A stretch of 60,382 nt of DNA, the filler included. It is 3 parts of 3 records of this genome, joined end to end, with 100 filler letters (N's around TTAATTAATTAA, not from the genome) between each part and the next. Parts side by side here need not be neighbours in the genome. Positions count along the whole stretch, not along the records: positions 1 to 17,989 come from SRR20825006_164; 2 more parts are not named here. One strand, 5' to 3'. A program made the translations under genes and the position numbers. The number at the start of each line of letters is the position of its first letter. Position 1 is the first letter of the stretch. A model generated the notes under the pieces. It did not search any database. It was not told the origin of the DNA and worked only from the letters and a program-made list of their open reading frames with translations. Shown piece by piece: positions 1 through 60,382 of the stretch.

Positions 1-693
1 ATAAGGCCAAACCGCCCAATACGGAATAAGAGCTACAAAATGCTCATTTTCAACTAAAATTCGTTCCTTTAATTCTAATTCTTGTTTTAAATAATCTTGC
101 AGAAGACTTCTCTTGTTAGTATCCCAATATTCTTTTTGATGTTGTTGTTTTTTTAAAACTTCTTGTGGAATAGACGATTGCGACCATATTTGTCCATGTG
201 GATGCGGATTGCTACATCCCATAATTGCGCCTTTGTTTTCAAAAATCTGCACATGATTAATTGCTGGGTTACCTCCCAATTCTTTATACTCCTGCTTCCA
301 AAGCTTTACTACATTGGTAATTTCTTCAACCTCCATTAAAGGAAGCGTTAATGCGTGGTTTGGAGAAAAACAAACTACTTTACAAATCCCCATTTCTGTT
401 TCCGCTTTTAAGAGTCCGTTGTCATAAGTTTCGCTCTCAACATCTGGTAATAAAGCTGCAAAATCGTTTGTAAAAGCGTAAGTTCCTTTATAGTCAGGGT
501 TAACATCTCCGCTTGCTCTTTCGTTAGTTGGGCACAAATAACAACTAGCATCGTATGTTTCCTTTTGTAATTCACTCTTTTGATCCTTTTTACCTTGCCA
601 AGGACGTTTTGTTCGATGTGGAGAAACTAAAACCCACTCCCCTGTTAATATATTATACCTTCTATGCGGCTTATTATTAATTGTGTTTTTCAA
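1..693 (-). CDS. galT: Galactose-1-phosphate uridylyltransferase, 3' end runs off the window (missing from the ORF track)
   Basis: Manual minus-strand translation from TTG at 693: MKNTINNKPHRRYNILTGEWVLVSPHRTKRPWQG...GAIMGCSNPHPHGQIW...LIPYWAVWPY. Contains the HPHGQ catalytic motif and lies next to galK. Confidence 0.95.
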   Translation of the reverse strand, partial: MKNTINNKPHRRYNILTGEWVLVSPHRTKRPWQGKKDQKSELQKETYDASCYLCPTNERASGDVNPDYKGTYAFTNDFAALLPDVESETYDNGLLKAETEMGICKVVCFSPNHALTLPLMEVEEITNVVKLWKQEYKELGGNPAINHVQIFENKGAIMGCSNPHPHGQIWSQSSIPQEVLKKQQHQKEYWDTNKRSLLQDYLKQELELKERILVENEHFVALIPYWAVWPY

Positions 694-855
694 ACGAATA
701 AATTTAAGTTAAACATTTAATTTTATATATAACTAAGTAAAGAATCACTCCCTTTTAAAAACATTCTCTTTATTCATTTCCTTTTATGGAGGCGATTATA
801 CATTAACTTAGCTCAGCATTTTGCTATGCTTAATCCCTTAATGAGGGTTTCATGC

Positions 856-2022
856 TTATATTTTTGATACCCCATTGCTAATTTTTACTTCAATTGGGCT
901 TAATTCTATCTTGAATTTTTCTTGGTATGCTTTTGCAATGCTTTCAATATATTCAGCTACAAAATCTTGATGTACAATATTTATAGTACAACCTCCAAAA
1001 CCGCCGCCCATCATTCTAGACCCCAAAACATACTCAAACTTTTTAGAGAAATCCACCATAAAATCTAATTCTGCACAGCTTACTTCATACATTTCACTTA
1101 ATCCTTGATGCGACTGATATACTAATTTCCCAAATAAATCAAACAAATCATCTTCCAATGCATTGGCAGCCATTAGAGTACGCTTATTTTCTTGGATTAC
1201 ATACAAAGCTCTGTTATATGTTTTCTCCGGAAGTTTCTCTTTGAATTCATTTAAAACTTCTTCAGAAACATCTACTAAATACTTAGATGAAGGGTATTTT
1301 TGTTGAATTATTTCCAAAGCTTCTTCACATTCTTTTCTTCTCGTATTGTATTCGCTACTGGCCAAATTATGAGACACATTGGAGTTTAAAAGCACCAATT
1401 GATACGGTTCAATATCAGATTGGATTAACTCATACTTTAAATTTTGACAATTCAATAAAAGTAAATGGTTTACTTCCCCTCTAACTACAGCAAACTGATC
1501 CATAATTCCACATTTTGTTCCCACAAAATTATGCTCAGCATCTCTAGAAAGAGTTATTATTTCTTCAGAAGTTAAACCTATTCTGAAGAGTTCATTAAGT
1601 CCTTTTGCCATTCCACATTCTAATGCTGCGGAAGAACTCAATCCAGACCCCATAGGTAAATCGCTTTCAATAATACAATCAAACCCTTCTATACTACCCT
1701 TTTTTATTTCTTCTATAAAATGAACAACTCCTAAAATATAATTTTGCCATTCTACCTTACTAGGATTTACTTCAGATAAATTAAAACTAAACCCTGTATT
1801 GTAATTTTGAGACCAAATAGTACACGTATTTGAGGTATTCTTCCTAAAATACATTTTAATTTTTCTGTCAATTGCAGCAGGTAAAACATGTCCGCCATTG
1901 TAATCTATATGCTCACCAATTAAATTAATTCTTCCAGGAGAAGCTATTTTTACTTCGCTTTTAAAATCTTTTAAATTCAAAAAGTTTTCTTGCCTATTAA
2001 CAGATTGCGTTGTATTTTTCAA
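856..2022 (-). CDS. galK: Galactokinase (GHMP kinase)
   Basis: PGRINLIGEHIDYN signature, PMGSGLSSSAA ATP loop, GIMDQ, GSRMMGGGFGGC. Confidence 0.96.
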   Translation of the reverse strand: MKNTTQSVNRQENFLNLKDFKSEVKIASPGRINLIGEHIDYNGGHVLPAAIDRKIKMYFRKNTSNTCTIWSQNYNTGFSFNLSEVNPSKVEWQNYILGVVHFIEEIKKGSIEGFDCIIESDLPMGSGLSSSAALECGMAKGLNELFRIGLTSEEIITLSRDAEHNFVGTKCGIMDQFAVVRGEVNHLLLLNCQNLKYELIQSDIEPYQLVLLNSNVSHNLASSEYNTRRKECEEALEIIQQKYPSSKYLVDVSEEVLNEFKEKLPEKTYNRALYVIQENKRTLMAANALEDDLFDLFGKLVYQSHQGLSEMYEVSCAELDFMVDFSKKFEYVLGSRMMGGGFGGCTINIVHQDFVAEYIESIAKAYQEKFKIELSPIEVKISNGVSKI

Positions 2023-2042
2023 ATCATATATTTTTCTTTAAC

Positions 2043-2079
2043 AAATATAATAAAAGTGATATGCACTTTTATTATATTT
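2043..2079. promoter_or_regulatory. Perfect palindrome, candidate NrtR-family operator overlapping divergent promoters
   Basis: AAATATAATAAAAGTG-ATATG-CACTTTTATTATATTT: 16-bp arms with a GT-N7-AC core. Minus-strand TATATTTG (2042-2049) matches the Bacteroidota -7 element TAnnTTTG for galK. Confidence 0.8.
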
Positions 2080-2105
2080 AATTAAAAAATTAAAAAAAAT
2101 TGTAA

Positions 2106-2810
2106 ATGACTTCATCAACTAGTAATTTTTACGCTGAAGAAAACAAAATATTTGTAGCAACAGACTGCATTGTATTTGGTTTTGATGATGGCGAATTAAA
2201 ACTTTTAATCTTTAAAAGACGTGTAGCACCACATGAAGGCGATTGGTCTTTAATAGGTAGCTTTGTTAAGCCTAGTGAAGATGTAGATGAAGCTGCTCAA
2301 AGGGTTTTAAAAGAAATTACTGGACTTGATAATGTGTTCTTTGAACAATCTAAAACCTATGGAAAAGCAGATAGAGATGAAGGTGCTCGTTGCATTTCTG
2401 TAGCGCAATTTGCACTTATTCGGATTGATGAATACGATAGAAAACTCACAGAAAAACACGGCGCTTATTGGTATAAACTTGAAGATCTACCAAAGCTTGT
2501 TTTAGATCATGACCAAATGGTAACCGATGCGCTTAGCAAATTAAGAAGTCGCGCCAAACACCAACCTATTGGTTTTGAACTACTTCCAGAAAAGTTTACG
2601 ATTCCACAGTTACAAAGTTTATACGAAGCTATTTTTCAAAGAAAACTAGATCCAGGAAATTTCAGAAAAAAAGTACTCTCTTTTGAAGTTCTAAAAAAAC
2701 AAGCTGAAAAAGATAAAAGTGCCTCAAAACGTGGCGCATACTATTATATGTTTGATCATCAAAAATATCAAAACCTATTAGAATCTGGTTATAACTTTGA
2801 AATTCTATAA
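2106..2810 (+). CDS. NrtR/AraR-family transcriptional regulator (Nudix domain plus C-terminal winged helix)
   Basis: VATDCIVFGFD, WSLIGSFV...EDVDEAAQRVLKEITG degenerate Nudix box, FELLPEKFTIPQLQSLYEAI...NFRKK winged helix. Confidence 0.88.
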   Translation: MTSSTSNFYAEENKIFVATDCIVFGFDDGELKLLIFKRRVAPHEGDWSLIGSFVKPSEDVDEAAQRVLKEITGLDNVFFEQSKTYGKADRDEGARCISVAQFALIRIDEYDRKLTEKHGAYWYKLEDLPKLVLDHDQMVTDALSKLRSRAKHQPIGFELLPEKFTIPQLQSLYEAIFQRKLDPGNFRKKVLSFEVLKKQAEKDKSASKRGAYYYMFDHQKYQNLLESGYNFEIL

Positions 2811-2846
2811 AAGATAACTTTTACAGCATACTTCTTTTAATTACTG

Positions 2847-2854
2847 TAAATTTG
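2847..2854 (+). promoter_or_regulatory. Bacteroidota -7 promoter element
   Basis: TAAATTTG matches TAnnTTTG, 23 nt upstream of the ATG at 2877. Confidence 0.55.
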
Positions 2855-2876
2855 CTACTGAAAAAGTAAGTTTAAA

Positions 2877-3524
2877 ATGAACAAGCAACTTCTATTGTCT
2901 ATTCTATGTCTTAGCTTTAGTGTTTTTTTAAGTGCTCAAGAAATAGCTTTATTAAAGTACAATGGTGGTGGAGACTGGTATGCAAACCCTACAGCGCTTC
3001 CAAATTTAATTGCTTTTTGTAATACTAATATTCACACTACCATAAAAAGTAAACCTGCTACTGTAGAAACTGGAAGTATCGATATTTTTCAATATCCTTT
3101 TATACATATGACTGGGCATGGAAATGTTTTTTTTTCGGAAGAAGAAGCTATAAACCTTAGAAAATACCTTCTTTCTGGTGGGTTTTTGCACATTGACGAC
3201 AATTACGGAATGGCTCCTTATTTAAAAAAAGAATTAGTTAAAGTTTTTCCTGATAAAGAACTAACAGAAATTCCTACCTCCCACCCTATCTTTAACGAAA
3301 CTTATAAATTCCCAAATGGACTCCCTAAAATACATGAGCACGACGGAAAACAGCCACAAGCATTGGGAATATTTGATAACAACAGACTAATTCTTCTTTT
3401 TACCTTTGAAAGTGATCTGGGAGATGGATGGGAAGATGAAGAAGTCCATAACGACCCTCAAGAAATCCGACAAAAAGCATTAAAAATGGGGGCTAACATA
3501 ATACAATACGCTTTTGAACATTAA
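2877..3524 (+). CDS. DUF4159-family secreted protein
   Basis: Signal peptide, KYNGGGDWY, YPFIHMTGHG, YLLSGGFLHIDDNYG, DLGDGWE, MGANII. Confidence 0.8.
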   Translation: MNKQLLLSILCLSFSVFLSAQEIALLKYNGGGDWYANPTALPNLIAFCNTNIHTTIKSKPATVETGSIDIFQYPFIHMTGHGNVFFSEEEAINLRKYLLSGGFLHIDDNYGMAPYLKKELVKVFPDKELTEIPTSHPIFNETYKFPNGLPKIHEHDGKQPQALGIFDNNRLILLFTFESDLGDGWEDEEVHNDPQEIRQKALKMGANIIQYAFEH

Positions 3525-3525
3525 A

Positions 3526-4035
3526 ATGACAACACAACTGGAGCATACTAATACTAACTTCTCGGAAAAACAATTTCCAATCACCATTATATGCGACCAT
3601 ATTACCAGCGCTGCAAACATAGGTGCTATTTTTAGGCTAGCAGATGCTTTTGGTGTAGAAAAAGTTATATTTGTAGGAAACGAGCCTGTTTTTACAAGAC
3701 GTATGCAAAAAACAGCTAGAGCAACTCATAAAACCGTTCCTTTTGAGCATCTTACAGAAGAAAATGATTGTATTGAATTTTTAAAAAAAGAAAAATATAC
3801 CATTATAGCTTTAGAAATAACAAATAATAGCACTTCTATTAATAACCTAAAAATTTCTAATAAGAATAAAACTGCTATTATTATCGGAAATGAAAATTAT
3901 GGAGTTTCTAAAAACCTCCTTTCTATTGCTAACCATACTACTCATATTGAGATGTTTGGAAAAAATAGCAGTATGAATTTAGCACAAGCTACAGCCATTT
4001 GCTTATATGAAGTAACCAATAATTATCAACTATAA
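3526..4035 (+). CDS. TrmH/SpoU-family RNA methyltransferase
   Basis: NIGAIFRLADAFG, IIIGNENYGVS and SSMNLAQA SPOUT motifs. ATG 3526 preferred over the overlapping TTG at 3514. Confidence 0.85.
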   Translation: MTTQLEHTNTNFSEKQFPITIICDHITSAANIGAIFRLADAFGVEKVIFVGNEPVFTRRMQKTARATHKTVPFEHLTEENDCIEFLKKEKYTIIALEITNNSTSINNLKISNKNKTAIIIGNENYGVSKNLLSIANHTTHIEMFGKNSSMNLAQATAICLYEVTNNYQL

Positions 4036-4164
4036 ATAATAAGACATTTTCCTTAATTTTATATTGAAATTGCTATTGTTTTAACAACTAGCAACACAAC
4101 TAAAAACTAACCTTTTCGATATTAAATATCGGATAAAACCCTAAAAGGGAACAACGTAATTAAA

Positions 4165-5265
4165 ATGGATTCTAAAACTATTTCTAACGGGATATTAAGA
4201 GCCCTAGCAACCATAATAGGAGTTTCGCTATTGCTCTTTTTTATATACAAAATCAAAGCAATAATAGCCTATATTATTATAGCCTTGGTAATTTCTTTAA
4301 TTGGAAGGCCAATTGTAAGGTTCTTACGAAAGAAATGTAAATTAAACGACAACGTTGCAGTAATTATTACCATGGTTATCATGATTTTATTTACCGTTGG
4401 AGTTATAAGCCTATTTGTACCTTTAATTATAGAGCAAGGAAAAAATCTTTCTTTGCTAAATATTGATAATTTAAGAGCTAGTTTACAAGACGTATATAGA
4501 GAGATTTCAGATTATTTCTCTGTTAGTAGATACAAAGTTGAGCAATCTATAGAAGAGTCTATAAAAACTTCAGAGTTTATTTCTAATATAGATTTATCTG
4601 CTATTCCAAATATGTTTAAATACATTGTTGGAGGAATAGGATCTCTTAGTGTTGCAATTTTTACGGTTATCTTTATATCATTTTTCTTTTTAAAAGATAG
4701 TCGCTTATTTCAAAACGGACTCTTAACTTTCATTCCCCCAGAGAACGAACAAAGCGTAATAAATTCCCTAGAAAAAATAAAAAATTTACTCTCACGATAT
4801 TTCATAGGATTATTACTTCAAATAGCTATATTATTTGTTATTTATACAGCCGTTTTAATCATCTTAGGAATAGACGATGCTATAGTAATTGCATTCCTTT
4901 GTGCGCTTTTAAATTTAGTACCATACATAGGTCCTTTAATTGGAGGGGTATTAATGATATCTTTAACGATGTCTAGTAATTTAGGAGCAGATTTTAGCAC
5001 CGTTATTTTACCAAAATCCATCTATGTTTTAATCGGATTCATGATAGGTCAACTTATAGATAACTTCTTTAGTCAGCCGCTAATTTTTTCAAATAGTGTA
5101 AAATCACATCCTCTAGAAATCTTCTTAGTTATTATTATTGCAGGAATGATTTTTGGTGCTTTCGGAATGGTATTAGCTGTACCCATATATACCGCTTTAA
5201 AAGTGGTTTTAAAGGAGTTTTTATCCGAAAATAAGATTGTTGGTAAGCTTACAAAAAACTTATAG
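4165..5265 (+). CDS. AI-2E family transporter
   Basis: Multiple TM helices, NLVPYIGP, QLIDNFFSQPLIFSNSVKSHPL, GMVLAVP. Confidence 0.85.
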   Translation: MDSKTISNGILRALATIIGVSLLLFFIYKIKAIIAYIIIALVISLIGRPIVRFLRKKCKLNDNVAVIITMVIMILFTVGVISLFVPLIIEQGKNLSLLNIDNLRASLQDVYREISDYFSVSRYKVEQSIEESIKTSEFISNIDLSAIPNMFKYIVGGIGSLSVAIFTVIFISFFFLKDSRLFQNGLLTFIPPENEQSVINSLEKIKNLLSRYFIGLLLQIAILFVIYTAVLIILGIDDAIVIAFLCALLNLVPYIGPLIGGVLMISLTMSSNLGADFSTVILPKSIYVLIGFMIGQLIDNFFSQPLIFSNSVKSHPLEIFLVIIIAGMIFGAFGMVLAVPIYTALKVVLKEFLSENKIVGKLTKNL

Positions 5266-5272
5266 TTTTACT

Positions 5273-6457
5273 TTGAATAAAGAAATATTAAATACTGGTA
5301 CACAATATTTTATAAATAAAAATATTAATACTGACATTTCGTCACTTTTACTAAAAGGTTTCGATTTAGAGGGAGTTGACACAAAAGAGGTTGTAGAACA
5401 AATTGAAGCTAAGAAAAAATCAGAAAAAAAACTTCCTACCTGGTTTAAAACTGACAAGATTTACTATCCTAACAAACTAAATATTGAACAAACCTCCTCA
5501 GAAATTACTGCTCACTACAAAGCCAGTTTAGTGAACGGAAAAAAACTAGTAGATCTTACTGGAGGATTTGGAGTCGACTCTTATTATTTTTCCAAACGTT
5601 TTAAAGAAGTTCTTCATTTTGAAATCAATGAAAATTTATCAAAAATAGCCACTCATAATTTTAAAGTTTTAGGTCAAAAAAACATCTTCACTTTTGCAGA
5701 GGACGGCATCTCTTTTCTTGAAAAAACAAAGGATAATTTTGATTGTATTTTTGTGGATCCTTCAAGAAGAGATAATAAAAAAAATAAAGTATTTTTACTA
5801 CAAGATTGTACACCTAATATGCAGCTTGTTTTACCAGTACTACTAAAAAAATCTCCTACTGTAATTGTAAAAACCTCTCCTCTACTCGATATTTCTAAAG
5901 GAATTGAAGAACTAAAAAAGGTAGTGGAAATTCATGTTGTTGCTGTTAATAATGATGTAAAAGAACTTCTTTGGATTATAAAAGACAAGAAAACTACCAC
6001 CCCTTTGATTAGAACCATCAATTTTTCAAAACATATAACAGAAGAATTTGATTTTCATTTAAATGAAGAAAGTAATACAAATACTGAGTTTTCGCTCCCA
6101 AAAAAGTATTTATACGAGCCCAATTCTGCAATTTTAAAAAGTGGCGGTTTTAATTCAATAGCAACAAAACTACACCTCTCTAAGCTCCACTCAAATACTC
6201 ATTTATACACTAATGACGAGCTAATTAACTTTCCAGGACGCTCCTTTATAATTAAAGACATTATTCCATACAACAAAAAAGCACTGAAGAAAATTCTTCC
6301 AGAAAACAAGGCCAATATTACCACTAGAAATTTCCCTGAAAGCGTTGCTCAAATTCGTAAAAAGACTAAAATTACAGATGGAGGAAACACCTACCTCTTC
6401 TTTTGTACTAATATTAATAACGAAAAAATTATTATTCTTTCTGAGAAAACAACATAA
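5273..6457 (+). CDS. Class I SAM-dependent methyltransferase with THUMP-like C-terminal domain
   Basis: EQTSSE, DLTGGFGVD, FVDPSRR, KTSPLLD, YLYEPNSAILKSG, ANITTRNFP. Start moved to TTG 5273 to avoid overlap. Confidence 0.8.
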   Translation: MNKEILNTGTQYFINKNINTDISSLLLKGFDLEGVDTKEVVEQIEAKKKSEKKLPTWFKTDKIYYPNKLNIEQTSSEITAHYKASLVNGKKLVDLTGGFGVDSYYFSKRFKEVLHFEINENLSKIATHNFKVLGQKNIFTFAEDGISFLEKTKDNFDCIFVDPSRRDNKKNKVFLLQDCTPNMQLVLPVLLKKSPTVIVKTSPLLDISKGIEELKKVVEIHVVAVNNDVKELLWIIKDKKTTTPLIRTINFSKHITEEFDFHLNEESNTNTEFSLPKKYLYEPNSAILKSGGFNSIATKLHLSKLHSNTHLYTNDELINFPGRSFIIKDIIPYNKKALKKILPENKANITTRNFPESVAQIRKKTKITDGGNTYLFFCTNINNEKIIILSEKTT

Positions 6458-6532
6458 TTGACTTCAAAATAAACAGCGTTAACGTACCTTATTCAATATT
6501 TTTGCTATTTTAGCAGATAAAATAGAAAGAAT

Positions 6533-7594
6533 TTGACAATTAAAGAAATAGCTAAGCTAGCAAATGTTTCTCTAGGAACCGTAGATAGAGTACTGCATAA
6601 ACGAGGAAAAGTATCTAAAGAGACTGAAAAAAAAGTGCTTGATATTATCGAAAAAGGTAATTATAAGCCAAATATATATGCTCGTGGTTTGGTTTTAAAC
6701 CGATCTTATAAAATAGCCGCACTTGTACCAAACTATAATAATGGAGAATATTGGGAGATGCCCTCTAAAGGCATTAAAATGGCGGAGAAAAATTTAAGTC
6801 AGTTTGGAATAAACCTAAGCATTCTATACTTCGATCAAAACTCAGTTTCCTCATTTACAGAAAAGGCAGAAGAACTTTTAAAACTCAAACCAGATGGGGT
6901 TATCCTAGCTCCAGTTATAAATTTTGAAGCAGTAAAGCTTACTAAAAAACTAGACGAAGCTAAAATCCCTTTTAGCCTTATTGATTCTAACATCCCTAAC
7001 AGTAACGCTTTGAGTTTTATTGGTCAGGATGCATTTCAAAGCGGGAAATTAGCTGCCAAACTATTATGTTCAGAAATTAATTCAAAAGGAACAATATCAA
7101 TCATTTCCATTAAGAATAATGAAAACCATAATAAAACTTTACAACAACGAATTGAAGGTTTTAAAGATTATATCTACAACAGCAATTTTATAGCAAATAT
7201 TACTTTAATAGAACACAACATTCATTTAGGAACTGCAAATTGGGAAGAAAACCTCACCCAAGCTTGTGCCCCAACCAATAATACTGTTGGAATATTTGTT
7301 CCCAGCTCCATGATACACCATGTTGCTAAATGTATTGAAAGTAATTTTGATACCATGAGCACTATAAAATTAGTAGGAAACGATTTAATTGCTAATAATG
7401 TAAAGTACTTAAAAAAGGGTATTATAAATTATCTAATTGGACAAAGACCTGAAAATCAAGGATATTTAGCTCTGGAGAGTTTCTATAAATATTTAGTGTT
7501 AGAGAAACAAGTTCCTCAAAAAAAATACCTCCCATTAGATATTATCACGCAAGAGAATTTAATGTATTACAATGATGATGTAGTTTCTAGTTAA
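6533..7594 (+). CDS. LacI-family transcriptional regulator (UxuR-like by context)
   Basis: TIKEIAKLANVSLGTVDRVLHKRGKVS helix-turn-helix, YKPNIYAR hinge, periplasmic-binding-protein fold. Sits upstream of a locus ending in uxuB-uxuA. Confidence 0.9.
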   Translation: MTIKEIAKLANVSLGTVDRVLHKRGKVSKETEKKVLDIIEKGNYKPNIYARGLVLNRSYKIAALVPNYNNGEYWEMPSKGIKMAEKNLSQFGINLSILYFDQNSVSSFTEKAEELLKLKPDGVILAPVINFEAVKLTKKLDEAKIPFSLIDSNIPNSNALSFIGQDAFQSGKLAAKLLCSEINSKGTISIISIKNNENHNKTLQQRIEGFKDYIYNSNFIANITLIEHNIHLGTANWEENLTQACAPTNNTVGIFVPSSMIHHVAKCIESNFDTMSTIKLVGNDLIANNVKYLKKGIINYLIGQRPENQGYLALESFYKYLVLEKQVPQKKYLPLDIITQENLMYYNDDVVSS

Positions 7595-7843
7595 TTATGG
7601 CTCGTTTATCTTTTATATACATTATATGATAATCTCAACTTTTTACCCTTATTTTTAATTAAGTAATAAAATATCTGTCAGTTTATTATATATTAAAAAA
7701 TGTTGTACGTACCTTATTTTAACATTCAAATTTATTTTTTTTCAAAAAAAACATTAACTTGGTCGATGTTTTCATATTAAAACCTGTATAAATTTCATTT
7801 AATCATTAATTTAAATCACATAGAATGAATCCTATTTAAAAAA

Positions 7844-7859
7844 ATGTGCACGTACACAT
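7844..7859. promoter_or_regulatory. Candidate LacI-type operator upstream of susC
   Basis: ATGTGCACGTACACAT near-palindrome with central CG. Related ACGTAC-containing sites at about 6476-6493 and 7701-7718. Confidence 0.6.
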
Positions 7860-7888
7860 AAAAACTAACTCTAATAAAACTTAAAATT

Positions 7889-10800
7889 ATGAAACACTTA
7901 AAACACCATGCATTGCATAATTCTAGTCCCTTTTTTAGGTATAAGAATCTATCTTTGCTATTTTTTATTATTAGTATAGGAATCGCCACACCCCTATCCG
8001 CATCTCCGCTTCAAGAGATTGATGTAACAGGAACCGTTATGGATGCTGAGGGCTTCCCGCTTCCTGGTGCTACTATTATTGAAAAAGGAACTCAAAACGG
8101 AACTCAAACAGATTTTGATGGTAATTTTCAATTATCTGTTTCCAATAAAAATGCTACGCTAGTTGTATCGTTTGTTGGTTTTTCTACTAAAGAAGTTCCC
8201 CTTTCAAACCAAAAAAATCTAACAATTACTTTAGAAACAGATGCAGCAGCTTTAGATGAAGTAGTTGTAATAGGTTACGGAACTCAAAAGAAAACAGATG
8301 TAACAGGCGCTATCTCTTCAATTTCTGGAGAAGATATAAATTCTACCAAAGAAGGAAATGCTTTTAACGCCATGGCTGGTAAGGTTGCTGGTTTAGATGT
8401 TGGCGTAACAAATGCTTCGCCAGGATCATCGCCAAGCTTATTGATTAGAGGAAGAAGTTCCCTTAATTTTTCTAATGAGCCTCTAATTGTTGTAGATGGA
8501 ATTCCTATGGAAGGAAGTTTAAACGACATAAACTCTGCTGATATTGCTTCTATGGAAGTATTAAAAGACGCTTCTTCTACTGCTATTTATGGAGCAAGAG
8601 GAGCAAATGGGGTTATCTTAATTACAACAAAAAGAGGGAAAACTGGAAAAGCCAAATTTACTTATGATACTTATTACGGTTTTGCAGAAGTACCAGAAAA
8701 TTACAAACTTCTTGATTCCGATGGTTATGTAAGTCTAAGACGTGAAGCAAGAAGAGCTGGACAAGAAGAAGAGCAAGGACTTATTCCGGGCACATTACCT
8801 TTACCCTCTATTGAAAGCTCTCTAGAACCGCTTCAATTAGCTGCATATCAAGATGGGGTTAATACAGATTTCCTTGATTTAGGAACTCGTGCAGGACAAC
8901 AGGTTAATCACCAATTAGGCGTTTCTGGGGGTTCAGAAAAAATAAGATACAACCTTTCTTTGAGTTATTTTGATCAAAACGGGGTTTATAATTTAGCAGA
9001 TTATGAGCGTTACACTTTTAGAGCCAATCTCGATATTAATGCTACCGATAAATTAAAAATAGGTTTATCTCAACAGGCAAATTTTTCAAAAACAAACAAT
9101 TACAATCCTTTAGCAGATTTAATGAGCCAGCCTCCTCTTGTTACTCCTTTTGATGAAGATGGGGTTGCCACACTGGATCCATTAGCTGACGGACTTAATT
9201 GGAATCCTTTGAGTAATGAAACTCCTGGAAATTATATTGATGAAACTATAAATTACCGCTACTTTGCAAATATTTTTGCTAGTTATCAAATTCTAGATGG
9301 ATTAAAATATACCTTAAATGTTCAACCTCAGTTTGAATCGCTTACCGATAATGATTTCCGCGCTTCTCTTTCAGATAGCCGTACAGGCGGACTTTCACAA
9401 GCTTCAAAAGCAACAAGGGTAAATACAGCTTATACTATTGAGAATATCTTAAATTATTCAAAAATGATTGGCGACAATCATTCTATTGACGCTACCTTCC
9501 TCTACAGTTTTCAAGAAACTAAAAGAGATTATTTATACTTACAGGTTTCTGGACTTGCAAACGACAGTCAGACATTTAACAATTTAAGTGATGGCTCTCA
9601 AGTAGACAATCGTGATAGTTCTTTACAGACCGAAGGTTGGGTTTCTTACATGAGTCGTATTAATTATGGTTTTAAAAACAAGTATCTCCTTACACTTACT
9701 GGTCGTTATGATGGTTCTTCAAAATTGTCTAAAGGAAAAAAATGGGGCTTCTTCCCTTCTGCTTCTTTTGCATGGAGAATTATTCAAGAGGATTTCCTAA
9801 AAAACCAAACTGTTCTAAGCGATCTTAAACTTAGAACTGGTTACGGGCAGGTAGGTCGTAATCCAATTGCTCCCTACGCTACCTTTGGAAGCATTAAAAG
9901 ATTAGAAAACTCTTTTGGTGGAAATCCTGCTTTTGGTTTTCAACCAGAAGACATTGCAAATCCAGATCTTAAATGGGAAACCACTACCACTTTTGACATC
10001 GGTTTAGATTATGCTTTTGCTAAAAATAGAATTGCGGGGAGTATTGATTATTACACAGGAAAAACAACCGATTTATTATTAAATAGAGTTTTACCTTCTA
10101 CTTCTGGATATTCTTCTATTCTTCAAAATGTTGGAGAAACTAAAAACTCTGGGATTGAATTAACATTAAGTACTGTTAATATTGAAACTGATAAGTTTAG
10201 ATGGACAACCGATTTTAATTTTTCAGCTAATAAAAGTGAAATCGTAAAACTTTTGGATAGCCAATCGGATGATGTTGGAAATGGATGGTTTATTGGGCAG
10301 CCATTAAGTGTTTATTACGACCGAGTTTTTAACGGAATCTGGCAGCTTGATGAAAATGATGTTGCAAACAGCTACGGAAGAAGACCGGGAGATATAAAAC
10401 TTGCCGATTTAAATAACGATGGAATGCTTAATGATGATGACCGAAAAATATTAGGGCAATTAGACCCAAAATGGATTGGTGGTTTTACCAGTAAAATGGA
10501 GTATTCAGGTTTTGATTTTTTAGTAACACTTTATACACGCCAAGGAAACTTAACTCGCTCACGAGCATTAGAAAATGTAACAATTTTTGGTAGAAATAAC
10601 GATTTAGACCTTAATTATTGGACTCCAGAAAACCCAAGTAACGAATATCCACGTCCTAATATTAACAGAGAAAGACCATTGGATAATGGTGTGTTAAGTT
10701 ATGTAGATGCTTCATTTGTAAGAATCCGAAACATTACATTTGGTTATACACTTAACAAAGAAGTAAGCGAGATTTTAGGTTTGGAAAGATTGCGTTTGTA

Positions 10801-10930
10801 CGCTTCTGCACAAAACCCATTCCTATTTACAAAATCTGATCTGAAAGGTTTTGATCCTGAACTTGGTAGTGGTGATAATTTTATAGCATCGCCAAGAACC
10901 ATTTTATTTGGTTTAAACGTTGCTTTTTAA
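7889..10930 (+). CDS. susC: SusC/RagA TonB-dependent transporter
   Basis: [66 protein letters not shown], C-terminal F. Confidence 0.95.
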   Translation: [1013 protein letters not shown]

Positions 10931-10950
10931 AGAAATTAAATAAAATAGTC

Positions 10951-12558
10951 ATGAAAAAAAATATACTATACATATTCGCATTAATCTCACTCATTTCTTG
11001 TAGTGATATTTTAGATGAAGAACTTACAGGCGACCTAACGGGCGATGGAGTTTTTATAGATGAAGAAGGAATCAACTTCGCCTTAAACGGAGCATATGCA
11101 TCCCTTGGGCTCTTTATAGGAAACAGCCCAGATGGCAGAGACGGCACTAATAGAGAAACCGGATGGACGCTTATTGCCTTTGGAACAGACACCTATACAA
11201 ACGCATCAGACGGTGGCTTTAAATATTTTAATACCTATGATTCCGACCTTAATGCTAGCTCCCAAATTGTAAGTGAGTCTTGGAATGAATTCTATAAAGG
11301 AATTAATGCTGCCAATACAGTTATTAGCAGAGCGCCAGAGGCAATCCCTAATAACCAGCAGAAACTCACAGAAGTTCTTGCTGAAGCTCGCTTTTTAAGA
11401 GCCTACTATTATTATTGGTTGGCTCGTATATGGGGACCTGTCCATTATACTGATGAAGAAACCACAACAGCCGAAACAGAAGCTCATAGAATGGCTTTAG
11501 ATGAATTGTATCCAAAAATAATTGAAGATTTGGAGTACGCAGAAGCAAATTTACCAGGAGTTCAAGACGATTTTGGAAGGGCTACTTCTTGGGCAGCAAA
11601 AGCCACTTTAGCCGATTTGTATCTTACACGAAAAAATTACGATCTTGCAGCTAGTTATGCTGAAGATATTATAGATAAAGGACCATTTTCTTTGGTAAGT
11701 ACGTATGCAGAACTATGGAATCTTGAAAATGAAGAAAATAGTGAAGTAATTTGGTCTACACAATTTGCAGACGAATTAGAGTACGATAACGGCGGAAACC
11801 CTGCACATCTTTTCTTTCTAATGGAGTACGACAAATTACCAGGAATGCAAAGAGATGTTGTTAACGGAAGACCATGGAAAAGGTTTAGACCTACAAATTA
11901 TTTATTAAATTTATACGATATGGAAGATCAAAGGTACGATGGCACATTTACAACGGTATTTTATGCAAATAATCCAGATTCTGCTCCTTCAGGAGTAGCT
12001 GTTGGAGATACTGCTGTATACCTACCTCGTGTACCTTTATCTCAAGCTGAAAAAGATACTAAACCTTATGGAGCAAGTATTTATAATCAAGATGAATATA
12101 CCGAGAAAATATATCCTTCTAGCAAAAAATGGGTACAACCAAACAGAGTCTCTACAAATGAAGAATCTGGAAGTAGAGATTTTATAGCGTATCGTCTAGC
12201 GGAGATCTATTTAATTGCTGCTGAAGCATATGCTTTAAAAGCAACTCCCAATCAAACTAAAGCTCTTTACTATCTAGACGAAGTACGCAAAAGAGCTTAT
12301 GGAGTAGATAACGTATCCGATTTGCCAGTTATTTCTGCAGTAGACCTTAATGTTATTCTTGAAGAAAGAGCAAAAGAGTTGGCTCAAGAAGGAAAAAGAT
12401 GGTTTGATTTAGTGCGTACCGGAAAACTAGTAGAACGCGTAAAAATGCACAACCCACAGGCCGCTTCTTTTATTCAAGAGTATCATAGTTTACGACCTAT
12501 ACCTTTAACACAAATAGATAGAACCTCTAACGAATTTCCACAAAACCCCGGATATTAA
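10951..12558 (+). CDS. susD: SusD/RagB lipoprotein
   Basis: Lipobox LISC, AEARFLRAYYY, RLAEIYLIAAEA, ERAKELAQEGKRWFDLVR, QNPGY. Confidence 0.95.
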   Translation: MKKNILYIFALISLISCSDILDEELTGDLTGDGVFIDEEGINFALNGAYASLGLFIGNSPDGRDGTNRETGWTLIAFGTDTYTNASDGGFKYFNTYDSDLNASSQIVSESWNEFYKGINAANTVISRAPEAIPNNQQKLTEVLAEARFLRAYYYYWLARIWGPVHYTDEETTTAETEAHRMALDELYPKIIEDLEYAEANLPGVQDDFGRATSWAAKATLADLYLTRKNYDLAASYAEDIIDKGPFSLVSTYAELWNLENEENSEVIWSTQFADELEYDNGGNPAHLFFLMEYDKLPGMQRDVVNGRPWKRFRPTNYLLNLYDMEDQRYDGTFTTVFYANNPDSAPSGVAVGDTAVYLPRVPLSQAEKDTKPYGASIYNQDEYTEKIYPSSKKWVQPNRVSTNEESGSRDFIAYRLAEIYLIAAEAYALKATPNQTKALYYLDEVRKRAYGVDNVSDLPVISAVDLNVILEERAKELAQEGKRWFDLVRTGKLVERVKMHNPQAASFIQEYHSLRPIPLTQIDRTSNEFPQNPGY

Positions 12559-12575
12559 TATTCAAAACATGAAAA

Positions 12576-12634
12576 TTTAATGAAACATCCATGATTAACA
12601 ATAAAACTTACTATAATTTGGATGTTTCATTAAA
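12576..12634. repeat. Perfect 16-bp inverted repeat between susD and the DUF1080 gene
   Basis: TTTAATGAAACATCCA (12576-12591), 27-nt loop, TGGATGTTTCATTAAA (12619-12634). Confidence 0.8.
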
Positions 12635-12660
12635 CCATTAAAAACAATAAATACAAACAA

Positions 12661-14043
12661 ATGAAATTAAGAGTTAAAAATTACCAACTTTATGCCTTAG
12701 CTATTGGTCTTACCATTGGATTATCAAGCTGCCAAGAGAGCGCCCCAAAAGACAACACTCCTTGGACTCCATTGTTTAATGGAGAAAATCTAAATGGCTG
12801 GACTCAAAAAGGAGGGGAAGCTAAATACAGAGTCGAAGACGGAAAAGTTATTGGTAGTACAGTCCATAATACTCCAAACTCGTTTATGACTACCAATAAA
12901 ATGTATGACGATTTTATATTAGAACTCGATTATAAAGTAGATTCTACTATGAATTCTGGAATTCAAATCCGCAGTAACAGCACTCCTCAATATCAAAACG
13001 GACGCGTACATGGGTATCAAATAGAAATTGATCCTTCAGATAGAGCATGGAGCGCTGGTATTTATGACGAAGGTAGACGTGGTTGGCTTTTCCCTATTGA
13101 AAATGATAAAAATGCACAACAAGCATTTAAACAAGGAGATTGGAATCATTACCGAATTGAAGCTATTGGAGATACTATAAAAACATGGATTAATGGAGTT
13201 CCGGCAGCACATTTAATTGACGGGAAAACACACTCCGGATTCATAGCATTACAAGTGCATTCCATTGGAAAAGATGCTAAAGAAGGTACAGAAATTATGT
13301 GGAAAAATGTAAATATTCTTACCGATAGTTTAAGTAAATACAGTACAAAAACTCCTGTAGAACCTGTAGTCACTAAAAATAATTTAACCATAGACGAAAA
13401 GAAAAATGGTTGGGAAATGCTTTGGGACGGAAAAACTTCTAATGGATGGAGAGGCGCAAAACTTGAAGAATTTCCAGATAAAGGTTGGGTTATTGAAAAC
13501 GGTATCTTAACTATAATGGAAAGTGATGGAAAAGAATCTGCTGCAGCAGGAGATATTGTAACAAAAAAACTATATCAAGATTTTGAGCTTAAAGTAGATT
13601 TTAAACTTACAAAAGGAGCTAATAGCGGTATTAAATATTATGTTGATACTGAAATTAATAAAGGGCCAGGCTCCTCTATTGGTTTGGAATATCAAATTCT
13701 TGACGACGATAATCATCCAGATGCTAAATTAGGAAATCACGACGGAAGTAGAACTGTAGCTTCTTTGTATGATTTAATTCAGGCAGATCCAAACAAACCA
13801 ATCCACCCTGTTGGAGAATGGAATACTGCTAGAATTGTTTCAAAAGACAATCATGTGGAGCATTGGTTAAACGGAGTAAAAGTGCTTGAATATGAAAGAG
13901 GAAGTAAAGAGTATCGTAAACTGGTTTCAGAAAGTAAATATAAAAAATGGAAGAAATTTGGAGAGCTTGAAAAAGGAAGTATTCTTTTACAAGATCATGG
14001 AAATCGTGTTTCATATAAAAATATTAAAATTAAATCCTTATAA
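12661..14043 (+). CDS. Tandem two-domain DUF1080 (3-keto-glycoside hydratase/hydrolase family) lipoprotein
   Basis: Lipobox LSSC. Two repeats of LF(N/D)G..L.GW / NSGI / YQI / WN / (I)xLQxH, typical of DUF1080. Confidence 0.85.
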   Translation: MKLRVKNYQLYALAIGLTIGLSSCQESAPKDNTPWTPLFNGENLNGWTQKGGEAKYRVEDGKVIGSTVHNTPNSFMTTNKMYDDFILELDYKVDSTMNSGIQIRSNSTPQYQNGRVHGYQIEIDPSDRAWSAGIYDEGRRGWLFPIENDKNAQQAFKQGDWNHYRIEAIGDTIKTWINGVPAAHLIDGKTHSGFIALQVHSIGKDAKEGTEIMWKNVNILTDSLSKYSTKTPVEPVVTKNNLTIDEKKNGWEMLWDGKTSNGWRGAKLEEFPDKGWVIENGILTIMESDGKESAAAGDIVTKKLYQDFELKVDFKLTKGANSGIKYYVDTEINKGPGSSIGLEYQILDDDNHPDAKLGNHDGSRTVASLYDLIQADPNKPIHPVGEWNTARIVSKDNHVEHWLNGVKVLEYERGSKEYRKLVSESKYKKWKKFGELEKGSILLQDHGNRVSYKNIKIKSL

Positions 14044-14053
14044 ACCCTAAATA

Positions 14054-15394
14054 ATGACAACTAGAAGAAACTTTATAAAAAACACCGTATTAAGTAGTAC
14101 TGCTATTGCTGTTGGAAGCTCTGTAATGGGAATGCCTGCAAGTAGTTACAGAAGAATTATTGGATCCAACGACCGCTTAAATGTTGCTATTGCAGGTTTA
14201 GGGAGAAGATTAGGCGCTTATTATGATCCGATTGCACAAAAAGAGAGTAATGTAAACTTGATGTATTTGTGTGACGTTATGGAAAGTCAGAGGCTTAGAG
14301 CTAAGGAGAATTTTTCTAAAATAATTGACTATACACCAAAACTAGAAAACGACATCCGAAAAGTTATTGACGATAAAAAAGTAGATGTCCTCATAAATGC
14401 AACACCAGACCATTGGCATGCACCAGGCTCCATAATGGCGTTAAAAGCTGGAAAAAATGTATATGTTGAAAAACCATGTAGCCATAATATGAATGAGAAT
14501 GAACTTCTGGTAGAAGCTTCTAAAAAATTCAATAAAGTGGTACAAATGGGGAATCAGCAGCGCTCTTCTCCTCACACCATTGAAATTATTAAAGAAATTC
14601 ATAATGGAGTTATAGGAAATCCATACAAAGCTGTTGCTTTCTATAACAATTCAAGAGGAGAAGTGCCTCTTCAAACAAAAGCTGCCATTCCACAAGGTTT
14701 AGATTGGGAATTATGGCAAGGACCAGCAGTGCATAGAGAATATACAGATAATACATGGGACTATAACTGGCATTGGTACGGATGGAATTACGGAACTGCA
14801 GAAACAGGAAATAATGCTACCCATGAGCTAGATGTTGCACGCTGGGCATTACAAGTAGATTTTCCAGAATATGCAGAAGTAGAAGCCGATAAAAGACATT
14901 TTGTAAACGACGGTTGGGAAATGTATGATACCATGGAGGCTACTTTTAAATTTTCTGACAATAAAATTATTCAATGGGATGGTAAAAGTAGAAATGGATA
15001 TAGCACCTATGGAGGTGGACGCGGAACTCTTATTTACGGAAGTGAAGGAACTGTTTATGTTGACCGTGAAAAATATATGTTAATGGATAGAAGTGGAAAA
15101 TTAGTTAAAGAAGTTAATTCTAATTCTAATGAAGCTGGAACTGCTCTTGGAGGAGGCGGAAGCATGTCCACTATGCATGTGGTAAACTTCTTTGAAACCA
15201 TCCGCGGAAAAGAAAAATTGAACGCTCCAATTGACGATGCTAGTATAAGTATGGCTATGGTACATTATGCTAATGTTGCTTATAGAATTGGAAAAGGTTT
15301 CAAGATAAACAATAAAAACGGCCGTATGCTCGACGAAAATGCCATGAAATTATGGGGTCGAGAGTATGAAAAAGGCTGGGAACCTACCTTATAA
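14054..15394 (+). CDS. Tat-exported Gfo/Idh/MocA oxidoreductase
   Basis: TRRNFIK twin-arginine signal, ATPDHWHA, VYVEKP, VQMGNQQRS, DWELWQGPA. Confidence 0.88.
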   Translation: MTTRRNFIKNTVLSSTAIAVGSSVMGMPASSYRRIIGSNDRLNVAIAGLGRRLGAYYDPIAQKESNVNLMYLCDVMESQRLRAKENFSKIIDYTPKLENDIRKVIDDKKVDVLINATPDHWHAPGSIMALKAGKNVYVEKPCSHNMNENELLVEASKKFNKVVQMGNQQRSSPHTIEIIKEIHNGVIGNPYKAVAFYNNSRGEVPLQTKAAIPQGLDWELWQGPAVHREYTDNTWDYNWHWYGWNYGTAETGNNATHELDVARWALQVDFPEYAEVEADKRHFVNDGWEMYDTMEATFKFSDNKIIQWDGKSRNGYSTYGGGRGTLIYGSEGTVYVDREKYMLMDRSGKLVKEVNSNSNEAGTALGGGGSMSTMHVVNFFETIRGKEKLNAPIDDASISMAMVHYANVAYRIGKGFKINNKNGRMLDENAMKLWGREYEKGWEPTL

Positions 15395-15424
15395 TTAGAA
15401 ATTGCACAAAAATAAAAATTGCTT

Positions 15425-15757
15425 ATGAATGATTTTTTTATAACGAAAGAAAACACTTGGGAGGATGTAGACAAAGGGATTAGTAGACAGATAACCAATT
15501 ATAATAAAGACTTAATGATGGTAAAAGTTAAGTTTGAAAAAGGAGCTATTGGATACAAACATCACCATATACACTCGCAAGCATCTTACGTAGCTTCAGG
15601 AAAATTTGAGGTTACTATAGATAATAACACCAAAACATTAGAAACCGGCGATACTTTCTTTGCCAACCCTAATTTAGTCCACGGTGTAGAATGTATAGAA
15701 GCAGGCGTTCTCATTGATGTTTTTAACCCTGCTCGTGAAGATTTTTTATCACAATAA
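15425..15757 (+). CDS. kdgF: KdgF-like cupin (linearises unsaturated monouronates)
   Basis: LMMVKVKFEKGAIG..HHHIHSQASYVASG, HGVECIEAGVLIDVFNPAREDFL. Confidence 0.75.
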   Translation: MNDFFITKENTWEDVDKGISRQITNYNKDLMMVKVKFEKGAIGYKHHHIHSQASYVASGKFEVTIDNNTKTLETGDTFFANPNLVHGVECIEAGVLIDVFNPAREDFLSQ

Positions 15758-15768
15758 ATAATAAATAA

Positions 15769-16575
15769 ATGGATCAACTCAAAAATAAAGTTGCTATAAT
15801 AACTGGAGGGAATGGAGTTTTAGGAGGCGCAATAGCCAAAGGCCTTGCATTACAAAAAGTAAAAGTTGCAATTCTAGGAAGAACAGAAAAAACAGTTTTA
15901 GATAGCGTAAAAGAAATTAAAGAAAACGGTGGAGAAGCCATTGCGCTTATTGCAGATGTTTTAAACCAAAAAGAGTTAGAAATTGCTAAAACAAAAGTTC
16001 TTGATACTTGGGGAAGCATAGATATTTTGGTAAATGCTGCTGGTGGAAACCGAAAAGGAGCCACCATAGCGCCAGATGAAAACTTTTTTGATTTATCGTT
16101 GGAGGATTTTGACAAAGTAAACGATCTTAATTTTAAAGGAACTGTGCTTCCTAGTTTTGTTTTCGGTAAAATAATGGCAAACAATGGTAGAGGAAGTATT
16201 ATTAATATTTCATCTATGGCAGCACAACAAGCTATTACCCGTGTGGTAGGTTACAGTGCAAGTAAAGCAGCTGTAGATAATTTTACAAAGTGGCTTGCTG
16301 TAGAAATGGCTTTAAAATATGGAGATAAAATTCGGGTAAATGCTATCGCTCCAGGCTTTTTTATTGGAGAACAAAACAGAGCCTTGCTTTTAAATACAGA
16401 CGGAACTCTTACTCAACGCGGACAAACAATTGTTGCTCAAACTCCTATGAAACGCTTTGGAGAACCCGAAGAATTACAAGGAGTAACAAATTGGTTAGCT
16501 GGAGATAATTCTTCCTTTGTAACAGGTGTTGTAATTCCTATTGATGGCGGATTTAGCGCTTTTAGCGGAGTGTAA
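15769..16575 (+). CDS. uxuB: SDR-type D-mannonate oxidoreductase / fructuronate reductase
   Basis: TGGNGVLG, NAAGGN, YSASK catalytic motif, RVNAIAPGFF..EQNRALL. Immediately upstream of uxuA. Confidence 0.8.
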   Translation: MDQLKNKVAIITGGNGVLGGAIAKGLALQKVKVAILGRTEKTVLDSVKEIKENGGEAIALIADVLNQKELEIAKTKVLDTWGSIDILVNAAGGNRKGATIAPDENFFDLSLEDFDKVNDLNFKGTVLPSFVFGKIMANNGRGSIINISSMAAQQAITRVVGYSASKAAVDNFTKWLAVEMALKYGDKIRVNAIAPGFFIGEQNRALLLNTDGTLTQRGQTIVAQTPMKRFGEPEELQGVTNWLAGDNSSFVTGVVIPIDGGFSAFSGV

Positions 16576-16585
16576 TAAAGTTATT

Positions 16586-16750
16586 TTGAATGTTGAATGT
16601 TGAATTGTTGGGTTTGCATCTTTTTGAAGTCGCAAAACTGTTTTTTGCCAAATCGCTTATTCATTGAACTTTCAACACTAAACTTTCAACACTAAACTTT
16701 AAACCTTCAACATTTAAACTTTTAACTTTAAACTTTTTAACTATCAACTT
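16586..16750. repeat. Heptamer tandem repeats in opposite orientations
   Basis: (TTGAATG)x2-3 at about 16586-16606 and about 11 AACTTTC/AACACTA/AACTTTA-like units at 16667-16750. Confidence 0.75.
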
Positions 16751-16757
16751 ACTATAA

Positions 16758-17945
16758 ATGAATACCAAATTAGAACAGACATGGCGTTGGTATGGGCCAA
16801 AAGACCCAGTATCGCTATCAGACATAAAGCAAGCAGGGGCAACAGGCATTGTTTCTGCCTTACACCATATTCCCAATGGAGAAGTTTGGACTGTAGATGA
16901 AATAATGGCACACAAAAAAACAATTGAAGCTGCAGGTCTTTCTTGGTCTGTGGTAGAAAGTGTTCCTATTCATGAAAGTATAAAAACTCAAAGTGGAGAT
17001 TATATAGAGTACATCAATAATTACAAGCAAACTATTACAAACCTAGGGGAATGTGGCATAGATACTGTTTGTTATAATTTCATGCCTGTTTTAGATTGGA
17101 CTCGTACAGATTTGGATTATTTATTAGAAGATGGGGCTACGGCACTTCGGTTTGATAAAACAGCTTTTGCTGCCTTTGAACTTTTTTTATTGAAAAGACC
17201 AGACGCTGAAAAAGATTATACCGAAGCCGAAATTGCTGCTGCTAATTCCTGTATAAATAATTTAACTTCAGAAGAAAAAAAACTACTTGTTACTAATATT
17301 ATTGCAGGACTTCCTGGTGCTGAAGAAGGATATTCACTGGAAGAATTTAATGAAATATTAGAAACTTATAAAGATATTGATGCTGAAAAACTAAAACAAC
17401 ATCTTTTCTTCTTTCTAGAAAATATAATTCCTTCCGCAGAAAAAGCAGGAGTTAATATGTGTATCCATCCAGACGACCCGCCCTACCCTATCCTTGGACT
17501 TCCAAGAGTGGTTAGTACAGAACAAGATATTTTAGCTATTTATAAAGCTGTTGACAGTAAGAATAACGGACTCACATTTTGTACCGGATCTTTTGGAGTT
17601 AGAGCGGATAATAATTTAGCTGAAATGATAAAAAATCTTGGAGATCGTATTCACTTTATTCATTTAAGAAGTACTAAAAGAGATGAGCAAGGGAATTTTC
17701 ATGAAGCAAATCATCTAGAGGGAGATGTTGATATGTTTAGTGTAATGAAAGCATTGATTGCGCAACAACAACAAAGAATTTCTGAAGGAAGAAAAGATAT
17801 TAGAATGCCTTTTCGACCAGATCACGGACATAAAATGTTAGACGATTTAAAGAAACATACAAACCCTGGTTATTCTGCTATTGGAAGACTCCGCGGCTTA
17901 GCAGAATTAAGAGGTTTAGAATTAGGAATAAGAAAAACCTCTTAA
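16758..17945 (+). CDS. uxuA: Mannonate dehydratase
   Basis: [65 protein letters not shown]. Confidence 0.96.
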
Positions 17946-17965
17946 TAGAGTTACTCAAAAAAATC

Positions 17966-17989
17966 AACTACCTCGAGGCAAGCCTACGA
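17966..17989 (+). repeat. Left end of a dispersed MITE/REP-like repeat, cut by the contig end
   Basis: AACTACCTCGAGGCAAGCCTACGA resembles the copies at 42990 and 45915 (GTAAACTACC...GAGGCAAGCCT). Confidence 0.55.
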
Positions 17990-18089
17990 NNNNNNNNNNN
18001 NNNNNNNNNNNNNNNNNNNNNNNNNNNNNNNNNTTAATTAATTAANNNNNNNNNNNNNNNNNNNNNNNNNNNNNNNNNNNNNNNNNNNN
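17990..18089. other. Artificial contig linker
   Basis: 44 N + TTAATTAATTAA (stops in all six frames) + 44 N, 100 nt in total. Confidence 0.97.
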
Positions 18090-19484
18090 GCCAAACTGGA
18101 AGTTATAGCGCTGCTGGTCTATAGAATAACTACCACGTCCTGCGATATAGATTCCTTTTTCTACGTCTTTGATCATTTCTTCTACTGAATACGGCTCTTT
18201 GCCCGGCTCGAGTGAAACGTTAGGCATACGCTGAAACTGAACATCATTCCAGCTCTGCGCATAACAACATCCGTGGGATTCATTCTGTCCTAAAATGCTT
18301 ACCTGATCACGAATCGCTTCATAATTTACCAGCGTTCCATTACGGATCAAATCCCATTTCTTGGTCTTCACGCCTTCATCATCATAACCTACAGCACCAA
18401 GAGAATGCGGTTGGGTTTTATCGGCTACGATGTTTACAATATCGCTTCCGTATTTAAAGTCTCCGGATTTCCATTTATCTAACGTAGCAAAACTGGTTCC
18501 TGCATAATTGGCTTCGTAACCCAATACACGGTCAAGCTCTAGCGGGTGGCCTACCGACTCGTGAATGGTCAAACCTAGGTGATTAGGCTCTAAAACTAAA
18601 TCATATTTACCAGGCATTACAGACTCAGCAGTAAGCATTTCTTTGGCTTGCTTCGCAGCTGTTGTTGCATCTTCTATAATATCATAGCTGTTGCGGTACA
18701 GGTTGAATCCTGCCGGACTCTTGAGCTTTTCGCTATCTAGTCCGTCCATATATTCGTACCCCATTCCCATTGGTGCGCTGAGCGCATCACGAGACTTGAA
18801 TTTACCCGCCTCGCGGTCTATGGCTGTAACGCCAAAGGTGGGCCAGATGCGGTGAATATCCTGGTCGATATAAGAACCATCAGTAGATGCAAAATACTTT
18901 TGTTCATTCACCATAAACAAGGCTGAATTCACAAAGTTGGCTCCTGCGTTCATTGCAGCTGCATTGGCATCTAACAAGAGTTCTACTTTCTCAGAAACCG
19001 GAACTTCTCTAAAATCTTTTACAATTGGTGTTTTCCAGCTTACTTCACCGTGTGCTTCTACAGGAGCAAGCGTTACCGGCTCCGTTTGAATTTTAGAATT
19101 TGCCTTTGCTATAGAAACTGCTTGTTGTGTGGCTTTTTTGATTCCCGCATCGGTTACATCGTTAGTTGATGCAAAGCCCCAAGTTCCATTAGCGATCACG
19201 CGTACCCCAATACCAAAAGATTCAGTATTTACTACATTTTGCACTTTATCCTCGCGGGTAAATACATATTGATTAAGGTAGCGACCTATACGCGCATCGG
19301 CATACGAAGCGCCGAGGGAGCGTGCGGTGTTTAGCGCCACATCGGCCAGTGATTTTTTGGTAGCAATATCAAGACCAGGTTCTAATAATGCTTCGGCGGC
19401 GATGTTGTTTCCCATCATTGCTGAAGGCACCATCAACGCTCCCGCTCCCAATCCTGCTAATTGCACAAAATTTCTTCTTTTCAT
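18090..19484 (-). CDS. tldD: TldD/PmbA-family metalloprotease with Tat signal, 3' truncated by the contig end
   Basis: MKRRNFVQ signal, GIGVRVIANGTWGFAST, HESVGH (HExxxH), YDDEGV, RMPN. Confidence 0.88.
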
Positions 19485-19800
19485 AAAAACGGTTTGAGTT
19501 TTTGATTAATGAACTATATCCCACCACTAAAGCCTTAACCTTTAAAATTCTGCTAAAAAAGCAAGATTCAAAATCAGTAAATCTTCTGTAAATCCAGTGA
19601 GAGACGAGCCCTAAACTTATCGATATAATTTTCTCAATATCTTAAAAAAAGCTTAAAAACTTAAAATTTTAACAAAATGAAGCAGACGTTATAGGAATGT
19701 GCTAATGTTTTTGCACAATTCGCAATTTAAGCGTTATTAAATAAGAAGTTGGAAATTATGGGCTTTTGGTTTTACCAAATTGATATTTACCCAAATCAAT

Positions 19801-19828
19801 AAAAAAGCCCGAATGAAAATTCGGGCTT
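19801..19828 (-). terminator. Intrinsic terminator after GH28
   Basis: AAAAAAGCCCGAAT-GAAA-ATTCGGGCTT hairpin with a U-tract on the minus strand. Confidence 0.75.
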
Positions 19829-19864
19829 GGTTAGCTCTCTAAACACTAAGCAACGCGACTAGTT

Positions 19865-21256
19865 TTATTCCGTACGTTTAAAATTCTCAACATTTTGATG
19901 AATCGTTTCGGTATCCCGAATAGAATCAACCTTGATATTATTTAATTGAATATCTCGCACCGGCAATTCTGCTTCACCCAAAATTTGCGAGACAAAATCA
20001 ACATTTTCGGCTTTGATATTTTTCATATGTATTTGTTCAATCTGCGTCAAACGGCGCTCGTAGGTAGGCACGAGATCACGCCACTGGTACAGCACATCGG
20101 TTTCAATACCCAGTACGCCCATATCAATTCTTCCGGCTTTGATATTTTCCATATAAATATTCTTTACATACCCTCCTCGCCGCTCGTTAGTCTTTATAAA
20201 GAGTAAATGATTGAGTTTTGCATTGGGTTCAACTTCACAATTTTCCATATAAATATTTTCAACCCCGCCAGAGAGTTCGCTTCCTATGGCTAACAACTGG
20301 TGCCCGTTTTTAACCAGACAATTACGTACAACCACATTTTTTACCGGAGTATTAAGACGCCAAGCATCCTGATTACGGCCTGCTTTAACCGCGATGGCAT
20401 CATCGCCCTGATCAAAAACACAGTCCTCAATAAGTACATTTTGACTCATTTCAGGATCCACTCCGTCATTGTTATGACCATGCGCATACACATTTACATT
20501 TCTGATGACTACATCAGAAGATAGGTAGGGATGAATCACCCAAAACGGACTATTTTCTATCGAAATACCTTCTAAAAGTACTTTTTTACAACGGTTAAAC
20601 TGAATGAATTGCGGTCTGAAATTAGCCGAATCATTGACCATCTGGCGCTCTTCTACCGGCACGTCTTTAGAAGCCATCTCATAAAGCTGCTTCAGGTTTT
20701 GCATATGACCAGATGGGCGTGCAAACCATACTTTCCAGGTATCCATTTTGGCCTTTAACTTACCTTTGCCAGTGATGGCAACATTTTCACAGTCGTAAGC
20801 ATAAATCAATGGTGAGTAATTGTAGCATTCCATCCCTTCCCAAGTACTCAGCACCGCAGGTAAATAATCTTGTGGGTTTTCTGAAAAGAGCAATGTAGCA
20901 CCTTCTTCCAAATGTAGATTTACGTGACTCTTAAAATGAATTTTTGAAGTAAGCCACTCCCCTTTTGGAATAACCACCGTTCCACCATTACGCGCGTGCG
21001 CACTGTCTATGGCAGTAGCGATAGCCTTTGAAGTTTTGTCTTGATCAGCCTGCTCTGCACCAAAGTCGGTGATTAAAAATTGCGGCGCGTTCTTAAAATC
21101 CGGAATTTGTATGTTGTAATTGCCAAAAGGAGCCGTGACATTCAGCGTATCGATAGTTAAGAAATTTTCTGCGGAAGTTTTAGTTTCCTTTTGATTTTTA
21201 CAAGAGAACAGACTGATGAGGAGTGTTACAAGTAGCGTGCATTTTAAGAGCTTCAT
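19865..21256 (-). CDS. GH28 polygalacturonase-family lipoprotein
   Basis: Lipobox LFSC, FRPQFIQF, NSPFW, HNNDGVD, GDDAIAVK, GH, IGSE, IK motifs. Confidence 0.92.
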   Translation of the reverse strand: MKLLKCTLLVTLLISLFSCKNQKETKTSAENFLTIDTLNVTAPFGNYNIQIPDFKNAPQFLITDFGAEQADQDKTSKAIATAIDSAHARNGGTVVIPKGEWLTSKIHFKSHVNLHLEEGATLLFSENPQDYLPAVLSTWEGMECYNYSPLIYAYDCENVAITGKGKLKAKMDTWKVWFARPSGHMQNLKQLYEMASKDVPVEERQMVNDSANFRPQFIQFNRCKKVLLEGISIENSPFWVIHPYLSSDVVIRNVNVYAHGHNNDGVDPEMSQNVLIEDCVFDQGDDAIAVKAGRNQDAWRLNTPVKNVVVRNCLVKNGHQLLAIGSELSGGVENIYMENCEVEPNAKLNHLLFIKTNERRGGYVKNIYMENIKAGRIDMGVLGIETDVLYQWRDLVPTYERRLTQIEQIHMKNIKAENVDFVSQILGEAELPVRDIQLNNIKVDSIRDTETIHQNVENFKRTE

Positions 21257-21561
21257 AATTAAAAGTTTGTTGGAAAAGTACGTATCTACACGCTTCCATA
21301 TATCCTGTTCTTACCTGTAATTCGAAGATTGTAAATGACCTCGTCTCAAGTCAAATACATTAATACGTTAGCAGAGGGGATGAACCTTAAACTTTCAGAA
21401 TACATTACCCTACACGTTCATTACAACGAATATTTTATCATTTCAACTAAATCTCTCATATATAATTTCTTACTGCGCGTTCAAATTTTTAGCTTTAGAA
21501 AACGTTGTAATTCGTTTAACCACAGCAACCAACAAGAATTTTAAACCTAAGCCTAACCCGA

Positions 21562-21978
21562 ATGAATTTAGTTTATCAAGGAAATAACAGTCTTGTAGAT
21601 AGTGCGGTGCGCCGTGCTACTCAAGTCATCAACAGTTCGTTTTTTCAAAAACATCTTTTAGAGCATTTAAATAATGACGATGCACAATTGACTCAGCAAT
21701 TATTGCATCACATCAATACCTCAACCCATGAGAATTTGATCATACATACGTATTGGAATGTTTTAAAGCGCGATAAAATTACCTTAACCACAAACCCTGA
21801 TACCTTGCGCATCAACTTGGCGCATTTTAGAAAATCGAGAGGACTTATTTTAGAACAAATAGTGCGTAATTATACCCTATTAGAATTTAAAAAACTGAAG
21901 GCAAATTTTACTGAAAATGCTTCTCGTGATGAGATTTTGGCGTCTAGAATTTCGTCGTTAGCGAATGTGTATGCGTAG
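21562..21978 (+). CDS. Hypothetical protein
   Basis: 138-codon ATG ORF filling an otherwise intergenic region. No family recognised with confidence. Confidence 0.6.
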   Translation: MNLVYQGNNSLVDSAVRRATQVINSSFFQKHLLEHLNNDDAQLTQQLLHHINTSTHENLIIHTYWNVLKRDKITLTTNPDTLRINLAHFRKSRGLILEQIVRNYTLLEFKKLKANFTENASRDEILASRISSLANVYA

Positions 21979-22166
21979 CAAGGGTTGTTTATTGCGTATT
22001 CAAAAGAACAAAAACAACTCAATTATTTAATTATCAGCTATTTAAATCCAAAAATACACCGCTAAAAAAACGTTTATTTTTTTGAAAAAATAGTATCTGA
22101 TTTTGTTGCACGAATTAGAATTTAAATTACATTCGCTCGCATTTTTAACGCAATAAATCACATTCT

Positions 22167-22382
22167 ATGAAACGCAATATTTTAGCTGGTTTCGCACTGA
22201 GTTTAATGATCACTGTTTCTTCTTGTAGAGAGTCTGCAGAAGCAACTACTGATGAGTCTATGCAAGAAACTTCAATGGAGGAAGTAACTCCTGAAGCTCC
22301 TGTTTTAGAAGAAGCTCCTGTTGAAGCTCCTGCTGAAGTTGTAGTTGACAGCGCTGCTGTTACTACTCCAGAAGCTGAATAA
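22167..22382 (+). CDS. Small acidic Glu/Ala/Pro-rich lipoprotein
   Basis: Signal peptide with lipobox VSSC, low-complexity EEAPVEAPAE tail, biased codons, terminator downstream. Confidence 0.8.
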   Translation: MKRNILAGFALSLMITVSSCRESAEATTDESMQETSMEEVTPEAPVLEEAPVEAPAEVVVDSAAVTTPEAE

Positions 22383-22411
22383 TCAAGTCTGTTTTTCAGC
22401 TTTTAAAACAT

Positions 22412-22439
22412 ACAAAGCCTTGCGGAAGCAAGGCTTTGT
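22412..22439. terminator. Terminator-like hairpin between convergent genes
   Basis: ACAAAGCCTTGC-GGAA-GCAAGGCTTTGT, perfect 12-bp stem. Confidence 0.75.
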
Positions 22440-22443
22440 TCTT

Positions 22444-24003
22444 TTATGCCAATTGGTATTTTTTAGCGATCGCATCTACGCAATTAATCCCGTCGATGGC
22501 TGCAGACATAATTCCGCCGGCATAGCCTGCTCCTTCTCCACACGGATACAATCCTTTAACTTCAATATGTTCTAAAGTTTCCGGATTTCTAGGAATAGAA
22601 ATTGGAGACGAAGTACGACTTTCGGGCGCGTGCAATACGGCATCTTTTGAAAGGTATCCCGGCATTTTCTTATTGAAAAGCACAAACGCTTTCTTGAGTC
22701 GGTTTGCTATCAATTTTGGAAGTACTTTATTCAAGTCGGCACTTACAATTCCCGGTTGATAGGAAGTCTTCGGAAAGTCATTACTTAATCTTCCGTTTAC
22801 AAAATCAGTCATACGTTGAGCCGGAACTTGTTGTGTTTTCCCACCCGCAATCCAGCAGGCACGTTCCACTTCCTTCTGAAAATTCAAGCTAACAAAAGGA
22901 TCATCTGGAGTATAATTGGGTAAATCTTCAGGTGCTACACTTACTACAATTCCAGAATTGGCGTACGGATTATTTCGTTTACTAGGACTCCAGCCATTGG
23001 TAACCACTTCTTCCTGTTGGGTTGCACAAGGCGCGATGATTCCACCGGGGCACATACAAAATGAATATACGCCCATCCCATCTACCTGCTCCACCAGACT
23101 GTAAGCGGCAGGCGGCAAATACGGATTGTCAGTTTCCCCGTGATACTGAATATAATTGATCACTTCCTGCTGATGTTCGGCGCGTACACCCAGCGCAAAA
23201 GGTTTGGCTTCGATCTTCACACCTTTGTCGTGCAATAAATAAAAAATATCTCGAGCTGAATGCCCGGTCGCCAGAACCACCTCATCAAAAGCATATTGCT
23301 TTTCTTCATTGATCACAATGCCTTTTAAGACCTTATTTTCAATCTGAAGATCCGTGAGTTTTGCATTAAAATGCACTTCTCCACCTGCCGCAATAATCGC
23401 TTCCCGCATTGTCGAAATTACTTTTGGCAATTTATTGGTCCCGATATGTGGATGCGCATCTACCAAAATATCTTCGTCTGCACCAAAATGCACCAACCAT
23501 TCTAATCCTTTAAGCACATTACCGCGCTTTTTTGAACGGGTATATAATTTACCGTCAGAATAAGTTCCGGCGCCTCCTTCCCCAAAACAATAATTTGACT
23601 CAGGATTTACAAGCTGGTCTTTATTGATCTTTGCAAGATCTCTTCGGCGCTCGCGCACATCTTTTCCACGTTCAAAAACAATGGGCCTCAAGCCGGCTTC
23701 AATAGCGCGCAAAGCTGCATACAATCCGGCAGGACCGGCGCCTATAATGGCAATCTTTGGTGCATTACTTACCTCTTTCGGTACGAAACGATTCAAAGGT
23801 TCGCGTTGTTCGCCTTGCTGCCAAATTTCAATCTGCAATTGTAATTTTACGGGCTTATTTCTAGCATCAATAGAGCGCTTTCTAATACGCCAATCGGTCA
23901 CAGATACCGCTTTGATCTTCGTTTTCCCCAAGGCTTGCTGAAGAATGTATTCTCGATTTTCCAGCAGTTCTGGTCTAATCGTAATTGAGGTAAGTGTACT
24001 CAT
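22444..24003 (-). CDS. NAD(P)/FAD-dependent oxidoreductase (uncharacterised FAD-dependent dehydrogenase family)
   Basis: IIGAGPAG, FGEGGAGTYSDGKLYTR, HPHIGT, SFCMCPGG, ESRTSSP, GEGAGYAGGIMSAAIDG. TATATTTG (24010-24017, minus) supports ATG 24003. Confidence 0.88.
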   Translation of the reverse strand: MSTLTSITIRPELLENREYILQQALGKTKIKAVSVTDWRIRKRSIDARNKPVKLQLQIEIWQQGEQREPLNRFVPKEVSNAPKIAIIGAGPAGLYAALRAIEAGLRPIVFERGKDVRERRRDLAKINKDQLVNPESNYCFGEGGAGTYSDGKLYTRSKKRGNVLKGLEWLVHFGADEDILVDAHPHIGTNKLPKVISTMREAIIAAGGEVHFNAKLTDLQIENKVLKGIVINEEKQYAFDEVVLATGHSARDIFYLLHDKGVKIEAKPFALGVRAEHQQEVINYIQYHGETDNPYLPPAAYSLVEQVDGMGVYSFCMCPGGIIAPCATQQEEVVTNGWSPSKRNNPYANSGIVVSVAPEDLPNYTPDDPFVSLNFQKEVERACWIAGGKTQQVPAQRMTDFVNGRLSNDFPKTSYQPGIVSADLNKVLPKLIANRLKKAFVLFNKKMPGYLSKDAVLHAPESRTSSPISIPRNPETLEHIEVKGLYPCGEGAGYAGGIMSAAIDGINCVDAIAKKYQLA

Positions 24004-24050
24004 AGACTGCAAATATACTTGCTATTTAGATCATCTCATGTGCTTCGATA

Positions 24051-24080
24051 AAAAAAGGCCTTGCGCATCACACAAGACCT
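24051..24080 (-). terminator. Terminator of the laminarin-type PUL
   Basis: Minus strand AGGTCTTGTG-TGATG-CGCAAGGCCT followed by a U-tract (stem includes G-U pairs). Confidence 0.6.
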
Positions 24081-24110
24081 CAAAACAAACAACGTATTTA
24101 TGAAACTAAA

Positions 24111-24878
24111 CTAAGGTTCTAACTGGTATACTCGTACATAATCTATCGCATATTCCTGCGGAAAGATGCTATCATCAACTTCAGGACCTCCGAAGTTTCC
24201 GCCAATTGCCAGATTAATAATGAAGTAAAAAGGCTGGTCAAACGGCCAAACTGCTTTGGTCTTATCTTCGGGACTATACACAAAGACCGATTGATCGTCT
24301 ACAAAAAACTCAATTTGCTCCGGTGACCACTCTGCTGCATACAGGTGATAGCCCTCTTCAATATCCTCAAACTTCGTTTTTTTACTGAAGGCACTATCAC
24401 CATGTCCCGCAGGCACGTGTAAGGTGGTGTACACCATATCTTCTTCTCTCCCCACGTACTCCAGAATGTCGATCTCGCCACAAGCCGGCCAGCCTACTTC
24501 TTTAATATCGCTGCCTAGCATCCAGAATGCAGGCCAGATCCCCTGTCCCACCGCTACCTTTGCACGCGCTTCCATTCTACCGTACTGAAATTCGTGTTTA
24601 CCTTGTGTGGTAATGCGGGTTGAAGTGTAACGATCTCCTTCCTTTTTTGCGGTAATGATCAACTTACCATCTTCAAGACGGTGATTCTCTTTCGTATAAA
24701 CTTGACGCTCGTTATTTCCCCAACCACAAAGATTAGGGCAACCGTCACCGAGTTCAAAATTCCACGAGGTGAGGTCTAAGGCATCGCCGTTAAACTCATC
24801 AGACCACATCAATTTGTGCTCTTGTGCGCGAACTCCAAAACTGATTATTGCTATAAAGACTAGAATTTTTTTCATCAC
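24111..24878 (-). CDS. GH16 endo-beta-1,3-glucanase (laminarinase type), secreted
   Basis: WSDEF, GWGNNE, YTSTR, WPAFWMLG, GEIDILE catalytic motif, NLAIGG, DYVRVYQ. Confidence 0.92.
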   Translation of the reverse strand: MMKKILVFIAIISFGVRAQEHKLMWSDEFNGDALDLTSWNFELGDGCPNLCGWGNNERQVYTKENHRLEDGKLIITAKKEGDRYTSTRITTQGKHEFQYGRMEARAKVAVGQGIWPAFWMLGSDIKEVGWPACGEIDILEYVGREEDMVYTTLHVPAGHGDSAFSKKTKFEDIEEGYHLYAAEWSPEQIEFFVDDQSVFVYSPEDKTKAVWPFDQPFYFIINLAIGGNFGGPEVDDSIFPQEYAIDYVRVYQLEP

Positions 24879-27154
24879 TTTTTATATTGAAAGCTTTCTT
24901 CTTTTAGATCTCTTGAATTACTTCCCAACATCACTTTGAAGCTTCCTGACTCTGCTTCCCAAATATTGTTAGCAGTATAGAATTCTAAAGTTTTTGCTGA
25001 AATTTTAAACGTCACTTTTTTGGTTTCTCCGGGATTCAAGCTTACCTGCTTAAAGTCGCGCAATTCCTTGACCGGCCGTGTACGGCTTGCAACCAAATCT
25101 CTAAGATACAGCTGTACTGTTTCTTTACCGGCAACGTCTCCCGTATTGGTCAATTCAATAGCTACCTCTAGTTTTTCTTCCCCTGAAAATTCACTTGCGC
25201 TTAAGCTGATGGGTCCATATTCAAAGGTCGTATAGCTCAACCCAAAACCAAAAGGAAACAAGGCTTCACGCGAACTGTCTTGATAACCCGAATACGTAAC
25301 CATATTGCTTGCGGGTCGTCCCGTGTTCTTTTGATTGTAGTATAAAGGTTCTTGTCCTACATTTCGTGGAAAAGAAACCGGCAATTTCCCTGACGGATTA
25401 TAGGCTCCAAAAAGTACATCTGCAATGGCATTACCCGCTTGTGAACCTAAAAACCAGGTTTCTACGATCGCCGGAACTTGTTCGTTAGGTTTACTAATAT
25501 CTAACGGACGGCCATTCATCAATACCAAAACTACGTTAGCGTTTACTTTGACCACCTCATCAAGCAATTCTTGCTGCACACCACGTAATTGAATGCCGGT
25601 TTGACTACGGCCTTCACCGGTTTGAAAAGCATCCTCTCCCAGCACCATAATAACCACCTCAGACTTCTTGGCGGCTTCAATAGCTTTAGCAAAGCCGGAA
25701 GTATCAGTATCATTGATTTCTAGCGGCATCAAGAAACTACGTTCTCCCATTCCTAAATCGGCACCTTTAGCATAATTGATTTGAACCTCGTTGCCTACAG
25801 CTTTTTGAATTCCTTCTAAAACAGAAACTGCCGAATTCTTATCAGCCTGAGCGCGCCAGTTTCCTAATGGGGAATCTTTATCATCTGCCAACGGACCGAT
25901 CACTGCAATGCTTTCTAAGGCTTTGCTCAATGGTAAAACCGAATTTTCATTTTTGAGCAAGACGATGGATTTACGTGCGATATCCCGGGCAGCTTCAAGG
26001 TGTGCTTCCGCAAGTAATACTTCTTGTTCGCGTTGGGTATCACTGTATTTATACGGATCTTCAAAAAGTCCCAGATGAAATTTCACTCTTAAAATACGTC
26101 GTACCGCATCATCTAGAAGGGCTTCGTCAATTGTATTTTCATTCACCAAAGGCTCCAGCGCTTCTTCATACACACGGCCTTCCATATCCATATCACTACC
26201 GGCAACTACAGCCAATTCGCCCGCCTGCATTTTATCTTCAGCATAGCCATGCGGAATTAGCTCAGCAATAGAACCCCAGTCTGAAACCATAAAACCTTTA
26301 TAATCCCAAGCGCCTTTTAAAATATCGCGCTGCAAGTAGGATGAAGCTGTTGAAGGCACCCCATCGATCTCGTTGAACGAATTCATAAAGGTTGCCACAC
26401 CAGCTTCGGCAGCGGCTTTAAATGGCATCAAAATCGCGTTTTGCAACTCAGAAGTACCTACGTTTACCGTGTTGTAATCTCTGCCTGCTTCGGCAAAGCC
26501 ATAACCTGCAAAATGTTTTGCACAAGCGGCAATGGTGGCAACATCTGCCAAATCGCTGCCTTGAAAACCTTTAATGCGTGCCACACCGGTCACCGCATTG
26601 AGATAAGGATCTTCACCGGCACCTTCCATAATACGGCCCCAGCGTGCATCGCGAGACACATCGATCATCGGTGCGAAAGTCCAGTGCACTCCGGCCGCGG
26701 CTGTTTCTTTAGCGGCGATACTTGCACTTAATTTCATCGCGTCGAGATCCCAGCTTGCGCTTTCTCCTAAAGGCACCGGGAACATGGTTTTATAGCCGTG
26801 AATCACATCATAGCCAAAAAGCAACGGAATTTTCAGTCTTGAGTTTTCCATTACGACTTGCTGTGCTTCGCGGGTAGCTTCAGCAGTGAGTACATTCAGC
26901 ATAGAACCTACTTCGCCATTCTTGAGTTTTTGAAGTTTCGTTTTAGAGTCGATATCAGATGGCGCACCGGTTACATCAAAGCTTCCGTTGTATTGCACCA
27001 TTTGCCCAACCTTTTCCTTTACCGTCATCAATTCTAAAATCGAATCAATTTTGTGCTCAACTACAGGATCCAAATCGTTGATTCCTTTGGTTTGGGCTTC
27101 TGACGCAAAGAGCGGTGCAAAAACTGCGATCAATACAATTTTGAACTGTTTCAT
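24875..27154 (-). CDS. bglX: GH3 beta-glucosidase
   Basis: DVIHG, RDARWGR, KHFAGYG, SDW nucleophile, SIVLLKN, NPSGKLP, FPFGFGLSYT. Confidence 0.93.
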   Translation of the reverse strand: MKQFKIVLIAVFAPLFASEAQTKGINDLDPVVEHKIDSILELMTVKEKVGQMVQYNGSFDVTGAPSDIDSKTKLQKLKNGEVGSMLNVLTAEATREAQQVVMENSRLKIPLLFGYDVIHGYKTMFPVPLGESASWDLDAMKLSASIAAKETAAAGVHWTFAPMIDVSRDARWGRIMEGAGEDPYLNAVTGVARIKGFQGSDLADVATIAACAKHFAGYGFAEAGRDYNTVNVGTSELQNAILMPFKAAAEAGVATFMNSFNEIDGVPSTASSYLQRDILKGAWDYKGFMVSDWGSIAELIPHGYAEDKMQAGELAVVAGSDMDMEGRVYEEALEPLVNENTIDEALLDDAVRRILRVKFHLGLFEDPYKYSDTQREQEVLLAEAHLEAARDIARKSIVLLKNENSVLPLSKALESIAVIGPLADDKDSPLGNWRAQADKNSAVSVLEGIQKAVGNEVQINYAKGADLGMGERSFLMPLEINDTDTSGFAKAIEAAKKSEVVIMVLGEDAFQTGEGRSQTGIQLRGVQQELLDEVVKVNANVVLVLMNGRPLDISKPNEQVPAIVETWFLGSQAGNAIADVLFGAYNPSGKLPVSFPRNVGQEPLYYNQKNTGRPASNMVTYSGYQDSSREALFPFGFGLSYTTFEYGPISLSASEFSGEEKLEVAIELTNTGDVAGKETVQLYLRDLVASRTRPVKELRDFKQVSLNPGETKKVTFKISAKTLEFYTANNIWEAESGSFKVMLGSNSRDLKEESFQYKK

Positions 27155-27169
27155 CGTTTTTCTTTCAAA

Positions 27170-28816
27170 TTAATCGCGCTGGTAAACACGTACGTAATCT
27201 ACTTCCATAGCGCTCTGAGAAAAAGAGGCATCGACAGCTCCACCAAGGTTTCCGCCCATTGCGACGTTGAGGATCATAAAGAAATCTTTGTCAAAAGGCT
27301 TGGTTTCGTCATTTTGAAAAATATGATACAACTCGTCATCTACGTAAAAACGAATTTGCGTCTCAGTCCATTCTGCCGCATACACGTGGAATTCGCTACT
27401 TACCGTTTCTACCGTTGTTGCTTCTGAAATTGCATTAGCACCTGAATTCCCAGGGAAATGTAGCGTAGATAACACCTCATTTTGATTACGACCTACGTGC
27501 TCCATAATATCGATCTCTCCGGCTCCCGGCCACGCATTGGTCTGATAATCTGCTCCCAACATCCAGATCGCAGGCCAAGTACCAACACCTTCAGGTAACT
27601 TAGCTCTGATCTCATAACGACCAAAGGTAAATTCCTGCAAACCTTCTGACTTTAAACGTGCCGAAGTAAAGTCAAATCCCATATAACTTTCGCGTTGCGC
27701 AGTGATCTTTAATACTCCGTCCTCAACCACTACATTTTCGCTTCGGTCTGTATAATATTGTAATTCATTATTTCCCCAACCTGCTTGACCATTACCTAAA
27801 TCATAGGTCCAGTTTGCAGGATCAGGAGCACCGTCAGTGTCAAATTCGTCTGACCAAACCAAATTAGGAAAGTCATCTTCTTCCGCTTGCGGTCCGCTAC
27901 CTTGCACCGGTTTTTCAGCAGTTAAAATGATATACCACGCCAAACCTTGATCGTTACCCTGTACTGCTCTAAGCAACATTCGGTTTTCGGTAAGCGAAAG
28001 AATTTCATATTCATTGGTACCAATATAATAGCCTACAAAACCTTCGTTACTAATGGTCATTGTTGTACCGCGCTTACGCTCAGCAGCAACAACAGATTCT
28101 GATGGTGCTAAACTCACCGCACGCTCGCCTGATGTATCAAACTCATAACAGCTATCGTCGGGAGATTGCCCATTAACCACGCTCGCATAGCTTCTATTAA
28201 AGAAACTCGCCCCGTTGTTATCATACTCATAGGTCAAATCTTCACCGGTCGTGGTACTGAAAATAAACTCATCGTCATACGCACAGGTCGCCGCTGGAAT
28301 ATTAGCCAACGCAAAAGGCTCTGTGAATGAAAAATACGCCCAAAAGTAGTTTTGCGTAGCATCATCATTATTAGGCCCCACGCCCAAATGGTTAGGCTCA
28401 TTTGCTGCCCAATACCAGGTTTTGCTTCCGCCGCCGGTTAACAACTCGATCGCTTCTGGGTCTGAGAAATCACTTTCTACGGTAACTTCTACCAACCTTG
28501 AACTGTTCACACCACCCTGACCGTACGCCATTACAGTCACTTGATAAGTGTTGAGTCCGGTTTTTGTAAAGCGCTTTGTGTACACTCCACTTGGCGCAAC
28601 CGCTGTGGTTCCATCAGGAAAAGCAAACCTGTAGGTCACCGCATTGTCTGCGGTTGCGGTAAAGGTTACGTTTCCTGAGCCGTCTTCTGTCACATCCATA
28701 GTTACCTCAAGATTTTGAGGCACCAGAATTTGCTCCAAAGTATTGTCATCATCCTGACAGCCTACTGCTAAAAACAGCAGTAAGCAATAGGATGTTATTT
28801 GAATTATCTTTTTCAT
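27170..28816 (-). CDS. Multimodular GH16 lipoprotein (PKD-like, glucan-binding and GH16 domains)
   Basis: Lipobox AVGC. C-terminal WSDEF, GWGNNE, WPAIWMLG, GEIDIME, DYVRVYQ. Confidence 0.9.
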   Translation of the reverse strand: MKKIIQITSYCLLLFLAVGCQDDDNTLEQILVPQNLEVTMDVTEDGSGNVTFTATADNAVTYRFAFPDGTTAVAPSGVYTKRFTKTGLNTYQVTVMAYGQGGVNSSRLVEVTVESDFSDPEAIELLTGGGSKTWYWAANEPNHLGVGPNNDDATQNYFWAYFSFTEPFALANIPAATCAYDDEFIFSTTTGEDLTYEYDNNGASFFNRSYASVVNGQSPDDSCYEFDTSGERAVSLAPSESVVAAERKRGTTMTISNEGFVGYYIGTNEYEILSLTENRMLLRAVQGNDQGLAWYIILTAEKPVQGSGPQAEEDDFPNLVWSDEFDTDGAPDPANWTYDLGNGQAGWGNNELQYYTDRSENVVVEDGVLKITAQRESYMGFDFTSARLKSEGLQEFTFGRYEIRAKLPEGVGTWPAIWMLGADYQTNAWPGAGEIDIMEHVGRNQNEVLSTLHFPGNSGANAISEATTVETVSSEFHVYAAEWTETQIRFYVDDELYHIFQNDETKPFDKDFFMILNVAMGGNLGGAVDASFSQSAMEVDYVRVYQRD

Positions 28817-28836
28817 GATATCTTATAATTTAATTC

Positions 28837-30957
28837 CTAGTTGTGGAAGTATACGTTGTCTATGTAAACCGTAGTTGCTCCTGCCGGACCCCCGGAATAG
28901 ATCAACTGAGCAATATTAGATTGCGAAGTTAGTCCGGTGAAATCTGCTAATGGAATATCTAAAGTCACCCACGTATTGCGCGTGAAGTCACCGTTATCGA
29001 AATTCAATACGATCTCGTGCTCGCTGTCATCTCCTCCTTGATAGGTTCCGTTAGCTCCAAAATCCACCAATTTGATACGGATTTGTGTCGCATCTCCTGT
29101 CCAGATATCGGTGCTGAAGTGCGTCATAGCACTCGCATCAATTTGATTTACCGGCTCTGCACCTACAAAGTTTAATGCTGAATATTTTTTAACCGCATTT
29201 CCTGCAATACTCACGTCTTCTAAAGTCGCAGCAGACCAATCTGTTCTCCAGGTTGCCATCGCCTCATCGGTATATGCATCACTGAAAAGTGAGATCACAT
29301 TTGCTGCGTCAAAAGTGGGTGCCGGTGCTGCCGCTTGTGGACTGTCTGGCGCTGTAGCCGCTTGGTTGTAGAAATACAAGTTATCTATGTAGAAGGTTCC
29401 GCCGTTATCAGGCTGCACATCAAACTTGAATTGGAATACATTGGCTACCGAAATTTCCTGATCAGTAAATGCTGAAAGCGGAATATCGATACTCGTCCAT
29501 TCTCCTGCAGTTACCTCTAAATTTACCGGACGCTCTCCTGATGTATCAATGATGAAAAACGGAATGCTTGTATAATCTGCAGACCAAACATCGATATGTA
29601 CAAATTCGTATCCGGAAGCATCATACTCACCGCCAAGATCGATTCCCTGATAGTTTGCGTTTCCATATTTAATTGCAGCGTTTCCAGCTAGATCTACTTG
29701 CTCATAGGTTGTTGATTGTCCCCAATTCGGGAAATAATTTACCGAAGCAGGATCTGTATATGAGTCACTGAAGATAGAAAGCACATCTGCTTCTGCAGCT
29801 TCCGGAGTTGGCGCAGCCATCATTGGCTGAGTCGCACCGCCGGTTTGCTCTACATCGTCGATATAGAAAGTTCCGGCTGTGGTGCCCGGACCATCAACAA
29901 AAATCACCATCGTTGCATATTGTCCAGTAGGTACAAATGGTTCGCCCACACCTTGGCTTCCGTCGATATAGCTTTTTACAGCTTCGGTAGCAAAATCAAA
30001 GCTTAGGGTTTCCCATCCTGAACCACTATGGGTTTTGGTGATCTCGTTTTGACGCTCTCCGTTAACGCCTCCTTCAAATTTCAACAATACCGGAACTTCA
30101 ACATCAGACCAGAATTTCATAGTGATGGTTTTATTCGCTCCGCTGAAGTCAACCGGAGTACCCAAAGTAAATGCTCCACCTTCGTACTGAGCTCCAGAAT
30201 TTGTGATCGCTCCTACGTTAGATTCAGTTGTGTTTGCTCCGGAAAGATCAGGATTGGTTACTACTTCGTAAGAAGCGCCATTGAACGTCCCGAAAGCGTA
30301 ATTTACAGTAGGATCGTCAAAGGTGATTGGTAATGCAATAGGATCTACAGCACCTGTAATCGTTACTGTTTTAGTCAACTCAATAGTATTTACACTTGCG
30401 CCCTTAGCCACAACGCGCACCATATAATCGCCGGGTTCTTCATAAGTAAACTCTGCAGCGCTACCAGCCATAACCGTAACTGGTTCCTCCTCATCACTTG
30501 CACCAAAATACACATCAAACATAGTCGCGTTGTCCGCTGTTGGTGTGACCACAGCAGTAAGTCCGCTCACGGTAGTCTCAAAATCCAGATTTTCTGGTGC
30601 CGTAAACGATACTTTAATCATCTGGTTGAACTCGCTCGTTAAACCTGTAGATCCGGTTGCTGTGATACGTACCAGATACTCCCCTTCGGCATAGGTATAA
30701 GTGGTGCTTTCTCCCGCGTTTATAGTTATTGGTGCTTCTCCTTCAACACCAAAATCTATGGTAAAGGTTGAAGCACCTTCTCCTACCGGAGTAATAGTTA
30801 CCATACCTGTGTCGTCCTGAGTGATCGCAAAGTTTGCGGTAACACCGGTAGGTGCTGAAATTTCTTGTAATGCATAATTTGTAATTACATCATCTTCACA
30901 AGCGGTAAAGATTTGGGCTACTGCCAAAAATGCTATTAGTAATCGTAAAATTTTCAT
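28837..30957 (-). CDS. Surface glycan-binding lipoprotein with PKD-like domains and repeated CBM-like modules
   Basis: Lipobox FTAC. Repeats AAPTP..DVLSIFSDSYTD and AAPAP..NVISLFSDAYTD, modules ending YIDD/YIDN. Directly downstream of susD. Confidence 0.8.
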   Translation of the reverse strand: MKILRLLIAFLAVAQIFTACEDDVITNYALQEISAPTGVTANFAITQDDTGMVTITPVGEGASTFTIDFGVEGEAPITINAGESTTYTYAEGEYLVRITATGSTGLTSEFNQMIKVSFTAPENLDFETTVSGLTAVVTPTADNATMFDVYFGASDEEEPVTVMAGSAAEFTYEEPGDYMVRVVAKGASVNTIELTKTVTITGAVDPIALPITFDDPTVNYAFGTFNGASYEVVTNPDLSGANTTESNVGAITNSGAQYEGGAFTLGTPVDFSGANKTITMKFWSDVEVPVLLKFEGGVNGERQNEITKTHSGSGWETLSFDFATEAVKSYIDGSQGVGEPFVPTGQYATMVIFVDGPGTTAGTFYIDDVEQTGGATQPMMAAPTPEAAEADVLSIFSDSYTDPASVNYFPNWGQSTTYEQVDLAGNAAIKYGNANYQGIDLGGEYDASGYEFVHIDVWSADYTSIPFFIIDTSGERPVNLEVTAGEWTSIDIPLSAFTDQEISVANVFQFKFDVQPDNGGTFYIDNLYFYNQAATAPDSPQAAAPAPTFDAANVISLFSDAYTDEAMATWRTDWSAATLEDVSIAGNAVKKYSALNFVGAEPVNQIDASAMTHFSTDIWTGDATQIRIKLVDFGANGTYQGGDDSEHEIVLNFDNGDFTRNTWVTLDIPLADFTGLTSQSNIAQLIYSGGPAGATTVYIDNVYFHN

Positions 30958-30975
30958 CGTATCCTAGTGTATTAA

Positions 30976-32448
30976 TTAGTATCCTTGATTTTGTTCCCAG
31001 CGATTTCCAGCCAACTGAATCTCTATTGTTGGGATTGGGAATAATTCGTTTTTATTGGCTGTAAAGCCCGGTATGTTTTGTGCCGCTCTGCCAGTACGTA
31101 CCAAGTCGAAGAAGCGGTGTCCTTCACCTACCAGTTCTAGCCTTCTTTCTTCCAAAATAAAATCAGTAAGCGTGGCTCCGCTTGCAGCGATGTCGTGATC
31201 GGTATCGCCAAAAGCACGACGACGTACACGGTTTAAGTATTCTCTTGCCAAGGCATCGTTAGCGTTTGCCTTACGGTTGTGTGCCTCTGCTGCCATAAGC
31301 AACACATCTGCAAAGCGAATAGAACGATAATTGTTAGGATTGGTAAGATTGGCATCTCCCAAATTAGCATCCCCTTTACGTGCAATGTATTTTCGGTTAT
31401 AAAAGCCCGTATGCTCGAAACCTTCGTTATATGTAGCGCCGTTTGCAGCGGCGAATTCTTCGATATTCAAAATAGCGATATCGCGACGGCTATCTCCCGG
31501 TTCAAAAGCATCATAAGCTTCCTGTACAGGAACGTTAAAGCTGAATCCCGAGTCAAATAAAGGTCCGCTGTAATTGCGTATTCCGTTGAAACCAACCGCT
31601 ACATTTCCTTCACTACACTGCAAGCAACCGAAACCTGCTCCTTCTTTATCGGTGTATTGTACTTCAAAAACCGACTCGATATTGTTCTCTCCTTCCAACT
31701 CAAAAATGGTGGAATAATCGTCTACCAAATCATAAGGACCGGCGATCACCTGGTCTAAAGCGCTTGCAGCTTCGGTAAATTTATCTTGATACAGATAGGC
31801 TTTCCCTAACAATGCTCTTGCGGCTCCACTGGTGATTCGGCCTTCTTCTGCTTGAGTTGCCGGAAGCGTTTCCGCAGCAAAAATGAGATCTTGCTCAATT
31901 TGGGCGTAAACCTCTGCTTTCGGAGTTCTATCAACATTAAATTGATCTCCAAATAAAAGACGTTGATCTACCGCTAACGGCACGTCACCAAACCACTTTA
32001 CTAATTCAAAATAATAGTACGCACGTAAAAAACGCGCTTGCGCTATAATCTGATCTTTTCCTGAAAATTCGATTTTATCCTGAAACTCCAGGATGTAGTT
32101 TGCGCGGTTCACTCCGGCAAACATCCATCCCCAAATGTCACGCAGTTGTTGATTTACCGGCGTGTGGATCATATTATCAATTTCCTGAATTCCCGGCGTA
32201 TCGGTAGCGCTCTCGCCACCGGCAAGAGTATTGTCTGAAGCAATCTCACCGACCATTACATTCAAATAGGTTGCTTGTAACAGATCGTACGCACCGACTA
32301 GGGCTTCCTGATAATCTTCTTCAGAATTGAAAAAATCTTCTGAATTCTCATTGATAGGGTCGACTTCTACAAAGTCGTCCCCGCAAGCCACCATGAGCAC
32401 TGCGGCTAAAAGGCTTAAAAATGCACGTTGTATGTTATATTTTTTCAT
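30976..32448 (-). CDS. susD: SusD/RagB lipoprotein
   Basis: Lipobox MVAC, QARFLRAYYYF, RFADVLLMAAEA, ERRLELVGEGHRFFDLVR, QNQGY. Confidence 0.95.
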   Translation of the reverse strand: MKKYNIQRAFLSLLAAVLMVACGDDFVEVDPINENSEDFFNSEEDYQEALVGAYDLLQATYLNVMVGEIASDNTLAGGESATDTPGIQEIDNMIHTPVNQQLRDIWGWMFAGVNRANYILEFQDKIEFSGKDQIIAQARFLRAYYYFELVKWFGDVPLAVDQRLLFGDQFNVDRTPKAEVYAQIEQDLIFAAETLPATQAEEGRITSGAARALLGKAYLYQDKFTEAASALDQVIAGPYDLVDDYSTIFELEGENNIESVFEVQYTDKEGAGFGCLQCSEGNVAVGFNGIRNYSGPLFDSGFSFNVPVQEAYDAFEPGDSRRDIAILNIEEFAAANGATYNEGFEHTGFYNRKYIARKGDANLGDANLTNPNNYRSIRFADVLLMAAEAHNRKANANDALAREYLNRVRRRAFGDTDHDIAASGATLTDFILEERRLELVGEGHRFFDLVRTGRAAQNIPGFTANKNELFPIPTIEIQLAGNRWEQNQGY

Positions 32449-32458
32449 CGCTCTTCTT

Positions 32459-35400
32459 TTAAAATTTGAAGTTCATTCCTGCAGTATATGTACGTGGCAC
32501 CGGGTAAAACCCTTGGTCGATTCCGCCACCAATAGGTGCTCCCGAAGAAGCTGAAGGATCATATCCTTTATACTCTGTTAGCGTGAACGCATTGGTCACC
32601 GCCAAGTAAAAACGCAGTTTTCTAATGCCTAATTGATCTAAGACTTCATTGCCTAAACTATACCCTAACTGTATGTTTTGTAATCTTAAATACGAACCGT
32701 CTTCTACGTAAAAGTCGGAGAACAAAAGGTTAGAGTTAGGCCCAACCGTTACTCGCGGATAGCTGTTTGTAGATCCCGGTCCCGTCCAGCGGTCTAAGAC
32801 ATAATTGGTTTTATTGGTCAGGTTTTGATTTCGATCGTACGAGCGCACAATGTCATTGCCTATGGAAGCAAATGCGTAAGCTGTGAAGTCAAAATTCTTA
32901 TAGTTGAATCCTAAATTAAGACCCATCGTAACATCTGGAATTGGGTCGCCAATATTCACACGATCGTCGCCATTAATGACTCCGTCACCGTTTTGATCTA
33001 CGTATCGTAAATCTCCCAAGGTAGCATCGGTTTGTGTTGCGTGTACATCAACTTCTGCCTGAGATTGAAAAATTCCGTTGGTTTGTAAGCCGTAGAAATA
33101 TCCGATTGGGAAACCGGCTTGCATACGTGCAGGTGGCTCCTGACCAAAACCAAAACTTCCACCAGGGATAAATCCGCTTTCATTCCCTACTTCAAGCACT
33201 TCATTTTGAAGCGTGGTAAAGTTGTAACTCAAATTGAATCCCGCATCATCACCAATAGGCTGATCGTAAGAAACCGAGAATTCTAAACCTTGGTTCTCAA
33301 CACTTCCGGCATTTACGATAGGTGCTCCAGCACCCGGCGCATAAACCCCTAAAATTCCCGAAACCTGAGGTACTAGCAATAAATCATCGGTACGACGTTT
33401 GAAATAATCCATCGTAAGATCTATGCGATTATTGAACAAGCGTGCATCAAAACCAACATCAAAAGTCTTCTGACGCTCCCATTTAATTTCAGGATTAGAA
33501 AGCTGACCAGCAGCAACTCCGTTTACGAGTTCGTTGTCAAACACGTAAGTTCCTTCTGCGTTAAGGGTAGAAACGTATCCAAACGCTCCAATACGGTCAT
33601 TACCCAAAATACCGTAACTCGCTCTAAGTTTTAAGAAGTTCAACAGATCACTTGAACCGAAAAAGGGCTCATCACTCGCCACCCAGCCAATAGACGCCGA
33701 AGGGAAATAACCGAATTTATTCTCCGGTCCAAAGTTTGAAGAACCGTCACGGCGCAACACTGCTGAAAGCAAATAACGCTCCTTGTAGTTATACTGAACA
33801 CGCGTAAAATAAGAAAGCAAGCGCTGGTCAAACTCAGCAGGACCGCTGATGTCACGTGCATCGATAACCTCGCCTGCGCCGTCAAGTGTAGCTTCGGCAA
33901 AAGTAGTTCCCGGCACATCTCGGCCGGTGAAATTGTAAAATTCGCCGCTGGTCTTGAATGCAGACATCCCCAATAAAACGGTAAGGTTGTGATCGTCTGC
34001 AAACGTATTTTGATAGGTTAAGAAGTTATCAAACGTATAATCTCTAAAGAAACTGTCATTTACAAAATATTGATTTACCCCCAGGTTGTTGAAGACTTTT
34101 CCATCCCCAAAATTCAATCCTGCCGGTAAATAACTACGTCCACGCACTTCAGAATAGTTAAACTGATAGCGAGATTCTGCTGTAAAATGTTCCCAGAAGT
34201 TATAAGAGAGTCCTACTGTCCCAGTAAGTTTATCTACCTCGTTGGTATTAAAGGTATTCGCGATTTGCGCGATAGGGTTGATCACCTCATTCCCTAAACC
34301 GTTTGCTATCGTAAAATCCCCATTGGCATCACGAACACTGAACGTTGGTGCCATATTTACGGCATTGAACAACACAGACCCCAAAGCGTTTTCAGAAAGG
34401 GTTTTTCTATTAGAACGCGTATAGATCGCTGTTGAAGAAAACTTGAGGTTTTCTAAAATATCATAATCGTAACTTCCTCTTCCTGTAAAACGGTTGAAGT
34501 TTACCGCTCCGCCTCCAACAATTCCATCCTGATCTAAATATCCTGCACCTACAGAATATGCCGATTTTTCACCACCTCCATACACAGTTGCGTTTATATC
34601 TGAGAGTAAGGCTTGTCTAAACACCTCATCCTGCCAGTTGGTTCCTTGACCAAGAACCGCAAGATTAGGAAATGGAGGCGCCTGATTGCCCGCTGCGTAA
34701 GCTTCGTTGATGATCACACCATATTCAGTTGCATTAAGCACCGGAAGTTTACGCGTGGTTTCCTGTAAACCTACATACGTATCAACCTCTACACGCAGGT
34801 CACTGTTTTTACGACCTCCTTTTGTTGTGATCAAGATCACACCATTTGCAGCTCGTACCCCGTAAATACCGGCTGTAGCATCTTTTAAAACATTGATGCT
34901 CTCGATATCATTTGGGTTGATCACACTAAGATCTTCAATCACCGCACCGTCAACCAAAATTAAAGGTCGGTTGTCTCCGTTGGTAGAAATACCACGGATA
35001 GATATCGTAGAAGCACTACCGGGCGATCCCGAATTGGAGCTGATATTAACCCCGGCCACACGACCTTGTAAGGCTTGTTCTACCCGCACAGGGTTTTGCT
35101 CCTCAATTGTTTCAGAACCTACAACGCTTACCGCACCGGTAATTTCTTTCTTCTTTTGTGTCCCATAACCAACTACAACCACCTCATCTAGTGTACTGGT
35201 ATCTTCAACCAATTGCACGTTAAGGTCTGCGGCCCCATTTACAGCTATTTCCTGAGTTTGAAAACCTAAAAAGGAAAACACCAAAGTACTCGAAGACGGG
35301 ACATCTAAACTGAAAAGACCGTCAAAATCTGTACTTGTTCCTGAGGAAGAACCTTTCACAATTACATTCACTCCCGGCAGTGGCATTCCTGACATATCTG

Positions 35401-35494
35401 TCACAGTACCTGTAACGCGCACTTCGGTACCGGTCTGGCTAAAGAGCCCCGAAGTGAGCAACCCGAATAAGATCAAGGATAAAAATGATTTCAT
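32459..35494 (-). CDS. susC: SusC/RagA TonB-dependent transporter
   Basis: LDEVVVVGYG, VLKDATAGIYGVRAANGVILITTK, RRDGSS, NPEIKWE, C-terminal F. Start moved to ATG 35494, which begins the signal peptide MKSFLSLILFG. Confidence 0.95.
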   Translation of the reverse strand: MKSFLSLILFGLLTSGLFSQTGTEVRVTGTVTDMSGMPLPGVNVIVKGSSSGTSTDFDGLFSLDVPSSSTLVFSFLGFQTQEIAVNGAADLNVQLVEDTSTLDEVVVVGYGTQKKKEITGAVSVVGSETIEEQNPVRVEQALQGRVAGVNISSNSGSPGSASTISIRGISTNGDNRPLILVDGAVIEDLSVINPNDIESINVLKDATAGIYGVRAANGVILITTKGGRKNSDLRVEVDTYVGLQETTRKLPVLNATEYGVIINEAYAAGNQAPPFPNLAVLGQGTNWQDEVFRQALLSDINATVYGGGEKSAYSVGAGYLDQDGIVGGGAVNFNRFTGRGSYDYDILENLKFSSTAIYTRSNRKTLSENALGSVLFNAVNMAPTFSVRDANGDFTIANGLGNEVINPIAQIANTFNTNEVDKLTGTVGLSYNFWEHFTAESRYQFNYSEVRGRSYLPAGLNFGDGKVFNNLGVNQYFVNDSFFRDYTFDNFLTYQNTFADDHNLTVLLGMSAFKTSGEFYNFTGRDVPGTTFAEATLDGAGEVIDARDISGPAEFDQRLLSYFTRVQYNYKERYLLSAVLRRDGSSNFGPENKFGYFPSASIGWVASDEPFFGSSDLLNFLKLRASYGILGNDRIGAFGYVSTLNAEGTYVFDNELVNGVAAGQLSNPEIKWERQKTFDVGFDARLFNNRIDLTMDYFKRRTDDLLLVPQVSGILGVYAPGAGAPIVNAGSVENQGLEFSVSYDQPIGDDAGFNLSYNFTTLQNEVLEVGNESGFIPGGSFGFGQEPPARMQAGFPIGYFYGLQTNGIFQSQAEVDVHATQTDATLGDLRYVDQNGDGVINGDDRVNIGDPIPDVTMGLNLGFNYKNFDFTAYAFASIGNDIVRSYDRNQNLTNKTNYVLDRWTGPGSTNSYPRVTVGPNSNLLFSDFYVEDGSYLRLQNIQLGYSLGNEVLDQLGIRKLRFYLAVTNAFTLTEYKGYDPSASSGAPIGGGIDQGFYPVPRTYTAGMNFKF

Positions 35495-35550
35495 AAATTT
35501 TAATTTGGAAATCAAATCTATCTTATAACTATATCGTATTCGAGAAAACG

Positions 35551-35739
35551 ACCTCAACAAAAAATATACAGAAGCTTAATTAAATCGAAAATGCTGCAAT
35601 TTTTAGCGCAAACGCTTTCGCTATAAGGCTTTTTAGCAGTTGTTAAATTCAGAAATGTAAAGGTTATAAATAGCTACTACTGAAATTACTATCGTTTTCG
35701 TATAGGTAATGTATAGGTGATTTTAAGAATTGATGAGGT
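35551..35739. promoter_or_regulatory. PUL promoter region with phased GTAnAGGT-like repeats and a LacI-like palindrome
   Basis: GTAAAGGT 35657, GTATAGGT 35700 and 35711, GATGAGGT 35732, inverted ACCTCAACA 35551, TAGCGCAAACGCTTTCGCTA 35604-35623. Confidence 0.5.
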
Positions 35740-35742
35740 AAT

Positions 35743-38556
35743 CTAAATGGACAAAATATACTCAACAAGACTTTCTTCGTGTTCCAACTCCATTTTTTTG
35801 CGTAAACGGTATCTTTTGATTTCTACACTTCTCACAGAAATGTTTAAAAGCGGTGCTATTTCTTTTGAAGATAAATTCAGTCTGAGGTACGCGCAGAGTT
35901 TCAGATCGTTTGGAGTAAGTTTAGGATGCAGCTCTTTAATTTTCTTTAGAAAGTCTTTATCTGCATTATTGAATGCTTCTCTAAAAAACTCCCAATCCTT
36001 TTTAGGGTTCAAGTTTTTATCTATAATCTTAATTACGGATTTCAGTTCATTTTCTTGAGTATCCGAATCCAATTCCTTTTTAATAGCATTGAGCAATTCG
36101 TTTTTCCTTACAATACTCATCGTGGAAGCTGCCAATTCGCGGTTCTTGCTTTCTACATCTTGTTGCAGTTTCTCATTCTCCAGTTTCATGATTCGGCGCT
36201 CATTCTCGTAGGTTGCCACTTCCAGCTTGCGCTGATTGATCTCAATTAGCCGTTCCTTTTGTCTTTTGTAAAACTTACGGTTAACGACCTGAATGCCTAT
36301 AAATATTAAAACAAGAAGCACTCCATAAATTATAATCGCAACCACAGACAAATACCACGGGCGTGCTACAGTAAAAGAATAGTGCAGCGTATTTCCTGAT
36401 AATTGATCTCCTATGCGAGCTCTTACTTCAAAAGTGTATGTTCCCGGTGGTAAATTTTCGAACGAGGCCGTAGCACTGGTTGACCAGTTGGTCCATTCTT
36501 CATACAATCCTTTTAAACGATACTGATAGACGACTGCTCTAAACTTCTCGTATTCTGCCACACTAAAATCAAAGGCAAACGTATTTTGTTTGTAATGAAA
36601 TGCTTCGGTAGTTGTTTGATCTAGTGTAACCAATTCCCCTTCGCGACTTCCATTCTTTATGGTTCTAACCTTTATGGCATACTTTTCATCGCTAAGCTTT
36701 TCGGTATCTAAAACAATATAACCCGTTGCATTACCCAGCAGATAGGTATTTGCGTCTAGATAGGTAATGTTTTCAAAACCGGGAATATCTTTTCTTGTTT
36801 TTGCAGGCAAGGCGATCCTTCTTACTTTAAGCTGATCTGCAAGAATTCCGGGCTCAAAGTACAGCACCTCCTGCTCATTGAAAGCCCACAACCTATTATT
36901 ACTGGGATCATAGGTAAGTTTACCAGAAGAATAGCCTCCTGATTCTATAAACGTATGAGAAAGTAGGCTGTCTTTTTCAAAAACTTGCGCGGACTTATTC
37001 AGTCTAAAAATCCCTTCCTCATAGGCGTATAGCACTTCATTATTGTATTTAAAAATACTGGACTTAGCACCTTTAGGGAGCTGCTTCAGGAGTCTGGATT
37101 CAGTGATCGTTCTAAAGCTATCATCAATATTCAATTTAAAAACCCCTTTATATTCGTGGCTTACATAAAGCTCCTGTGGACCGCTAAAAGCAAAATACCT
37201 GCTCGAGATATCAAAGCCTTCCAGTTTATTGCGTAACTGCCACCCCGTTTCCTTTCGCTCTAAAATATAGAGTCCACTATAATTACCCTGAATCGCAAGC
37301 GTATCGTTTATTTGATGCACATCCCAAGTTCCTGCGATATTAGCTATGGGAATCACCCTATTCTCTTCTACACGAAAAGTTCCTTCGTGATGTCCACAAA
37401 TAAGCGCATCGCCCAGAACGTTCAAACTCCAAACCTGCCCTTTAGTATCCGGAATAAGTTGATATTCCTCACTCGCAGCAGCGTCCTTTTTATAAAAAAG
37501 TCCTTGGTTCGTTCCCAGATATAAATAGCCCTTATGCTTCTTTGCCGCATAGACCGCCCCTAAACTCCCGTCATAATCGGTATACACTCTAAAAGCCGAA
37601 TTGCTATTAACCACACTGATCCCGTTATCCAGACCAAGCCACACGTGTGCCTCTTGATCTTCCCAAAGACTCAGTACCGTATTGTTAGAAAGTCCCGAAA
37701 CCTGATCAATTTGATACTTTATCTTCCCCCCGGCATCAAGATGGTAAAGGCCGCTAGAAATGGTTCCTAAAAGCAGGGTTTGATCAGATAATTGAAGCGC
37801 TGCATACACCGTTTCGTTAGCGATTGCATCTTGAGCTTCATAGTTCCAAGACGAAATTTCGCCATTAGGCTTTAACTGAAAAATCCCGTGTTTTTGGGTG
37901 ACTGCCATTAGTGAATTATCCTTGCTATACAATGCGACCAACAAGTAGTCTGAAAACGGCAATGCGTCAGATATCAATACGGGTTGACCGTTCTGAAGTT
38001 GGTACAAACCCAAACCTTCCTGTTGAAAATAAACGGATTTCCCGACTAGAAAAGACCGTACAATAGCCGATTCTGAATCTATGATTTGAAAATTTGAAGT
38101 CTCTGTATTGTAGCTGTAAATGCGATCTAAAGATTGAAAAAGAATGAGGTTATCAACCAAAATAATATTCCAAAACTGCTCATCTTCAATAAGTGGCTCC
38201 TCTAATTTATCGCTTAGCGACGTATACTGCAACAAGCCATTACTGCCACGCTCCCAATAACCAAATTCCATATACGCCCCCGTGTAAATCAGATCACCTT
38301 GAGTCGCAACGGACCGCATTATGGTTTTATTAGAAGTAGGGTACAAACGCCATTTGGCGCCATCATACTCGAGCAATCCCGAATTATTGGCCGCGTAGAT
38401 CAGCTTATCCTCCCCTTGTGTAATATCCCAATTCTGGTTTTCGGCATTGTAGTGCTCGGGAGTAAAATTGAGTACAGGCGGCAACTCTTGGCCAGTGCCT
38501 GTAAAAATAAAGCACAACCAAAACAGCATATATAAGGGTTTCATAAATCGCATCAA
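35743..38556 (-). CDS. Membrane-spanning one-component regulator: beta-propeller and Y_Y_Y sensor, TM helix, coiled coil, LuxR-type HTH
   Basis: NQNWDI, GLSNNTVL, WLGLDNGI, YQYRL...FENLPPGTYTFEVRA, PWY plus TM, LCAYLRLNLSSKEIAPLLNISVRSVEIKRYRLRKK. No kinase or receiver domain. Exact start uncertain. Confidence 0.88.
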   Translation of the reverse strand: MMRFMKPLYMLFWLCFIFTGTGQELPPVLNFTPEHYNAENQNWDITQGEDKLIYAANNSGLLEYDGAKWRLYPTSNKTIMRSVATQGDLIYTGAYMEFGYWERGSNGLLQYTSLSDKLEEPLIEDEQFWNIILVDNLILFQSLDRIYSYNTETSNFQIIDSESAIVRSFLVGKSVYFQQEGLGLYQLQNGQPVLISDALPFSDYLLVALYSKDNSLMAVTQKHGIFQLKPNGEISSWNYEAQDAIANETVYAALQLSDQTLLLGTISSGLYHLDAGGKIKYQIDQVSGLSNNTVLSLWEDQEAHVWLGLDNGISVVNSNSAFRVYTDYDGSLGAVYAAKKHKGYLYLGTNQGLFYKKDAAASEEYQLIPDTKGQVWSLNVLGDALICGHHEGTFRVEENRVIPIANIAGTWDVHQINDTLAIQGNYSGLYILERKETGWQLRNKLEGFDISSRYFAFSGPQELYVSHEYKGVFKLNIDDSFRTITESRLLKQLPKGAKSSIFKYNNEVLYAYEEGIFRLNKSAQVFEKDSLLSHTFIESGGYSSGKLTYDPSNNRLWAFNEQEVLYFEPGILADQLKVRRIALPAKTRKDIPGFENITYLDANTYLLGNATGYIVLDTEKLSDEKYAIKVRTIKNGSREGELVTLDQTTTEAFHYKQNTFAFDFSVAEYEKFRAVVYQYRLKGLYEEWTNWSTSATASFENLPPGTYTFEVRARIGDQLSGNTLHYSFTVARPWYLSVVAIIIYGVLLVLIFIGIQVVNRKFYKRQKERLIEINQRKLEVATYENERRIMKLENEKLQQDVESKNRELAASTMSIVRKNELLNAIKKELDSDTQENELKSVIKIIDKNLNPKKDWEFFREAFNNADKDFLKKIKELHPKLTPNDLKLCAYLRLNLSSKEIAPLLNISVRSVEIKRYRLRKKMELEHEESLVEYILSI

Positions 38557-38751
38557 AGGGCAATATACTCAATTAGCTGCAATCTTTTTATGCGTTCTAC
38601 CACATCAAGTAGCGTGCTGATTCTTTCCGCAAGTACGCACATCCGAAGCGTACACAACCTCTTTTTGCGGAATAGCATTTTAAATTAAACTAAATTTTAC
38701 GTTCTTTATCTCCGATTAGAATTGTTTACTTTTGCCAAAAATTTCAGCTTC

Positions 38752-39229
38752 ATGTTCTCTATTTTCAGTTCGAAAAAATTTCTTGCCGCTAAACTGGGTG
38801 AATTTACCGATATTCATAATCATATTTTACCGGGAATTGATGACGGAGCTAAAACTCCCGAAGATTCTCTTCAGCTATTAACGCAGTTTAAAGAAATGGG
38901 TATTACCAACCTCATTTGCACACCGCATACGATGAGTGATTATTACCCCAATACGCCTGAGACTATTTTAGATGCTGAAGCTACGCTGAAAACCTTTCTA
39001 AAAGAAAACGGCCACTCGGAGTTCAGCATCCGGTCTTCCTCAGAATATATGATGGATTCCGGCCTTGTAGATCTTTTGGAGAACAAACAGATCTTACCGC
39101 TAAAAGACAACTATGTTTTGGTTGAAATGTCGTATTTACAACCCCCTGTAAACCTTAGAGAAATCCTTTTTAAAGTAGGTAATTCTGGTTTTGTACCTGT
39201 TTTGGCGCATCCTGAGCGTTATGCCTTTT
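38752..39229 (+). CDS. CpsB/CapC-type PHP-family tyrosine phosphatase, 3' truncated
   Basis: DIHNHILPGIDDG, TPH, EYMMD, LVE, LAHPERY. TACTTTTG -7 element at 38727-38734 supports ATG 38752. Confidence 0.85.
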
Positions 39230-39329
39230 NNNNNNNNNNNNNNNNNNNNNNNNNNNNNNNNNNNNNNNNNNNNTTAATTAATTAANNNNNNNNNNNNNNN
39301 NNNNNNNNNNNNNNNNNNNNNNNNNNNNN
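39230..39329. other. Artificial contig linker
   Basis: Same structure as the first linker: 44 N + TTAATTAATTAA + 44 N. Confidence 0.97.
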
Positions 39330-39776
39330 CATCATTGGGTTGGTAGGCGTTTCTACCCAGATCATCTTTGTTTTTTCTGAAATAACGGCTTCAATTGCTG
39401 AAGTGTCCTGCATACTCACAAAATGAAACTTCAAACCAAAATCTTCAAAGATCTTTGTAAATAAGCGATAAGATCCACCATAAAGATCGTTTGTCGAAAT
39501 GATCTCATCTCCCGGTTTAAACAATTTTAAAACTGCATCTATAGCAGCAAGACCAGAACCAAAAGCCAAACCGAATTTACCATTCTCTATACTTGCCAGC
39601 GCATCTTCAAGGGCTTTACGCGTAGGGTTTCCGCTTCGCGAATACTCAAAGCCTTTATGACCGCCCGGAGTAGATTGCGCATAAGTAGAGGTTTGATATA
39701 TAGGCGGCATAACGCTTCCGTAAGCAGGATCTGTATTGTGTTGACCGCCGTGTATGGTTTTAGTATTGAATTTCAT
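39330..39776 (-). CDS. Cystathionine gamma-synthase/lyase (PLP-dependent trans-sulfuration family), 3' truncated
   Basis: PPIYQTSTY, YSRSGNPTR, SGLAAI, DLYGGSYR, WVETPTNP. Confidence 0.9.
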
Positions 39777-39882
39777 TTTCTTAATCTTTCATTAAATGTC
39801 TTAGTAAAGTTAGGAAGCCAAAGACCTATTCCCAAAATTGCGTGTACCTTTATTCTTTGTTTAACACGAAACCCTAATTGCT

Positions 39883-40644
39883 TTGAAAAAAATCGCATTG
39901 CTTCTGCTTACAATAATTAGTATCAGCAGTTGCCAAAAGAGAACGACTCCATTAACGTTTAAAACCGAAACCTTAAAAGCAGAAACTTTAGACCACTGCG
40001 CTGACGGTATATGCCCAATTATAGAAATCAAAAAGATCAAGGCTTTTGGTCGTGAGAATTTTGCTGACACCATCAATAACGCGGTTGATCAAGTATTGCT
40101 GAATAACCTCGTGATCGCTCCCGAAGAAGAGCCTGATATCAAAACACTAGATCAAGCTTTAGAGCATTTTATTTCTAGCTATCGCGTGTATAAAAGTGAT
40201 TTTCCCGAGGCAGGTACAGAATATGAGATTAACAGCACATCTCAAGTAAGCTATAACGGCGCGCAATTGTTAAGTATAAAATTTGAAAACTACACCTATT
40301 GGGGTGGAGCGCACGGATACGGCAGTACCACGTATCTTAATTTTGATAAAGATGCCGAAACCTCACTGAACAATGAGGCTTTATTTAAAGATTACGCCGG
40401 CTTTTTAAAATTGGCTGAAACCCAATTTAGAAATCAAAAAAAACTAAGTGCCGAAGAAAACATCAACAGCACCGGCTTTTATTTTGAGAATGACGTTTTT
40501 GCATTACCTAGTGCCATTGGGTTTACTGAAAACGAAATGGTGTTGGTGTACAATCCGTATGAAATTGCATCCTACGCTGACGGCCAAACCATTTTAAAAT
40601 TTAAGTTTAGCGAAGTGCGAGATTTTCTTAAACTAGACCTATAG
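39883..40644 (+). CDS. DUF3298/DUF4163 (PdaC/RsiV-like) lipoprotein
   Basis: Lipobox ISSC, YWGGAHG, NFD, YNPYEIASYADG. Confidence 0.8.
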   Translation: MKKIALLLLTIISISSCQKRTTPLTFKTETLKAETLDHCADGICPIIEIKKIKAFGRENFADTINNAVDQVLLNNLVIAPEEEPDIKTLDQALEHFISSYRVYKSDFPEAGTEYEINSTSQVSYNGAQLLSIKFENYTYWGGAHGYGSTTYLNFDKDAETSLNNEALFKDYAGFLKLAETQFRNQKKLSAEENINSTGFYFENDVFALPSAIGFTENEMVLVYNPYEIASYADGQTILKFKFSEVRDFLKLDL

Positions 40645-41104
40645 CGTGACGCAACGCCAGCACTGAACCTAAATGAATACCTTCGTGAAAATTGTTATAA
40701 GCGATTGCTTCATCAACGTTAGAAAGTGTACTATCCATCGAGGTAGTGATGGTATTATAAGTTTTAAACTTTCCGGCTTTATAGTCTTCTTCAGTTTGCT
40801 CTAGCGTTCTAAAAAGTAAGGTTTTGATCTCATCAACTTCTGCCTGAGTAGCATCTGCCTCGGGCTTTGTTCCTTTTCGGTACTTATTGATGATTTCATC
40901 AGAAACTAAAGCTGGCACTTCTGAAAATTTATAAACCAAAATCTGTTGGGTTGCGACCAAATGTGCAATGTTCCAGAAAATATTATTGTTGTATCCTTCA
41001 GGTATTTTATTCAGGTCTTCTAATGCGATGGTCTCCAGATAATTCTTGAGAATAACACGTGTTTTGTATGTGATTTTTAAGGTATACGCTATTGATGCTT
41101 CCAT
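40628..41104 (-). CDS. DinB-family protein
   Basis: LNKIPEGYNNNIFWNIAH, FHEGIHLG His motifs. Confidence 0.8.
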   Translation of the reverse strand: MEASIAYTLKITYKTRVILKNYLETIALEDLNKIPEGYNNNIFWNIAHLVATQQILVYKFSEVPALVSDEIINKYRKGTKPEADATQAEVDEIKTLLFRTLEQTEEDYKAGKFKTYNTITTSMDSTLSNVDEAIAYNNFHEGIHLGSVLALRHAIGLV

Positions 41105-41124
41105 GAAAAGTTTTTAGTCTATCA

Positions 41125-41170
41125 CCTCGAGCTACATCTCGAAGTATTTAATCTCGATTATCGAGTCAAA
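41125..41170 (+). repeat. Short or degenerate copy of the dispersed repeat
   Basis: CCTCGAG...CTCGAAGTATTTAATCTCGATTATCGAGTCAAA. The right end matches the 45915 copy end (CCTCGAAAATCGAGTAAA). Confidence 0.5.
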
Positions 41171-41253
41171 AATACCTTTTTATACCGAAAAGCGGTTACT
41201 TTGCAAGCGTAAACAAGACCACTAAATTTACTCAATTACTAAAAGTATACGTT

Positions 41254-41607
41254 TTGAAAAAAATATATTACCTCTCTACTTGCGACACCTGCAAACGCAT
41301 TATGAATGAGATCGAATTGCCTTCTGCATTCATCAAGCAGGATATAAAAACTGATCCTATTACCGAAGAGCAACTAGATGAACTTTACAACCTTAGCGAA
41401 AGTTATGAAGCTTTGTTTAACAAACGCGCCAGACTCTATCGCGAGCGTGGTCTAAACAATGAAAAGCTAGAAGAAGGGAACTATGCCGAACTGATTCTGG
41501 AGCATTACACATTTTTAAAGCGTCCTGTGATTGTAAATAACGATCAGATCTTTATAGGAAACAGCAAAAAAACGGTTGCTGCCGCTAAAGAAGCTATTCA
41601 CCCTTAA
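41254..41607 (+). CDS. ArsC/Spx-family protein
   Basis: YYLSTCDTCKR CxxC motif and FLKRPV. Confidence 0.82.
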   Translation: MKKIYYLSTCDTCKRIMNEIELPSAFIKQDIKTDPITEEQLDELYNLSESYEALFNKRARLYRERGLNNEKLEEGNYAELILEHYTFLKRPVIVNNDQIFIGNSKKTVAAAKEAIHP

Positions 41608-41615
41608 AGCCATTT

Positions 41616-42506
41616 ATGAACCAACGCGTACTTGCACTTGCTGCAGCTACCGGAGCCAGCACCATCTACGGAATTAACCACACACTTGCTAAAGGGGTGA
41701 TGCCGGTGTATATTGGGGCTTTTGGATTTATTTTACTACGCGTTTTAGGAGCCTCTGGGCTGTTTTGGCTACTGAGTATCTTCAGCAAATCTGAAAAAAT
41801 CGATCGTGTTGATTATTGGAGATTTTTGGGCTGTGCAGTATTTGGTATGTTTGTAAATATGCTGGCCTTTTTTAAAGGACTAAGCCTTTCTACACCCATT
41901 AACAGCTCGGTGATCATCACGTTAAGCCCGGTGATCTTACTCATTTTATCTGCGCTATTTTTAAAAGAGCGTATTGGGTTCACCAAGATCATAGGGATCC
42001 TCATAGGGATGTTTGGCGCGCTGGTATTGGTGTTGTTTGGTGCTGCAGAACAACCCAATGCACCTAATATTCCGTTAGGAAATCTGTTGTTTTTTGTAAA
42101 TGGCGCGACTTACGCCGTTTATTTGATTCTGGTAAAACCTATTAGCAACAAGTACAGCACGATCACGTTGATGAAGTGGTTGTTTCTTATAGGAGTGCTT
42201 TTAAACCTCCCCTTTACACTTAATGAGTTCACTGCTGTAGACTGGCTCAATCTACCGGCACATGCCATTTGGGTGATGGTATTTGTAGTGGTGGGCACTA
42301 CTTTTTCTACCTATCTTTTAAATCTGTACGCGCTCAAAACGCTTAAAGCTTCAACCATTGGCGCTTTTATTTATTTGCAACCGGTTATTGCCATTCTATT
42401 TGCCGTTTTGGTAGGTGCAGACCACTTAAGCTGGGTTCGCGCAGGTGCCGCAGCACTTATTTTTCTAGGAGTCTATTTATCTACCCGAACAAAGAAAACC
42501 GCCTAA
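41616..42506 (+). CDS. DMT/EamA-family transporter
   Basis: About 10 TM helices in two repeats, FLKER and YLQPV motifs. Confidence 0.88.
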   Translation: MNQRVLALAAATGASTIYGINHTLAKGVMPVYIGAFGFILLRVLGASGLFWLLSIFSKSEKIDRVDYWRFLGCAVFGMFVNMLAFFKGLSLSTPINSSVIITLSPVILLILSALFLKERIGFTKIIGILIGMFGALVLVLFGAAEQPNAPNIPLGNLLFFVNGATYAVYLILVKPISNKYSTITLMKWLFLIGVLLNLPFTLNEFTAVDWLNLPAHAIWVMVFVVVGTTFSTYLLNLYALKTLKASTIGAFIYLQPVIAILFAVLVGADHLSWVRAGAAALIFLGVYLSTRTKKTA

Positions 42507-42979
42507 GCTAAATCCTTAGGTTTCTTACCAAACTTACGTGTATCTTCTTTGGTAAGTACTCTAAAATCTTCGGTTTTACTTAAGGAGGAAAGGTTAACAA
42601 ACAAGGCTTCCGGCAGGCCAATAAGTTTGCGTTCTTTAAGATCAATCCAGGCGCCCATCATTTCGCAGCTGGCAAAATTTCGCCCTTTATGATCATAAAA
42701 ATTATGTATGAATTCAAAATACATCCCATCTTCAGAAAGTCCTTTTAATTGAAGCGTCACCTTTACCGGATTTCCGGCAAAAACTTCCTTAAAATAATAC
42801 ATATGCTCATAAAACACCACCGGGCCAATATTGTGCTTGGCCATCTCCTGCTGCCCAAAACCATTTTCCATCAAAAAAGCCATACGCGTATGACTCATAA
42901 AATTGATGTAAGCACTATTGGCTAAATGTCTATTGGCATCTATATCACTCCAGCGTATCTCAAATTCTTTAGTATACAT
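42503..42979 (-). CDS. Acyl-CoA thioesterase (4HBT/YbgC hot-dog fold)
   Basis: IRWSDIDANRHLANSAY motif. Confidence 0.85.
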   Translation of the reverse strand: MYTKEFEIRWSDIDANRHLANSAYINFMSHTRMAFLMENGFGQQEMAKHNIGPVVFYEHMYYFKEVFAGNPVKVTLQLKGLSEDGMYFEFIHNFYDHKGRNFASCEMMGAWIDLKERKLIGLPEALFVNLSSLSKTEDFRVLTKEDTRKFGKKPKDLA

Positions 42980-42989
42980 AGTTTTAAAA

Positions 42990-43102
42990 GTAAGTTACCT
43001 CAGGGCAAATCGTGAGGCATTAGTTGAAAACAAAATTTCAATTTCGAGGCATCCCGATAGTTTTCGGGACTGCATATTCAATTCGATGGCGGCGCCAATA
43101 AA
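42990..43102 (+). repeat. Dispersed MITE/REP-like repeat copy A with an internal palindrome
   Basis: Aligns with 45915-46032 and contains TCCCGA-TAGTTT-TCGGGA at 43052-43069. Confidence 0.65.
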
Positions 43103-43214
43103 TTTTGAGCAAAGATACCTAAAAGCCTTATGCGCGCATAATATTTTAAAATTCCCTTAATACGATGAGCTGTTCTCTTGTTTACATTTATCTTTAAATC
43201 TCAAATAGAACTTT

Positions 43215-44237
43215 ATGCTGATTAAAAGGAATATAAGCTGGAAACTCATCATACGCCTAACCTGGCGCAACCTGATCTTCTTCCTCATTTATTCTCTGGT
43301 TATATTTTATGCATACCACGATTTAGGCTTTGAAGATATAGACATCCCGTTTGAACCTCTTACCGTGATTGGTATTGCGGTTTCTTTTTATTTGGGTTTT
43401 AAAAACAGTCAGAGTTACGATCGTTTTTGGGAAGGCCGAAAAATTTGGGGAATGATCGTTAACTGGAGTCGTACTTGGGGAATTCGTACGCTGAGCCTTA
43501 TAAAATTAGACGACGCTGAAGCCGAAAAGGAAATCAAACGCGATCTGATCTATAGGCATATCGCCTGGCTTAATGCGCTACGCGTACAACTAAGACAGCC
43601 CAGATCTTGGACGTTACAAGAAGGCCGGTATGTAGAACGTCTTTTTGACCGCCATAACGAGCGTAATATTGAGAGCAATCAAGCCTATCAATTTGTAGGT
43701 CACGAGGAATACGATGAAATTAAAAAACGGGCAAATCCCGCAACACACCTTATTAAAAATCAGGGTTTGATCGTACAACGCTTGCGAAAAGACGGCGTGA
43801 TAGATGGTTTCCAAGAGATGCAATTGCAAGAAGCTTTGGCCAAGTTCTATGACTTTCAAGGTATGTGTGAACGCATCAAAAACACTCCATTCCCCAGACA
43901 ATACGGGTATTTCTCAAAAGTATTTACATGGATTTTTGTGTTATTGTTGCCACTAGGTTTGCTCAATATTTTTGAAAATCACGTGACTGATACTGTGCAT
44001 CCATCACAGCAAATTTCTATTATGTTTTTACAAATGATCCCGTTTACAATTCTGATCATGTGGATTTTCACCACGATGGAATATGTTGGCGATGCTAGTG
44101 AAGACCCTTTTGAAGGAAAAGCAAATGACGTCCCTATGACTGCGCTTTGCCGCACTATAGAAATTGATTTGCGCGATATGCTGGATGAAGAGGACTTACC
44201 CGCAGGAATAGAACCTAAAGACGATATTTTATACTAA
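43215..44237 (+). CDS. Bestrophin-family ion channel
   Basis: LGFKNSQSYDRFWEGRKIWG, CERIKNTPFP, EDPFEG..NDVP. Confidence 0.9.
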   Translation: MLIKRNISWKLIIRLTWRNLIFFLIYSLVIFYAYHDLGFEDIDIPFEPLTVIGIAVSFYLGFKNSQSYDRFWEGRKIWGMIVNWSRTWGIRTLSLIKLDDAEAEKEIKRDLIYRHIAWLNALRVQLRQPRSWTLQEGRYVERLFDRHNERNIESNQAYQFVGHEEYDEIKKRANPATHLIKNQGLIVQRLRKDGVIDGFQEMQLQEALAKFYDFQGMCERIKNTPFPRQYGYFSKVFTWIFVLLLPLGLLNIFENHVTDTVHPSQQISIMFLQMIPFTILIMWIFTTMEYVGDASEDPFEGKANDVPMTALCRTIEIDLRDMLDEEDLPAGIEPKDDILY

Positions 44238-45205
44238 TGCCCATAATCGCTTCGTCATACAAGCCAAGAATACCTTTTACTAATGGTCATTTCAATACCA
44301 TTTACGCAGCAAAAATCAGAAAGATCAGAGGCTTAACTTATGAACGCGAACGCATTGCTTTGAGTGATGACGACTTTCTGGATATCGATTTTAGTTTTGC
44401 GCCAGAGCGATCTACCACAAAAATTGCGATCATCGTTCACGGCTTAGAAGGTCACGCAAAACGACCTTATATGCAAGGTACAGCCCGCATTCTCAATGCC
44501 AACGGCTTTGACTGCGCATCCATCAACCTACGAGGTTGCAGCGGGGAAGACAACTCTAAAATACGGTCTTACCATTCAGGCGCTTCTGAAGATCTTAGTG
44601 ATGTTGTTAATTACATTCTTACTAAACAAAAATACCACCAACTCTTTCTGTGCGGATTTAGCCTTGGCGGAAATCTAATTCTGAAATATTTAGGCGAAAA
44701 CCGCAAACGTCCGGATTGTATTACTGCTGCGGTTGCAGTATCAACTCCGGTAGATCTGTATGATTCTTTAGGTGCCTTAGAACAACGAAAAAATTGGGTG
44801 TATCGCTGGTCTTTCTTAAAAGATCTTAGAAAGAAATATCAAGCTAAACTGAAGGTTTTTCCTAACGAATTAAGCAAAGAGAATCACCGTAAAATCAAAT
44901 CCTTGATGCTTTTTGACGAACTATACACCGCTCCGGCTAATGGCTTTACAGATGCGCTTGATTATTATACTAAAAGTAGCAGTCGGCAATTTTTACCACA
45001 AATTGAAATTCCCACTTTGCTAATCAATGCTTTAGACGATTCATTTTTAAACGAAAAATGCTATCCTACTGAAGAAGCTTCTCAAAGCGAACTCCTTTTT
45101 TTAGAAACCCCCGCGTTTGGCGGTCACGTAGGATTTATTGAAAATCAAGAGCATACCTATTGTGAACATCGCACCTTGCAGTTTTTTCAAAAGTATTTAG
45201 ACTAA
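44237..45205 (+). CDS. YheT-family alpha/beta hydrolase
   Basis: HGLEG, RGCSG, YHSG, GFSLGG nucleophile elbow, NALDDSF, GGHVGF. Confidence 0.9.
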   Translation: MPIIASSYKPRIPFTNGHFNTIYAAKIRKIRGLTYERERIALSDDDFLDIDFSFAPERSTTKIAIIVHGLEGHAKRPYMQGTARILNANGFDCASINLRGCSGEDNSKIRSYHSGASEDLSDVVNYILTKQKYHQLFLCGFSLGGNLILKYLGENRKRPDCITAAVAVSTPVDLYDSLGALEQRKNWVYRWSFLKDLRKKYQAKLKVFPNELSKENHRKIKSLMLFDELYTAPANGFTDALDYYTKSSSRQFLPQIEIPTLLINALDDSFLNEKCYPTEEASQSELLFLETPAFGGHVGFIENQEHTYCEHRTLQFFQKYLD

Positions 45206-45274
45206 AAAGCCCAAAAATACTGTTGCAGTGCGGGTAGAACTTGTGTATATTAGCATTTATCTAAACAATTTCTA

Positions 45275-45787
45275 ATGAAAACTTTAAAAATCACACTTCT
45301 TTTTGCGCTTTCGCTAATATTAGTAAACTGCGGAGACGATAAAAAGAAAGAAGAAAAAGAGACGGTTAAAATAGGTTCCAATTCTTCTTCAACTTCAAAA
45401 AAATCTGATGAGAATGTTACTGAAGTAGTACTTCTTGCAACAGATATGATGCAATTTGATAAAAATGAAATTCGCGTTCCTGCCGGCAAAAAGGTAAAAC
45501 TAACCTTACGTCACACCGGTAAACAAGCCGTGGAAGTTATGGGGCATAATTTTGTGCTTTTAACCCAAGGAACCGAAATTCCTGCTTTTGGCGCTAAAGC
45601 TTCAGCAGCACGAGATAATGCATATATTCCTCAAGATACAGACGCGGTAATCGTACATACTAAAATGCTTGGCGGTGGCCAGTCGGATACAATTGAGTTT
45701 GACCCACCAGCACCGGGAACGTATGACTTTATCTGTAGCTTCCCTGGGCATTATAGTGTAATGAAAGGTAAATTCATCGTAGAATAA
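45275..45787 (+). CDS. azu: Azurin (blue copper protein), lipoprotein
   Basis: Lipobox LVNC, MQFD, MGHNFVL, HTKMLGGG, CSFPGHYSVMKG with all type-1 Cu ligands (H, C, H, M). Confidence 0.92.
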   Translation: MKTLKITLLFALSLILVNCGDDKKKEEKETVKIGSNSSSTSKKSDENVTEVVLLATDMMQFDKNEIRVPAGKKVKLTLRHTGKQAVEVMGHNFVLLTQGTEIPAFGAKASAARDNAYIPQDTDAVIVHTKMLGGGQSDTIEFDPPAPGTYDFICSFPGHYSVMKGKFIVE

Positions 45788-45840
45788 CCCGATTCTCAGT
45801 AAAGAACCTTATGGTAAGCTGCGAGCGATGCCAATAATTT

Positions 45841-45884
45841 AAGCGCCCAAAAAATTATCAGAATCGATAAGTTTTTGGGCGCTT
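45841..45884 (+). terminator. Hairpin/terminator after azurin
   Basis: AAGCGCCCAAAAA...TTTTTGGGCGCTT, 13-bp stem. Confidence 0.7.
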
Positions 45885-45914
45885 TTAGCTTATTTAGTAA
45901 AATGCCTTAGAGCA

Positions 45915-46032
45915 GTAAACTACCCCAGAGCAAACCCTTGATACATTCGGTAGAAACAAATTTTCAATTTCAAGGCAAGCCTCTGACTCTTAAACTCTTT
46001 GGCAGCGCCAATAAACCTCGAAAATCGAGTAA
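45915..46032 (+). repeat. Dispersed MITE/REP-like repeat copy B
   Basis: GTAAACTACCCCAGAGCAAAC...AAACAAATTTTCAATTTCAAGGCAAGCCTC...GGCAGCGCCAATAAACCTCGAAAATCGAGTAAA. Confidence 0.65.
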
Positions 46033-46037
46033 ACATT

Positions 46038-47633
46038 ATGGTTAAAACTTATTCTAAAATATTCGTCCTCCTAGTAATGATTTTTGTTTCTTCTTGTAAA
46101 AACGAGCAGCAAGATACCGAGGTATCCACAACACAATTTCCAGATAAAGACCTCAACCCCATTGACCGCTATGGTGAACTTCTGGTCGCTGTACAAACCA
46201 ATCACGTTTTTGCAGACGGAAAAACTTTTGTGGACTGTGAACCCAAAATTCCTTCAGAGAAGATCCTTGAGAAGTATCAAGAGCAAAAGGAGCAGCCAGA
46301 TTTTGATCTGGAGGCTTTTGTTTTAGAACATTTCACATTACCGGTCACGCCAACCTCAGGTTTTGAAGCAGACACTACCCGTACTACCGAAGAGCATATT
46401 AACGCGTTGTGGTCCTATCTAAAGCGTGACGCAGACAGTATTGAAAACGGCTCAAGAATCGCTTTACCTAACGCTTATATCGTTCCCGGCGGAAGGTTTC
46501 AAGAAGTATACTATTGGGATAGTTATTTTATTTTATTAGGGCTCAAAGAAGCCGGAGAAATTGATCTCATCGAAAATATTCTTGACAATTTTGCCTATCA
46601 GATCAACACCATTGGCTTTATCCCCAACGGAAATCGCACCTATTATTTGGGGCGCTCGCAGCCGCCGTTTTTTGCAGAAATGGTAAATCTTTTGGCAGAG
46701 ATCAAGGAGGAAAAAAGCGTCTATCTAAAATACCACGATGTTCTAGAAAAGGAGTATGTATTCTGGATGAAAGGCGCACAAAGTATTAGCCCTTCTGAAA
46801 CCGAAGCGCGCGTTGTAAAAATGCCCGACGGTCACGTTTTGAACCGTTATTTTAGTAATACGCAAACACCGCGTGCAGAAAGTTATTTTGAAGACATTAC
46901 CACTGCTAAAGAAGCTGATCGCGACGCCCAAGAAGTTTACCTTAATATAGCCGCAGCTTGTGAAAGCGGTTGGGATTTTAGCAGCAGATGGTTTGCAGAT
47001 CCAAACAAGATGAGCACAATACAAACCACGCAAATTGTTCCGGTAGATTTGAATGCGCTGATGTATAACTTAGAGCAAACTTTGGCCAAAGTGCGCCGAT
47101 ATGCAGACGATGTAGAAGGCGCTGAGCAAATGGTGAAAGCTGCGGCTTCCCGAAAAGACGGTATTGACAAGTGGTTATGGGATGCTACGCAACAAACGTA
47201 CACCGATTATGATTTAAAATCCGAAGCCCTGTCGCCTATTCTTTCTTTGGCGATGGTCTATCCTTTATATTTTAAAGTAGCCTCTCCGCAACAAGCAGAA
47301 CACGTTGCAACAACTTTAGAAAGTCAGTTTCTTAAGCCGGGCGGTTTAGTCACCTCACTGATCAATAACAAGCAACAATGGGATAGCCCTAATGGCTGGC
47401 CTCCACACCAATGGTTAGCGATTAGAGGACTGCAAACCTACGGGTTGAACGATCTTGGCAATGAAATTACCAGCCGCTGGTTACACCTCAATGACCGCGT
47501 TTATAAACGCACCGGTAAAATGCTGGAAAAATACAATGTGATCGATACCACCCTCGTCGCCGGAGGTGGAGAATATCCTACTCAAGATGGCTTCGGGTGG
47601 ACTAACGGAGTCTATCTTGACTTGAAGAAATAA
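46038..47633 (+). CDS. Alpha,alpha-trehalase (GH37), lipoprotein
   Basis: DGKTFVD, PGGRFQEVYYWDSY, RSQPP, PRAESY, ESGWDFSSRW, QQWDSPNGWPP, GGGEYPTQDGFGWTNG. ATG 46038 gives lipobox VSSC. Confidence 0.95.
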   Translation: MVKTYSKIFVLLVMIFVSSCKNEQQDTEVSTTQFPDKDLNPIDRYGELLVAVQTNHVFADGKTFVDCEPKIPSEKILEKYQEQKEQPDFDLEAFVLEHFTLPVTPTSGFEADTTRTTEEHINALWSYLKRDADSIENGSRIALPNAYIVPGGRFQEVYYWDSYFILLGLKEAGEIDLIENILDNFAYQINTIGFIPNGNRTYYLGRSQPPFFAEMVNLLAEIKEEKSVYLKYHDVLEKEYVFWMKGAQSISPSETEARVVKMPDGHVLNRYFSNTQTPRAESYFEDITTAKEADRDAQEVYLNIAAACESGWDFSSRWFADPNKMSTIQTTQIVPVDLNALMYNLEQTLAKVRRYADDVEGAEQMVKAAASRKDGIDKWLWDATQQTYTDYDLKSEALSPILSLAMVYPLYFKVASPQQAEHVATTLESQFLKPGGLVTSLINNKQQWDSPNGWPPHQWLAIRGLQTYGLNDLGNEITSRWLHLNDRVYKRTGKMLEKYNVIDTTLVAGGGEYPTQDGFGWTNGVYLDLKK

Positions 47634-47637
47634 TACG

Positions 47638-47664
47638 AAAGGCTTCCGTTTCCGGAAGCCTTTT
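47638..47664 (+). terminator. Intrinsic terminator after trehalase
   Basis: AAAGGCTTCCG-TTTC-CGGAAGCCTTTT. Confidence 0.8.
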
Positions 47665-47677
47665 ATCTTTAGAATTG

Positions 47678-48145
47678 ATGGGAAAGATTCAATCTTCAAT
47701 TAAAAAGCTCTGGGACGCATTTACCAATGAACATCCTGAGTATCGCGACAAGAATATTCCGCCTTCCTTTTACTTCTGCGATAATGAAAAGGATGCAAAT
47801 ACTTGTGCCCATTTAGTATTGAAAAGAATCAAACAAGCCACGGCTACTTCGCTGTGGTGGTTTGAAACCCATAAGGAATCTCTTCCTGAAATAAATGATC
47901 TCAACATTGTTACCGATTGGGACGGAAACGCAGTTGCGGTAATTAAAACCACACAAATCGATCTGGTTCCTTTTAATCAAGTAACCTCAGAATTTGCCAA
48001 GATTGAAGGGGAAGGTGATGGTTCTCTAGCCTATTGGAAAAAAGTTCACCAAGCGTTTTACACTCGGGAAATGCAAAATTCACCCGACTCATTTGATGAG
48101 GAAATGCCTATTGTATGTGAACAGTTTATAACGCTCTATCCTTGA
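47678..48145 (+). CDS. ASCH-domain protein
   Basis: LVLKRIKQATATS, IVTDWDG, FAKIEGEGDGSLAYWKKVH. Confidence 0.85.
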   Translation: MGKIQSSIKKLWDAFTNEHPEYRDKNIPPSFYFCDNEKDANTCAHLVLKRIKQATATSLWWFETHKESLPEINDLNIVTDWDGNAVAVIKTTQIDLVPFNQVTSEFAKIEGEGDGSLAYWKKVHQAFYTREMQNSPDSFDEEMPIVCEQFITLYP

Positions 48146-48146
48146 C

Positions 48147-49073
48147 CTAAAGGAAATCGTCGCAACTCACATAAGCATCAATCACCGCCTGCTCTCCTTT
48201 TGAACCGGGCATTGAATTGCCGTGCTCCATCCCTAAGACTCCTTTAAAACCTTTTTTATGTATGTGCTTAAAAATGTTTTTGTAATTGATCTCACCCGTT
48301 GTAGGCTCTTTTCTTCCCGGGTTGTCTCCCATCTGAAAATAGCCGATTTCCTCCCAACACGCATCAATATTAGGAATCAAGTTTCCTTCCTGAATTTGCT
48401 GATGATACACATCAAATAAGATTTTACAAGCCGGGCTGTCTACTGCTTTACAAATTTGATACGCCTGCGGACTTTCTTTCAAAAATAAACCGGGATGATT
48501 AAAAAAGTTAAGCGGTTCTAAAACCATGGTTAGACCGTGGGGTTCTAACAAAGCCGAAGCTTGCTTTAGACTTTCTACCACGTGCGCGGTTTGGTAATTG
48601 ATATCCTGAGTCATATCAACATAACCCGGCACAACGGTCATCCATTTCGCATTTACGCGCTTAGCAACTTCTATAGACGCTTTAATATCGGCTAAGAACT
48701 CTGCTCTTAGATCTTGTTTACCGCTGGTGAGATTTGGGGCGGTCCAATAGATCTTATGCGCTACAAACACACCCATTTGCATAGAATGCTTTTGTAGTGC
48801 AGCACCTATTTTATTTTGCACATCAACCGGCCTGTTGCGCATTTCGTTATCTTCAAATGCGGTAAAGCCCTGATCTGCCATAAAATTAATTTGAGCTATA
48901 GGATCATCGCCTGCCAGATTCTTAAACATACCCAAATGTGGAGCATAGTTTAAGTTGAAGTGATGTTTAGGCATAGCGGCAAGCCTATGTTGCATCGCAA
49001 ATAGTTCGGGCCCACCTAAAGCCAAAAAGGAACCACTTAGGGCTCCTTTTTGTATAAAACTTCTTCTTTTCAT
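48147..49073 (-). CDS. Tat-exported xylose-isomerase-like TIM barrel (Hyi-like), candidate 3-ketoglycoside eliminase
   Basis: MKRRSFIQ signal, VLEPLN, LFDVYHQQIQEGN, DNPGRKEP, GMEH metal ligands. Confidence 0.8.
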   Translation of the reverse strand: MKRRSFIQKGALSGSFLALGGPELFAMQHRLAAMPKHHFNLNYAPHLGMFKNLAGDDPIAQINFMADQGFTAFEDNEMRNRPVDVQNKIGAALQKHSMQMGVFVAHKIYWTAPNLTSGKQDLRAEFLADIKASIEVAKRVNAKWMTVVPGYVDMTQDINYQTAHVVESLKQASALLEPHGLTMVLEPLNFFNHPGLFLKESPQAYQICKAVDSPACKILFDVYHQQIQEGNLIPNIDACWEEIGYFQMGDNPGRKEPTTGEINYKNIFKHIHKKGFKGVLGMEHGNSMPGSKGEQAVIDAYVSCDDFL

Positions 49074-49711
49074 TAGAGTGACATCGTTTTTCCGCCGCCG
49101 GCTTCTTCCGTAGAAATACAGCCGAGATACGCTCCTGGAATTGGATCATACCAAAGTACGTTTTCGCCAACGGCCTCAGAGTTCTTCCAAGCCCAAATAC
49201 CCAGATCGCGTACCGCATTGAGATACGCATAAGAACCTGCGTGTGCATCAAAATCAGCTTCAGGCGCTTCGGGATCTTGCGTTTCAGAAATACGCTTTAA
49301 ATATCCATTACGCGTTTCTTCATCTGCACCAAGATACTTAGCAACAGCCTGCTCAAAATCTTCGGCATCACCATCTTCGAGTTCTTTATCAAAGTTTTCT
49401 TTAAAGCTTAATGCAAAAGCATTAGCACCTGCTTTAAACTCTTCACGTTGTTTATCTCCAGCAACCTCATCCATATAGCTATCAATAAATTGAGCAATAT
49501 TCAATTCTGAAGCTCCCGGAGTATCGGTTTTTGGTAGAATCACATCAAGTACCTGAGTTAATGCATACCCATTAGCCGCATTCATAAAAACCGGCTCCCA
49601 ATCGCTTTTTGGTTCGCTTTTACAGCTCTGTAAAATATTAAATACCGCCGGAGCCGCTATCACATAACCAGCACCCAGACCTAAATTTTTTAATACCTGT
49701 CTCCTTTTCAT
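49073..49711 (-). CDS. Gluconate-2-dehydrogenase subunit-3 family (LacC-like Tat partner subunit)
   Basis: MKRRQVLK signal, ILPKTDTPGA..L.IAQFID, YDPIPG.Y.GC. Directly downstream of the GMC gene. Confidence 0.82.
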   Translation of the reverse strand: MKRRQVLKNLGLGAGYVIAAPAVFNILQSCKSEPKSDWEPVFMNAANGYALTQVLDVILPKTDTPGASELNIAQFIDSYMDEVAGDKQREEFKAGANAFALSFKENFDKELEDGDAEDFEQAVAKYLGADEETRNGYLKRISETQDPEAPEADFDAHAGSYAYLNAVRDLGIWAWKNSEAVGENVLWYDPIPGAYLGCISTEEAGGGKTMSL

Positions 49712-49713
49712 AA

Positions 49714-51423
49714 TTAAGCGAATTTTCCGTTTTTAAATTGTTCTGCTGCGTGGTTTGCTGCGCGCGCCGTAAATGCCATATAGGTTAGTGACGGGTTCAC
49801 ACAACTTGCAGAAGTCATAAATGAACCATCTGTTACATAAACGTTAGGCACTGTGTGTACTTGATTGTTTCCGTTAAGTACAGATGTTTTAGGATCACGT
49901 CCCATACGAGCAGTTCCCATCTCGTGAATACCTAGACCCGGAGCTCCTGGATTATCATAGGTTTGCACATCTTTAAAGCCGGCATTGGTAAGCATTTCTG
50001 CTGCCTGCTGCTTCATATCTTTACGCATTTCCCACTCATTCTCTTTCCACTCAGCATCAAAGGTAATAGTAGGCAATCCCCATTTGTCTAATTTATCATA
50101 GTCAAGGGTCATTTTATTTTCGTGATACGGAAGACACTCTCCAAAGGCATTGATCCCGATCGTCCAACCTCCCGGTTCAGAGATTGCTTTCTTAAGATCT
50201 TCACCATATTTCATTTCAGAGATCGCTTCGGTCCAATCACCGCGGCTTGCACCACCTTGGTAACCATAACCACGCTTAAAGTTCTTTTGGTCAGAATCAC
50301 CACCAACGTTTCTAAAACGAGGAATGTACAGTCCATTTGCGCGACGACCTTTATAATACTGGTCTTCAAAACCGTCAAATTTTGCTGAAGCACCTACATT
50401 AAAGTGATGGTCCATAATATTGTGACCTAATTCGCCACTATCATTTCCTAATCCGTTAGGAAAACGGTCTGACTTAGATTGCATTAAGATGGAAGCCGAA
50501 GCAATTGCAGATGCACATAAGAAAACAACCTTTGAATTGAAGATCATTTCTTCTTTAGTTTCGGCATCAATTACTTTTACTCCTGTTGCAAGTTTTGTGT
50601 TGTCATCATAGATCACTTCACTCACAATACTAAAAGGTCTTAACGTCATATTTCCTGTACGTTCTGCAGCAGGTAATGTAGACGAGTTAGAGCTAAAGTA
50701 TGCCCCAAACGGACACCCACGCATACAACGGTTTCTGTATTGACACGCAGAACGCCCTTCAAAAGTCTTATCTGTATAGGTGATGTGCGCCGTACGACCA
50801 ATGGTTAAAAGACGATCTTTATAATTTTGCGCCATGTTCTTCTTAAGGTGCTCTTCAACACAGTTAAGCTCCATTGGAGGTCCAAAATTACCATCAGGAA
50901 GTTGTGGCAATCCTAAATTTTCACCACTTACTCCTATATATTCTTCAACCTTATCATACCAAGGTGAAATATCTTTGTAACGTACCGGCCAGTCTACGGC
51001 AATACCTTCTTTTTTATTGGCTTCAAAATCAATATCGCTTAAACGATAACTCTGACGACCCCACATAATTGAACGACCTCCCACGTGATACCCACGCATC
51101 CAGTCAAAACGCTTAGTTTCATTATAAGGGTGCTCTAAGTCGTTTACAAAGAAATGACTGTGCGCCTTGTTTGTAGTATACCCTGTTCGGGCTTGCTTAA
51201 ACTGCTTAGCCTCCTCTTCTTTGGTTGGCTGTCCTTTGAATTTAAAATCCCAAGGATCCATATTCATGGTGGGATAATCTTCAATATGTTTTACCATACG
51301 ACCACGTTCAAGAACAAGTGTCTTCAGACCGTTTTCGCATAATTCTTTGGCAGCCCAGCCACCACTAATTCCTGTACCTACCACAATGGCATCGTACATC
51401 TCTTCAGGTTTAATACTACTCAC
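49714..51423 (-). CDS. GMC-family FAD oxidoreductase, glycoside 3-dehydrogenase (LacA-like)
   Basis: VGTGISGGWAAKEL, RGYHVGGRSIMWGRQ, CQYRNRCMRGCP Fe-S motif, GHNIMDH, HEMGTARMG, CVNPSLT. Confidence 0.88.
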   Translation of the reverse strand: MSSIKPEEMYDAIVVGTGISGGWAAKELCENGLKTLVLERGRMVKHIEDYPTMNMDPWDFKFKGQPTKEEEAKQFKQARTGYTTNKAHSHFFVNDLEHPYNETKRFDWMRGYHVGGRSIMWGRQSYRLSDIDFEANKKEGIAVDWPVRYKDISPWYDKVEEYIGVSGENLGLPQLPDGNFGPPMELNCVEEHLKKNMAQNYKDRLLTIGRTAHITYTDKTFEGRSACQYRNRCMRGCPFGAYFSSNSSTLPAAERTGNMTLRPFSIVSEVIYDDNTKLATGVKVIDAETKEEMIFNSKVVFLCASAIASASILMQSKSDRFPNGLGNDSGELGHNIMDHHFNVGASAKFDGFEDQYYKGRRANGLYIPRFRNVGGDSDQKNFKRGYGYQGGASRGDWTEAISEMKYGEDLKKAISEPGGWTIGINAFGECLPYHENKMTLDYDKLDKWGLPTITFDAEWKENEWEMRKDMKQQAAEMLTNAGFKDVQTYDNPGAPGLGIHEMGTARMGRDPKTSVLNGNNQVHTVPNVYVTDGSFMTSASCVNPSLTYMAFTARAANHAAEQFKNGKFA

Positions 51424-51464
51424 TTTTTATTTAGTTTTTAATAATATAATCTAGCCTATGCTAT

Positions 51465-51472
51465 CAAATATA
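51465..51472 (-). promoter_or_regulatory. Bacteroidota -7 element for the GMC operon
   Basis: CAAATATA reads TATATTTG on the minus strand. Confidence 0.5.
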
Positions 51473-51590
51473 TAAATTTTAAGTTATTTTTTAGATAAAC
51501 CAAAAAAAGTATAATTTAGAGAACTTATATATTTATCGGGGGTTAAGCAGGTTTTTCAACCCACCAACAACAACCTAAATTGCTTATTCA

Positions 51591-52568
51591 ATGAACGTTA
51601 AACTCGCATTGACAGCTCTTTTTGCAGTAGCTGTCTTCTCGTGTAAAAGCGAAAAAAAAACTGAAAAAAATTCTAATGAAAGCGTTGTAGTAGCCCAAAA
51701 ACAGCCATTTTTTAAAATTTCACTGGCGCAATGGTCACTCAACGAAGCCATAAGAAATGGCGAAATGAACCCTTTGGATTTTGCCGAAAAAGCACACGAA
51801 ATGGGTTTTGAAGGGATTGAGTACGTAAGTCAGCTGTATACTCCGATGATGGAAACTTACGACAACGATCAAGTTGCACTAGATTCTATTCTTCCTAAGT
51901 TAAAAGCTAAAAGCGCCGAGTTTGAAGTACAAAACGTTCTTATCATGGTTGATGGTGAAGGAAACCTTGCCGCCGAAAGTGAGTCTGAACGTGATCAAGC
52001 TGTTGAAGACCACAAAAAATGGGTAGATGCCGCAAAATATTTAGGCTGTCATGCCATTCGTGTAAATCTTATTGGTGCTGCTGATCGTAACGTATGGAAA
52101 ACCAGCGCGATCGATGGATTAAAAAAGTTAGCCGAATATGGCGCTACTCAAGACATTGAAGTCGTGGTTGAAAATCACGGAGGCTTTTCTTCTGATGCTG
52201 CTTTACTTATGGAAGTGATCAATGCGATTGATATGGAGAATTGCGGTACGCTGCCCGACTTTGGTAACTTTTGCCTAGAACGCGAAAACGGCGAAATGTG
52301 GGGAGCACCTTGTGTTAAAGAGTATGACAAATACAAAGGTGTCGCAGAATTGATGCCAAAAGCACTTGCCGTAAGCGCCAAGACCTATGACTTTAATGAA
52401 GCCGGTGAAGAAACCTCAATGGACTTTACTAAAATTCTTCAGACGGTAAAAGATGCCGGATACACCGGTTTTATAGGTGTAGAATATGAAGGCGAAAACC
52501 ACACACCAGAAGAAGGCATTATGCTCACTAAAGAGCTTTTGATCAATACCGCTCAAAATTTAAAATAA
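51591..52568 (+). CDS. Sugar-phosphate-isomerase/epimerase TIM-barrel lipoprotein, candidate 3-ketoglycoside lyase
   Basis: Lipobox VFSC, ISLAQWSL, VENHGG, LPDFGNF, SAK, GVEYEG. Confidence 0.82.
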   Translation: MNVKLALTALFAVAVFSCKSEKKTEKNSNESVVVAQKQPFFKISLAQWSLNEAIRNGEMNPLDFAEKAHEMGFEGIEYVSQLYTPMMETYDNDQVALDSILPKLKAKSAEFEVQNVLIMVDGEGNLAAESESERDQAVEDHKKWVDAAKYLGCHAIRVNLIGAADRNVWKTSAIDGLKKLAEYGATQDIEVVVENHGGFSSDAALLMEVINAIDMENCGTLPDFGNFCLERENGEMWGAPCVKEYDKYKGVAELMPKALAVSAKTYDFNEAGEETSMDFTKILQTVKDAGYTGFIGVEYEGENHTPEEGIMLTKELLINTAQNLK

Positions 52569-52584
52569 TCTCAAAATACCATAC

Positions 52585-53814
52585 ATGAAACCACTTGTTC
52601 GATTTCAATTATCACTAATGATGTTCCTCGAATTCTTTATTTGGGGAGGCTGGTTTGTAACCCTGGGAACATTTTTAGGAAACAATTTAGAGGCCTCCGG
52701 CGCACAAAGCGCAATGGCATTCTCAACCCAATCTTGGGGAGCAATCATTGCACCTTTTATCATTGGGCTTATTGCCGATAAATTTTTTAATGCAGAACGC
52801 ATCTTAGGTGTACTGCATCTCGTGGGTGCATTCTTAATGTATCAAATGAGTCAAACTACAGATTTCGCAGTTTTCTATCCATATGTTCTAGGGTATATGA
52901 TCGCTTATATGCCAACCTTAGCCTTGGTAAACTCGGTTGCATTTAGACAAATGAACAACCCATCAAAAGATTTTGGATGGATTCGTGTTTTTGGAACCAT
53001 AGGTTGGATTGTTGCCGGATTCATCATCAGCCTTTTAGGTTGGGATTCGCAAAGCGGAATTCAAGAAGGTTTATTGAGCAACACCTTTACAATGACCGCT
53101 ATTGCTTCAGCATTTTTAGGAGTTTTCAGCTTTTTATTACCTAAAACACCACCTATTAAATCTGACGAAAATCAATCAATTCTTGAAAAAACAGGGTTGA
53201 GTTCGGTTACGATGCTAAAGAATAAAAACTTCTTGATCTTCTTTATTTCTTCGATCTTGATCTGTATTCCATTAGCGTTTTATTATCAAAACACCAATCC
53301 TTTTTTAACCGAATTGCAAATGGAAAACCCAACCCTTAAACAATCTATCGGGCAAATTTCCGAAGTATTGTTTATGCTTTTAATTCCAGTTTTCCTGTTA
53401 CGCTTCGGTATCAAAAAAACATTGCTTTTTGGGATGTTGGCTTGGGTTATTCGTTATGTCCTCTTTGCATTCGGAAACGCAGACGAACTTTCCTTTATGC
53501 TTCTAATCGGTATCGCCCTTCACGGCGTTTGTTATGATTTCTTCTTTGTTTCGGGACAAATTTACACCGATTCAAAAGCAGGATCGAGCAACAAGAGTGC
53601 TGCTCAGGGACTTATAACATTAGCCACTTACGGGGTAGGAATGTTAATAGGATTTTGGGTTGCAGGCCAAATCACAGATAATTATCTTGTGGGAGAAACT
53701 CACGATTGGAAGACCATTTGGTTGTATCCTGCGGCCTTTGCTGCTGCGGTATTTGTGTTCTTCCTGATCGCATTCAAAAACGAAAAAATAGAATACAAAG
53801 GCGAAAAAGTATAA
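52585..53814 (+). CDS. MFS transporter, nucleoside:H+ symporter (NupG/YegT-like) family
   Basis: MMFLEFFIWGGW, GLIADKFF.AER, IRVFGTIGW, GQISE, LHGVCYDFFFV. Confidence 0.88.
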   Translation: MKPLVRFQLSLMMFLEFFIWGGWFVTLGTFLGNNLEASGAQSAMAFSTQSWGAIIAPFIIGLIADKFFNAERILGVLHLVGAFLMYQMSQTTDFAVFYPYVLGYMIAYMPTLALVNSVAFRQMNNPSKDFGWIRVFGTIGWIVAGFIISLLGWDSQSGIQEGLLSNTFTMTAIASAFLGVFSFLLPKTPPIKSDENQSILEKTGLSSVTMLKNKNFLIFFISSILICIPLAFYYQNTNPFLTELQMENPTLKQSIGQISEVLFMLLIPVFLLRFGIKKTLLFGMLAWVIRYVLFAFGNADELSFMLLIGIALHGVCYDFFFVSGQIYTDSKAGSSNKSAAQGLITLATYGVGMLIGFWVAGQITDNYLVGETHDWKTIWLYPAAFAAAVFVFFLIAFKNEKIEYKGEKV

Positions 53815-53816
53815 CG

Positions 53817-54968
53817 ATGAAAAAATTAAAAATGGGAATGGTCGGTGGCGGCCAAGGCTCTTTTATAGGTGATGTACACAGACGTGCCAGTCGAATAGAT
53901 GGAATGGTAGATTTGGTTTGTGGTGCTTTTAGCAGCAACGCAGAACGTAGTCTAAAATCTGCCGAAGCTTTAGGCGTTGCTCCTGAGCGCGCATATAAAA
54001 GTTTTGAAGAAATGATTAAAAAGGAAGCAGAACTTCCTGAAGATAAGCGCATGGATTTTGTTTCGATCGTAACGCCAAATCATATGCATTTTCCACCGGC
54101 AAAAATGGCTTTAGAGCACGGCTTTCACGTGATTTGTGATAAACCCGTAACACTTAGTCTTGAGGAAGCTTTTGATCTTCAAAAAGTAGTTAAGCAAAGC
54201 GGAAAAGTGTTTGCCTTAACACATAACTACACCGGTTATCCTATGGTAAAGCAAGCGCGTTTAATGATTCAAAACGGAGAGCTTGGCGAGATTAGAAAGG
54301 TTGTCGTGCAGTATCTACAAGGCTGGATGTCTACTGCTGTTGAAGAAACCGAACATAAAGGTGCTTCTTGGCGTGTAGACCCCAGTAAATCTGGCATAGG
54401 CGGTGCGCTTGGCGACATTGGCACCCACGCAGAAAACTTAACCGAATACATCACCGGAAAGAAAATCGTAGAGCTTGCGGCAGACCTTACCAGTTTTGGT
54501 GCCGGTCGCGTGCTGGATGATGATGGCAATATTCTTTTGCGTCTAGAGGATAATGCTAAAGGAACCTTGAGCATCTCGCAAATCGCAACAGGAGAAGAAA
54601 ACAACCTAGCCATTCGCGTTTATGGTACCAAAGGAAGTATCGCTTGGGGACAAGAAAACCCTAATGAACTTACCGCATACTGGCTCGATAAACCAAAACA
54701 GATTTACACGCCTGGCGGAAATGGCACGTATGAAGCTTCTACAGAATATACGCGTGTTCCTCCGGGGCACCCTGAAGGCTACTTAGAAGGTTTTGCAACC
54801 ATTTACCGAAGCTTTGCCAAAGAAGTCCTATCGGTTAAAGATGGAGCAGCAATTAGCGAGCGACCCGATTTCCCGACAATTGATGACGGGTTAAGAGGAA
54901 TGCAATTTATCTATGCTGCTGTGGCGTCAAATGACAACAATTCGGCTTGGGTAAGTCTAAAAGAATAA
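53817..54968 (+). CDS. Cytoplasmic Gfo/Idh/MocA oxidoreductase
   Basis: GMVGGGQGSFIG, VTPNHMH, CDKP, GDIGTH, PPGHPEGYLE. Start moved to ATG 53817. No signal peptide. Confidence 0.88.
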   Translation: MKKLKMGMVGGGQGSFIGDVHRRASRIDGMVDLVCGAFSSNAERSLKSAEALGVAPERAYKSFEEMIKKEAELPEDKRMDFVSIVTPNHMHFPPAKMALEHGFHVICDKPVTLSLEEAFDLQKVVKQSGKVFALTHNYTGYPMVKQARLMIQNGELGEIRKVVVQYLQGWMSTAVEETEHKGASWRVDPSKSGIGGALGDIGTHAENLTEYITGKKIVELAADLTSFGAGRVLDDDGNILLRLEDNAKGTLSISQIATGEENNLAIRVYGTKGSIAWGQENPNELTAYWLDKPKQIYTPGGNGTYEASTEYTRVPPGHPEGYLEGFATIYRSFAKEVLSVKDGAAISERPDFPTIDDGLRGMQFIYAAVASNDNNSAWVSLKE

Positions 54969-54976
54969 TCTTAAAA

Positions 54977-54998
54977 AAGCGTCTCTTAGGAGGCGCTT
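54977..54998 (+). terminator. Intra-operon hairpin
   Basis: AAGCGTCTC-TTAG-GAGGCGCTT followed by a T-rich stretch. Confidence 0.5.
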
Positions 54999-55025
54999 GA
55001 TTTTTTATAAAATAAATCAACTACT

Positions 55026-56078
55026 ATGAAAACCATTAAAGGTCCCGCTGTCTTTCTTGCACAATTTATGGATGATAAAGAACCTTTCAATTCGCTTGAT
55101 GGGTTATGTAAATGGGCAAGTGATCTAGGCTACAAGGGCATTCAAATACCCACTTGGGAAGGTCGCTTGATCGATCTGAAAAAAGCAGCAGAAAGCAAGA
55201 CCTATTGCGATGAATTGAAAGGAAAAGTGCAAAGCTACGGACTAGAAATAACCGAACTGTCTACGCATCTGCAAGGGCAACTGGTTGCCGTGCATCCTGC
55301 TTATGATGAGATGTTTGACAACTTCGCGCCAGACGATTACAAGAACAATCCTAAAAAGCGTCAGGCTTGGGCGGTTGATCAGTTGATGAGTGCTGCAAAA
55401 GCCAGCAGAAATTTAGGGATTGACGTGCACGGTACGTTTAGCGGTTCTTTGCTATGGCATACCTTTCACCCGTGGCCACAACGCCCGCCGGGATTGGTAG
55501 AAATGGGCTTTAAAGAATTGGCAAATAGATGGACTCCTATTTTAAATGCTTTTGACGAGCAAGGGGTTGATGTGTGTTATGAAGTGCATCCGGGAGAAGA
55601 TATTCATGACGGAGTAACTTTTGAACGTTTTCTAGAAGCTACCGGAAATCACAAACGTGCTAATATTCTGTACGACCCCAGTCATTTTGTGCTTCAGCAA
55701 TTAGACTACATCGAGTATATAGATAACTACCACGAGTTTATAAAAATGTTCCACGTTAAGGATTCAGAATTTAATCCTACCGGAAAAAAGGGCGCATTTG
55801 GAGGCTATGGTGATTGGCGAGATCGCGCAGGCCGCTATCGTTCCCTTGGTGATGGGCAAATAGATTTTAAAACCATTTTTACTAAACTCACCGAATATAG
55901 CTGCGATGTCTGGGCGGTGATGGAATGGGAATGTTGTATAAAATCTCCGGAGCAAGGAGCACGCGAAGGCGCACCTTTTATCGCTAGTCACATCATTGAA
56001 GCTACAGAAAAGGCATTTGATGATTTTGCAGGAGCAAAGACCGATGAAGCCAAATTAAAACGAATTTTAGGACTTTAA
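55026..56078 (+). CDS. Cytoplasmic sugar-phosphate isomerase/epimerase (IolE/xylose-isomerase-like TIM barrel)
   Basis: KGPAVFLAQF, HLQGQ, YEVHPGED, YDPSH, FHVKD, RSLGDGQ, MEWEC. Confidence 0.85.
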   Translation: MKTIKGPAVFLAQFMDDKEPFNSLDGLCKWASDLGYKGIQIPTWEGRLIDLKKAAESKTYCDELKGKVQSYGLEITELSTHLQGQLVAVHPAYDEMFDNFAPDDYKNNPKKRQAWAVDQLMSAAKASRNLGIDVHGTFSGSLLWHTFHPWPQRPPGLVEMGFKELANRWTPILNAFDEQGVDVCYEVHPGEDIHDGVTFERFLEATGNHKRANILYDPSHFVLQQLDYIEYIDNYHEFIKMFHVKDSEFNPTGKKGAFGGYGDWRDRAGRYRSLGDGQIDFKTIFTKLTEYSCDVWAVMEWECCIKSPEQGAREGAPFIASHIIEATEKAFDDFAGAKTDEAKLKRILGL

Positions 56079-56088
56079 ACCACAAACA

Positions 56089-56835
56089 ATGAAACAATTA
56101 ATACTGTCGGTAGCCCTTGCTATGGCGCTTTTTACCTCGTGTAAAGAAAAAGCAGAAGAGGCAAAAAGCGAAGAATTAGCAGTAGCTACCACCGAAACAA
56201 CCCAGCCTGAAGATAGCGAATGGGAAGTGCTTTTTGACGGCAATAATCTTGACAAATGGCACGCCTACAACGGCAAAACTCCCACGCAATGGGAAATTGT
56301 TGATGATGCCCTTGTATTTACTCCTGCGGAAAACAGAGATGGGTCTGAAAATCTTGTTACTAATGAAGCATACACCAGCTTTGTTTTAAAAATGGATTGG
56401 ATGATCTCTGAAGGCGGCAACAGCGGAATTATGTGGGCTGTAGAAGAAGACCCAAAATACCACGAGCCCTACGCTACCGGACCTGAAATTCAGATTCTGG
56501 ATGACGAGCGTCACCCGGACACTAAAGCTGGACCTAGCCATAGATCAGGCGCTTTATATGATATGATAGGTGCTCCAGAAGGTGTTGTAAATCCTGCCGG
56601 AGAATGGAACAGCTACGAGATCACTATTGATTACAATACCAATCAAGGCATTATTGTATTGAATGGTGAAGAAGTTGTGACCTTTCCTGTAAAAGGAGAA
56701 GGATGGGAGGATTTAGTGTCAAATTCAAAGTTTGCCAGCTGGGAAGCTTTCGCTAAAACAGACACCGGTCTTATCGCATTACAGGATCACGGACATCAAG
56801 TTTCCTTTAAAAACATAAAAATTAAAAAACTCTAG
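56089..56835 (+). CDS. DUF1080 lipoprotein
   Basis: Lipobox FTSC, LFDG, GNSGI, EIQILD, GALYD, GEWN, IALQDHG. Confidence 0.87.
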   Translation: MKQLILSVALAMALFTSCKEKAEEAKSEELAVATTETTQPEDSEWEVLFDGNNLDKWHAYNGKTPTQWEIVDDALVFTPAENRDGSENLVTNEAYTSFVLKMDWMISEGGNSGIMWAVEEDPKYHEPYATGPEIQILDDERHPDTKAGPSHRSGALYDMIGAPEGVVNPAGEWNSYEITIDYNTNQGIIVLNGEEVVTFPVKGEGWEDLVSNSKFASWEAFAKTDTGLIALQDHGHQVSFKNIKIKKL

Positions 56836-56837
56836 TC

Positions 56838-57641
56838 ATGAATAAAAAATTTATAGTTCCGTTTGTAGCAGCTGGTTTGCTTTTTTCTTGCGATACTTCA
56901 GAAAAGAAAAGCGAAGAAACCACTGCACCGGTTGAAGATACTACTGCCGTAGAAGAAGAAGCTCCTATCACAGATCCTGAAGCTACGGAAGTTTGGGAAC
57001 CGGAACCTGAGGTGGTTTCTTTTGATGAAAATAACGTACCCTCTGATGCTGTGGTTCTTTTTAATGGAGAAAATCTGGATGCTTGGGAAAGCACAAAAGA
57101 TTCTGTGGTTAATGCGCCTTGGCAGATCAATAAAGACGGTTCTATGACCGTTGTAGGCGGTACAGGAGATATTCAGACCAAAGAAAGTTTTGGCGATATG
57201 CAATTGCACGTTGAGTGGCAAGCGCCGCAAGTTGTAGAGGGTGAAGGTCAAGGCCGTGGAAACAGCGGTATTTTCTTGCAAGGTTTATACGAAGTTCAAG
57301 TATTGAATAGCTTTGAAAACCGAACCTATTCAAACGGACAAGCAACTGCGATTTACAAGCAAAGCATTCCGCTGGCTAATGCAACAAAGCCTACTGAAGA
57401 ATGGCAAGCTTATGATATCATCTATCATCAGCCGGAGTTTGACGCGGATGGAAACAAAACCAAAGCGGCTACAGTAACGGTTTTGCACAACGGAGTGCTA
57501 GTACAAGATAATACTGAAATCCAAGGTACAACCGAATACATAGGAAAACCAAAAAATCCGGCGCACGGTGAAGGCCCTATCAAACTTCAAGATCACGGTA
57601 ATCCTGTAAGTTTTAGAAATATCTGGGTACGCAAGCTGTAG
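56838..57641 (+). CDS. DUF1080 lipoprotein
   Basis: Lipobox LFSC, PSDAVVLFNG, GQGRGNSG, YEVQVL, IKLQDHG..VSFRNIW. Confidence 0.87.
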   Translation: MNKKFIVPFVAAGLLFSCDTSEKKSEETTAPVEDTTAVEEEAPITDPEATEVWEPEPEVVSFDENNVPSDAVVLFNGENLDAWESTKDSVVNAPWQINKDGSMTVVGGTGDIQTKESFGDMQLHVEWQAPQVVEGEGQGRGNSGIFLQGLYEVQVLNSFENRTYSNGQATAIYKQSIPLANATKPTEEWQAYDIIYHQPEFDADGNKTKAATVTVLHNGVLVQDNTEIQGTTEYIGKPKNPAHGEGPIKLQDHGNPVSFRNIWVRKL

Positions 57642-57663
57642 GCTATGCTCCCTAAACGAATTG

Positions 57664-57698
57664 TAAAACCCGTAAGCCTGCTTACGGGTTTTATTTTT
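57664..57698 (+). terminator. Intrinsic terminator ending the 3-keto cluster
   Basis: TAAAACCCGTAAG-CCTG-CTTACGGGTTTTA followed by TTTTT. Confidence 0.82.
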
Positions 57699-57767
57699 GT
57701 AGGATAAACTTACACCGCACGAGCAACCCAATAGGTTTTCCTATCTTTGCCGTTTTAAATTAAGTGC

Positions 57768-58628
57768 ATGATTAAATCTATGACTGGCTTTGGGAAATCG
57801 GTGACCCAATTGCCCACAAAAAAAATAACGATCGAGATTAAATCTCTTAACAGTAAAAATCAAGATCTAAACGCGAGGATTCCTTCTTTTTACAGAGAGA
57901 AAGAACTGGAGCTACGCAACTTGGTTGCTCAGAGACTCGAGCGTGGTAAAATAGACTTTAGTCTTTATGTTGAGCTTAATGGCGAAGAAACCAGCAGCTC
58001 GATCAATGCAGATGTGGTTAAACAATATATGAAACAACTGCGTGAGGTTACTCCAGATGCAGCTGATATCGAATTGCTAAAAATCGCTACTCGCCTTCCT
58101 GATGCGCTTAAAACCGAACGCGATGAGATTGATGATGAGGAATATAAATCTATTCTTGCCGGTGTAGAAGAAGCACTCAATGCTATTGACACCTATCGGG
58201 TAGATGAGGGTAAAGCGCTTAAAAAAGACTTTGAATTACGCATAAAAAACATTGCGACTAATCTTGATGAAGTGATCACTCTAGATCCTGAGCGTATGAC
58301 CGGTGTACGCCAGCGTCTAACCAAAGCGGTAAGCGATCTAAAAACTGAAGTTGATGAGAATCGTTTTGAACAAGAACTCACCTACTACCTAGAGAAATAC
58401 GACATCACCGAAGAAAAAGTACGTCTCAGCAATCACTTAAAATACTTTCAAAAATCTCTGGATTCTGCTGATTCTAATGGTAAAAAACTGGCTTTTATCA
58501 GTCAGGAAATGGGACGTGAGATCAACACTATAGGTTCAAAATCTAATTATGCGCCTATGCAACAGGTTGTGGTGCGTATGAAAGACGAACTGGAGAAGAT
58601 CAAAGAACAACTTTTAAACGTACTTTAA
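57768..58628 (+). CDS. yicC: YicC/YloC-family endoribonuclease
   Basis: MIKSMTGFG, KSLN, DITEEKVRL, GKKLAFISQEMGREINTIGSK. TATCTTTG -7 element at 57742-57749. Confidence 0.92.
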   Translation: MIKSMTGFGKSVTQLPTKKITIEIKSLNSKNQDLNARIPSFYREKELELRNLVAQRLERGKIDFSLYVELNGEETSSSINADVVKQYMKQLREVTPDAADIELLKIATRLPDALKTERDEIDDEEYKSILAGVEEALNAIDTYRVDEGKALKKDFELRIKNIATNLDEVITLDPERMTGVRQRLTKAVSDLKTEVDENRFEQELTYYLEKYDITEEKVRLSNHLKYFQKSLDSADSNGKKLAFISQEMGREINTIGSKSNYAPMQQVVVRMKDELEKIKEQLLNVL

Positions 58629-58629
58629 A

Positions 58630-59205
58630 ATGGCTGATACGGGTAAACTCATCGTTTTTTCTGCGCCTAGCGGAAGTGGTAAAACTACTATCGTAAGATG
58701 GCTTCTGGAGAAAAAAGAACTTAATCTAGAGTTTAGTATTTCGGCGGCTTCGCGCGAGCCCAGACCTACTGAAAAAGACGGCGTTGATTATTATTTTCTT
58801 TCGCTTAAAGAATTCAAACGTCGCATCAAGGAAGATGAATTTTTGGAATGGGAAGAAGTCTATCGCGACAATTTCTACGGAACACTAAAAAGCGAAGTAG
58901 AACGCATATGGAAAGAAGGTAAGCACGTTATTTTTGATATTGACGTTGTGGGTGGATTAGACATTAAAAAGCTGTATCCCGAGCGTACCTTAGCTGTTTT
59001 TGTAAAACCACCGAGTATCGAAGAATTAAAGATCAGATTAAAAAAGCGTAAAACCGAAAGTGAAGACCGTATCAATATGCGTGTTGCCAAGGCCAGTATT
59101 GAACTTGCTACCGCTCCGCAGTTTGATTATATCATAGAAAATAATGATCTGGATACTGCGCTTGCTGAAGCTTACGAACTTGTAACCAAGCACATCAACG
59201 GGTAA
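58630..59205 (+). CDS. gmk: Guanylate kinase
   Basis: SAPSGSGKTT P-loop, DGVDYYF, FLEWEEVY, YGT. Confidence 0.95.
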   Translation: MADTGKLIVFSAPSGSGKTTIVRWLLEKKELNLEFSISAASREPRPTEKDGVDYYFLSLKEFKRRIKEDEFLEWEEVYRDNFYGTLKSEVERIWKEGKHVIFDIDVVGGLDIKKLYPERTLAVFVKPPSIEELKIRLKKRKTESEDRINMRVAKASIELATAPQFDYIIENNDLDTALAEAYELVTKHING

Positions 59206-59206
59206 T

Positions 59207-59785
59207 ATGAAAATCGGGCTTTATTTTGGCACATTCAATCCGGTGCATATAGGGCACTTGATTATCGCAAATCACTTTGCTGAATATAGCGATCTTGACA
59301 AGATCTGGATGGTCATTACGCCGCACAACCCGTTTAAGAAAAAAAAGACATTACTTGATAATAATCACCGGTATCAATTGGTTCTTGAAGCTGTTGAAGA
59401 ATACCCAAAGATTGAAGCGAGTACCATTGAATTTAATCTACCCCAACCTAATTATACTTCAAATACACTTGCACATCTACAAGAAAAATACCCACAGCAC
59501 GAGTTTTGTCTGATTATGGGGGAAGATAATTTGCGCACCTTGCACAAGTGGAAAAACTACGAGGTTATTTTAGAACGTCACGAGATCTATGTATACCCTC
59601 GTATAGGAGAACAAGAGACTAAACCTGAGTTGCTTGCTCACCCTAACGTGCACGTGGTTGATGCCCCTGTGGTAGAGATATCTTCAACTGCCATCCGCAA
59701 AGCGATCAAAGCCGGTAAAAACTGCCGCCCGCTACTACCGCATTCGGTATGGGTTTATATTGATCAAATGAATTTTTACAGGTAA
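59207..59785 (+). CDS. nadD: Nicotinate-nucleotide adenylyltransferase
   Basis: GTFNPVHIGH, MGEDN, ISSTAIR. Confidence 0.95.
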   Translation: MKIGLYFGTFNPVHIGHLIIANHFAEYSDLDKIWMVITPHNPFKKKKTLLDNNHRYQLVLEAVEEYPKIEASTIEFNLPQPNYTSNTLAHLQEKYPQHEFCLIMGEDNLRTLHKWKNYEVILERHEIYVYPRIGEQETKPELLAHPNVHVVDAPVVEISSTAIRKAIKAGKNCRPLLPHSVWVYIDQMNFYR

Positions 59786-59835
59786 CGATATCAAAAAACT
59801 ACTTCGTGGGTTTTATACCCTACGGTGGCATCCAT

Positions 59836-59871
59836 AAAAAAAGCTTCAGTTGTACTGAAGCCCTTTTTTTT
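59836..59871. terminator. Bidirectional terminator between nadD and the LysM gene
   Basis: AAAAAAAGCTTCAGT-TGT-ACTGAAGC-CC-TTTTTTTT. Confidence 0.75.
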
Positions 59872-59886
59872 GAGATCGTATAATGC

Positions 59887-60381
59887 TTAATCCAAACTTG
59901 GAATTCTAAGCATTTGACCCGGATATATCTTGTCTGGATCTTTTAGCATTGGTTTGTTTGCTTCAAAAATCACAGGGTACTTCATAGCGTTTCCGTAGAA
60001 CTTTTTAGCGATTTTACTCAGTGTATCACCAGAAACTACGGTGTGAAACTGTGCCTCAGGCTCCTTATGCTCTACACTCATTTGATCATCAACTTGAGCG
60101 ATTCCGTCTACATTACCTACAACAAGTACTACTTTTTCTTTAGTTGCCTGATCTTTTGCTTTACCGGTTACCGTTGCAGTTTCTCCGTCAATCTTAATAT
60201 CTAGCCCTTCAACTTCAAGACCTAAATCTGCAACAGTTTCTTTAAGCGAAGCTTCGGCCTTTTTGGTTGCAGCAGCAGCGGCGGCTGCAGCCTCAGCTTT
60301 CTTTTCGGCAGCTTCTTCGGCAGTGCTTTTACCAATACCTATTTTTGCTCCGGCATTTTTAATAAATGAAAATAATCCCAT
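59887..60381 (-). CDS. BON-LysM protein (YgaU/Kbp-like)
   Basis: MGLFSFIKNAG, BON domain, LysM HTVVSGDTLSKIAK..YG...IFEANKPML..PDKIYPGQ. Confidence 0.9.
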   Translation of the reverse strand: MGLFSFIKNAGAKIGIGKSTAEEAAEKKAEAAAAAAAATKKAEASLKETVADLGLEVEGLDIKIDGETATVTGKAKDQATKEKVVLVVGNVDGIAQVDDQMSVEHKEPEAQFHTVVSGDTLSKIAKKFYGNAMKYPVIFEANKPMLKDPDKIYPGQMLRIPSLD

Positions 60382-60382
60382 G

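Follow-up and report, generated by a model that had tools for sequence, protein, structure and literature searches.

Described systems and the present locus

Among the closest described systems is the alternative glycoside-cleavage pathway of Alistipes (AL1–AL5) and B. thetaiotaomicron (BT2156–BT2160), in which a Tat-exported Gfo/Idh/MocA oxidoreductase is encoded beside a DUF1080-family lipoprotein, both periplasmic. A glucuronide-specific 3-keto cluster, P2B11, from a Gram-positive gut bacterium (PDB 8TDI), and the oxidation of glucuronides by AL3 have also been published (Nasseri et al., bioRxiv 10.1101/2024.03.25.586180). P2B11 handles alpha and beta glucuronides with two Gfo enzymes together with two TIM-barrel proteins of the isomerase type; it has no DUF1080 protein, and no transporter or regulator was noted near it. 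AL3, in turn, depended on the isomerase-type lyases of P2B11, rather than on DUF1080, to finish glucuronide cleavage. In the LacABC plus DUF1080 3-ketolactose route of Caulobacter and Pedobacter, found by genetics and gene neighbourhood, periplasmic C3 oxidation is likewise followed by a DUF1080 step, but the oxidase is a membrane-bound LacABC-type dehydrogenase instead of a Tat-exported Gfo (Price et al. 2022, PMC9007349). That route acts on neutral compounds (lactose, salicin and raffinose) and is not linked to uronate genes. Classical pectin and glucuronoxylan PULs use GH28, GH88/GH105 and GH67/GH115 enzymes to feed UxaC-UxuB-UxuA-KdgK-Eda.

The locus described here lies in a window of 60,382 nucleotides, the whole stretch analysed, in which N spacers separate three contigs. 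Contig 1 bears the genes of interest and is 99.3% identical to Galbibacter orientalis DSM 19592, a marine flavobacterium; contigs 2 and 3 belong to another genus. With the AL/BT systems the locus shares the neighbouring Tat-Gfo and DUF1080 lipoprotein, and exo-acting oxidise-eliminate-hydrate-reduce logic would be expected. It differs from them in having no AL1-type TIM-barrel lyase, second cytosolic Gfo or MFS transporter, in a two-domain DUF1080 protein with an N domain of a different subtype, in a Gfo only about 35% identical across two thirds of its length, and in its context of SusC/D and hexuronate catabolism under LacI. The likeness to P2B11 is the 3-keto chemistry proposed below. SusC/D import, the KdgF cupin, the TRAP transporter and the isomerase pathway are shared with classical PULs, one of which lies just downstream on the reference scaffold; unlike in these, the LacI unit encodes no Koshland-type glycosidase or lyase, and the DUF1080/Gfo pair are the only candidate bond-breaking enzymes. 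The first-pass annotation had considered this the best candidate for an undescribed system. Both P2B11 and the oxidation of glucuronides by AL3 are already on record in the preprint, which makes the idea less new than was thought.

The gene run and its exported pair

The following features were assigned in contig 1:

6477–6491, + strand: half-site-like motif upstream of lacI, ACGTACCTTA core at 6482
6533–7594, + strand: LacI-family repressor (PF00356, 5e-16; PF13407, 2.1e-35)
7845–7858, no strand: 14-bp palindromic candidate operator TGTGCACGTACACA, 31 nt ahead of the susC ATG
7889–10930, + strand: SusC/RagA TonB-dependent transporter (TIGR04056, 887.4 bits, cut-off 368)
10951–12558, + strand: SusD-family lipoprotein (PF07980, 3.5e-35; PF14322, 9.4e-25; lipobox ...LISC read in the sequence)
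12661–14043, + strand: lipoprotein of 460 aa with two DUF1080 domains (PF06439 x2, 304 bits; lipobox LSSC at residues 21–24)
14054–15394, + strand: Gfo/Idh/MocA oxidoreductase with predicted Tat export, distant AL3/BT2158 relative (8TDF, E 2.5e-26)
15419–15757, + strand: KdgF-like cupin, cytoplasmic, without signal peptide (PF07883, 1e-12)
15769–16575, + strand: SDR-type D-mannonate oxidoreductase UxuB (NF006132, 368.5 bits, cut-off 281)
16586–16750, no strand: spacer between uxuB and uxuA, with heptamers in inverted arrays (TTGAATG x3.4; AACTTTA x about 10)
16758–17945, + strand: mannonate dehydratase UxuA (TIGR00695, 609.1 bits, cut-off 199.55)
17968–17989, + strand: first 22 nt of a dispersed repeat of ~100 nt, site of the contig break

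Open reading frames and families confirm the co-oriented run from lacI to uxuA, all on the + strand (lacI, susC, susD, DUF1080x2, Gfo/Idh/MocA, kdgF, uxuB, uxuA). The "tandem DUF1080" of the first-pass annotation is correct for the domains, but they belong to one gene and not to two. The HMM check that it had proposed was carried out with Pfam families as a stand-in for dbCAN, and the eight proteins of the run gave no match to any glycoside hydrolase, lyase or esterase family in it. Residues 4–111 of the 112 in the cupin match the KdgF structures 5FPX, 5FPZ and 5FQ0 (E 1e-25 to 1e-28). The uxuB-uxuA spacer is 14 nt longer than its counterpart in locus L001.

The N domain of the DUF1080 lipoprotein (residues ~35–232) has an invariant residue set of its own. 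Its C domain (residues ~250–460) resembles BT2157/AL2, with E about 1e-37 to structures 8TDA, 8RR2, 9FBE and 3OSD, and retains the full set of eight residues for which conservation in BT2 is reported (E292, N321, E343, Q345, Y370, K426, Q444, H446). Across 61 homologues, E292 is kept in 56 and each of the remaining seven in all. Both domains align with PDB 4JQT (E 4e-162), a full-length two-domain homologue of 431 residues from structural genomics, whose entry name, "putative glycosyl hydrolase", comes without an attached function.

A twin-arginine motif, TRRNFIK, can be read directly at the N-terminus of the Gfo enzyme. The EKP motif and the His252 equivalent are retained, and the sugar-binding residues of AL3 are changed (Arg192 to Asn, Trp195 to a gap, Asp248 to Asn). 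The score against the BT_2158 equivalog NF058561 is 140.5 bits, far under its cut-off of 750, and the P2B11 glucuronide-3-dehydrogenase 8TDI gave no match at E <= 1e-3. Judged by sequence, the DUF1080 protein and the Tat-Gfo are homologues of AL2/BT2157 and AL3/BT2158, for which an oxidation-elimination-hydration route is published. Their genes are adjacent in most of 80 related loci.

The wider locus and its regulation

As had been claimed, contig 1 stops 44 nt after uxuA, with N from 17990 onwards. Its last 22 nt belong to the dispersed repeat, which has 56 matches in the reference genome; hence, this end is an assembly break and no biological end. In G. orientalis DSM 19592 the run goes on with uxaC-kdgK-eda-TRAP-uxaB-uxaA, followed by a second LacI gene and a pectin-type PUL (GH88-family, CE8, GDSL) 12–19 kb downstream on the reference scaffold, and three GH28 genes are found elsewhere in the genome. 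Thus, the description as a glycosidase-free PUL holds up to the contig break and for the LacI unit alone, but the island as a whole contains glycosidases.

A palindrome TGTG(T/C)ACGTACACA occurs once in each of the seven loci with an orthologous LacI, always in the interval that separates lacI from the first gene of the operon. It precedes susC where SusC/D are present and the DUF1080 gene where they are absent (7/7). In L002–L004, L019 and L023 the unit begins with a LacI orthologue of 55–90% identity. The motif at 6477–6491 is possibly an autoregulation site; its 10-mer is found again at 7707, and also ahead of lacI in L001, L002 and L023. From uxaC onward, G. orientalis has a different operator, after a gap of 558 nt.

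Intergenic distances in the window are 24 nt from Gfo to kdgF and 11 nt from there to uxuB. In G. mesophilus, Gfo is followed after 23 nt by uxuA and after a further 5 nt by uxaC; in L019, a second Gfo follows the first after 3 nt and uxaC after 1 nt; in L054, uxaC lies 40 nt behind DUF1080x2 and overlaps dctP by 4 nt; in L051, a LarA-like gene, Gfo and DUF1080x2 are separated by 64 and 13 nt. A SusC of 42–44% identity adjoins the pair in Algoriphagus, where A. yeomjeoni has the order DUF1080x2-Gfo-susC(42%)-susD(38%)-susC-susD-lacI-uxaC-uxuB-uxuA. One genome, G001, has the uxu genes on a different contig from the pair.

The gene-neighbourhood survey proposed earlier found that uronate coupling recurs. 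In the flanking DNA covered, hexuronate genes accompany the two-domain protein at 17 of 80 loci, drawn from several bacterial orders, and the arrangement is found across Flavobacteriia, Cytophagia, Bacteroidia and Balneolota. Among 301 evenly drawn Bacteroidota genomes, 43 encode the full-length two-domain protein, and in 6 of these (4 of 32 genera) UxaC lies on the same strand no more than 10 kb away, against ~0.2 by chance. UxaC is present anywhere in 40 of the 43 and in 63 of the 258 others, a comparison confounded by lifestyle and kinship. Because of the operator in 7/7 loci, the operon-tight gaps in relatives and the recurrence across classes, the coupling of the pair to hexuronate catabolism is no accident of one genome.

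Proposed pathway and alternative readings

We consider the chances about even that one LacI unit joins a SusC/D importer to a pair that cleaves glycosides non-hydrolytically in the periplasm and to the glucuronate branch of hexuronate catabolism. From homology and gene context we infer the following steps. The repressor would control a susC-uxuA transcription unit. By analogy to AL3, the Tat-exported Gfo, with tightly bound NAD, would act on an imported oligosaccharide or glycoside and oxidise its non-reducing-end sugar at C3; the DUF1080 lipoprotein, like AL2, would eliminate the aglycone across C1-C2 and hydrate the resulting glycal. The Gfo enzyme would then return the 3-keto sugar to its reduced form, a net redox-neutral "hydrolysis". 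Gene context points to a hexuronate as the most likely freed sugar, with D-glucuronate in first place. It would be taken up by the TRAP transporter whose genes lie shortly beyond the contig break, and pass through UxaC, UxuB, UxuA, KdgK and Eda. Such an exported oxidise-then-cut pair beside glucuronate catabolism suggests that sugar acids are freed from glycosides without a classical glycosidase. Of the uronic-acid 3-keto reading put forward earlier, the AL2/AL3 homology and the uronate coupling stand, and a uronide is a candidate substrate. With no GH67 or GH115 found in G. orientalis, G. mesophilus or Joostella, and no GH88 orthologue in G. mesophilus, there would be a need for such a route. 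Against it count the distance of the Gfo from the BT_2158 equivalog, its changes at the sugar-binding positions of AL3, the missing match to 8TDI, the dependence of AL3 on the P2B11 lyases for glucuronides, and the separate operator and 558-nt gap before uxaC in G. orientalis.

Alternatively, acidic oligosaccharides (for example fragments of pectin, ulvan or glucuronoxylan) could carry a neutral or other non-uronate cap that the pair removes, with classical enzymes elsewhere freeing the uronate; uronate genes would then be nearby only because the remaining molecule is rich in uronate. Those AL/BT enzymes that have been characterised act chiefly on gluco-configured neutral glycosides, and the pectin-type PUL and the GH28 genes of G. 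orientalis fit such a division of labour. Routine GH or PL genes that supply the uronate in orthologous loci had been named as evidence against a uronate-releasing pair, and this is partly what is found: classical CAZymes or sulfatases surround 14 of 29 orthologous pairs (Gfo >= 58% identical), the genes being GH78-like, GH88, GH92, GH29, GH115, GH28, sulfatase and esterase. In these loci the pair may remove some other sugar. Christiangramia crocea, moreover, has the pair (Gfo 76% identical), and UxaC was not found there by protein and family search. Against a cap-removing role, G. mesophilus and Joostella have the pair at the start of a hexuronate operon that includes a TRAP transporter, and SusC/D, a GH88 orthologue, GH67 and GH115 were not found in these genomes (the latter two not in G. 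orientalis either); also, the LacI unit contains no neutral-sugar catabolic gene. We regard this role as rather doubtful.

It is unlikely that a SusC/D-DUF1080-Gfo unit for an unrelated glycoside merely abuts a hexuronate operon, with no common substrate. Many genomes do have the pair alone (37 of 61 tree rows are without uronate neighbours, e.g. the Eudoraea loci), UxaC is close in only 6 of the 43 genomes, and uxaC of G. orientalis has its own operator. However, gaps of 1–40 nt to uxuA, uxaC or dctP occur in four separate lineages, one LacI operator heads the fused unit in every one of the seven loci, the hexuronate-neighbour label changes at least six times on the tree of 61 full-length rows, and linkage to UxaC is ~25-fold over chance, chance being our own estimate from 20 kb out of 4 Mb. 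Glucuronic acid is among the constituents of xanthan, which would suit a further reading, namely that the DUF1080 protein, with a GH16-like fold, acts as a true hydrolase and cuts an acidic beta-glucan-type polymer (cf. the Thermogutta endo-xanthanase THTE_1561), with another role for Gfo. A DUF1080 protein with endo-glucanase/xanthanase activity is indeed reported (PMC10881899). Nevertheless, such a hydrolase is very improbable here: the GH16 catalytic motif is missing from BT2/AL2, while the retention of all eight BT2 active-site residues and the near-constant adjacency to a Tat-Gfo fit a lyase/hydratase role.

Composition of the LacI unit and its surroundings

The gene run under study lies at 6533–17945 on the plus strand. 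Open reading frames and the Pfam and NCBIfam families agree with the order from lacI to uxuA given in the first-pass annotation.

Genes of the LacI unit (window coordinates, strand, product and family evidence)
6533–7594, plus: lacI (PF00356, PF13407)
7889–10930, plus: susC (TIGR04056, 887 bits; cut-off 368)
10951–12558, plus: susD (PF07980, PF14322)
12661–14043, plus: two-domain DUF1080 protein (PF06439, 304 bits, two stretches)
14054–15394, plus: Gfo/Idh/MocA enzyme, termed Gfo below (PF01408 and others; TRRNFIK motif)
15419–15757, plus: cupin, kdgF (PF07883)
15769–16575, plus: uxuB, SDR type (NF006132, 368.5 bits; cut-off 281)
16758–17945, plus: uxuA (TIGR00695, 609 bits; cut-off 199.55)

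The adjacent susC and susD genes, the hallmark of a polysaccharide utilization locus (PUL), are separated by 20 nt. The cupin aligns nearly end to end with KdgF structures from Yersinia and Halomonas (5FPX, 7.9e-28; 5FPZ, 1.1e-27; 5FQ0, 8.6e-25) and is, judged by its sequence, a KdgF homologue. The Tat-type nature of Gfo was recognised correctly, since its N-terminus MTTRRNFIK contains the twin-arginine motif. The "tandem DUF1080", however, consists of two PF06439 domains within one 460-aa gene and not of two genes. Left of lacI, housekeeping genes are found (DUF4159, SpoU methylase, AI-2E transporter, THUMP methyltransferase). Scans for sigma-70 promoters and for terminators yielded nothing beyond shuffled sequences (32 vs 19.7 ± 14 and 4 vs 3.5, respectively), and no Rfam family was detected in window 6300–17989. 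Contigs of four marine runs overlap parts of susD, the DUF1080 gene, Gfo, kdgF, uxuB and uxuA at an identity of at least 99%. One contig of 765 nt spans the Gfo-kdgF junction; that its run is RNA is a guess, and such contigs show no transcript, level or induction.

The window is composed of contigs at 1–17989, 18090–39229 and 39330–60382, joined by N spacers with the linker ttaattaattaa at 17990–18089 and 39230–39329. Contig 1 is 99.3% identical to scaffold NZ_JH651380.1 of Galbibacter orientalis DSM 19592 (locus L001, genome G002), which served as reference for genome-wide comparison. Contigs 2 and 3 show 95–97% identity to G001, a genome of another genus, and 65–75% to G002. The assembly or bin is a mix of two organisms from different genera, and contig 1 is the only one relevant here. 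Its end after uxuA is an assembly break, because a copy of a dispersed intergenic repeat of about 100 nt begins there (window 17968–17989, the final 22 nt before the N run). This structured repeat contains hairpin modules (RNA fold z = -4.0), has 56 matches in G002 and occurs in L001 at 9802–9905 and 15300–15430; DSM 19592 carries a copy in the interval from susD to the DUF1080 gene that the window strain lacks. The uxuB-uxuA spacer (16586–16750) contains inverted heptamer arrays (TTGAATG x3.4, AACTTTA x about 10), exceeds its DSM 19592 counterpart by 14 nt and may form a long hairpin or represent a length-variable element.

In DSM 19592 uxuA is followed on the same strand by uxaC, a PfkB kinase gene (kdgK), a KDPG aldolase gene and dctP-dctQ-dctM. 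Further on lie a mannitol-dehydrogenase-type uxaB, altronate dehydratase and a second LacI on the opposite strand. The hexuronate isomerase pathway is thus represented in the window by UxuB and UxuA, both scoring over the NCBIfam cut-offs, whereas UxaC (PF02614, 3e-211, in L001), the kinase, the aldolase and DctPQM are located past the contig break. For the TRAP binding protein, matches to numerous solved DctP proteins were obtained, 4N8Y being the best (6e-78); their entry names state no ligand, and several of the matched structures presumably bind glucuronate or galacturonate.

The annotation had seen no recognisable GH, PL or esterase gene in the unit. This holds for its eight proteins, none of which matched any Pfam family of glycoside hydrolases, lyases or esterases. 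The nearest classical carbohydrate-active enzymes (CAZymes) belong to a second PUL, situated 12–19 kb further downstream on the reference scaffold, with a LacI of its own and the order susC-susD-DUF4861-GH88 family-pectinesterase-GDSL esterase. Three GH28 genes are found elsewhere in the DSM 19592 genome. Consequently, "glycosidase-free" fits the LacI unit but not the island.

The DUF1080/Gfo pair and the known oxidative pathway

An alternative glycoside-cleavage pathway has been published for Alistipes (AL1–AL5) and B. thetaiotaomicron (BT2156–BT2160). According to the preprint by Nasseri et al. (bioRxiv 10.1101/2024.03.25.586180), AL3/BT3, a Tat-Gfo enzyme, is the C3 oxidase, whose tightly bound NAD is recycled via 3-keto sugar reduction. 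It requires the gluco configuration at C3 and C4, does not accept galactosides and oxidises glucuronides. AL2/BT2, a DUF1080 protein, acts as 3-keto-alpha-glucoside 1,2-lyase and 3-keto-2-hydroxyglucal hydratase, and the TIM barrel AL1/BT1 is the beta-specific lyase. As conserved residues of BT2 the same text gives E103, N134, E164, Q166, Y190, K245, Q273 and H275.

The two-domain DUF1080 protein carries a lipoprotein signal (LSSC, residues 21–24) and is matched over its full length by the crystal structure 4JQT (E 4e-162). Alignment of its C domain to the BT2157/AL2 structures 8TDA, 8RR2, 9FBE and 3OSD gives E values of about 1e-37. Mapping by hand via the HMMER alignment to 3OSD/BT2157 (offset 25) showed that all eight BT2 residues are kept, as E292, N321, E343, Q345, Y370, K426, Q444 and H446. 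Of these, E292 is conserved in 56 of the 61 homologues in the alignment; the remaining seven are invariant (61 of 61). The N domain is of a different subtype, with 3IMM as best separate PDB match (5e-8). The BT2 set is not kept in this domain: E-x-Q is swapped to Q120-x-E122, F144 replaces Tyr and the Lys245 region is absent. It has instead its own residues that are invariant in 61 of 61 sequences (N98, R104, Y119, Q120, E122, D124, Y135, D136, E137, R139, R140, W142, N162, R165, E167, Q198 and H200). The N domain is under strong constraint and probably has a catalytic or ligand-binding role. In Porifericola (L061, 10787–11869) a DUF6807 gene directly follows the two-domain gene on its 3' side, and a DUF6807 protein 34% identical to it occurs in the Bacteroidales MAG locus L030.

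Gfo aligns with AL3 (8TDF/8TDH) over residues 39–303 (E 2.5e-26). It retains the EKP motif and the equivalents of AL3 Gln161 and His252, but AL3 Arg192 and Asp248 are both replaced by Asn, and Trp195 falls in a gap. The NCBIfam model NF058561 (BT_2158_fam) gives 140.5 bits, with the cut-off at 750. By homology Gfo is a distant member of the AL3 kind of enzyme, and neither a BT_2158 equivalog nor an orthologue of a characterised enzyme. The glucuronide-3-dehydrogenase 8TDI from the published glucuronide cluster P2B11 is absent from its 43 PDB matches (E <= 1e-3). GH109 enzymes, single NAD-dependent glycosidases with the Gfo fold, have solved structures; none of these 43 matches is named alpha-N-acetylgalactosaminidase.

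The AL/BT chemistry is not new, and neither is the 3-keto route on glucuronides, which the published work describes for the P2B11 cluster and for AL3 with P2B11 lyases. The window unit has homologues of the AL/BT DUF1080 and Tat-Gfo enzymes, the latter a distant one. It differs in combining a two-domain DUF1080 lipoprotein with SusC/D import and in lacking, in this species, a TIM-barrel lyase. Units of its type are also repeatedly fused to genes for hexuronate breakdown and for a TRAP transporter, under a single LacI operator. No AL1/BT2156-type TIM barrel was found in window 6533–17945, nor in the reference scaffold as far as the second PUL. In G. mesophilus a TIM barrel after dctM matches 8TCT/8TCD (1e-19 to 1e-21), and TIM barrels also occur in Fodinibius and in L054. 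From P2B11 the window locus differs in having no 8TDI-like Gfo and no isomerase-type TIM barrel. No paper linking DUF1080 or Tat-Gfo enzymes to hexuronate operons was found in a search of literature outside subscription journals and preprint supplements; the glucuronide papers that came up dealt with unrelated subjects.

Linkage to hexuronate genes in relatives

For a neighbourhood survey, 80 loci with relatives of the two-domain protein were mapped by blastp with the window proteins and a neighbour panel, and checked with Pfam. In most of them the DUF1080 and Gfo genes adjoin. Hexuronate genes (uxaC, uxuA, uxuB, kdgK, eda, UxaE, altronate dehydratase, TRAP genes, or a uxuB-PfkB-6PGD-LarA-like set) are found in the flanks of 17 of the 80, so that the uronate linkage recurs. 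These loci belong to four Galbibacter species, Joostella, the Flavobacteriaceae MAG L019, Algoriphagus aquimarinus, Fodinibius (Balneolota), a Chitinophagaceae MAG (by GH10 and GH43), six Dysgonomonadaceae or related MAGs and isolates, Porifericola and L044. Just outside the 10-kb flank, A. yeomjeoni has the order DUF1080x2-Gfo-susC(42%)-susD(38%)-susC-susD-lacI-uxaC-uxuB-uxuA. In a quick maximum-likelihood IQ-TREE of the 61 loci with full-length protein (19 partial loci were dropped), 15 rows carry the hexuronate label and well-supported branches force at least six label changes. Operon-tight gaps occur in four lineages.

Gene order with intergenic gaps (nt, in parentheses)
Window: Gfo (24) kdgF (11) uxuB (182) uxuA
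G. mesophilus: Gfo (23) uxuA (5) uxaC...dctM (119) TIM barrel
L019: Gfo (3) Gfo2 (1) uxaC
L054: TIM (79) DUF1080x2 (40) uxaC (-4) dctP
L051: uxuB (23) PfkB (22) 6PGD..LarA-like (64) Gfo (13) DUF1080x2 (-8) Gfo

In an even sample of 301 Bacteroidota genomes, 43 encode the full-length two-domain protein. Six of these (4 of 32 genera) have UxaC on the same strand at a distance of at most 10 kb; a rough chance estimate (20 kb/4 Mb) is about 0.2 genomes. UxaC is present anywhere in 40 of the 43 genomes vs 63 of the 258 others, a contrast inflated by lifestyle and kinship.

A 14-bp palindrome, TGTG(T/C)ACGTACACA, is found in all seven loci, exactly once in each, after the orthologous lacI and ahead of the first operon gene. 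It is followed by susC in the window, L001, L003 (G. pacificus) and L004. In G. mesophilus and Joostella, where SusC/D is lacking, the DUF1080 gene comes next, and in L019 a gene run leading to the DUF1080 gene. Hence, SusC/D is an optional insert in a LacI-DUF1080x2-Gfo-hexuronate-TRAP operon. The element TGTGYAATCGATTRCACA upstream of uxaC in L001 was rejected as a shared operator: it has no copy in the window, belongs to a separate unit and is found elsewhere only before kduI in G. pacificus.

Coupling is not strict. In G. orientalis and G. pacificus a second unit under a different operator is opened by uxaC or kduI-kduD-uxaC, respectively, preceded by a second LacI-type palindrome, TGTG(C/T)AATCGATTACA(C/T)A (L001 15540–15557; L003 15338–15355). 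Loci with a continuous operon (G. mesophilus, Joostella) lack this palindrome, and it was not found in the downstream pectin PUL stretch L082. No uronate neighbour at all is present in 37 of the 61 tree rows, for example in Eudoraea. Christiangramia crocea has the pair, and UxaC was not found there by protein and family searches. In G001, GH78- and GH92-like genes surround the pair, and the uxu genes are on a different contig by a pectin PUL. Among 29 loci with a Gfo at least 58% identical to that of the window, 14 hold classical enzymes (GH78-like, GH88, GH92, GH29, GH115, GH28, GH43, GH2, GH97, sulfatases, SASA/GDSL esterases); in the other 15 none were detected with the neighbour panel and partial Pfam scans. 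The idea of a glycosidase-free uronate system is partly supported, by the Pfam result for the LacI unit and by the recurrent coupling, but does not extend to these 14 relatives.

In Dysgonomonadaceae operons (L049, L051–L054, L046) uxuB, a PfkB kinase, 6-phosphogluconate dehydrogenase and a LarA-like gene form a set, with uxaC, UxaE and TRAP genes near and the DUF1080x2 gene within the operons. This suggests hexuronate breakdown via mannonate, epimerisation to gluconate and 6-phosphogluconate, replacing UxuA/KdgK/Eda. Fodinibius sediminis (L042, 1–14160) has susC-susD, an FG-GAP/ASPIC protein, a TIM barrel, a 402-aa protein, a second TIM barrel, DUF1080x2, Gfo and UxaE, with uxuB and altronate dehydratase on the opposite strand. 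It is a fuller uronate locus without classical glycosidase, in another phylum (Balneolota).

Proposed route and its implications

Many marine and plant glycans, such as ulvan, glucuronoxylan, gum and capsule polymers, bear uronic acids as caps or branches, and the removal of these acids is usually credited to GH2, GH67, GH79, GH115 and GH88/105. In the route proposed here, SusC/D would import an oligosaccharide or glycoside, and Gfo would oxidise C3 of its terminal sugar. The DUF1080 protein would then eliminate the aglycone and hydrate the glycal, and the 3-keto product would be reduced by Gfo. The freed sugar, a hexuronate according to gene context, would be taken up by the TRAP transporter and processed by UxaC, UxuB, UxuA, KdgK and Eda. 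With catalysis assigned by homology and substrate by context, we give the whole scheme an even chance of being correct. The uronic-acid variant of the 3-keto pathway suggested earlier thus agrees with family assignment and coupling, although its basis is homology and context and a 3-keto route for glucuronides has already been published.

Glucuronate is favoured over galacturonate because the pair is fused most constantly to uxaC and uxuB, along with uxuA, and because AL3 requires gluco configuration at C3/C4, rejects galactosides and oxidises glucuronides. It is also favoured because neither GH67 nor GH115 was found in the three genomes of G. orientalis, G. mesophilus and Joostella, nor a GH88 orthologue in G. 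mesophilus. A bolder reading, which we regard as rather doubtful, takes the pair as a self-sufficient periplasmic substitute for a glucuronidase, in which C and N domains would between them catalyse lyase and hydratase reactions on 3-keto-uronides, whichever the anomer. The invariant set of the N domain includes Q120-x-E122-x-D124, Y135-D136-E137, R104, R139, R140 and R165. If so, the AL1-type TIM barrel and all Koshland glucuronidases would be dispensable, hexuronate operons in genomes where GH67, GH115 and GH88 were not found would be accounted for, and a widespread LacI-controlled "oxidative uronide" regulon would exist across Bacteroidota.

If the pair frees uronates in the periplasm, CAZyme-based predictions of degraders overlook a route. 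The very large DUF1080 and Tat-Gfo families of Bacteroidota, Planctomycetota and Verrucomicrobiota would gain a concrete substrate class, and a function could be assigned to the N-type DUF1080 domain. The locus lends itself to a clean test: a type strain is in culture, the operon is small, an operator is predicted, and SusC/D is present in some natural variants and missing from others.

A separate BT2156–2160-like module is located on contig 3, from the other organism, at window 49714–57641. It comprises a GMC oxidoreductase (minus strand), a TIM barrel, an MFS/nucleoside-symporter-type transporter, a Gfo/Idh/MocA protein, a further TIM barrel and two consecutive single-domain DUF1080 genes.
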